Below the pieces are notes generated by a model, which worked only from the letters and a program-made list of their open reading frames with translations, had not been told where the DNA came from and did no database searches. Made by a program: the position numbers and the translations under genes. This document shows, one piece after another, positions 1-33,959 of a stretch of 33,959 nt of DNA (positions within the stretch are counted from its first letter, which is position 1; every line of letters starts with the position of its first letter). This stretch comes from Clostridia bacterium (GTDB lineage Bacteria > Bacillota > Clostridia > Oscillospirales > CAG-272). The stretch spans positions 1-33,959 of the forward strand of contig JAFTLM010000039.1 in NCBI GenBank assembly GCA_017455945.1, written 5' to 3'.

Positions 1-2
1 AT

Positions 3-2168
3 GATAAGGTTGCGGCAGAAAAGGGAATTACAGATTACTATTCCGCAAACTATACGGGTATGGCACTCGCATATCGCGATTACCTTACCGGACCTTATTC
101 TACAGGAACACAGAACGAAAGTGCGGATAAGCAGACATCTGTTCTTACAAGACTTTCTTCCGATTCTTTCGAAAGTCAGATTCCTCTGTACCTCGAAACA
201 TTCGGTACTGTTGAAACGGTAGAAAAGATTCTTTCTATTCCCGTAAACGTAATGACACCTCTTACAACCTTCGGCAATATCAAGCAGATCTATAAGGATC
301 TCTCTCAGGAAGGCGTTGGTATATCCAATATTAACGTCAAGCTGACAGGATATGCTAACGGAGGTATGTACTCCACAGTGCCTTACGGACTTAAGTGGGA
401 AAATGCAGTAGGCGGAAAGAAGGGCTTCTCTGACCTTCTTAAGTTTGCTAAGGAGATCAACTCGGTTTCTCCCACAGACGGAAAGAATTTGGGAATTTTC
501 CCCGACTTCGATTTCGTGTACATCAATGAAACAGGATGGTTTGACGGCGTTTCGCTTCACGATCACGCTGTAAAAACCATTGACGACAGATATATAGGTA
601 AGTCTACGTACAGTGCAACCTATCAGGCACTTGTAAGTGACGAAAACCTTGCAATCTCTCCTGCATATTTCAGCAGATTCTATAACGAACTTGCTTCTAA
701 CTATCTGAAGTTCAGCACAAGCAAGGATAAAGGCTCTGACCTTAATATCTCTGTAGCAACTCTCGGTACAGATCTTAACTCCGACTTTGACGAGGACGAA
801 CCTTATAACCGTGAGGACTCCAAGAGCTTCACAGTTAAAGCGTTCAAGAACCTCTCTGAAACCTACGGAAACGTTATGACAACCGGCGGTAATGCTTACA
901 CATGGCAGTACGTAGACTATATTCTTGATATGCCTATCGACTCCAGCCGTTACCTTGCGGCAAGTAACGCTGTTCCTTTCTCGGGAATCGTGCTTCACGG
1001 ATATAAGCAGTATTCGGGCAGCCCAATTAATATGGAAGGTAACATCGATTACGGAATTCTTAAGGCTATAGAAAACGGTGCATCGCTCTACTTTATCCTT
1101 ACTTACGATAACGCTACCGTTCTTAAGGAAGATCCCAAGCTCAGCCAGTATTGTTCTGTAAGATATGATATCTGGGCAGGCGATTATAACGAAGACGGCG
1201 TGTTCGAAGCAGGCGACTTGGTAGATATCTACCATAAGTTGAATAACGTAACAAGCGATCTTCAGGATAAGCTTATAACAAATCACGTTATGCTTACAGG
1301 TAAGAGAGTTCCCGAGGCAGATGAGCTTGAGGCTGATATTATCGCAGAGGAAAAGGCTCGCCTTGAGAAGGAAGCTAAAGATGCAGCCGATAAGGCGGCT
1401 AAGGCTCGTAAGGAGCGTCTTGAAGCAAGAACCACAGCACTTGATAAGGCAAATGCTTCGTACATAAGTGCTGAGGCGGTTATCGCTAAGATTGAGAGTG
1501 CGGTTGCCGATATCGAGAAGCTTATGGGCGAACTTGTTGAGGCAGAGCAGAAGCTTGCTGACAAGAAGGCTGAGATCGAGGCAAAGACAAACGTTGATGA
1601 ACAGCAGGCTGCTGACGATGCGGCTCTCCTTGTAAGCCTTGAGAACGTTGTTAAGGCAAAGACAACCGCTGTTAACGTTGCATACGTAAATACCGTTGTT
1701 TCTTCTTACAACACAATAAAGGCAGCTTATGATAATATCCACGATATGGAGAGAATCATAAAAGAGGCTGTAGAGTACTTCACCGCTAATGACGAGTATT
1801 CTTACTCCGCCGAGTTCATCGAGGACTGCAAGAAGAAGGTTGCTCCTATCGAAGAGCTTTGCGCACAGATCGATGCTCTTGATGCAAGATCCAAGGCGGC
1901 TTACAATCAGATTATCACAATAGGTGCAGGCGTGCTTGAACCTATCGTTGAAGAAGAGGACGAAGTTGTTGAGGAAACATCTTCTGTTAACAGCAAGTAT
2001 CTTGTTGATGACGGAACTATAGTAGCTGTAACTTACGGCGAGATTGGTGACGATTACAGAACGTTCATTCTTAACTATAACTACTTTACTATCGAAGTAG
2101 AGTACGAGGGTCAGACTTACGAAATCGAAAAGTACGGTTTTGTAAAGCTCGACCACGATAAAAACTGA
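3..2168 (+). CDS. DUF5696-like protein of a sugar-uptake locus. The 5' end lies outside the window, and the protein carries a long alpha-helical insert.
   Basis: The frame is open from nt 3 (DKVAAEKGITDYYSANYTG precedes the first Met at nt 60), so the gene starts upstream. The block NAVPFSGIVLHGYKQYSGSPINMEGNIDYGILKAIENGASLYF and the C-terminal FILNYNYFTIEVEY beta segment match my memory of the DUF5696 family found next to Firmicutes sugar ABC permeases. Stop TGA at 2166-2168. The next gene follows after an AAGGGGG RBS. Confidence 0.7.
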   Translation, partial: DKVAAEKGITDYYSANYTGMALAYRDYLTGPYSTGTQNESADKQTSVLTRLSSDSFESQIPLYLETFGTVETVEKILSIPVNVMTPLTTFGNIKQIYKDLSQEGVGISNINVKLTGYANGGMYSTVPYGLKWENAVGGKKGFSDLLKFAKEINSVSPTDGKNLGIFPDFDFVYINETGWFDGVSLHDHAVKTIDDRYIGKSTYSATYQALVSDENLAISPAYFSRFYNELASNYLKFSTSKDKGSDLNISVATLGTDLNSDFDEDEPYNREDSKSFTVKAFKNLSETYGNVMTTGGNAYTWQYVDYILDMPIDSSRYLAASNAVPFSGIVLHGYKQYSGSPINMEGNIDYGILKAIENGASLYFILTYDNATVLKEDPKLSQYCSVRYDIWAGDYNEDGVFEAGDLVDIYHKLNNVTSDLQDKLITNHVMLTGKRVPEADELEADIIAEEKARLEKEAKDAADKAAKARKERLEARTTALDKANASYISAEAVIAKIESAVADIEKLMGELVEAEQKLADKKAEIEAKTNVDEQQAADDAALLVSLENVVKAKTTAVNVAYVNTVVSSYNTIKAAYDNIHDMERIIKEAVEYFTANDEYSYSAEFIEDCKKKVAPIEELCAQIDALDARSKAAYNQIITIGAGVLEPIVEEEDEVVEETSSVNSKYLVDDGTIVAVTYGEIGDDYRTFILNYNYFTIEVEYEGQTYEIEKYGFVKLDHDKN

Positions 2169-2186
2169 GAAAGGGGGCAATAAAAA

Positions 2187-3149
2187 ATGACAAATTCAGA
2201 AAAAATAACCGCGAAGCCGGTTAAAAAAAGAAAAGGTGCCTCCCTTGACAGAAAAAAGGCAAGAGCCGGATGGGTGTTCGTACTGCCCTTTATAATCGGT
2301 CTTGTAGTGGTATACCTGCCAATTATTTGGACATCACTTAAGCTTAGCTTCCACCAGATGGTTGTACAGCAAGGCGGTGGTTATGAGCTTGAGTGGGTAG
2401 GATTTGAAAACTACCAGGAAGCCTGGTTTGGCGGTTCCAACTTTATCGAGACCTTGATACTTGGTATTAAGAACCTCGCATTTGAAATCCCCGCAATTAT
2501 TATCTTCTCGCTCTTTATGGCTATTCTTCTTAACCAGAAGATGGCGGGCAGAGGTGTGTTCCGTGCTATATTCTTTATCCCCGTTATCCTTTCAACAGGT
2601 CTTATGGAATCTATCGATGCACAGAACTCTTTTGCCTCAATGATGGAGTCAACAGGAGATATGTCGAACTCGGGTTCAAGTGCATCGGCAGAAATAGTAA
2701 ACGCACTTGATATTTAAGCACTGTTCGCTAATATGAAGGTCGGTACAGAGCTTGTTCAGTACGTTACCGATATGATTAATAACATCTACGGTATCGTAAA
2801 CCGCTCGGGTGTACAGATGCTTATATTCCTTGCAGGTCTTCAGTCAATTTCTCCCGCAATTTACGAGTCTTGTTCTATAGACGGTGCTACTGCGTGGGAA
2901 ACCTTCTGGAAGATAACGCTACCGATGATAAGCCCGATGATCTTGGTAAATGCGGTTTATACCATTATAGACGCATTTACAACAGAATCCAACGTGGTTA
3001 TGAGAGTGGTATTGAATCCCAATGTTCAGGGAAGCCCTATGGGCGTAGGTTCTGCAATGGGATGGACCTACTTCTTGGTCGTTGCGTTGATATTGGCGGC
3101 GGTTGCCGGACTTATGTCGGCATTCGTCTTCTACCAGAAAAAGAAATAA
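2187..3149 (+). pseudogene. Carbohydrate ABC transporter permease (MalF/UgpA type) interrupted by an in-frame TAA at 2715-2717. The fragments are 2187-2717 and 2733-3149.
   Basis: Both ORF fragments are in the same frame, separated only by TAA plus 5 sense codons (ALFAN). The N fragment has the basic N-terminus and the first transmembrane (TM) helices. The C fragment carries the EAA-loop signature LAGLQSISPAIYESCSIDGATAWETFWKITLPM. There is no Shine-Dalgarno sequence before the ATG at 2733. Confidence 0.75.
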
Positions 3150-3161
3150 GGAGGTGTTTAT

Positions 3162-4229
3162 ATGAATATTCAGGAACAACCTAAGGTTGCAAAAGAAACA
3201 AAAAAGAAGATTCGCGTAGAATTTGAAAGAACACCTCTTAAAGAAAGACTTAAAGCAAAGTTTTTGTCTCTCTTCTTCTTGAAGAAGGTAACGTGGTTTA
3301 TATTCAGACTTACACTTCTTGTGGGAATTTCCTACGTAGTTCTGTTCCCGTTCTTCTCTAAGATAGCAGGTTCGCTTATGCATCCCGATGACCTTCTGGA
3401 TGCAACCGTAAGAATTATTCCCAAGCACTTTACGCTTGATATATACAAATATATAATTCTTGAAAACGGATATTTTGAGGCTTTGAAGAATACGTTTACA
3501 CTTTCTTTGAGTACCGCGATTATCCAGACGTTTATATGTTGTATTATCGCTTACGGTCTTGCAAAGTTCAAGTTCAGAGGAAATCAAGCGGTGTTTATCG
3601 CAGTTATTATAACAATGCTTATTCCCCGTGAGATTCTTAACTTCTCTTACAGTTTGAACTTTACGTATTTCGATGTGTTCGGTATTTTCGGATTGCTTTC
3701 AAATATCGGAATTTTGCCTGATTCCTGGGCACACGGTATAAACTTTATGAACTCCGACTGGCCGCTGATGATTCTTTCGTTCACAGGCTTGGCGTTCAAG
3801 AACGGTCTTTACATCTTTATGCTCAGACAGTTCTTCTGCGGCGTTCCCGATGAACTTGAAGAGTCTGCATATATCGACGGTTCGGGTGTTTACCGTACGT
3901 TCGTACAGATTATTCTTCCTCTTTCCATTCCTATGATGGTAACAGTATTTATGTTCGCATTCTGCTGGCAGTGGACAGATGACTTCTATACGACGTTGTT
4001 CTACGGAGGTAAAGGAAATCTCCTTATGCCCGATATAATCCAGGAAACTCCCGAGACACTTAATATCATGATTAAGGAAGATAACTACGCTGCGGTAAGA
4101 GGTATTTATACGGCGTCTGTAAAGAATACGTGTGGTATCCTTATCATAGCTCCGCTGATTGTGCTTTACGCATTCGGTCAGAAGTTCCTTGTTCAAGGTA
4201 TCGAGCGTTCCGGACTTACTGCGGATTAA
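3162..4229 (+). CDS. Carbohydrate ABC transporter permease (MalG/UgpE type) with an extended basic N-terminus.
   Basis: RBS AGGAGG lies 7 nt upstream. The protein is multi-pass hydrophobic, with the EAA-like loop ESAYIDGSGVYRTFVQIILPLSIPM. It is adjacent to the other permease. Confidence 0.85.
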   Translation: MNIQEQPKVAKETKKKIRVEFERTPLKERLKAKFLSLFFLKKVTWFIFRLTLLVGISYVVLFPFFSKIAGSLMHPDDLLDATVRIIPKHFTLDIYKYIILENGYFEALKNTFTLSLSTAIIQTFICCIIAYGLAKFKFRGNQAVFIAVIITMLIPREILNFSYSLNFTYFDVFGIFGLLSNIGILPDSWAHGINFMNSDWPLMILSFTGLAFKNGLYIFMLRQFFCGVPDELEESAYIDGSGVYRTFVQIILPLSIPMMVTVFMFAFCWQWTDDFYTTLFYGGKGNLLMPDIIQETPETLNIMIKEDNYAAVRGIYTASVKNTCGILIIAPLIVLYAFGQKFLVQGIERSGLTAD

Positions 4230-4256
4230 TCTTAACTTTGTTGAAAAAACAATATA

Positions 4257-4286
4257 TCAAGCCATCGCGTATGCGGTGGCTTGATG
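4257..4286 (+). other. Intercistronic stem-loop between the permease and DUF4091-like genes, with no T-run.
   Basis: ATCAAGCCATCGC / GCGGTGGCTTGAT forms a 13-bp stem with one G-U pair and a GTAT loop. It is followed by GTGTAAACGGAGG (the RBS of the next gene) rather than a U tract. Confidence 0.4.
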
Positions 4287-4303
4287 TGTAAACGGAGGTT
4301 TTT

Positions 4304-5953
4304 ATGGCAATTAAAATTCTGACGTCAATGGAGAAATGCTTTCTCGACGAAAAAATTTGTGATAAAAAAGAAAAGAACAGCTTTGTAATGTTCAAAAATG
4401 AAAAGCTGTCGTTTCAAGTAGCGTATTCGTTTGAAGGCGTATATAATGCCCTTGTCTCTGTAAAATTGGAGGGAAGCCTGGCTCAGTATGCCAATATCAG
4501 GCAGGTTGTGCCGGTGCCTGTAGCATATCCGGTGAGAAACGATACCAAATGTAACTCCGATTGCCTGCGTAATACACCGGGGCTTTACCCCGACGTTATC
4601 CGCCCATTGCATTATAACGGTCAGATAAAAGTTATTGAGAATCAGTTGCAAACTCTGATGATAGACGTAAAGCTTCCCCAAAACGCTGAAATAAGCGATG
4701 GTAATCTTGTGATTACGCTTGTAGGCAATACCTTTTCCGAAAGTGCGGAAGCTAAAATTCATATCGTAAACGCAGAGCTTCCGCCACAGAAGCTTATTCA
4801 TACAGAGTGGTTTTATACCGACTGTATAGCCGAGGCTTATCATACCGAAGCTTTTTCGGAGAAGCATTGGAAATATATAGAAAGCTTTGTGAAAACAGCG
4901 GTTGATAACGGAATAAATATGATATTAACCCCCGTTTTTACCCCCGAACTTGATACCTATATCGGCGGAGAACGTATGACAACACAGCTTGTTGACATCA
5001 CGGTGGAATCCGAAGATAAATACAGCTTTGGTTTCAGTAAGCTTGACAGATGGATAGATATGTGCCTCAGATTGGGCGTGGAATATTTTGAAATTCCTCA
5101 CTTCTTTACGCAATGGGGAGCAAAAAGTGCACCTAAATTTGTAGCAAAGGTAAACGGCAGAAAAAAGAAAATTTTCGGTTGGGAAACCGACTCGATGGGA
5201 AATGAGTATAAAAACTTTCTTTCGCAGTTTATTCCTGCTCTCGTTGGCTTTTTGAAGGAAAAAGGCGTGGATAAAAATTGCTACTACCACGTTTCTGATG
5301 AGCCTAATATGAATAATCTTGAACAGTATAAAGCCTGCAAAGAGCTTATAGCACCATACCTTAAGGAGTATAATATTATTGACGCACTGTCTCACGTGGA
5401 GTTTTACGATACAGGCGTGTTGGAAAATCCGATTCCAAGTATTCATAAAATAGAAGATTTTATAGAGCGAAAAATTCCCGATTTGTGGGCTTACTATTGC
5501 GGATTCGGTATAACTACAGAATCACAGCGAATGATAGCACAAAGCTCTTTCAGAACTCGAATTTTGGGAGTACAGCTTTATAAATATAATATAGTTGGCT
5601 TCTTGCACTGGGGCTATAATTTCTATCATAATCAAAGATCTTACGATTATGTGGACCCGTTCGGTTGCACCGACGCGGAATACTTCGCACCCTCAGGCGA
5701 CGGATTTTTGGTGTATCCCGGAACCGACGGCGAGGCGTGGGAATCACTCCGCCTTAATTCTATGAGAGAAGCAATGGACGATATCCGAGCATTGGAACTT
5801 TGTGAGTCGATTTGCGGCAAAGAGGCTGTTGATAAGCTGATATCGGAAGGCGTAGACGGCGAGCTTACATTTAAAAATTATCCCAGAAACAACGATTACC
5901 TTATAGAACTTCGTGAAAAAGTTGCACTCGCAATAGATGCTAAGTTAAAATAA
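4304..5953 (+). CDS. DUF4091-domain protein (glycoside-hydrolase-like). No signal peptide, so probably cytoplasmic.
   Basis: RBS GGAGG is upstream. The N-terminal SMEKCFLDE start and the YHVSDEP motif recall the DUF4091 family. It is co-oriented with the permeases. Confidence 0.6.
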   Translation: MAIKILTSMEKCFLDEKICDKKEKNSFVMFKNEKLSFQVAYSFEGVYNALVSVKLEGSLAQYANIRQVVPVPVAYPVRNDTKCNSDCLRNTPGLYPDVIRPLHYNGQIKVIENQLQTLMIDVKLPQNAEISDGNLVITLVGNTFSESAEAKIHIVNAELPPQKLIHTEWFYTDCIAEAYHTEAFSEKHWKYIESFVKTAVDNGINMILTPVFTPELDTYIGGERMTTQLVDITVESEDKYSFGFSKLDRWIDMCLRLGVEYFEIPHFFTQWGAKSAPKFVAKVNGRKKKIFGWETDSMGNEYKNFLSQFIPALVGFLKEKGVDKNCYYHVSDEPNMNNLEQYKACKELIAPYLKEYNIIDALSHVEFYDTGVLENPIPSIHKIEDFIERKIPDLWAYYCGFGITTESQRMIAQSSFRTRILGVQLYKYNIVGFLHWGYNFYHNQRSYDYVDPFGCTDAEYFAPSGDGFLVYPGTDGEAWESLRLNSMREAMDDIRALELCESICGKEAVDKLISEGVDGELTFKNYPRNNDYLIELREKVALAIDAKLK

Positions 5954-5955
5954 AT

Positions 5956-5988
5956 AAGTGCCGACTCGTTTGAGTCGGCACTTGTTTT
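5956..5988. terminator. Bidirectional rho-independent terminator between the convergent DUF4091-like and membrane-protein genes.
   Basis: Perfect 12-bp stem AAGTGCCGACTC / GAGTCGGCACTT with loop GTTT. A TTTT run follows on the + strand and an A/T-rich run on the - strand. Confidence 0.85.
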
Positions 5989-7528
5989 ATGAAAGCATAT
6001 ATTTGTAATCCATTTCTTCGGCAATGTCGTTGAGCGTCGAAATAAAATAAACTGTAAATATGATATATACTATAAATTCAACTACCCAAATATACAAAAG
6101 CCACTTTACCCGTTCGGTGGATCTGACAAGAAGTGCGTAGGTGATACTGCTTGCACCCGCAAATCCCGCAAGTATGCCGGTTATGATAAGTCTCTTTTTT
6201 AACATAGCGTGGATGTATTTTATCTTTTCTTCAGCATAAAAATTACCGCTGCTTATAGGTGCAAATCCTGTGTTTTCTTTGATTATTTTTGACAGTATGG
6301 GAAGTATGGAAATAATCATAAGCACGAAGAGTACCGAATCTACCAGTCTGAATCTTGTAAGCTCAACAAAAGCATTGTAGGCTTCGGGAATAAAATAGGA
6401 TTTTGACAGAGTGTGTTCTGTGAAAAATGCCCTGTTTTTAATGTAGACTAACAACGAGCTGGCAAAATATCCGCCGGTGAAAATGTAGCTTATAAGCGGC
6501 ACTTTGCCTATTCTGCCAACCACAATAAGCATTCCAAACAAAATGATCGGTGAAATAAAGTCGGGTAATATGCTGGAATTGTCAATGTAAAAGTCAATGT
6601 TAAATGCGATTGCTACAGAGAGAAATGCGAATGCAATTTTTATATACCGCTGTGTAAAGAGGAAAGTTTTTGGGGTTACCTCTGCGGTGTATTTCTCAGA
6701 AAGCTCGTTGATGAACGGCTTGTCTTTTATTATGGAGCGAATGTAGCGGATGAACTTGAAAAGCCATACAAAGCTAAGCGGGATAAGTATCATCAGCGAC
6801 AGTGCTCGGAATGCGTCAACAAATTTTGAATAGTCTATATAGTATGGCGATTCGACCAATCCGAGAATTTCGGGGGCAAAGGTTATTGCAGGCTTGAGAC
6901 AAACAAAAAGGAACGTGAATTTTGCAATCTTTTCCGTAGCATTTTTGCGGGGTCTCGGAGCTTTGGGGGCAGAATGTACTTTTTCTTTTTTTACGATGTT
7001 TTTTTGTGTGGCAGGATTTGTACCGTGCTTTGCTTTCTTTTCTTTTCGCTTTTGATTGAATTTTCGTATAGTGTTCGCCGTTTCTTTAAAAAGTTTTTTT
7101 AAGAAATTAGGAATCTTTCGCTCTGTAATTCTGAAAATCGCGGTGGATTCGTGTCTGGAGCCGAGATATATAAACCCTTCAAAAAAAGCCTTGTAAGCGG
7201 GAATCAAAAAGATTATCTCGAGTATACCGAACGTGAAACAGAACAGCATCAAAGCCGCGTCTTGTTCATCGTGAGTAAGGAACCCGAAAACAAACAAAAC
7301 CGAAAGAGCTTGAGCCAAACTGACGATAATGAGCTTTTTAAAGTTCCGTGCAGCCTCTTCAAAGTGATAGTTCAAGTCGGAAAGCTGATATATTCCCCAC
7401 AGTAAGAAAGCATAACCGATGAAGTCAGGAAGGAGGTCTATTATAACAAAATTGGGGTTGAACAGGAAAAGTGCGGCAATAAAAAGCTTGCCCATTCCAA
7501 GGTTCTTTTTGACTCTTCCTATTTTCAT
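5987..7528 (-). CDS. Uncharacterised polytopic membrane protein (513 aa) with a Lys-rich central cytosolic linker. Last gene of the secA operon.
   Basis: RBS AGAGGTG lies 7 nt upstream of the ATG, and the start is 12 nt after the stop of the preceding gene. There are about 12 hydrophobic helices. The linker KKLFKETANTIRKFNQKRKEKKAKHG...PRPRKNATEK spans aa 138-200. Confidence 0.75.
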   Translation of the reverse strand: MKIGRVKKNLGMGKLFIAALFLFNPNFVIIDLLPDFIGYAFLLWGIYQLSDLNYHFEEAARNFKKLIIVSLAQALSVLFVFGFLTHDEQDAALMLFCFTFGILEIIFLIPAYKAFFEGFIYLGSRHESTAIFRITERKIPNFLKKLFKETANTIRKFNQKRKEKKAKHGTNPATQKNIVKKEKVHSAPKAPRPRKNATEKIAKFTFLFVCLKPAITFAPEILGLVESPYYIDYSKFVDAFRALSLMILIPLSFVWLFKFIRYIRSIIKDKPFINELSEKYTAEVTPKTFLFTQRYIKIAFAFLSVAIAFNIDFYIDNSSILPDFISPIILFGMLIVVGRIGKVPLISYIFTGGYFASSLLVYIKNRAFFTEHTLSKSYFIPEAYNAFVELTRFRLVDSVLFVLMIISILPILSKIIKENTGFAPISSGNFYAEEKIKYIHAMLKKRLIITGILAGFAGASSITYALLVRSTERVKWLLYIWVVEFIVYIIFTVYFISTLNDIAEEMDYKYMLS

Positions 7529-7540
7529 GACATCACCTCT

Positions 7541-8230
7541 TTATTTTTTCTTGCGTTTTTTGTGCGTAGGAATATTTGAACTTGTCTTAGGGGCAGATTG
7601 TGCATCTCTTTTTTTTCTGCGTTCTGCCTCTCGCTCCTCTTGACGGCGTCTGAATTCGTTTATAAATTCAAACCGTGATGGCTTTTGCGGTGCGTCAACG
7701 TCTTCGGGTGCACATATTTTGTGGAAGCACTTGAATATGAGAATAAGTGTAAATACAGGGAAGAGCAGACGCATCATCGACACCGTGATGGTGAGCTGTT
7801 GGTTGCCGAAATTGAAGAAAAGTGCCAGCACCAACGATACCATTTCAACGGCAAATGAGATAAGAATGAATATAAAATTTGTTTTTGCCATAGCTATTAC
7901 GTCGGGTAGGTCGGTGTCTTTTCCCAACGACGCGATGGAAATAAACATAAAACAATGAAACAGTGTGCGTGCACTCAACGTGACTAACGTGATTATACCG
8001 TCCCACACGCCCCAGCTTCCCGTAAAGAACTGAATTGCCTCACAGAGTGCACAGAGCGATATAACGATGAGCGGAAATACTGCACGCCAAAGGCTGTGTT
8101 TGTATTCGGATATCTTCTGTAAAGCTAAAAATATAACGTAACAGCCGATGAGCGAAAACAGAAAGCCGTAGCTGTTCAGTGACATCAAAAACGCACTGAG
8201 ATAGCCGAAGAAAAGTAATCCAAATCCCAT
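7541..8230 (-). CDS. Uncharacterised 6-TM membrane protein (229 aa) with a highly basic C-terminal tail. Translationally coupled to secA.
   Basis: The ATG is 8 nt after the secA TGA, and a GAGG overlaps the secA stop. There are six hydrophobic segments. The tail is RRRQEEREAERRKKRDAQSAPKTSSNIPTHKKRKKK. Confidence 0.7.
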   Translation of the reverse strand: MGFGLLFFGYLSAFLMSLNSYGFLFSLIGCYVIFLALQKISEYKHSLWRAVFPLIVISLCALCEAIQFFTGSWGVWDGIITLVTLSARTLFHCFMFISIASLGKDTDLPDVIAMAKTNFIFILISFAVEMVSLVLALFFNFGNQQLTITVSMMRLLFPVFTLILIFKCFHKICAPEDVDAPQKPSRFEFINEFRRRQEEREAERRKKRDAQSAPKTSSNIPTHKKRKKK

Positions 8231-8238
8231 ATCAAACC

Positions 8239-10983
8239 TCAGCTGTTGTCAGCGGCGTTTAAACCGCAGCACTTTTTGTATTTTTTACCGCTTCCGCAAG
8301 GGCAGGGAGCATTCCTGTCGATTTTTTCTGACTTCTTTATTATTACAGTCTTTTTCTGCGGAGCACCCTCAAAGCCCTCTGTAGTTGGCTTTGCAACCTC
8401 TACACGTTTGATTTCGGGAGCCTTGGGAGAAACGGTAAGGACTATTCTGACAGTGGTTTCTCTTATTTCGTCAACCATTGCGTCGAATATATCGGCACCC
8501 TGGATTCGGTATTCGTTTACGGGATCTCGTTGAGCATAGGATTGAAGCCCGATTTCGTGCTTGAGTTCGTCCATCACGTCAAGATGGTCCATCCAGTTTC
8601 TGTCAACAGTCTGAAGCAACGCGGCACGTTCTATTTCACGGAATTGATCGGGACCGAACAACTCTTCTTTCTGAGTGTAAACTTCCATAGCTCTGTTACA
8701 AAGTTTCTCGGTGATTTCTTCTCTGCCAAGCTTTTCAAGTTCTTCGCTCGTGAAGGCAGTATCTTCGTCGGTGAAGAGAATACCCTTGTATTTTTCGCGA
8801 AGACCTTCAATATCCCAGTTGGATTTTACCTCGTTGGAAGTCGCCTGCTCCGCCGCAATGGATATGGTAGCCGTTATCATATTCTTTATGGTGGCTGAGA
8901 TGTCGTTTCCATCAAGAACCTCGCGGCGCTGTTTGTAAATTACCTCACGCTGTTGGTTCATAACGTCGTCGTAGGTCAATACGTTCTTTCTGCGTTTGAA
9001 GTTGTTGTCCTCAATTCTCTTTTGAGCGGATTCAATGGAGTTGGAGAGTATCTTGGCATCTATGGGCGTGTTTTCTTCAAGTCCCAATGCGTTTACAACT
9101 CTTATAAGTCTGTCTGTACCGAACAACCGCATAAGATCATCCTCAAGAGACAAATAGAACTTGGATTCGCCGGGGTCACCCTGACGGCCCGAACGTCCTC
9201 GAAGCTGGTTGTCTATGCGTCGGCTTTCGTGACGCTCCGTGCCGAGAATAAACAGACCTCCCGCTTCCTTTACCTTTTGGGCTTCGGGAGCAATTTCGTT
9301 CTTGAACTTTTCGTAAAGTTCTGCGTATATAGCACGTGCTTCCTTTACTGCCTCGTCGTCAATTTCAGCGGTTCCCGTTGACATTGCAATAAGATTTTCA
9401 TCTATTTCACGTTTTCTCATCTCGTTTTTAGCCATATATTCGGGATTTCCGCCAAGCATAATGTCGGTTCCTCGACCTGCCATATTCGTGGATATGGTAA
9501 CCGCACCAAGCTTACCTGCCTGGGCTATTATCTCAGCCTCTTTTTCGTGATATTTCGCGTTGAGGACAGTATGGGGGATTCCTTTTACTTTCAGCTTGTG
9601 AGAAAGCTCCTCTGATTTTTCAATCGATACCGTACCTACAAGAATAGGCTGCCCTTTTTCGTGACAATCCATTATCTGACGAATAATGGCGTTATACTTA
9701 CCGTTTACGTTTTTGTAAACGCTGTCCGGATGGTCCTTTCTTATCATGGGACGGTTAGTTGGAATTTCGATAACGTCAAGACCGTATATTTCACGGAACT
9801 CTATTTCTTCGGTGAGAGCAGTACCCGTCATACCCGAAAGCTTATTGTACATTCTTAAATAATTCTGGAATGTAATTGTGGCAAGAGTCTTGTTTTCTCT
9901 TTCTATCTTAACGTGTTCTTTTGCCTCAATAGCCTGGTGAAGACCGTTGGAAAAACGGCGGCCGGGCATAATACGGCCTGTGAAAGCATCAACTATCATA
10001 ACACCGTTTTCATTGACAACGTAGTCTATATCGCGGTGCATACAGCCGTGTGCGCGTATAGCCTGGTTTATGTGATGTGCCAATTCGGCGTTTGCCGAGT
10101 CCGTGTATGATTCAACCCCGAAAAACTCTTCGGCTTTTGCCGCCCCCGAGGGAGTAAGAATGGCGTTGTTTGCCTTTTCGTCAACAATGTAATCGGCGTC
10201 AATGTCGCTGTGATCTTCCTTGTCGTCAAGCTCTTTGATGACATATTTTTTCAATTTTCTTACAAAGGCATCCGCACGGTCGTACATATCTGTGGCTTTG
10301 TCGCCCATTCCTGAAATTATAAGAGGGGTTCTTGCCTCGTCGATGAGAATGGAGTCCACCTCGTCCACTATAGCAAAGGCGTGACCTCTCTGGACGGTGC
10401 GTTCCTTGTAAATAGCTCTGTTGTCACGAAGATAGTCGAAACCGAATTCGTTGTTTGTTCCGTATGTTATGTCCGCGTTGTATGCGGCCTTTTTTTCTTC
10501 GTGAGATTGGTCGTGAACGATCAATCCGGTCTTTAAGCCGAGAAATTCGTATACACGTCCCATTTCCTCGCTGTCGCGGCGGGCAAGATAATCGTTTACC
10601 GTAACTATGTGCACGCCGTTGCCGGTAAGTGCGTTGAGATATGCGGGCATAGTGGCAACAAGAGTTTTACCTTCACCGGTTTTCATTTCCGCAATTCGCC
10701 CCTGGTGAAGAATAATACCGCCTATAAGCTGAACCCTGAAGGGCCTTTTGCCGAGAATTCTGTCGTCAGCCTCGCGAACAGCCGCAAAAGCATCGGGAAG
10801 AATGTCGTCAAGAGTTTCTCCTGCCGCCAGTCTTGCTTTGAGGGCAGGAGTGACTGAAGTGAGTTCTTCATTGCTCATAGATTTGTATTTGTCGGCAAGA
10901 GCCTCTATGCTGTCGGTAAGAGCCGTAATTTTCTTTAATTCACGTTCGCTGTAGGTGCCGAATATTTTACTAAAAAGTCCCAT
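8239..10983 (-). CDS. secA: Preprotein translocase ATPase SecA.
   Basis: Walker A MKTGEGKTLVA, the DEVDSILIDEARTPLIISG motif, GRQGDPG, and the C-terminal SEC-C zinc motif CPCGSGKKYKKCCG. 914 aa. RBS GGAAAGGA. Confidence 0.97.
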   Translation of the reverse strand: MGLFSKIFGTYSERELKKITALTDSIEALADKYKSMSNEELTSVTPALKARLAAGETLDDILPDAFAAVREADDRILGKRPFRVQLIGGIILHQGRIAEMKTGEGKTLVATMPAYLNALTGNGVHIVTVNDYLARRDSEEMGRVYEFLGLKTGLIVHDQSHEEKKAAYNADITYGTNNEFGFDYLRDNRAIYKERTVQRGHAFAIVDEVDSILIDEARTPLIISGMGDKATDMYDRADAFVRKLKKYVIKELDDKEDHSDIDADYIVDEKANNAILTPSGAAKAEEFFGVESYTDSANAELAHHINQAIRAHGCMHRDIDYVVNENGVMIVDAFTGRIMPGRRFSNGLHQAIEAKEHVKIERENKTLATITFQNYLRMYNKLSGMTGTALTEEIEFREIYGLDVIEIPTNRPMIRKDHPDSVYKNVNGKYNAIIRQIMDCHEKGQPILVGTVSIEKSEELSHKLKVKGIPHTVLNAKYHEKEAEIIAQAGKLGAVTISTNMAGRGTDIMLGGNPEYMAKNEMRKREIDENLIAMSTGTAEIDDEAVKEARAIYAELYEKFKNEIAPEAQKVKEAGGLFILGTERHESRRIDNQLRGRSGRQGDPGESKFYLSLEDDLMRLFGTDRLIRVVNALGLEENTPIDAKILSNSIESAQKRIEDNNFKRRKNVLTYDDVMNQQREVIYKQRREVLDGNDISATIKNMITATISIAAEQATSNEVKSNWDIEGLREKYKGILFTDEDTAFTSEELEKLGREEITEKLCNRAMEVYTQKEELFGPDQFREIERAALLQTVDRNWMDHLDVMDELKHEIGLQSYAQRDPVNEYRIQGADIFDAMVDEIRETTVRIVLTVSPKAPEIKRVEVAKPTTEGFEGAPQKKTVIIKKSEKIDRNAPCPCGSGKKYKKCCGLNAADNS

Positions 10984-11023
10984 CGGTAACGTATCCTTTC
11001 CTGAAAGAATAAATATTCATCTT

Positions 11024-11029
11024 ATTATA
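11024..11029 (-). promoter_or_regulatory. Candidate -10 box (TATAAT on the minus strand) for secA.
   Basis: The minus strand reads GTAGTATAATAAG about 40 nt upstream of the secA ATG. The best -35 at 17-nt spacing is only TTTTCT, so this call is weak. Confidence 0.25.
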
Positions 11030-11091
11030 CTACATTTCGGGCGAAAAGAAAACACTTATTTGTAAATTTTATTGCAAAAGCAAAAAATATA

Positions 11092-11120
11092 TTGAAAAAA
11101 GAAGTAAAAAGATGTATAAT
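11092..11120 (+). promoter_or_regulatory. Sigma-A-type promoter for trmL-mnmA-pcrA.
   Basis: TTGAAA (11092-11097), a 17-nt spacer, then TATAAT (11115-11120), about 35 nt upstream of the trmL ATG. Confidence 0.55.
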
Positions 11121-11154
11121 TAAGTAAATATCGCTTATAAAAAGGATTTTAGAA

Positions 11155-11661
11155 ATGGCAAAGATAAACATAGTGTTGCACGAACCCGAAATTCCGCAGA
11201 ATACGGGCAATATAGCGCGAACCTGTGCGGCTACGGGAGCGTCACTCCACCTTATCCGCCCTATGGGCTTTGAGGTGGACGATAAAAAACTGAAGCGTGC
11301 GGGACTTGACTACTGGCATCAGCTTGATATAACCTATTACGACGGGCTTGACGATTTTTATAATAAGCATCCGGAGGCGCAGATATATTATTTTTCAACG
11401 AAAGCACCAAGGGCGTATACCGGGGTTAGCTACGGCGATGAGGTGTTCCTTATGTTCGGTAAAGAGTCCAAAGGACTTCCCGAAGAGCTTCTGAAGGAAA
11501 ATAAACCGAGATGCGTTCGTATACCTATGCGTGAAAATCTCAGGAGCCTTAACCTGTCAAATGCCGCCGCCATAGCGGTTTATGAGGTGCTTCGTCAGCA
11601 TAACTTTGAAAATCTCGTGGAGGAGGGAAGCCTTACTCGCTTCTCGTGGGAGGAAGAATGA
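11155..11661 (+). CDS. trmL: tRNA (cytidine/uridine(34)-2'-O)-methyltransferase TrmL (SpoU/TrmH family).
   Basis: NIVLHEPEIPQNTGNIARTCAATGASLHLIRPMGF and the C-terminal knot motif LNLSNAAAIAVYE. About 168 aa, typical of TrmL. Confidence 0.85.
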   Translation: MAKINIVLHEPEIPQNTGNIARTCAATGASLHLIRPMGFEVDDKKLKRAGLDYWHQLDITYYDGLDDFYNKHPEAQIYYFSTKAPRAYTGVSYGDEVFLMFGKESKGLPEELLKENKPRCVRIPMRENLRSLNLSNAAAIAVYEVLRQHNFENLVEEGSLTRFSWEEE

Positions 11662-12689
11662 AAAAAGTTATGATAGGTATGAGCGGAGGGGTGGATAGCT
11701 CGGTTGCGGCGTATCTGCTTAAAGCAAACGGATATGACGTTACGGGTGTAACTCTTTTCCTGTGCCGTGAAAATCAGACCGATTCAGCCGATGCCAAAGC
11801 CGTTTCCGATAAAATCGGAATATCGCATATGAGCGATGATATGACCGAAATCTTTTCAAAAAGCGTTATGGACGATTTTGTTAAATGCTATATGGAAGGC
11901 GGAACACCTAACCCCTGTATTGTCTGCAATAAACATATAAAATTCGGAGCTATGCTTGACTATGCTCTGAACGTCGGAATGGATTATATTGCTACAGGAC
12001 ATTATGCACGCATTGAAAAAAACTCGGACGGAAGGCTTTTGTTGCGAAAAGCGAAGGATTTGTCGAAGGATCAGACATACGTCCTCTATTCGCTTACGCA
12101 AGAGCAGCTTTCTCGCGTTGTGTTTCCGCTTGGCGAGCTTTCCAAAAGCGAAGTGCGAGAGATCGCCGAGGCTAACGGATTTGTAAACGCCCATAAGCAG
12201 GACAGTCAGGATATATGCTTCGTGCCCGACGGCGATTATGCCTCTTTTATAGAGAGATATACGGGGAAGACCTTTCCGTGCGGCAGCTTTGTTGACCTGA
12301 ACGGAAACGTGCTTGGCGAGCATAAAGGAATTATAAGATATACCGTGGGTCAGCGAAAAGGGCTTGGCATAGCTCTTGGAAAGCCCGCATTCGTGTGTGC
12401 TAAAAATATTGAGGAAAACACAGTGGTGCTTGGCGATAACAGCGACCTGTTTTCTTCTGTGCTTACCGCCCACGACGTAAATCTTATAAGCTGTGACAGC
12501 ATAGATGAACCTATGAGAGTTGCGGCAAAGGTAAGATATAATCAAAAGGAACAGCCCGCTACCGTCGTCGGTATCGGTGACGGAAAAATAAGAGTAGAAT
12601 TTGACGAACCCCAACGAGCTATATCAAAAGGACAGTCCGTGGTGCTTTATGACGGAGATATAGTCGTTGGCGGAGGAATAATAGATTAG
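11658..12689 (+). CDS. mnmA: tRNA 2-thiouridine(34) synthase MnmA.
   Basis: PP-loop GMSGGVDSS, plus the catalytic Cys motifs NPCIVCN and DSQDICF. The ATG at 11658 is preceded by GGGAGGAAG and overlaps the trmL stop (ATGA). I prefer it to the GTG at 11646 listed in the ORF track. Confidence 0.9.
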   Translation: MKKVMIGMSGGVDSSVAAYLLKANGYDVTGVTLFLCRENQTDSADAKAVSDKIGISHMSDDMTEIFSKSVMDDFVKCYMEGGTPNPCIVCNKHIKFGAMLDYALNVGMDYIATGHYARIEKNSDGRLLLRKAKDLSKDQTYVLYSLTQEQLSRVVFPLGELSKSEVREIAEANGFVNAHKQDSQDICFVPDGDYASFIERYTGKTFPCGSFVDLNGNVLGEHKGIIRYTVGQRKGLGIALGKPAFVCAKNIEENTVVLGDNSDLFSSVLTAHDVNLISCDSIDEPMRVAAKVRYNQKEQPATVVGIGDGKIRVEFDEPQRAISKGQSVVLYDGDIVVGGGIID

Positions 12690-12697
12690 GAGCAAAA

Positions 12698-15100
12698 ATG
12701 ACACTTGAACAAAGATATTTAGATGCAAAAAAGACACTTTTTGATAAAGCGTATTCGTCTTTGAACGATATGCAAAAAGATGCGGTGTTTACCGTTAACA
12801 ACCCACTTCTTGTAATAGCGGGAGCGGGAAGCGGAAAAACTACCGTTCTTGTCCGCCGAATAGCCTTTATCATTAAGTACGGAAACGCTTACCACAGTAC
12901 ATACGTCCCCTACGGAGTAGACGAAGAACACGTTTCAAGCCTGGAAAAAGCTGCTGAAAATGTTGACGGAGAAGAGCTTGAAGCCATACTTTCGCAGTTC
13001 TCCTCAAGTCCCTGTGAACCCTGGAGAATGCTGGCTATTACCTTTACCAATAAAGCCGCAAAAGAAATCAAAGACAGATTGGCGTCAGAGGTCGGAAATG
13101 AGGATATCTCAAAAGAGGTATGGGCTGGTACCTTCCACTCGATTTGTATGCGTATCCTCCGCACTCACGGCGAGAAGGTGGGCTACCGTGCGGGATTTTC
13201 GATTTACGATGCCGATGACAGCAAAAAAGCAATAGCCACGGCTATGAAAAATCTCAATATAGACGAAAAAGCATTCCCCATAAAAGTGGTTGCCAATATC
13301 ATCAGTGACGCCAAAAACCGCCTCCTTAACCCCGAAATGTTTGAGAGTGAAGCGGGAAACGACTTCAGACTAAAAAAGGTCGCCGCTATTTATAAACAGT
13401 ACCAGACAACTATGATGCAGTCCAACGTCCTTGACTTCGACGACATCATAATGAAAACCGTTGAACTCCTCGACAAATTTGAAGAGGTGCGTAAAAACTA
13501 CCAAGCACGCTTCAAATACGTGTGCGTTGACGAGTATCAGGACACCAACGAGGCGCAGTTCAAGCTCACCGCGCTCCTTGCGGGAGGATACCGTAATCTT
13601 ATGGTCGTGGGCGACGATGACCAGAGTATATACAAATTCCGCGGAGCAACCATCGAAAATATCCTTAATTTTGACAGAGTGTTCAGCGACGCCAAGGTCA
13701 TCAAGCTTGAGCAAAACTACCGCTCAACACAAACCATACTCGACGCCGCAAACGCGGTTATCAAGAATAACGTGGGCAGAAGAGGGAAGAACCTCTGGAC
13801 GAATGCGGGAGCAGGCGAGAAAATATACGTAAAAAAGACCGAGGACCAGAATTCCGAAGCCAGATTTATCGTCGATAAGATAAATTCTTACGTTTCCGCA
13901 AAGAAAGCCGAATTTAAGGACTTTGCGGTGCTTTACAGAAATAACGCCCAGTCAAGTACCATAGAAAAGACCTTCGCCAAAAGCGGAATCCCATACAGAA
14001 TGCTTGGCGGTACACGCTTTAACGACCGTAAAGAAATCAGAGATATCGTTGCCTACCTGCACGTTATAGAAAACCACGATGACAGAGAACGACTTCTCCG
14101 TATCATCAACGTGCCCAGCCGTAAGATAGGAGATAAAACCCTTGAGGCAGTGGAGGATATCGCGGGCGAGCAGGGCTGTTCAATGTTCGACGTCATAGAA
14201 AACGCCGATAAATATAAAGCCCTTGAGAAAAGCGCGGGTAAGCTTATGGCGTTTGCCGACCTCATAAACTACTTGGGAGGCATCGCGGAGGATATTTCGA
14301 TAGAAGGCCTTATCAGAGAGACCCTCGACCGTTCGGGATACCGACAGATGCTTATTGACGGCGGCGAGCCCGAGCAGGAAAGACTTGATAACCTTGACGA
14401 ATTTATTTCGGGCGCAATCGATTATGAGCGTTCGCTTGAAAATGACCCCGATTTACCCCCCACACTCTTCGGCTTCCTTGAGGAAAATGCCCTCGTCGCA
14501 GACGTGGATAAATATGACGATAAAGCGGATGCCGTGGTGCTTATGACCGTGCATAGCTCTAAAGGACTTGAATTTCCCATAGTCTTCCTGCCCGGTATGG
14601 AGGACGGAATATTCCCCGGTATGCAGTCGGTTATGGGAAGCGATGCCGAAATAGAAGAGGAACGCCGCCTTGCCTACGTGGCAATTACACGTGCAAAAAG
14701 GGAACTCTTTATCAGCCACGTGAACAGCCGCCTGCTCTATGGAAAAACCTCATATAACCCCGAGTCGAGATTTTTGAGAGAGATCCCCGATGAGCTTGTA
14801 AAACGTGACGAGCCCTTTTCGCAGATGCGGAAGCTTAACAGCCTGCCCTTTGATAGCGGCTACGATAAACCCAGATACGAAAAGATAACCATAAACCGTA
14901 ATACTTCCGCACGTCCCGCCGCCCCGATGGGTAAAAAAGAAACCTTCAATGAGGGCGACGTGGTAGAACACGCAACCTTTGGCAGAGGAGAAATCCTTTC
15001 CGCAAAAATTGTGGGTGCCGATACACTATACGAAATCGCCTTTGATAAGGTGGGAACCAAGAAGCTTATGGCAAGCTTCGCAAAGCTCAAAAAAATATGA
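12698..15100 (+). CDS. pcrA: ATP-dependent DNA helicase PcrA (UvrD/Rep superfamily 1).
   Basis: Motifs AGAGSGKTTVL, TFTNKAA, DEYQDTN, VGDDDQSIYKFRGA, QNYRST, TVHSSKGLEFP and RRLAYVAITRAK, plus a C-terminal Tudor-like GDVVEHATFGRGEI segment. Confidence 0.93.
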   Translation: MTLEQRYLDAKKTLFDKAYSSLNDMQKDAVFTVNNPLLVIAGAGSGKTTVLVRRIAFIIKYGNAYHSTYVPYGVDEEHVSSLEKAAENVDGEELEAILSQFSSSPCEPWRMLAITFTNKAAKEIKDRLASEVGNEDISKEVWAGTFHSICMRILRTHGEKVGYRAGFSIYDADDSKKAIATAMKNLNIDEKAFPIKVVANIISDAKNRLLNPEMFESEAGNDFRLKKVAAIYKQYQTTMMQSNVLDFDDIIMKTVELLDKFEEVRKNYQARFKYVCVDEYQDTNEAQFKLTALLAGGYRNLMVVGDDDQSIYKFRGATIENILNFDRVFSDAKVIKLEQNYRSTQTILDAANAVIKNNVGRRGKNLWTNAGAGEKIYVKKTEDQNSEARFIVDKINSYVSAKKAEFKDFAVLYRNNAQSSTIEKTFAKSGIPYRMLGGTRFNDRKEIRDIVAYLHVIENHDDRERLLRIINVPSRKIGDKTLEAVEDIAGEQGCSMFDVIENADKYKALEKSAGKLMAFADLINYLGGIAEDISIEGLIRETLDRSGYRQMLIDGGEPEQERLDNLDEFISGAIDYERSLENDPDLPPTLFGFLEENALVADVDKYDDKADAVVLMTVHSSKGLEFPIVFLPGMEDGIFPGMQSVMGSDAEIEEERRLAYVAITRAKRELFISHVNSRLLYGKTSYNPESRFLREIPDELVKRDEPFSQMRKLNSLPFDSGYDKPRYEKITINRNTSARPAAPMGKKETFNEGDVVEHATFGRGEILSAKIVGADTLYEIAFDKVGTKKLMASFAKLKKI

Positions 15101-15104
15101 CGTT

Positions 15105-15132
15105 AAGCGCGCGGGAAGACCACGCGCTTTTC
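15105..15132 (+). terminator. Rho-independent terminator after pcrA.
   Basis: AAGCGCG (15105-15111) pairs with CGCGCTT (15123-15129), followed by TTTC. Confidence 0.6.
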
Positions 15133-15287
15133 TGTGTGATCTCATATCAGTGCGAAAAATTCAAGATAATTTGCTGTAATTTTTTAAGGAAACCCTGAGA
15201 AAATTGGTGTACAATAGAAGAGAAAATTTGTGAAATATGTATATATGATGTTTGAATATTTCGTTTGATTTGCCGAAACTGTTTTTA

Positions 15288-15316
15288 TTGACTTTCGCAA
15301 ATTAAAGTGATATAAT
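15288..15316 (+). promoter_or_regulatory. Strong sigma-A-type promoter with an extended -10, driving the giant secreted-protein gene.
   Basis: TTGACT (15288-15293), a 17-nt spacer, then TGATATAAT with TATAAT at 15311-15316. Confidence 0.65.
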
Positions 15317-15349
15317 ATTATTATGTATACCAATCCAAATTTGTAAAAC

Positions 15350-15379
15350 ATTTTATAAAACATAATTTTATAAAACATA
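15350..15379 (+). repeat. Perfect tandem 15-nt direct repeat (ATTTTATAAAACATA x2) in the 5' UTR, ending 1 nt before the RBS AGGAGA.
   Basis: 15350-15364 and 15365-15379 are identical. A degenerate third copy (ATTTGTAAAACA) lies immediately upstream. Confidence 0.9.
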
Positions 15380-15391
15380 AAGGAGAATTCT

Positions 15392-18300
15392 ATGAACGCA
15401 AAAAAATTACTTGCGCTTTTGTTGACGGTAGTAATGCTCGTTTCGGCACTTCCTCTCGGCGTGTTCGCCGCAGAAGAAACGGAACCCGTAACCGAGAGCA
15501 CAACCGAAACAACAGCCTACGAAAGCCAGGACTATTATTGGAAATTGGATTTCAATAAAGCCACGGTTTCAGACACTGCGACCACCGTGTTTGATGCAGG
15601 TAAAACAGACCCTGCATACAACCCCTACGGCTTTGGTCTTTCCGGTGCTACCAACTTAACAAAAGCATACGTAAAGAAGCGTGCCGAGGGGGATAACTAT
15701 GTGCATGTTGCATACGATATTCACCAAAACTCTTCTTGGCGCGGTGCACAAATCAGCGTCGGAAAAGACGGAATGTCTGCTTCTGTCTTTAATACCATAT
15801 CCTTTGAAATGGATTTCCGTTGGCAGGGATATGCCTATACAACAGATGAACATACCTTTACAAGAGGTGACATTCCGCTTGTACAGATCAGACGTTATGC
15901 CAATAACCCATATACCTTTATTATGGCAAGAGAGAGAGACAATGGAGACCTTAATTTGTACGTAAACAAAATGGCTAATGCAAACTTCATCACAACCATA
16001 AAGAAGGGTGCGGAAAAGTTTACAAATATAAAGGTCGTCTATTACGATATAACTCAAACCTATTCGATATACATCGACGGTGTTCTCGTTGCGGAAGGTA
16101 AAACCACAAGCAACGATTACAGAAGTGATTCGTACGTTACGTCCACCTTTGAACAGTATGATATGTTCAATACGTCCCGTGAACAGAATCCTACCTCGAA
16201 TCCTTACATTACGTTCCAGGTTATGAGACTTGACTACGGCACCAAAAACTACGTCGACGGTAAATGTGCTTGCGGTGTCACGACGAAAATTATACCGCCT
16301 ATACAATTTGATATCGATAACCTTATCGTAAGAAATTACGATATCAAAGAGGGCGTGACCCCATATTATGAAAACACCTTTGATGCAACGTTTTCCGGAC
16401 TTGTTGACGGAGCGGGCGGAAATGCCTATACCTGGCACAAACTCGGTTCTCAATATACTACCAACGACGGAACCTTTTGCGTAAGCAAGGGTACCTATAC
16501 CGGAAATACCTACGTAGACGTAGAGCCCGGCGGACGCTTTAATCTTAAGGACGTATATCAGTTTGTCCAGGACGGAAACTACGTAATAGAATTTAATGCC
16601 CGTGCTACCTCTGCGGGAAATAACCCATTACTCAGAATGCATACCGGTTCTGATACACAGGCTTGGCTGACCGTTGACCAAGACGGATATTTATACCTCA
16701 GCGGAATAAAGACAACGGCGCAAATAACCGCTCACAAGGACGCAGAGGGAAATATTATCAATCAGGATCAATGGACGAAGATTGCACTTGCCGTTACCGT
16801 TGATAAGGGCGGCGCTGCCATAGGTAAAATAAGTAACTATCTTGATATAAAAGCAAACGACAGTCTCCGTTACCAGCTTGCTCTTTTCGTTGACGGCGAC
16901 CTTGTTGCCGTAAACGGTGACGTGACAAGAGCTGAATTTTTGCGAAGCGGAAGCACCGGAAGCAATTTTAAATTGCTTGATGACAGAGAAGTCACAAAGA
17001 AGGCGGTTACAGAGGAGCCTGCTGCCGCAACGCTTGCAACGTATACCAAGCTTGACTACGTAAGAACAATAAACACAGATAATAAGGCTTATTACTACTA
17101 TGACACCGCAACCGGTGATATCTATCAGCTTCAGTATGATGCTGACGGAGTATTCGTTCCGGGTACTGTAAGCGAGGGTGTCGGTACGGGAAGTATATGG
17201 CTTGACGTTACGGGCACCAATCACGCCGACGTTATCGGCTTCTTTAACAATAATGATACCTCAGAAAAACCCGGCAGTAATATCTCGGGTGCTGTAGACA
17301 ACCTTAAAATATACAGCGGCGTTATCCCGCTTGATTACGCCTCTACTCCCTCCGAAACCACGGGTGTGCTTGCCGAGGTTGATTTTACTAAGTTTACTGC
17401 CTCCACATATTCGGGTCGCAAGGGTTGCGTAATGGGGAATTACAAGGGCGGTGACACGGGTGTTGCGCTTTTGGGTAGCTGGCACTCGGACAAAGTAACC
17501 AATAACGAGGGATATTCAACGTACACAATGACCGCTAACAGTGAGACGTATTTTGACATCTTTACGCAAAATATGGGCGGAAAGATATTCTCTGTAGAGC
17601 TGACTGTCCGCAACCTCGTGCCGAGTGCGAACCTCTGCTTGTTTAAGCTCAGAAGACAGGAATCTCCTACAAAATCTAATTACACCTCAGACCTTTTGTA
17701 CGTAACTCCCGACGGTGATCTTTACTATACAGCAAATTCCACAAATTACTTCCTTTGCGATAAAGACGGAAATCGCTATAACGTCGGCGGCGAAACCTGG
17801 ATGACCCCCGAGGCAATAGTTGACGAGACCGGAACAAAAGCGCTTGTTACCTACCTTGTAAACGGTGAGGTGGCGTACTCTGTTCCTCAAGGTGCGGCAA
17901 CCGGTACAGTTCCCACTATGGCGGCTCTCGTTGAGGGTGTTGTTTCCGCAACGGTATTTGGACTCAGAAACGCAATAGACCAGCGTGTACGTTACGTCCA
18001 TACGGGCGGAAACAGTTATTTCTGCACAGATATCAAGAACATCAAGGCAGAATACACAACTCTTCCCGAAATAGTTCAGCAGGCACAGGGCTATTATGAG
18101 GTTGAAGCAAGCGAATTTGGCGGTGGACTTTATTCCGCAAAAATCGACCTTAAAAACTTCGACAAGGGCTATGACGTAAAGCTTCTTATGCCTATGCGTC
18201 AGGTTACTGTAAGTACCCCCACGTACAGCTTTGAAACACTTTACGCAGAGGCTACAACAGGATACCTCTTCTTCAAGCACGACAACGGATACAAGCACTA

Positions 18301-21300
18301 CCTTGTAAACGAGCACAGAGAGAGATTCTCGGTTACGGGTTCAACGGCAGTTAATGCCGAAGTAATATTCGACGAACGAGGAGACAAAACTCTCGTTACC
18401 TTCCTCGTTGACGGTGAAGTAGCATATTACGATAACGGAGAGGGACTTGTTTCGGCAAGCAACCTCTACATCGGCGGTGACGTTGTTCACGCACTTAAGA
18501 ACGGTGCCGTTCAGAAGTTGAGATTCTATAACGTCGGTGTAGGAGAAGATGCAGCCTTTGCCGATAATTCTACGGCTCTTGTTCAGGCTGTAGATACAGT
18601 TCCCGAAGCAGATGAAATCACTTGGGCAGATGAGCTTCGCGTTGACTTCTCCGAATATGAATCAATAGACGAGCTTCTTGCCGCATATAACGGACAGATT
18701 GAGGTTACGGGTGCCGTTACACTTGAAAACGGTCTCCTTCATATTCCCTCGGGTGGTAGCGTTCGTTGGATTGACTACAACGGTACCTTCATAAGCTACG
18801 GTGCATATGAGATGAATGCGGTGAACGGTCAGTACGTTAACGGATATACTATTGAGTTTATCGGTAACGTAAACGTTCCCTCAAAGCGAGGACTTCTTCA
18901 GCTTGACCGTTGCACACTTGTAGACGGCGAGTTGGTTTCGACTCTTCCGAGTATTGATAACTTTATTTGGGTTAATAAAAACGATGCCGGTACCCCCACT
19001 TTCCATCTGACGGGCGGTACAAATCAGTATTATCCCCTCAATCCCGTAGGCTCAGATACATATAACAATATTTCCATAACTCTCCCGAATTCCCGCTCCG
19101 AGGGTAACGTTTTTGTTGACGGACATCTTCTCGGTAGAGGTGCAATGACTAACTTCAACAATGATGCTTACTCTTCGGGAAAAATAACCAAGATAATTAT
19201 AAGCGGTGAGGCAGAACTTAAAGAGCTTCGTATTCACTGCGACGTTGAAAGAGAGCTTGCCAAGGAATCCGGCAATATCTTTACGTTTGACGTTGATGAT
19301 TTGTGTCTCAAATATGATACCAACACTTTAAGATGGACAAATAACGGTATAATGGACGGAGGTCTTTTGCTCAAGAAGACCGTCTCGACCCAGGAAACCT
19401 ACACCGATGCCGAAACAGGCGAGAGCTTCAAGTATTTCAAGGTAGCTCCCACTACCGCACTCGGAGGTCAGGATTTTTCCGAGATTTGGCTTAACGGCTA
19501 TCTTGAGGATAAGATAACCGTATTTGAGTACGATTTCAGATTTAAGCCCGGTGAGGGCGTTACAACCGACGCTGAAATGGCTGCCCTCAGAAGAGCGGAT
19601 GACAACAGTACAACAGCAATTTGGGACTTTCTGTTTGACCTTAAACCGAACGCAAATTACGAATTTATGAATAAGTTTGTCCTTTGCGATGCAGAGGGTA
19701 TACCTTTTGTTGCTTCGGCTGAAAACTGGAATAAGCTTGCTATTATTTATGACGCGAACGCAGGTCTTGTAAGCTACGTGCTTGACGGTAAGGTTCCTTA
19801 TTATATGGACGGCGAAGAGCTTAAGCTTGCACAGAATATTCAGCTTCCCGCTTCCCGTAATTACAGAATGGATTCTGCCGAGACCAAGCTCAGAACACTT
19901 GGTATGTTTGCAGGTTCTACTCACAGAGTTGACCTTGCGAAGCTTAATATCTACACCGTTGACGGTACTGCCAACGCAGGCTACGTCGGTGCACAGATAG
20001 ATACTACCGACAATAATATCCGTCTCACCGCAGGAGTTGATATGCTCTACTACGGACGCGTCGGATTTGACGTTGTGGCGATAGACTCCGAAGGAATCCA
20101 TCCCGTAAAATCCTACGACAGACCTTGGGTTTATTCTTCTATCAAGGAAACCGTAGACGGTAAAGAGCAGAACGTATACCCCGAAAGCTACGGTTACAGA
20201 TATTTCTACACTGCAAACATTATGGACGTTACCGAGGATGAGGCTGTAAAGCTTATCGTAACTCCTTATACGAAGATTAACGGTGTTAAGTACAGCTCCT
20301 CTACCACAGTTCTTGACGTTGATTTCTCCACCGGAACGGTCGACACCTGGACACTTGAGAAGCGTACCAACGAGTTTAAGCCCGAGGGTGACAACGTAAA
20401 CGCAAACTTCAGTATAACCGATATCGTTAAATATACCAACGACGGTGCACTTGAATTTAACGGACTTGACGCTAAGTTCGGCTTTGCCGCAGAGCTTGAT
20501 GCCTGCGTCGCAAGCGTAAATATTACCAACGCGTTCGGCGAAGTTGCAGAGAATACCGTCCTTGATATTTACGTAGATAACGTATTGGTAGAAGAGGGTC
20601 TTGCAGTGCCTTTCGGACACCATACTATCGACCTCGGTCAGTATATCACCGACTTTACTTCGGGCGAAACTTACGAGTTCGTAATCGTTAAACGCAGTGG
20701 CGGTGACTTCGTATGTATCAATAATATGAGCGTATGCGGTACACTTGCAACTCCTCCTGCAATCGCAAAGCAACGCGTTGTTGAGGTGGTTGTGGAAGCT
20801 CCCGAATCGGGTGCCGGTTATGGTCACGTGCGTGTATACGTTCCCACGTCAGACGGAAAATACTACATTAGATATAACTTTAACTATCTAAATTACGGAC
20901 TTGACACAAGAACCACCGATTCCGATGCCTCTAATGATCCTACTTATTCAAGTGGCGGCGGTAACACACATTGGAACTGCCATATGTACAGAATCATTGC
21001 CGCAGACCTTTGTGAAAAGGCTGGAAATTCTTATACCAAGAAGTTTGGATTGCTTCAGACAGGTGAGATTTCGGTTGCTATGAAAGAAGCTCTTAACGGC
21101 ACAAACGCCACAGACTTCTCGGGCGGATTCCACGGTGATGAAAACTTCGTTTCACTTAAGTTCCTTATTGACGGCGAAGAGCTTGACACAACAAAGTCGG
21201 GAACCTATACGGGCATAACTGCCGTAGAGTTCCTCCAGGAGTCTATCATCGACAGATGTAACGAGCCCGATACTCCTATTCTTTATCACAACCAGCACTT

Positions 21301-21883
21301 CTTGGTTGATACGAACGGACTTCGCATAGACCGTCATCTTGAGGTTCTTGCAGATAACTTCTCGCCTCATCACTCCAACGGTTATACGATGATGGCGACA
21401 GTTTACCGTATAGGTGAAGAGACTACAAAATTGGATAAGTCTTTGGTTGATGATGCCGATGCGGTTGCAGCAGCTGCTGAGACCTTCAACATCAAGACGC
21501 TGAAGGTTCTCAACGCAAACGGAGAGCTTGCTGATGACACGTCTACGTTTGATATGAGAGAGGCGGCGTACGTCTACTGGAACGGTGGCGAAACATCCAC
21601 ACAGTGTGCGGCCGATTCTTCGGCGGTTAACCGCTATGCGGAAAACACAGGCGATAAGGGTGTATATGCGAGAGTCGGTTTCGTAATCGGCGACGCAAGT
21701 ATGCAGCCCAAGACAGTGCGTGTTGACGTAAGACTTTCCCACGGTGACAACAAGTGGTACGCAGCTGTAGGTTCTTACAACACCTCAAATAACGGTGATA
21801 TCGTTCCTAAGGGTGAAAAGTGGAATCTCAGCACATACTACTTTGTAGATTACAATTCCGCAAATATCCCAACAGCAGAATAA
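15392..21883 (+). CDS. Giant secreted protein (2163 aa) made of repeated LamG/concanavalin-like jelly-roll modules plus a distinct C-terminal domain.
   Basis: RBS AGGAGA. Sec signal peptide MNAKKLLALLLTVVMLVSALPLGVFA|AEE. A recurring module signature (W..a.v.D......l.vDG.lv, e.g. IYIDGVLVAEG, LFVDGDLVAVNG, YLVNGEVAY, FLVDGEVAY, VFVDGHLLG, YVLDGKVPYY, IYVDNVLVEEG). It has its own promoter and terminator. Confidence 0.85.
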   Translation: MNAKKLLALLLTVVMLVSALPLGVFAAEETEPVTESTTETTAYESQDYYWKLDFNKATVSDTATTVFDAGKTDPAYNPYGFGLSGATNLTKAYVKKRAEGDNYVHVAYDIHQNSSWRGAQISVGKDGMSASVFNTISFEMDFRWQGYAYTTDEHTFTRGDIPLVQIRRYANNPYTFIMARERDNGDLNLYVNKMANANFITTIKKGAEKFTNIKVVYYDITQTYSIYIDGVLVAEGKTTSNDYRSDSYVTSTFEQYDMFNTSREQNPTSNPYITFQVMRLDYGTKNYVDGKCACGVTTKIIPPIQFDIDNLIVRNYDIKEGVTPYYENTFDATFSGLVDGAGGNAYTWHKLGSQYTTNDGTFCVSKGTYTGNTYVDVEPGGRFNLKDVYQFVQDGNYVIEFNARATSAGNNPLLRMHTGSDTQAWLTVDQDGYLYLSGIKTTAQITAHKDAEGNIINQDQWTKIALAVTVDKGGAAIGKISNYLDIKANDSLRYQLALFVDGDLVAVNGDVTRAEFLRSGSTGSNFKLLDDREVTKKAVTEEPAAATLATYTKLDYVRTINTDNKAYYYYDTATGDIYQLQYDADGVFVPGTVSEGVGTGSIWLDVTGTNHADVIGFFNNNDTSEKPGSNISGAVDNLKIYSGVIPLDYASTPSETTGVLAEVDFTKFTASTYSGRKGCVMGNYKGGDTGVALLGSWHSDKVTNNEGYSTYTMTANSETYFDIFTQNMGGKIFSVELTVRNLVPSANLCLFKLRRQESPTKSNYTSDLLYVTPDGDLYYTANSTNYFLCDKDGNRYNVGGETWMTPEAIVDETGTKALVTYLVNGEVAYSVPQGAATGTVPTMAALVEGVVSATVFGLRNAIDQRVRYVHTGGNSYFCTDIKNIKAEYTTLPEIVQQAQGYYEVEASEFGGGLYSAKIDLKNFDKGYDVKLLMPMRQVTVSTPTYSFETLYAEATTGYLFFKHDNGYKHYLVNEHRERFSVTGSTAVNAEVIFDERGDKTLVTFLVDGEVAYYDNGEGLVSASNLYIGGDVVHALKNGAVQKLRFYNVGVGEDAAFADNSTALVQAVDTVPEADEITWADELRVDFSEYESIDELLAAYNGQIEVTGAVTLENGLLHIPSGGSVRWIDYNGTFISYGAYEMNAVNGQYVNGYTIEFIGNVNVPSKRGLLQLDRCTLVDGELVSTLPSIDNFIWVNKNDAGTPTFHLTGGTNQYYPLNPVGSDTYNNISITLPNSRSEGNVFVDGHLLGRGAMTNFNNDAYSSGKITKIIISGEAELKELRIHCDVERELAKESGNIFTFDVDDLCLKYDTNTLRWTNNGIMDGGLLLKKTVSTQETYTDAETGESFKYFKVAPTTALGGQDFSEIWLNGYLEDKITVFEYDFRFKPGEGVTTDAEMAALRRADDNSTTAIWDFLFDLKPNANYEFMNKFVLCDAEGIPFVASAENWNKLAIIYDANAGLVSYVLDGKVPYYMDGEELKLAQNIQLPASRNYRMDSAETKLRTLGMFAGSTHRVDLAKLNIYTVDGTANAGYVGAQIDTTDNNIRLTAGVDMLYYGRVGFDVVAIDSEGIHPVKSYDRPWVYSSIKETVDGKEQNVYPESYGYRYFYTANIMDVTEDEAVKLIVTPYTKINGVKYSSSTTVLDVDFSTGTVDTWTLEKRTNEFKPEGDNVNANFSITDIVKYTNDGALEFNGLDAKFGFAAELDACVASVNITNAFGEVAENTVLDIYVDNVLVEEGLAVPFGHHTIDLGQYITDFTSGETYEFVIVKRSGGDFVCINNMSVCGTLATPPAIAKQRVVEVVVEAPESGAGYGHVRVYVPTSDGKYYIRYNFNYLNYGLDTRTTDSDASNDPTYSSGGGNTHWNCHMYRIIAADLCEKAGNSYTKKFGLLQTGEISVAMKEALNGTNATDFSGGFHGDENFVSLKFLIDGEELDTTKSGTYTGITAVEFLQESIIDRCNEPDTPILYHNQHFLVDTNGLRIDRHLEVLADNFSPHHSNGYTMMATVYRIGEETTKLDKSLVDDADAVAAAAETFNIKTLKVLNANGELADDTSTFDMREAAYVYWNGGETSTQCAADSSAVNRYAENTGDKGVYARVGFVIGDASMQPKTVRVDVRLSHGDNKWYAAVGSYNTSNNGDIVPKGEKWNLSTYYFVDYNSANIPTAE

Positions 21884-21888
21884 AATTT

Positions 21889-21920
21889 CAGGGGCTGATT
21901 TAATCAGCCCCTGTCTTTTT
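21889..21920. terminator. Bidirectional terminator between the giant gene and murE.
   Basis: CAGGGGCTGATT / AATCAGCCCCTG inverted repeat followed by TCTTTTT. It sits between the two convergent stop codons. Confidence 0.85.
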
Positions 21921-23403
21921 ATATTTTTTGTTCTGCAAGCCGCCCGCAGGCTTCAAGCAATATTTTTTTCTCTGAAAATGGAAGCTTTTCGCCGCATATA
22001 AGCTGGTAATTTTCGTGTCCCTTTCCCGCAAAAAGGAATATATCTCCTTCTCTTGCCATCGAAACGGCGTATTCAATAGCCTTGGCTCTGTCCGGAATTT
22101 TGACGTAATTATCCTTGCCCGAGAATTGACTTTCGATGTCGGAAAGAATGTTGTCGGGGTCCTCAAAATCGGGGTTGTCCGACGTGAGAATAGAGAAGTC
22201 GGCAAGAGCCGCCGCCGTCCGCCCAAGCTCTGTACGGCGTCCTTTCGTGCGTCCTCCGACAGAGCCGAAAAGGCAGATAAGCCGTTTGGGTTCATAGGCT
22301 CTCAGCGTCTCAAGAGCGGAAGTCAGGCTCACCTCGTTGTGTGCGTAATCAATTATAAATGTAGCGTAGGGAAGTGCCTCCACGGTTTCAAAACGCCCCT
22401 TTATCTGTGCTTTTGAAATTGCCTCGCAAACAGCTTCAAGCCCAACTCCGCATTCGCGGCATACCGCAATGGCGGCAAGAGCGTTGTATACGCTGAATTT
22501 TCCGGGGAGAGGGAGCCTGGTACCGTACCTGTTGCCCTCGTTTGTAAATGTAAAGGATATTCCCAGCCCGTGGGGCTCTCTGTATTTTTCAAGCTCCGTT
22601 GCCCTGTAGTCGGATTCGCTGTATATGGAATATCCAAGCTTTTTTGCACCCTGTGCGGCTGTTGCCATTTCTTCGCCGTATCCGTCGTCGGTGTTGTATA
22701 TCATCAGCTTTGCCCCATAATCGGAGAAAAGTGCCTTTTTGCAATCCTTGTAGTGCTCAAACGTGGGGTGCTCGTTGCCTCCGATGTGGTCGGGTGAAAG
22801 ATTTGTGTATACGCAAGCGTCAAACTTAATACCCCAAACTCTGTCCATATAAAGTGCCTGGGATGATACCTCCATTGCAAGATATTTTACGCCCGCCAGC
22901 CTCATTTCACGCATAAACTGATGCAGGTCGTAGCTTTCCGGGGTGGTGTTTGAGGTTTCATAATGGAAATCTCCGAAGTCAACTCCGTTTGAACCGATGT
23001 AACCGCATTTAAGCCCACAAGCGTTCATAATGCTGTAAACCGTCAGTGCGGTAGTGGTCTTTCCCTTTGTTCCTGTAATTCCGATGACGTAAAGCTCGTC
23101 CGCGGGATAACCGAAAAATGCGGCGGACATAAGAGCCAAAGCTTTTCGTGAGTTTTGAGTTATAAATACAACCGTATCGTCGGGGAGGTCAAGAGAGTGC
23201 TCGGCAACAAAATATCTGCAACCTCTTTCATATGCCGAACTTGCAAACCTGTGCCCGTCGGCAATGGCACCTTTTATGCACACAAACAGAGCCCCCTCGT
23301 GGGTGCGGCGTGAGTCGTGGCAAAGCTCCTCTATATCAAAATCTCCGTCAAAAAATGACGACGGTGTGTATTCTATTGGCGATAAAAGCTCTTTTAACTT
23401 CAT
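21919..23403 (-). CDS. murE: UDP-N-acetylmuramoyl-L-alanyl-D-glutamate--(diamino acid) ligase MurE.
   Basis: Mur ligase P-loop GITGTKGKTTT, TNLSPDHIG, and a C-terminal domain containing SDNPDFEDP. 494 aa. The GGAGG RBS lies inside the end of the upstream ORF. Confidence 0.9.
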   Translation of the reverse strand: MKLKELLSPIEYTPSSFFDGDFDIEELCHDSRRTHEGALFVCIKGAIADGHRFASSAYERGCRYFVAEHSLDLPDDTVVFITQNSRKALALMSAAFFGYPADELYVIGITGTKGKTTTALTVYSIMNACGLKCGYIGSNGVDFGDFHYETSNTTPESYDLHQFMREMRLAGVKYLAMEVSSQALYMDRVWGIKFDACVYTNLSPDHIGGNEHPTFEHYKDCKKALFSDYGAKLMIYNTDDGYGEEMATAAQGAKKLGYSIYSESDYRATELEKYREPHGLGISFTFTNEGNRYGTRLPLPGKFSVYNALAAIAVCRECGVGLEAVCEAISKAQIKGRFETVEALPYATFIIDYAHNEVSLTSALETLRAYEPKRLICLFGSVGGRTKGRRTELGRTAAALADFSILTSDNPDFEDPDNILSDIESQFSGKDNYVKIPDRAKAIEYAVSMAREGDIFLFAGKGHENYQLICGEKLPFSEKKILLEACGRLAEQKI

Positions 23404-23405
23404 TT

Positions 23406-23747
23406 TCAGTTGTCCTCCGCCTTTTTTATCAGATAAAAATTTTCAAGAACGTCTCGGTTTCTGCCTATAAACTTTTCAAATTGCCCGGTGTATAAAAGAA
23501 CGCATTTTTTTGCTTCAAATGCGAGTGCGTGCCGTTTTAAAGTCTCCGTCAAAACACCGTCTGGGCACTCGGACGTTATGCAGCAAAAGCGGGCAAGCCC
23601 CAAAAACTTTGATACAAAATGAGACTTCGAAGTGTAAACAGTGGGAGTCGGTTTCTTTTTTAATTTGAACCGTATAAGGTAAGAAAAATGTTTTTTCGGA
23701 AGTCCCAACATTATGTATTCAAAATAAAATCTTTCTGTTTGGTACAT
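23406..23747 (-). CDS. Hypothetical 113-aa protein, translationally coupled upstream of murE.
   Basis: RBS GGAG lies 8 nt before the ATG. Its stop TGA is 2 nt before the murE ATG. I recognise no family. It contains a CC..C cluster (FCCITSECPDG). Confidence 0.5.
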   Translation of the reverse strand: MYQTERFYFEYIMLGLPKKHFSYLIRFKLKKKPTPTVYTSKSHFVSKFLGLARFCCITSECPDGVLTETLKRHALAFEAKKCVLLYTGQFEKFIGRNRDVLENFYLIKKAEDN

Positions 23748-23781
23748 ACTATTCGCTCCATTCGGAAATGCTATCTATCAT

Positions 23782-23790
23782 ATTATAGCA
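23782..23790 (-). promoter_or_regulatory. Candidate extended -10 (TGCTATAAT on the minus strand) for the small-ORF/murE unit.
   Basis: The minus strand reads TTATGCTATAATATG about 35 nt upstream of the ATG at 23747. The -35 is poor (CTGTAA). Confidence 0.35.
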
Positions 23791-23989
23791 TAAAAACAGC
23801 GTTTTTACAGCAAAAAATAAATAAATTTTTGATTTTTGGCGAAAAATAAGCCCCTTTAAATCAAAATGTACATTATTTGCAATAAAAAAGGCAATTATAT
23901 GCAATTTCTTTGCTATTATGATGTTGTATAATAAAATCAGTATAATATATATCTATGCCCAAAGAAGGCGTAGAGGAAAAGAGGTAAAA

Positions 23990-24817
23990 ATGGCTAATAA
24001 AGTATGTGTAATCACAGGCGCAGGCGGCGTGCTTTGCTCTTCTTTCGCAAAAGAGATGGCTAAGAACGGCTATTCTGTAGCACTTCTCGACCTTAATCTT
24101 GATGCAGCTCAGGCAGTTGCTGATGAGATTGTTAAGGACGGCGGCGTTGCAAAGGCTTACAAGACAAACGTTCTTGACAAGGCGGTTGTTGAAGAGGTTC
24201 ACGAGGCAGTTCTTGCAGACCTCGGCAAGTGCACAGTTCTTATCAACGGTGCAGGCGGAAACAATCCCCGTGCAACTACCGACCACGAAATGTTCGAGGA
24301 AGGTGACGACACCCGTGAGGACATCAAGACATTCTTCAACCTTGATAAATCGGGATTTGAATTTGTTTTCAACCTTAACATTATGGGAACACTCCTTCCC
24401 ACCCAGGTTTTTGCAAAGGATATGATTGGCGAAGAGGGATGCTCTATTCTTAACATTTCTTCTATGAACGCTTTCACCCCCCTTACAAAGATTCCCGCAT
24501 ACAGTGCTGCTAAGGCAGGCGTTTCCAACTTCACACAGTGGCTTGCTGTTCACTTTGCTGAGACAGGCATCCGTGTAAACGCTATCGCTCCCGGTTTCTT
24601 CGTAACAGCACAGAATAAGGCTCTTCTCTTCAATGAGGATGGCACCCCCACACCCAGAACAGGTAAGATCCTTCGTTCTACTCCTATGAACAGATTCGGT
24701 GAGGCTGAAGAGCTTCTCGGCGCGCTTCGTTTCTTCGTAAATCCCAAGGAGTCGGGCTTTGTAACAGGTGTTGTTCTTCCCGTTGACGGCGGCTTCTCCG
24801 CATACTCGGGCGTATAA
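23990..24817 (+). CDS. Short-chain dehydrogenase/reductase (SDR), UxuB-like sugar-acid/keto-sugar reductase type.
   Basis: The ATG at 23990 is preceded by GAGGAAAAGAGG, and I prefer it to the AT-rich extension from 23918. Motifs VITGAGGVLC, catalytic S...YSAAKAG, and PGFF. Confidence 0.85.
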   Translation: MANKVCVITGAGGVLCSSFAKEMAKNGYSVALLDLNLDAAQAVADEIVKDGGVAKAYKTNVLDKAVVEEVHEAVLADLGKCTVLINGAGGNNPRATTDHEMFEEGDDTREDIKTFFNLDKSGFEFVFNLNIMGTLLPTQVFAKDMIGEEGCSILNISSMNAFTPLTKIPAYSAAKAGVSNFTQWLAVHFAETGIRVNAIAPGFFVTAQNKALLFNEDGTPTPRTGKILRSTPMNRFGEAEELLGALRFFVNPKESGFVTGVVLPVDGGFSAYSGV

Positions 24818-24837
24818 TTTTAACGGAGGAAAAAACA

Positions 24838-25680
24838 ATGGCAGATATTAAGCTTTGCGCATTTGCCGACGAAGCAGGCGATAGCCTTGCGGAACAGATA
24901 AAGGCAATGCAGGAAAACGGTATCGGACTTCTTGAACTCCGTACCATTGATAAAAAGAACGTAACCAAGTTCACAAACGACGAGGTTAAGGAATACAAGA
25001 AGCAGCTTGACGATGCAGGCATTAAGGTATGGTCCATCGGTTCTCCTATCGGTAAGGTTCAGATCTCTGCTGATTTCAATATTGATCTTGATCTTTGTAA
25101 GAGAACTGTTGAGATCGCAGATATGTTCGGTGCAAAGAGCATCCGTATGTTCAGCTTCTACGGCACCAATGGCGAGGCACAGTACCGTGACACCGTTATG
25201 GAGCGTCTTGCAAAGTACGTTGAGACAACAAAGGGGACAGACGTAACTCTTTGCCACGAAAACGAAAAGGGCATCTACGGCGACATCGCCGCACGTTGCC
25301 TTGAGATACATCAGAACATTCCCGAGCTTAAGTGCGTTTTTGACCCTGCCAACTATGTTCAGTGCGGCCAGGATACACTTGAGGCATGGGCAATGCTTGA
25401 ACCCTACGTGTTTTACGGACACATCAAGGATTCTCTCGCTGACGGAAGCATAGTTCCTCCCGGCAAGGGCATCGGTCACATAGCAGAGTACCTTCCCAAG
25501 TTTGCGGCAAAGGGGTGCCAGGTTCTTACCCTTGAGCCTCACCTTAAGGTGTTCAGTGCTCTTAAGGACCTTGAAACTCCCGGCGACGAGAGTAAGGTTG
25601 GTCTTTACCACTTTGAAACCAAGCGCGATGCTTTCGATTGCGCTGTAAATTCACTTAAAGAAATTATAAAGGAGCTATAA
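24838..25680 (+). CDS. Sugar phosphate isomerase/epimerase family protein (xylose-isomerase-like TIM barrel).
   Basis: RBS GGAGGA. Metal-ligand-like motifs CHENE, FDPANY, GHIKD and LEPH, in the spacing typical of AP_endonuc_2 / IolI / YcjR-type barrels. Confidence 0.75.
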   Translation: MADIKLCAFADEAGDSLAEQIKAMQENGIGLLELRTIDKKNVTKFTNDEVKEYKKQLDDAGIKVWSIGSPIGKVQISADFNIDLDLCKRTVEIADMFGAKSIRMFSFYGTNGEAQYRDTVMERLAKYVETTKGTDVTLCHENEKGIYGDIAARCLEIHQNIPELKCVFDPANYVQCGQDTLEAWAMLEPYVFYGHIKDSLADGSIVPPGKGIGHIAEYLPKFAAKGCQVLTLEPHLKVFSALKDLETPGDESKVGLYHFETKRDAFDCAVNSLKEIIKEL

Positions 25681-25684
25681 GAAT

Positions 25685-26476
25685 ATGATTATCGGTGCAC
25701 AGTTTTATACACTCAGAAATTTTTGCAAGACAACAGAAGGTCTTGACGAGTCTCTTAAGAAGGTAGCCGATATGGGTTATACCGCAGTTCAGCTTTCGGG
25801 CGTTTGCGAGTATGACGCAGAGTGGGTTGCTGAGAGATGCCGTGAGTACGGTCTTAAGATCGTTATCACTCACTTCAACTACGATAAGATTCTCAATGAA
25901 ACAGATGCTACTATCGAGTTCCACAAAAAGATGGATTGCCCCTATATCGGTCTCGGTATGGCAAAGGGCGGTATGATGGACGATAGCTTTGATAAGTTCA
26001 TCGCTGAGATTCCCGAGGTTGTAGAGAAGATCTCCGCTGCAGGTCTTAAGTTTATGTACCATAACCACAACCACGAGTTCGCGATCAACCCCAAGACAGG
26101 CAATCGCTTCATCGATGACCTTTGCGCAGCTTACCCCGCGGATAAGCTTGGTATCACAATGGATACGTATTGGGTTCAAGCAGGCGGTGCTGACCCCGCA
26201 CAGTGGATTATGAAGCTTAAGGGCAGAAATAACGTCGTTCACTTCAAAGATATGAATATGTACCTCTACCGCGATGCTGACGGTAAGGCACAGCGCCAGA
26301 ACCGCATCGCTACTATCGGTGAGGGTAATATGAACTATGATGCAATCATCGAGGCTTGCCTTAAGGCAGACGTTGAGTACGGCTTTGTTGAGCTTGACGA
26401 CTGCTACGGAGCAGATCCCTTCGAGTGCATGAAGAAGAGCTACGACTTCCTTACAAGCAGATACGGCTTGAAGTAA
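25685..26476 (+). CDS. Second sugar phosphate isomerase/epimerase family protein (xylose-isomerase-like TIM barrel).
   Basis: The start is 4 nt after the previous stop, with an AAGGAG RBS. Motifs YHNHNHEF, MDTYW, VHFKD and VELDD. Confidence 0.75.
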   Translation: MIIGAQFYTLRNFCKTTEGLDESLKKVADMGYTAVQLSGVCEYDAEWVAERCREYGLKIVITHFNYDKILNETDATIEFHKKMDCPYIGLGMAKGGMMDDSFDKFIAEIPEVVEKISAAGLKFMYHNHNHEFAINPKTGNRFIDDLCAAYPADKLGITMDTYWVQAGGADPAQWIMKLKGRNNVVHFKDMNMYLYRDADGKAQRQNRIATIGEGNMNYDAIIEACLKADVEYGFVELDDCYGADPFECMKKSYDFLTSRYGLK

Positions 26477-26504
26477 TAAATAATTTGAAAGGAATTTACA
26501 TAAA

Positions 26505-27716
26505 ATGAAAAAGGTAAAACTTGGTATTATCGGTATGGGTAATATGGGTTCCACCCATATGAAGAACGTTCTCGCAGGCAAGTGCCCCGAGATCGATATC
26601 GCGGCTGTTTGTGATATTGACCCCGCGAGAATTGAGGCTGCAAAGGGTTTCTATAAGGACGCTGTTGAAAAGAACCCCGAAGCAAATATTCCCGAGGTTG
26701 CATATTTTGACGATGCAATCAAGATGATGGAGTCTGGAGTTGTTGATTCCGTTATCGTTGCAATCCCTCACTATGATCACCCCAAGTCCGTTATAGATGC
26801 TCTTAACCACGGTCTCCACGTTATCAGCGATAAGCCCGCAGGCGTTTATACACTTCAGGTAAAGGACATGATGGCAGAGGCTGAGAAGCATCCCGACCTC
26901 GTGTTCGGTATGATGTTCAACCAGAGAACAAACCACGTTTTCCGCAAGATGAAAGAGATCATCGCAAGCGGTGAGCTTGGTGAAATAAGAAGAACAAGCT
27001 GGATCATTACTAACTGGTACAGACCCCAGTACTACTATGATTCGGGTGCTTGGAGAGCAACCTGGAGCGGAGAAGGCGGCGGCGTTCTTCTTAACCAGTG
27101 TCCCCATAACCTTGACCTTTGGCAGTGGATCTGCGGTATGCCCGCAAAGATCGACGCTAAGCTTAAGTTCTGTAAGTGGCACGATATCGAGGTTGAGGAC
27201 GATGTAACAGCATACGCTGAATACGCAAACGGAGCAACGGGTACCTTCATCACAACCACCGGTGACGCTCCCGGTACAAACCGTTTCGAAATCGACTGCG
27301 ACGGCGGTAAGCTTGTTTGCGAAGACGCAAAGACACTTAAGATGTGGAAGAACGAAGTGTTCGAGTCTGAGTTCACAAAGACAACAACTTCCGCATTTGG
27401 AGCACCCAAGTGCCAGGTTATCGACGTTGAGACAGACGGTGAGAATCCTCAGCACGTAGGAGTATTCAACAAGTTCGCAGCAGCAGTTCTTCGCGGCGAG
27501 CCCCTTGTTGCTGACGGACGTGAGGGTATCAACGGACTTTCTATCTCCAACGCTATGCACCTTTCCGCATGGCAGGGCAGAGAAGTCTCCCTTCCTCTTT
27601 CCGATGCTGATGAAAAGGCATTCTACGATGAGCTTATGGCTCGCGTAAAGACCTCCAGACGTAAGGAAAACGTAGTTTCCTCCGTGGCTGATACTTCTTC
27701 CAGCTATAATAACTGA
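26505..27716 (+). CDS. Gfo/Idh/MocA family NAD(P)-dependent sugar oxidoreductase.
   Basis: N-terminal Rossmann segment KLGIIGMGNMGSTH, followed by DKP (VISDKPAG) and a C-terminal alpha/beta dimerisation domain. 403 aa. Confidence 0.85.
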   Translation: MKKVKLGIIGMGNMGSTHMKNVLAGKCPEIDIAAVCDIDPARIEAAKGFYKDAVEKNPEANIPEVAYFDDAIKMMESGVVDSVIVAIPHYDHPKSVIDALNHGLHVISDKPAGVYTLQVKDMMAEAEKHPDLVFGMMFNQRTNHVFRKMKEIIASGELGEIRRTSWIITNWYRPQYYYDSGAWRATWSGEGGGVLLNQCPHNLDLWQWICGMPAKIDAKLKFCKWHDIEVEDDVTAYAEYANGATGTFITTTGDAPGTNRFEIDCDGGKLVCEDAKTLKMWKNEVFESEFTKTTTSAFGAPKCQVIDVETDGENPQHVGVFNKFAAAVLRGEPLVADGREGINGLSISNAMHLSAWQGREVSLPLSDADEKAFYDELMARVKTSRRKENVVSSVADTSSSYNN

Positions 27717-27728
27717 TAGTGTTAAATA

Positions 27729-27755
27729 AAAAGGGCTGATTTTATCAGCCCTTTT
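27729..27755. terminator. Bidirectional terminator.
   Basis: Perfect 12-bp stem AAAAGGGCTGAT / ATCAGCCCTTTT with loop TTT, between convergent stops. Confidence 0.85.
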
Positions 27756-27756
27756 G

Positions 27757-28551
27757 CTATTTTTCTATATACCCGAGTCCCTCGTAAAAAATTCTTCCGT
27801 TTTCTGCGGCGGATTTTATTTTTACCGCCAGCGACGTGGTTGGTGTGCAATCTTCGAGTTGCTTACGTTTTATCCCCCACTTAAAAATATATCCCAACAG
27901 AGCGTCCGACGGGTCTTGCCGTGCGATTTTGAACAGATTTGCAAATTTTAAACTGTTGCTGTCTGGCACCAGAAACTCATCTAAAGATGTGTCAAGCAGC
28001 CATGAATGACAGGTGAAGAGGGAATAGTTGTATTCGGGAAAATACCGTTCAAAAAATCTTCTTGCGTTGTCTAAGGATTTTATACATTCTTCGGTGGAAA
28101 GCGGCTCGCCTTCGGGAATGTGCACCTCAATTATGTTATCGCCTTTCTGTAGTCCCTTTTCGGGTATGGAAAATTCTGATTTCGCTATGCAAAATTGCAG
28201 CCGTCCCAATTTGAAAAGCTTCATTTCAAGATGACGCTTTAGCCACTCAAGCTCGCCAAGATACAGTTCTCCCTTTATATCGCTCCAGGTTTTGGTCCAG
28301 GTTACAATATCTTTAAGTGTGTCAAGCAATATATTTTCGGGAAGGTTTTTGCTTTTGTATTTTTCTTTGAGGACATCGCAAAAATAAAGAAAATTTATAA
28401 GATTCTTTTTTCCGTTTTGCTCTTTTGTGTTATAACTTTCAACCGTTGCACCATCGTTTATCTTAATTTCATCAAGTGCACGGTCAAATTCTTTGTCCAT
28501 GCTTTGAGGAAAACCGAGCTTTGAATACCATTTTCTGATCGTGTTTTTCAT
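27757..28551 (-). CDS. Hypothetical protein, possibly of the GNAT-like acyltransferase-domain family (DUF5596 / GNAT_C type).
   Basis: RBS AAAGGAG. The motifs LGRLQF, EVHIPEG and FTCHSWLL match my recollection of that family. No search was run. Confidence 0.4.
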   Translation of the reverse strand: MKNTIRKWYSKLGFPQSMDKEFDRALDEIKINDGATVESYNTKEQNGKKNLINFLYFCDVLKEKYKSKNLPENILLDTLKDIVTWTKTWSDIKGELYLGELEWLKRHLEMKLFKLGRLQFCIAKSEFSIPEKGLQKGDNIIEVHIPEGEPLSTEECIKSLDNARRFFERYFPEYNYSLFTCHSWLLDTSLDEFLVPDSNSLKFANLFKIARQDPSDALLGYIFKWGIKRKQLEDCTPTTSLAVKIKSAAENGRIFYEGLGYIEK

Positions 28552-28602
28552 TGCAATGCTCCTTTGCGGTAATATTTTGTTATATGTTGAAAACTTTTGT
28601 TA

Positions 28603-28631
28603 TTGACATAATGTAATTGATGTGATAAAAT
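28603..28631 (+). promoter_or_regulatory. Sigma-A-type promoter with an extended -10, for the AraC-family gene.
   Basis: TTGACA (28603-28608), a 17-nt spacer, then TGATAAAAT with TAAAAT at 28626-28631. Confidence 0.55.
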
Positions 28632-28661
28632 CAATAAAAACACTATCAACGCGGAGGTTTT

Positions 28662-29513
28662 ATGGGCTGTCTGAATATTAAACAATCTGTTTCCGATGTT
28701 AGTCCAAAATTTCACATAGAAAAAATGGACAGCATTCACGGAACGGAAACGTATTTTTACCGTGACCATTTTCGTGTTTATTACGTGACACGAGGTTATA
28801 TTACCGTATCCTCCGACAGAGGTGAAAGTATGCGTCTCGGTTGCGGTGATATTTGCATTTTGCCGCCCGACGTAAAACACACCATACGTGCTAATACTTC
28901 AAGTGCAGAGCTTTACGTGTTTACTTTTTCAATAGACTTTGTCGAGCATATCTTGCAGCATCAGGCGGGAAGCGGCGGAATGCTTTCTTCACTGTTTAAC
29001 AGTGGTATGCCTACGGTTATCGCGCCTGTGCCCGCTGAGATGCAGATTCATTTGCAAAATCTCATGGAGTTTATGAGATATGAGTACGAGCAGGGAATAG
29101 GAGACTCGGAGCTTGCACTCAGAAATTGTCTCGCGACCGTTTTTTGCGTGTTTCTGGAGCTTTTGAGAGCGAAGAACGATATTCCGTCATTGCCCGATAA
29201 AAGCAGTATCGTCTATGCAATAGATTTTGTCAAATCAAATTATGAAAAAGAGATATCGGCTGAAGATATGGCAAAAATGATCTGTATGTCCAAGAAGGAG
29301 TTCCTTTTGCGATTCAAGGCGTTTTCGGGGCGTTCTTTCCACGATTTTCTCAATAAAACACGCGTTGAAAAGGCAATAGAAATATATAGGATAAACAAAG
29401 GGAAAATCAGCTTCTCGGAGCTTTCGTGGCTTTGCGGATACGAAAATTATGTTACTTTTTATCGGAATTTCATCAAATATACGGGGATTTCTCCCTCGGA
29501 ATTTGATAACTAA
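28662..29513 (+). CDS. AraC-family transcriptional regulator (cupin sensor domain plus dual helix-turn-helix).
   Basis: RBS GCGGAGG. The N-terminal cupin-like part includes GDICILPPDVKH. The C-terminal helix-turn-helix part reads SAEDMAKMICMSKKEFLLRFKAFSGRSFHDFLNKTRVEKA...LCGYENYVTFYRNFIKYTGISPSEF. Confidence 0.9.
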   Translation: MGCLNIKQSVSDVSPKFHIEKMDSIHGTETYFYRDHFRVYYVTRGYITVSSDRGESMRLGCGDICILPPDVKHTIRANTSSAELYVFTFSIDFVEHILQHQAGSGGMLSSLFNSGMPTVIAPVPAEMQIHLQNLMEFMRYEYEQGIGDSELALRNCLATVFCVFLELLRAKNDIPSLPDKSSIVYAIDFVKSNYEKEISAEDMAKMICMSKKEFLLRFKAFSGRSFHDFLNKTRVEKAIEIYRINKGKISFSELSWLCGYENYVTFYRNFIKYTGISPSEFDN

Positions 29514-29533
29514 AGGGGCAATAAGCCCCTTTT
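29512..29533. terminator. Compact bidirectional terminator overlapping both convergent stop codons.
   Basis: AAAGGGGC (29512-29519) pairs with GCCCCTTT (25-32), with loop AATAA. Confidence 0.6.
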
Positions 29534-30722
29534 ACTTTGCAAAATTGTTTTTTCTGTATATCCAGTTGCCGTTTGTGAAGTCCGGGAAGGGAATAGCTCC
29601 GCCCGTAGCCATAGATTGCTCGCTGAGAACGCTTATCGACATCCAGGTTGCCATATCGTAAACGTCTATTGGCATATCTTCGCCGTACTCGAGTGCTCTG
29701 AAAAGGTCGTCAAACTGAAGCGAATCAATGCCTCCGTGACCCTCTTTGCCGGGGTGATAGTCAACCCACAGCGGATGCTCGTATTTTCCATAGTAAAGGT
29801 TAATGTTACCCGATACCTCATCCCACATTTTGTGTCCCTTGTTGTCAGAGTCAAGATAAACACAGTTGGTGTCTTCGCTGATAAGCCCCCTTGTGCCCTG
29901 TGCAATAAATCCGCGGGCGTAGTATCTGGGCAGACAGGTGTCAAGTGTCAGACTGACTGTCTCGCCGTTCTGGCATTTTATAAGGGTAGAAACAACGTCC
30001 GATTGCATAAATTTCATTCCGTCAAGCTCGTCTATGCCGTTTTCTTTGGCGTAGTGCGAAAGTCCGACCGACTTTGAGCCTACCGAAATAAGAGACAAAA
30101 AGCGGTTTCCGCAGTTGATGTCAAGTAGCTTCGCAATAGGTCCTATGTCGTGAGTGGGATAATTGTCGGTGTTGCGGTGAATGTATTGGTCAAGGCGGTA
30201 GTGGCGCTTGCGCCAGCCTGTGCATATTTCCTCACGCATATCGTGGCGGTATGCACCCTCGCAGTGTACCATTTCACCAAGCAATCCCATGCGTCTCATG
30301 TTGAGCGCAAGAAGCTTGATTCGGTGATAACAAGCGTTTTCCAGCATGGTTACGGGCGTGTGTGTGCGCTCGTAACAGCGGATAAGCTCCCAAAGGCTTT
30401 CGATGCTGTACGCGCCGCCGACTTCGCTTGCGGCGATGACACCGCGCTCCATTGCGTACATACATATTTCTATGTGAGGAAGCCAGGAAGTGGATATAAC
30501 CACCATATCGGGATGTGAATCGTCGATACACTTTTTGTAGTCGGTAAACGTAAGCGGACGGTGTCTGCCGTCATCTTCAATTCGCTTTGCCATCGCCTCG
30601 CATCTGTCCTCGTATACGTCGCAAACAGATACTATGTCAACATATTCTCTGCGTTTGAGGGCATTGTAAAGACCTGCGGAACGCAAGCCCAAACCGATAA
30701 TTGCTATTTTGTAGTTTTTCAT
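29532..30722 (-). CDS. Gfo/Idh/MocA-fold NAD-dependent enzyme, GH109-like (candidate NAD-dependent glycosidase).
   Basis: Rossmann start YKIAIIGLGLRSAG, the motif EGHGGID, and the C-terminal FPDFTNGNW, which resembles the GH109 terminus as I recall it. Confidence 0.6.
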   Translation of the reverse strand: MKNYKIAIIGLGLRSAGLYNALKRREYVDIVSVCDVYEDRCEAMAKRIEDDGRHRPLTFTDYKKCIDDSHPDMVVISTSWLPHIEICMYAMERGVIAASEVGGAYSIESLWELIRCYERTHTPVTMLENACYHRIKLLALNMRRMGLLGEMVHCEGAYRHDMREEICTGWRKRHYRLDQYIHRNTDNYPTHDIGPIAKLLDINCGNRFLSLISVGSKSVGLSHYAKENGIDELDGMKFMQSDVVSTLIKCQNGETVSLTLDTCLPRYYARGFIAQGTRGLISEDTNCVYLDSDNKGHKMWDEVSGNINLYYGKYEHPLWVDYHPGKEGHGGIDSLQFDDLFRALEYGEDMPIDVYDMATWMSISVLSEQSMATGGAIPFPDFTNGNWIYRKNNFAK

Positions 30723-30740
30723 TTTTTATCTGCCTTTCTG

Positions 30741-31628
30741 TTATTTTTCAAGTGCCGGTATCCATAGTGTCTGACTGTCGGGAAGCGGAATGAAGCGAGT
30801 TATTTCCTCATTGCTCCTTCCCAAAAATCTCATAAAGTTTTTGTAGAAGATTTTCTCGCGCATCTTTTGAGGAATATCAAATTTATCAAAAAGTGCCGTG
30901 TCAATGGCAAGCCATTTTTTAGTCCACTCCGCACGGTAATTGTCGGTGCGGCAGTCAGTACCGTACATTATGTTGTTGGGAACGTCGTAGCCGACGGTAA
31001 ATAGTTTTCTGAACAACTCCTCTCGGTATATCTCGGGAGTTCCGGGAGTAAGGTCCACAAACATCTCAACGCTTTTTCCCGTTGTCAGTGCGTTTAAAAA
31101 CTTTCCGTATACGGCTATACATTCGTCTATCCAGGGCCAGGAACAGTGCGCCAGGGAAAAGCGAAGCCCATTAAGCTCTAAAAGCGCCTCCCAGTTTGCA
31201 GGGCGGTTGTACGCCGATGAGGGGGCACCGTCCCATAAAATTCCCGAATGGAACATTACAGGCTTGTCCAGTGCCGATATTTTTTCAAGCAAGTCCATAC
31301 ATTTGTTCTCGCCAACGTAAAAATTGTTGCATATTATCTTGAAGGCGGCTACCCCGGTGCCTGCGGCAGTGCTTATTTTGTCGAGTATACCTTCTTCGTC
31401 GGGGTGAATCCATAAAATAGGTATCAAGCGATCCTCGTAGCCCCTTGTCCAGTTTAATATTTCGGCAAGACGCGTTTCAAAGTCGCTCCCTGTTTCGGGC
31501 GACATTTCATAAGGCCTGTTTGAAATGACCGAACAGCCCCAAACACCCGCTTCGGAAAGCTGCGAAAGCAGACGTTCGGGGTTGGGAACGGTGTTTTTTG
31601 CGTGTACGTGCATATCGAAAATCTTCAT
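30741..31628 (-). CDS. Amidohydrolase-2-type metal-dependent hydrolase (TIM barrel).
   Basis: The MKIFDMHVHA start (HxH metal motif), with later FHSG and AHCSWPW histidines and a YGTDC aspartate. RBS AAGGA. Confidence 0.7.
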   Translation of the reverse strand: MKIFDMHVHAKNTVPNPERLLSQLSEAGVWGCSVISNRPYEMSPETGSDFETRLAEILNWTRGYEDRLIPILWIHPDEEGILDKISTAAGTGVAAFKIICNNFYVGENKCMDLLEKISALDKPVMFHSGILWDGAPSSAYNRPANWEALLELNGLRFSLAHCSWPWIDECIAVYGKFLNALTTGKSVEMFVDLTPGTPEIYREELFRKLFTVGYDVPNNIMYGTDCRTDNYRAEWTKKWLAIDTALFDKFDIPQKMREKIFYKNFMRFLGRSNEEITRFIPLPDSQTLWIPALEK

Positions 31629-31672
31629 ATTGACATCCTTTTTATCGCTTATTTGATTTCAGAGGTGACTTT

Positions 31673-31701
31673 ATTTTACCACAGCTTTCTCAATATTTCA
31701 A
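31673..31701 (-). promoter_or_regulatory. Sigma-A-type promoter with an extended -10, for the amidohydrolase / GH109-like operon.
   Basis: The minus strand reads TTGAAA, a 17-nt spacer, then TGGTAAAAT, about 45 nt upstream of the ATG at 31628. Confidence 0.55.
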
Positions 31702-31740
31702 TTACATTTGTTTTGTCCACATTGCATTTTGATGATTTGA

Positions 31741-31774
31741 ATATAAAAGTGCTGATTCAATGAATCAGCACTTT
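31741..31774 (-). terminator. Rho-independent terminator after the S1-domain gene.
   Basis: 14-bp stem AAAGTGCTGATTCA / TGAATCAGCACTTT, followed on the minus strand by TTTTATAT. Confidence 0.85.
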
Positions 31775-31778
31775 CGCG

Positions 31779-32735
31779 TCAAAAAATTGTCTCCACGTTT
31801 TTTTGCGAATTGTCGGGAGAGTATTTCCAATAGTCAATGTGTGTCGCTGTGCTTCCGTCAATAAAGTATTTTGGCGGAGCCTTTGTTACCTCACCCTTGT
31901 AGGTGTCTATAAGTACCAGCTTTATTTTCATTCTTTCGGGAATTATGCTCTTTATGTATACCGCACAAGGGTAGCCGATAAGCTCTGATAAAGTGGCGGC
32001 GTCATCTTCCGAGCGTATCTCCGCAAGTCCCGCAAGATTTGGAGTCAGCTCTATGAAAACACCGTAGCTCTCTATACTGCGTATGATTCCAGCCACGGTT
32101 TGCCCTACCTTGAATTCGTTGGCGTTTTCTTCCCAGGTTCCGAGCAGTTCGCGCTGAGTAAGGAAAACACGCCCCGATTTGGAGTCAATGCTTTTTATTG
32201 CCGCCCAAATGACCTCACCAACCGCCAAACGGTCCGATGGGTGCGATATCCTCGATACCGAGATGCAGTCGATTGAAAGCAGGGATATAAGCCCGCACCC
32301 GATGTCGGCAAAGGCACCGAAATTTTCAAGTCTCGTTATCTTGGCGCCTACTACGTCTCCGCTCTCTAACTGAGAGACGTAAGAAAAATAACAGTCTCGC
32401 TGTGCCTCCTTGCGTGACAGCCTGGCAATGCGAGTTCCGTTTTCTTCAAAAAAGCCCATAACCTTGAAACAGGTTGGCTTTCCCACTCGCGTGATTATGG
32501 CGATGTCTTTCGTGTCCTCTCCACAGGGTGAAAAGGTAGCGTCCTCGCGTTCTATAATTCCGGTGCTGCCGCAAAGATCAACGTAAAGCCGCATCTCGTT
32601 GTCGCAAAGAGCTACGGGTGCCTCCAGAATTTTTCCTTCAGCCATAGCGCGTTCAAGTCCCTGTGCGCTTGATATGTATTCTCTGTTTTCGGGAGTGGGA
32701 TAGAGCAATCCTTCGGGTTTGTACGAATTTAACAT
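31779..32735 (-). CDS. S1 RNA-binding domain protein (two S1/OB folds).
   Basis: GDVVGAKITRLENFGAFADIG...SVSRISHPSDRLAVGEVIWAAIKSID and GQTVAGIIRSIESYGVFIELTPNLAGLAE are S1 signatures. RBS AAGGAAGGA. Confidence 0.8.
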   Translation of the reverse strand: MLNSYKPEGLLYPTPENREYISSAQGLERAMAEGKILEAPVALCDNEMRLYVDLCGSTGIIEREDATFSPCGEDTKDIAIITRVGKPTCFKVMGFFEENGTRIARLSRKEAQRDCYFSYVSQLESGDVVGAKITRLENFGAFADIGCGLISLLSIDCISVSRISHPSDRLAVGEVIWAAIKSIDSKSGRVFLTQRELLGTWEENANEFKVGQTVAGIIRSIESYGVFIELTPNLAGLAEIRSEDDAATLSELIGYPCAVYIKSIIPERMKIKLVLIDTYKGEVTKAPPKYFIDGSTATHIDYWKYSPDNSQKNVETIF

Positions 32736-32888
32736 AATTGTTTAGTTCCTTCCTTGTTTTCGTCGTTGATACATTATATTTTTTTAGAACTCGAAATATG
32801 CTTGAATGAGAAAAAACGAGAAAATCGAAGAAAACGAGAGCTTCAATATAGCTAAATTAAATTATTTAAACTTTTTTCAAAAAAGGTA

Positions 32889-32917
32889 TTGACAATACAG
32901 TTGACTTGTGATATAAT
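32889..32917 (+). promoter_or_regulatory. Consensus sigma-A promoter with an extended -10 and an A/T-rich UP-like region, for rplM-rpsI.
   Basis: TTGACA (32889-32894), a 17-nt spacer, then TGATATAAT with TATAAT at 32912-32917. The upstream sequence is AAATTAAATTATTTAAACTTTTTTCAAAAAA. Confidence 0.75.
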
Positions 32918-32959
32918 ACACAGGTCAAAACCAAAAGAATGTAAAAAGGAGAAAACAAA

Positions 32960-33427
32960 ATGTCTACATTTATGGCTAAAGTTGCCCAGGGCAACAACCA
33001 GAACAAGGCTGCTGACGATAAGTCTATCGTAACACGCGGCTGGTATGTAATCGACGCAGCAGGCAAACCTCTCGGTAAGGTTGCAGTAGCAGCGGCAACA
33101 ATCCTTCGCGGTAAGCACCGCCCCGAGTTCACCCCCCACGTTGACTGCGGTGAGTTCGTAATCATCATCAATGCAGCACAGGCAGTTCTTACAGGAAAGA
33201 AGCTTGAGCAGAAGTACTATCGCCGTCACTCCGGTTATATCGGCGGTCTTAAGGAAGTACAGTATAAGACACTTATGGCAACAAAGCCCGAGCTTGCAAT
33301 GGAGCTTGCAGTAAAGGGAATGCTTCCTCACAATAAGATCGGTGATAAGTCTGCAACACGTCTTAAGGTATACGCAGGTGCAGACCACGGCCACGAGGCA
33401 CAGAAGCCCGTAGCACGCGAGATATAA
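32960..33427 (+). CDS. rplM: 50S ribosomal protein L13.
   Basis: [45 protein letters not shown] ... [22 protein letters not shown]. Confidence 0.95.
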
Positions 33428-33447
33428 GGAAAGGAAGGTAAAGTAAT

Positions 33448-33849
33448 ATGTATACAAGTGCAAAGCCTTATTTCTACGGTACAGGTAGAAGAAAGAAATC
33501 CGTTGCCCGTGTTCGCATCGTTCCCGGAACAGGCGTAATCACCATCAACGGAAGAGATATAGACGATTACTTCGGACTTGAGACACTCAAGCTCATCGTA
33601 AACCAGCCCTTCGGCGTAACAGGCACAGAGGGTAAGTTTGATATCATCGCTACAGTAGTAGGCGGCGGTATCTCCGGTCAGGCAGGCGCAATCCGCCACG
33701 GTCTTGCAAGAGCTCTTGTTTGCTCTGATGAAACACTCAGACCCGCTCTTAAGGCAGCAGGCTTCCTCCGCCGCGACCCCAGAATGAAGGAAAGAAAGAA
33801 GTACGGACTCAAGGGCGCTCGTCGTGCTCCTCAGTTCAGCAAGAGATAA
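33448..33849 (+). CDS. rpsI: 30S ribosomal protein S9.
   Basis: [16 protein letters not shown] ... [19 protein letters not shown] ... [26 protein letters not shown]. Confidence 0.95.
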
Positions 33850-33885
33850 CTTCTTATTTCTGCGGAAATTCAATTCAAAAAATTA

Positions 33886-33917
33886 CAGCACCCACTTTTG
33901 GTGGGTGCTGTTTTTTC
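33886..33917 (+). terminator. Rho-independent terminator after rpsI.
   Basis: CAGCACCCAC / GTGGGTGCTG 10-bp stem with loop TTTTG, followed by TTTTTTC. Confidence 0.85.
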
Positions 33918-33959
33918 GTAGGGGAGACCTGCGGTTTATGGCGGTTCAATTTGTAAAAA

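Follow-up and report, generated by a model that had tools for sequence, protein, structure and literature searches.

A 33,959-nucleotide stretch of clostridial DNA, referred to here as the window, carries a giant gene wedged between two housekeeping genes, which raises the question of what its secreted product recognizes and how it is retained. An earlier note, made from the letters of the DNA, described a stand-alone gene located between pcrA and murE, whose promoter is near-consensus and which has a Sec signal peptide ending in VFA and a dedicated bidirectional terminator. Each of these elements is borne out by closer analysis, the signal peptide as a prediction, and the elements of the gene are as follows.

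15288..15316, plus strand: sigma-70-type promoter TTGACT-17-TATAAT with TG extension, matching 11/12 consensus positions
15380..15385, plus strand: ribosome-binding site aaggag, 6 nt 5' of the ATG, read in the sequence
15392..21883, plus strand: whole open reading frame, 2163 aa and stop codon, ATG start, the longest in the window
15392..15469, plus strand: Sec signal peptide, aa 1-26, predicted cleavage VFA/AE, read by eye
21889..21923, no single strand: bidirectional intrinsic terminator, common to the convergent murE, with its hairpin at 21889-21913

The gene is a real, stand-alone and intact open reading frame for an exported protein, and the frame is open at full length in five orthologs that share 53-70% identity with the query protein. 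The promoter is the best-scoring site within 15000-22100, and upstream of three orthologs (L001, L022, and L023) its -35 and extended -10 elements are found at the same position. The signal peptide consists of a K4K5 n-region followed by a hydrophobic core, is present in the orthologs as well, and is the sole hydrophobic segment of the 2163-aa protein in a hydrophobic window scan; Sec export and cleavage by signal peptidase I would leave a mature chain of ~2137 aa. The terminator hairpin has an 11-bp stem with seven GC pairs and is scored as a two-way terminator because T-tracts are found on both strands.

The 5' neighbor encodes PcrA/UvrD with a PcrA tudor domain and the 3' neighbor a MurE-like Mur ligase. 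This location is retained in orthologs, including diverged relatives, with SecA-SpoU-MnmA-PcrA on the upstream side of one ortholog (L001) and MurE, a 113-aa ORF and an SDR downstream of another (L022). The proteins flanking the giant gene are 75-84% identical to those of a fecal Eubacteriales MAG. The gene is transcribed independently and inherited vertically in an uncultured gut Eubacteriales-type bacterium. The alternative that a prophage or mobile element left it behind or carries it as cargo, such as a tail-fiber gene that was captured, or that the ORF has no function, is largely refuted and highly improbable. In favor of this alternative, the C-terminal domain is common to phage tail proteins and one homolog (L024) is split between two genes, one of 1339 aa and one of 769 aa. 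Against it, the window contains no genes of phages or mobile elements around the gene, the flanks have the same GC content, and a Sec signal peptide is foreign to phage tails. The conserved promoter, the 6.5-kb frame open in five orthologs and the unchanged housekeeping-gene position in diverged relatives argue in the same direction.

Pfam, NCBIfam, and PDB-sequence searches over all 2163 aa return no match above threshold. Profile comparison combined with AlphaFold and Foldseek divides the protein into nine domains.

15524..16345, plus strand: M1, aa 45-318, putative ConA/LamG-like jelly roll (hhalign probability 95.8% to M6, 83.7% to M3)
16355..17326, plus strand: M2, aa 322-645, putative ConA/LamG-like jelly roll (hhalign 96.0% to M5, 88.5% to M3)
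17354..18061, plus strand: M3, aa 655-890, ConA/LamG-like jelly roll (hhalign 99.9% to M4, 99.0% to M6; AF2/Foldseek)
18080..18541, plus strand: M4, aa 897-1050, short ConA/LamG-like module (hhalign 99.9% to M3; in the AF2 model)
18614..19246, plus strand: M5, aa 1075-1285, ConA/LamG-like jelly roll (hhalign 96.0% to M2; all-beta in AF2)
19265..19966, plus strand: M6, aa 1292-1525, ConA/LamG-like jelly roll (hhalign 99.0% to M3, 95.8% to M1, 95.8% to M4; in the AF2 model)
19973..20326, plus strand: ~115-aa beta-sandwich (Ig-like), aa 1528-1645, motif YYGRVGFDV (all-beta in the AF2 model)
20354..20749, plus strand: M7, aa 1655-1786, CE2_N-like jelly roll (Foldseek match to the CE2 esterase 2waa)
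20774..21880, plus strand: galactose-mutarotase-like supersandwich (C-domain), aa 1795-2163 (AF2/Foldseek, family profile)

The protein had been described as a scaffold of at least seven similar jelly-roll modules, each ending in a characteristic strand. The seven quoted strand motifs are located at aa 307, 635, 879, 1042, 1276, 1515, and 1775, and the hydrophobic Y-h-D-G core (h-h-Y-h-D-G) is found in each module. Six of the modules, M1-M6, are mutually homologous and form one network (hhalign, 79-99.9% probability), with a kinship visible solely by profile-profile comparison, as plain BLAST finds no internal repeats in the protein. The seventh is a distinct CE2_N-like jelly roll, and the scaffold is not uniform, as the last ~370 aa form a supersandwich that was overlooked. 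M4 is an additional copy limited to the subfamily of the query, with remoter full-length relatives skipping query aa ~895-1076, while M6 is also found in the relatives P0006 and P0007.

Modeled with AF2, aa 650-1790 are all-beta (pLDDT 85), and M3-M6 are resolved as the jelly rolls that the earlier note had predicted. Foldseek matches of the model include reelin repeats, MAM, the lectin wings of Vibrio cholerae sialidase, NanB/NanC, BoNT/NTNH Hc-N, ConA-like lectins, Emp46/47 L-type lectins, GH16, CBM22/35, and CE2. The jelly-roll fold of M3-M6 is thus common to the ConA-like lectin/glucanase superfamily (Laminin_G_3 PF13385, PF09264 sialidase wings, NanB/NanC CBM40, Emp46/47), but in contrast with members of that superfamily the modules all fall under the Pfam gathering score. 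Pfam lectin and CBM models are likewise all sub-threshold on the protein, including a match of Sial-lect-inser PF09264 to aa 183-235 of M1 (E 2.6e-4); PF13385 matches one relative weakly. The six diverged copies most likely form a multivalent lectin-like array. Per-domain identity among orthologs is 53-57% for M1-M3, 70% for the C-domain, and 79% for M7; by this measure the C-terminal head of M7 and C-domain is the best conserved part and M1-M3 the least, and the array is the fast-evolving, and probably the ligand-diversifying, part.

LamG/ConA-like modules act as protein binders in many eukaryotic and some bacterial adhesins. A host-directed adhesin, in which the LamG-like modules bind host proteins or matrix rather than glycans and the C-domain is merely structural, would suit the gut source and the matches to reelin, MAM, and BoNT Hc-N. 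This explanation is nonetheless improbable: no adhesin family is matched, the extra domains and gene neighbors of the relatives are carbohydrate-related, and the C-domain is among the best-conserved parts and carries a polar signature.

Between the array and the head lies the ~115-aa beta-sandwich, which is unrelated to M1-M7 and the C-domain by hhalign, drew no fold match of its own and is retained in P0006 and P0007. M7 superposes on the N-terminal domain of the Cellvibrio japonicus CE2 esterase (jelly roll plus SGNH; PDB 2waa) over 136 columns with an rmsd of 3.4 A. CE2_N (PF17996) gives sub-threshold matches at the M7 position in 8/21 relatives and reaches a threshold-level E-value of 8.7e-9 in other C-domain proteins. 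As in CE2, this jelly roll stands immediately ahead of the terminal 'functional' domain; unlike in CE2, that domain is a supersandwich rather than SGNH, a Ser-His esterase domain is absent from the query, and among relatives only P0005 has a GDSL-like domain, which is placed C-terminal to the supersandwich.

The C-domain is a ~370-aa, highly conserved and hitherto undescribed domain. Its AF2 model (pLDDT 87, pTM 0.89) has top Foldseek PDB matches that all belong to the galactose-mutarotase-like superfamily, namely GalM (1l7k), OpgG/OpgD of GH186 (1txk and 8ip1), the N-domains of GH36 and GH97, and PL4, at E 3e-6 to 1e-3, a probability of ~1.0, TM-scores of 0.3-0.4, and ~9% identity. Its family size of ~330-370 aa is comparable to that of stand-alone mutarotases, but sequence-profile kinship with them is absent: hhalign to Escherichia coli GalM gives 0.2% probability, and searches of Pfam, NCBIfam, and PDB find no characterized enzyme even at E 10. 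The family is rare and unannotated, with 170 representatives among 1.84 billion proteins. At a mean column identity of ~14%, a polar set of E, D, GGxHGDE, D, H, R, K-x-Y, and W is near-invariant; the family-conserved residues of the query are R1867, E1892, D1908, G1911-G1912-x-H1914-G1915-D1916-E1917, D1927, H1966, R2006, K2121, Y2123, and W2144, and the GGxHGDE / K-x-Y signature has no recognized counterpart in mutarotase-like proteins.

The C-domain lies at the extreme C-terminus in 115/118 proteins. It is found in proteins of four kinds: those that are secreted, lipoproteins, singletons of ~320 aa without a signal peptide, and phage tail/baseplate proteins. The singletons form 94 clusters, all of about 313-337 aa, with closely spaced genes. 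The N-terminal partners of the C-domain are varied (F5/8-C, BspA LRR, Big_7, Laminin_G_3, GDSL, Metallophos, and CBMs), and approximately one-third of the representatives have an N-terminal extension without a signal peptide, many resembling phage tail proteins. Overall, the closest structural matches are to distal tail proteins of phages (Foldseek BFVD; E 9e-17, TM 0.63). Gp18 of Clostridium phage phiCp-B is a BppU-family protein encoded by the last tail gene ahead of holin and endolysin; over its aa 474-760 the family profile reaches 215 bits, and the GG(x)xHGDE motif is kept. The C-domain is also the C-terminal tip of the baseplate/tail-fiber (receptor-binding) proteins of Clostridia phages. 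Its C-terminal position is the same in these proteins, including distal tail proteins of gut 'Siphoviridae sp.', and in the giant. Unlike them, the giant has a Sec signal peptide and a chromosomal housekeeping context, and it lacks BppU_N and any other domain for virion assembly.

Because its C-domain also tips phage receptor-binding proteins, the giant most likely recognizes polysaccharide. The explanation we favor, with a probability of roughly 0.55, is an extracellular multivalent glycan-binding protein in which the C-terminal head recognizes, and possibly modifies, polysaccharide; any catalysis, glycan ligand, or docking role we infer. The lectin-like array would be followed by the beta-sandwich spacer and the conserved two-domain head of CE2_N-like jelly roll and supersandwich. 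Recognition would use the near-invariant E/D/GGxHGDE/D/H/R/K-x-Y/W site, perhaps with a metal. The head would most likely dock the giant non-covalently on a glycopolymer, plausibly a Gram-positive cell-wall polysaccharide, leaving the docked array to engage host, dietary, or microbial glycans, and it may either bind its glycan only or additionally cleave or modify it. The earlier proposal of a glycan- or host-ligand-binding scaffold thus stands in that the protein is large, secreted, and mostly jelly rolls, with AF2/Foldseek matches that make it likely to be glycan-related.

The retention mechanism had been left unexplained. No LPXTG or DxNxDG motif is detected in the 2163-aa protein by motif scan, and SLH, dockerin, cohesin, and choline-binding domains have no Pfam match, in agreement with the earlier reading. 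If the polysaccharide recognized by the head is a cell-wall glycopolymer, however, retention of the giant would also be explained. Like the non-covalent wall anchors of Firmicutes (SLH, CWB2, GW, choline-binding, and LysM), the C-domain is a constant terminal domain behind varied passengers, although it has no sequence or fold kinship with them. Lipoprotein and cytoplasmic C-domain members fit a pure wall anchor poorly, and signal-less singletons and lipid-anchored forms need no wall anchor. These forms count against the favored explanation, as does the lack of gene-neighborhood conservation across C-domain family members. The absence of a catalytic signature also needs qualifying, as the C-domain is a candidate for either role: no known catalytic family is matched, but the domain contains the GGxHGDE-centered constellation.

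Charged residues that remain invariant at <20% identity are seen more typically at catalytic or metal sites than at lectin sites of variable specificity. A tentative alternative, less probable than glycan binding, is that the protein is an enzyme of a new carbohydrate-active family (a hydrolase, lyase, epimerase, or metal-dependent deacetylase), with the supersandwich as its catalytic domain and the CE2_N-like and LamG-like modules as substrate-targeting CBMs. The fold class has catalytic members in GalM, GH186 OpgG/OpgD, and PL4 domain I, the stand-alone signal-less proteins match cytoplasmic mutarotases in size, the residues E, D, H, D, E, D, H, R, K, Y, and W are (nearly) invariant, and the CE2_N-like domain is directly N-terminal, as it is ahead of the catalytic domain in CE2 esterases. 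On the other hand, the mutarotase-like fold is an accessory domain without catalysis in most CAZymes, the TM-scores to PDB enzymes are low, no characterized enzyme is related in sequence, and the position at the phage tail tip suits binding at least equally well. Esterase or deacetylase fusion or adjacency, which favors an enzyme, is repeated: P0005 carries the extra GDSL-like (SGNH) domain, two proteins are GDSL fusions, and a CE4 gene (L014) or a GDSL gene (L015) overlaps the C-domain gene. The carbohydrate context of the relatives also speaks for the favored glycan-binding explanation: besides the GDSL-like esterase of P0005, P0006 carries a SASA esterase module, a paralog adjoins a GH29 fucosidase gene, and the lipoprotein forms adjoin rhaA.

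The giant gene looks expressed and encodes a secreted protein. The earlier note had described it as a single large ORF with its own promoter and bidirectional terminator, wedged between pcrA and murE, whose product carries a Sec signal peptide and lacks any LPXTG, SLH, dockerin, cohesin, or choline-binding anchor, and all of these points hold.

Features of the giant gene (positions in the window)
15288-15316: promoter, TTGACT-17-TATAAT with a TG extension, score 11/12
6 nt 5' of the ATG: ribosome-binding site, aaggag
15392-21883, plus strand: giant ORF, ATG start, 2163 aa
21889-21913: terminator hairpin, 11 bp, GC-rich, T-tracts on both strands, bidirectional by terminator score

The ORF is the longest frame of the window, and its promoter is the top-scoring site across the scanned 7-kb region; three orthologs, whose upstream regions are otherwise diverged, have the −35 and extended −10 elements at the same place. 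The upstream neighbor is a PcrA/UvrD helicase with a PcrA tudor domain, beyond which lie SecA, a SpoU methylase, and MnmA, and the downstream neighbor is a convergent MurE-type Mur ligase. No Rfam element was found in or around the gene. In the 5'UTR, a 15-bp sequence (ATTTTATAAAACATA) is repeated perfectly in direct tandem (15350-15379) up to the ribosome-binding site, with a partial related copy just upstream (15340-15352). The repeat is not conserved in the orthologous upstream regions and could be an operator or mere AT-rich slippage. At the N-terminus of the protein, MNAKKLLALLLTVVMLVSALPLGVFA is followed by AEE after a cleavage site that was read by eye; no other part of the protein is hydrophobic, and orthologs conserve this N-terminus. 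Regular-expression searches of the protein detect no LPXTG motif, dockerin-type DxNxDG loop, or C-terminal hydrophobic segment, and Pfam searches detect no SLH, CWB2, cohesin, dockerin, or choline-binding family.

The gene family is rare. A word-indexed search of 5.8 billion proteins recovers four full-length orthologs only (53-70% identity) and two partial relatives, and a survey with a single genome for each species confines the gene and its paralogs to fecal 'Eubacteriales bacterium' MAGs. MAG SGB_4760 has the identical order SecA-SpoU-MnmA-PcrA-giant, and the SecA, PcrA, MnmA, and S1 proteins of the window are 75-84% identical to its own; a second ortholog contig (L022) retains the downstream order giant-MurE-113-aa ORF-SDR. 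The GC content of the gene, 0.44-0.48, equals that of its flanks. Since the 6.5-kb frame is open in five orthologs and both promoter and synteny are conserved, comparative sequence evidence argues for a functional, vertically inherited gene as opposed to a mobile or decaying one, and it is very improbable that the giant is a phage or mobile remnant. Conservation among orthologs is highest in the C-terminal unit (M7 79%, C-domain 70%, Ig-like domain 69%) and lowest in M1-M3 (53-57%). One homolog (L024, 1343-7682) apparently consists of two neighboring genes on the same strand (1339 and 769 aa), which could reflect a frameshift, a misassembly, or a true division of the gene. The 113-aa ORF directly downstream of murE (23406-23747, minus strand) has no Pfam match, and its counterpart in L022 (8307-8648, minus strand) keeps both size and position.

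The giant product is a nine-domain, beta-rich protein comprising six homologous ConA/LamG-like modules, an Ig-like domain, a CE2_N-like module, and a C-terminal supersandwich. Large secreted multi-lectin proteins are common and poorly understood in uncultured gut Clostridia, and the giant is of this known kind among gut Firmicutes, but it belongs to no curated family. The whole protein has no match above threshold in Pfam, NCBIfam, or PDB sequences, nor does it match the Laminin_G_3/ConA-like clan CL0004 at Pfam gathering scores. The signals for this clan stay below threshold: aa 183-235 score 21.2 bits (cut-off 25.8) with the Vibrio cholerae sialidase lectin domain PF09264, and a single relative scores 20.5 bits (cut-off 27.6) with Laminin_G_3 PF13385. 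A BLAST self-comparison reveals no repeats; detection of the repeats required hhalign comparison of per-module profiles built from 18 family members, which joins M1-M6 in one homology network.

Domains of the giant protein
aa 45-318: M1
aa 322-645: M2
aa 655-890: M3
aa 897-1050: M4
aa 1075-1285: M5
aa 1292-1525: M6
aa 1528-1645: Ig-like
aa 1655-1786: M7
aa 1795-2163: C-domain

Probabilities of module pairs by hhalign
M3-M4: 99.9%
M3-M6: 99.0%
M2-M5: 96.0%
M1-M6: 95.8%
M4-M6: 95.8%
M2-M3: 88.5%
M1-M3: 83.7%
M1-M2: 79.4%

By the same comparison, the last three domains are related neither to M1-M6 nor to each other. M4 is an additional copy that only the subfamily of the query has; full-length relatives at a greater distance omit aa ~895-1076. 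For aa 650-1790, AlphaFold2 with 21 family sequences as input gives an entirely beta model (mean pLDDT 85). Its Foldseek matches in the PDB include reelin repeats, the lectin wings of V. cholerae sialidase, NanB, NanC, the Hc-N domain of BoNT/NTNH, the L-type lectins Emp46/47, GH16 glucanases, CBM22, CBM35, and the CE2 esterase 2waa. In this model, M3-M6 adopt the predicted two-sheet jelly-roll fold of the ConA-like lectin-glucanase clan (CL0004), about 150-250 aa each, and M1 and M2 are probably jelly rolls through their hhalign homology to the modeled modules.

The earlier note had counted at least seven modules and missed the C-terminal domain. All seven of the strand motifs that it quoted are located (aa 307, 635, 879, 1042, 1276, 1515, and 1775) and a multi-jelly-roll architecture stands for M1-M6, but only six modules are homologous to one another, and the last ~370 aa form a supersandwich instead of a jelly roll by both the AlphaFold2 model (pLDDT 87) and the PDB fold class. 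M7 is another kind of jelly roll, probably a CE2_N-like one: it superposes on 2waa over 136 columns with an rmsd of 3.4 Å in Foldseek, and of 21 relatives, 8 have a sub-threshold CE2_N (PF17996) match precisely there, with no match in the query; in other C-domain-bearing proteins, CE2_N matches at E 8.7e-9. Unlike CE2 esterases, whose SGNH catalytic domain has a Ser-His dyad, the giant has no GDSL or SGNH Pfam match, and P0005 is the one relative with an additional PF16255 domain at the C-terminus. The segment at aa 1528-1645 is a beta-sandwich of ~115 aa common to the relatives P0006 and P0007, and the term 'Ig-like' applies only loosely.

The C-domain defines a family that appears to be undescribed, as searches of Pfam, NCBIfam, the PDB, and the literature yield nothing on it. 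A word-indexed search with the C-domain alignment finds 6 proteins only; the productive search is exhaustive HMMER with a profile of aa 1640-2163 against 1.84 billion representative proteins, which yields 170 proteins only at E ≤ 1e-3. The domain is about 330-400 aa long, and 115 of 118 proteins have it at their very C-terminal end. Its N-terminal partners are diverse: F5/8 type C, BspA-type LRR, Big_7, Laminin_G_3, GDSL esterases, Metallophos, CE2_N, BppU_N, the trans-sialidase C-terminal lectin domain, CBM96, CBM4_9, and CBM5_12. In an alignment of 51 members, mean column identity is 14%, and G1911, H1914, G1915, and K2121 are invariant; R1867, G1891, E1892, D1908, G1912, D1916, E1917, D1927, H1966, R2006, Y2123, and W2144 are each kept in at least 90%. 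The same core recurs in a second, independent set of 46 members, giving the signature E...D..GGxHGDE...D...H...R...K-x-Y...W.

AlphaFold2 predicts a confident all-beta C-domain (pLDDT 87, pTM 0.89), and every strong PDB match in Foldseek is of the galactose-mutarotase-like supersandwich class, including GalM, OpgG/OpgD (GH186), the N-domains of GH36 and GH97, PL4, GH38, and GH65/94, at only ~9% identity and TM 0.3-0.4. The top eight are Lactococcus lactis GalM entries (E 3e-6, probability 1.0, TM only ~0.35). PDB profile searches with the C-domain family alignments are empty even at E 10, the family profile matches Escherichia coli GalM with an hhalign probability of 0.2%, and there is no Pfam match to the GalM family PF01263. 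Because no sequence-level link to the matched families exists, this is an assignment of fold and not of family membership: the C-domain shares the supersandwich with GalM but falls outside its sequence profile, and it has invariant H, H, D, and E residues, the same residue types as the catalytic His/His/Asp/Glu of GalM. The likeness to OpgG/OpgD is likewise at the level of fold (E 2e-5 to 4e-4, 7-10% identity), with no sequence similarity to GH186 in the PDB profile search. The motif raised the possibility of a heparinase II/III C-terminal-like domain; this candidate, no more than a lead, has no Pfam or PDB sequence support beyond the fold class, and chondroitin AC lyase is only the rank 46 Foldseek match.

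The best structural matches of the C-domain overall are predicted phage proteins in BFVD, a gut-siphovirus 'distal tail protein' and a relative (E 9e-17 and 3e-16, TM 0.63-0.64). A tblastn search of GenBank phages gives a match to the BppU-family baseplate upper protein of the Clostridium perfringens phages phiCp-B and vB_CpeS-1181.

Phage homolog of the C-domain
L021, 4456-6759 (MW478290.1, 16860-19163): phiCp-B gp18, annotated 'BppU family baseplate upper protein', 767 aa

This gene is the last tail gene before the holin and endolysin. The family profile A3, which includes the query, matches gp18 with 215 bits over aa 474-760, and gp18 keeps the GG(L)IHGDEH, DG, H, M, R, NKFYF, and GEVW positions. 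Over its ~300-370 aa, the C-domain thus belongs with the C-terminal domain of phage BppU-family/distal-tail receptor-binding proteins, and the conserved supersandwich of the giant is of an unannotated family that phage tail-tip proteins have as well. Whereas the phage BppU-family proteins have a virion-attachment domain (BppU_N or Dit), the giant has no BppU_N match and carries a Sec signal peptide instead. A search of viral contigs for related loci with two single phage-like proteins returned one partial locus and none. The 154 family proteins fall into the following classes by a crude N-terminal classification.

N-terminal classes of 154 family proteins
42: signal-peptide- or TM-like
21: lipoprotein-like
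34: domain-only, no signal peptide, some fragments
48: no signal peptide, N-terminal extension
9: fragment, no starting M

Many of the 48 extended signal-less proteins begin like phage tail fibres or BppU or contain collagen-like GXY repeats. The signal-less singletons form 94 clusters at 90% identity, nearly all of 313-337 aa, from Ruminococcaceae and Clostridia MAGs; all are annotated 'hypothetical', and their start codons are fixed by tight upstream gene spacing.

Carbohydrate esterases recur around the family. They are added in two relatives of the giant: P0005 has a GDSL-like lipase domain C-terminal to the supersandwich, and P0006, which shares M1-M4, M6, and the Ig-like domain with the giant, has a SASA (sialate-O-acetylesterase family) domain. 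No conserved operon exists around C-domain genes in the neighborhoods surveyed, the only pattern being the loose recurrence of esterases and deacetylases. A singleton gene overlaps a CE4 deacetylase gene in L014 and a GDSL esterase gene in L015, in otherwise variable neighborhoods. In MAG SGB_4760 (L002, 1504-7898), a 1680-aa paralog directly follows a GH29 alpha-L-fucosidase gene and precedes two metallo-beta-lactamase-fold genes. In two Eubacteriales MAGs (L003, 9881-14031; L004, 9806-13975), two C-domain genes flank rhaA (L-rhamnose isomerase): one encodes a 515-aa lipoprotein with a CE2_N-like domain and the supersandwich, preceded by a ~500-aa lipoprotein without Pfam match, and the other, on the opposite strand, a signal-less singleton of 365 aa.

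The LamG array may act as a multivalent glycan-binding region, and the head, M7 plus C-domain, may recognize a polysaccharide through its conserved polar site; a protein-binding adhesin is unlikely. In siphophages of Gram-positive bacteria, the receptor-binding tip typically attaches to glycopolymers of the cell wall. Because phage tips bind such polymers and the C-domain accompanies many unrelated passenger domains, the head may dock the giant onto the wall or another glycopolymer. Docking would be the most economical mechanism and would supply the retention that the earlier note could not find. A binding or docking head, with catalysis also possible, has an estimated probability of roughly 0.55. 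The main rival, a new catalytic domain with a primarily enzymatic role, is possible but doubtful; in its favor are the charged constellation, which is invariant, the cytoplasmic singletons, a domain order like that of CE2, and the associations with esterases.

Beyond the docking head, a broader reading is more speculative still and is offered as one whole. The C-domain (GGxHGDE ... K-x-Y) might be an undescribed module that recognizes or cleaves glycopolymers, common to Clostridia-phage receptor-binding proteins and host surface or secreted proteins; its bacterial form might be a new non-covalent cell-wall-polysaccharide anchor with LamG arrays, BspA LRRs, and esterases as passengers; and phages might exploit the wall ligand by which the host displays its own proteins. 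The domain hypothesis ties host surface proteins to phage receptor-binding proteins, and the useful product is a defined rare domain family with a confident fold, a sharp motif, and a clear phage receptor-binding link. If the C-domain binds or processes cell-wall polysaccharide, it would offer a handle on surface-protein retention in gut anaerobes devoid of LPXTG and SLH and on the receptors of their phages; if catalytic, it would be the founding member of a new CAZyme family.

A sugar-metabolism-type cluster lies beyond murE.

Gene cluster at 23918-31628
plus strand: SDR, two xylose-isomerase-like TIM barrels, GFO/IDH/MocA oxidoreductase, AraC regulator
minus strand: GNAT_C, GH109-like NAD-dependent glycosidase, Amidohydro_2

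As murE and the terminator lie in between, a functional link of the cluster to the giant cannot be claimed. A similar AraC/AP_endonuc_2/GFO set adjoins the C-domain singleton and GDSL esterase of L015. Minus-strand ORFs of 321, 263, 305, and 354 aa at 23873-27560 were rejected as genes: they have no Pfam match, the plus-strand frames that they overlap do, and they are antisense shadow ORFs. On the other side of the giant, a 513-aa ORF (5987-7528, minus strand) without Pfam match at E ≤ 1e-5 adjoins a 229-aa ORF and secA.
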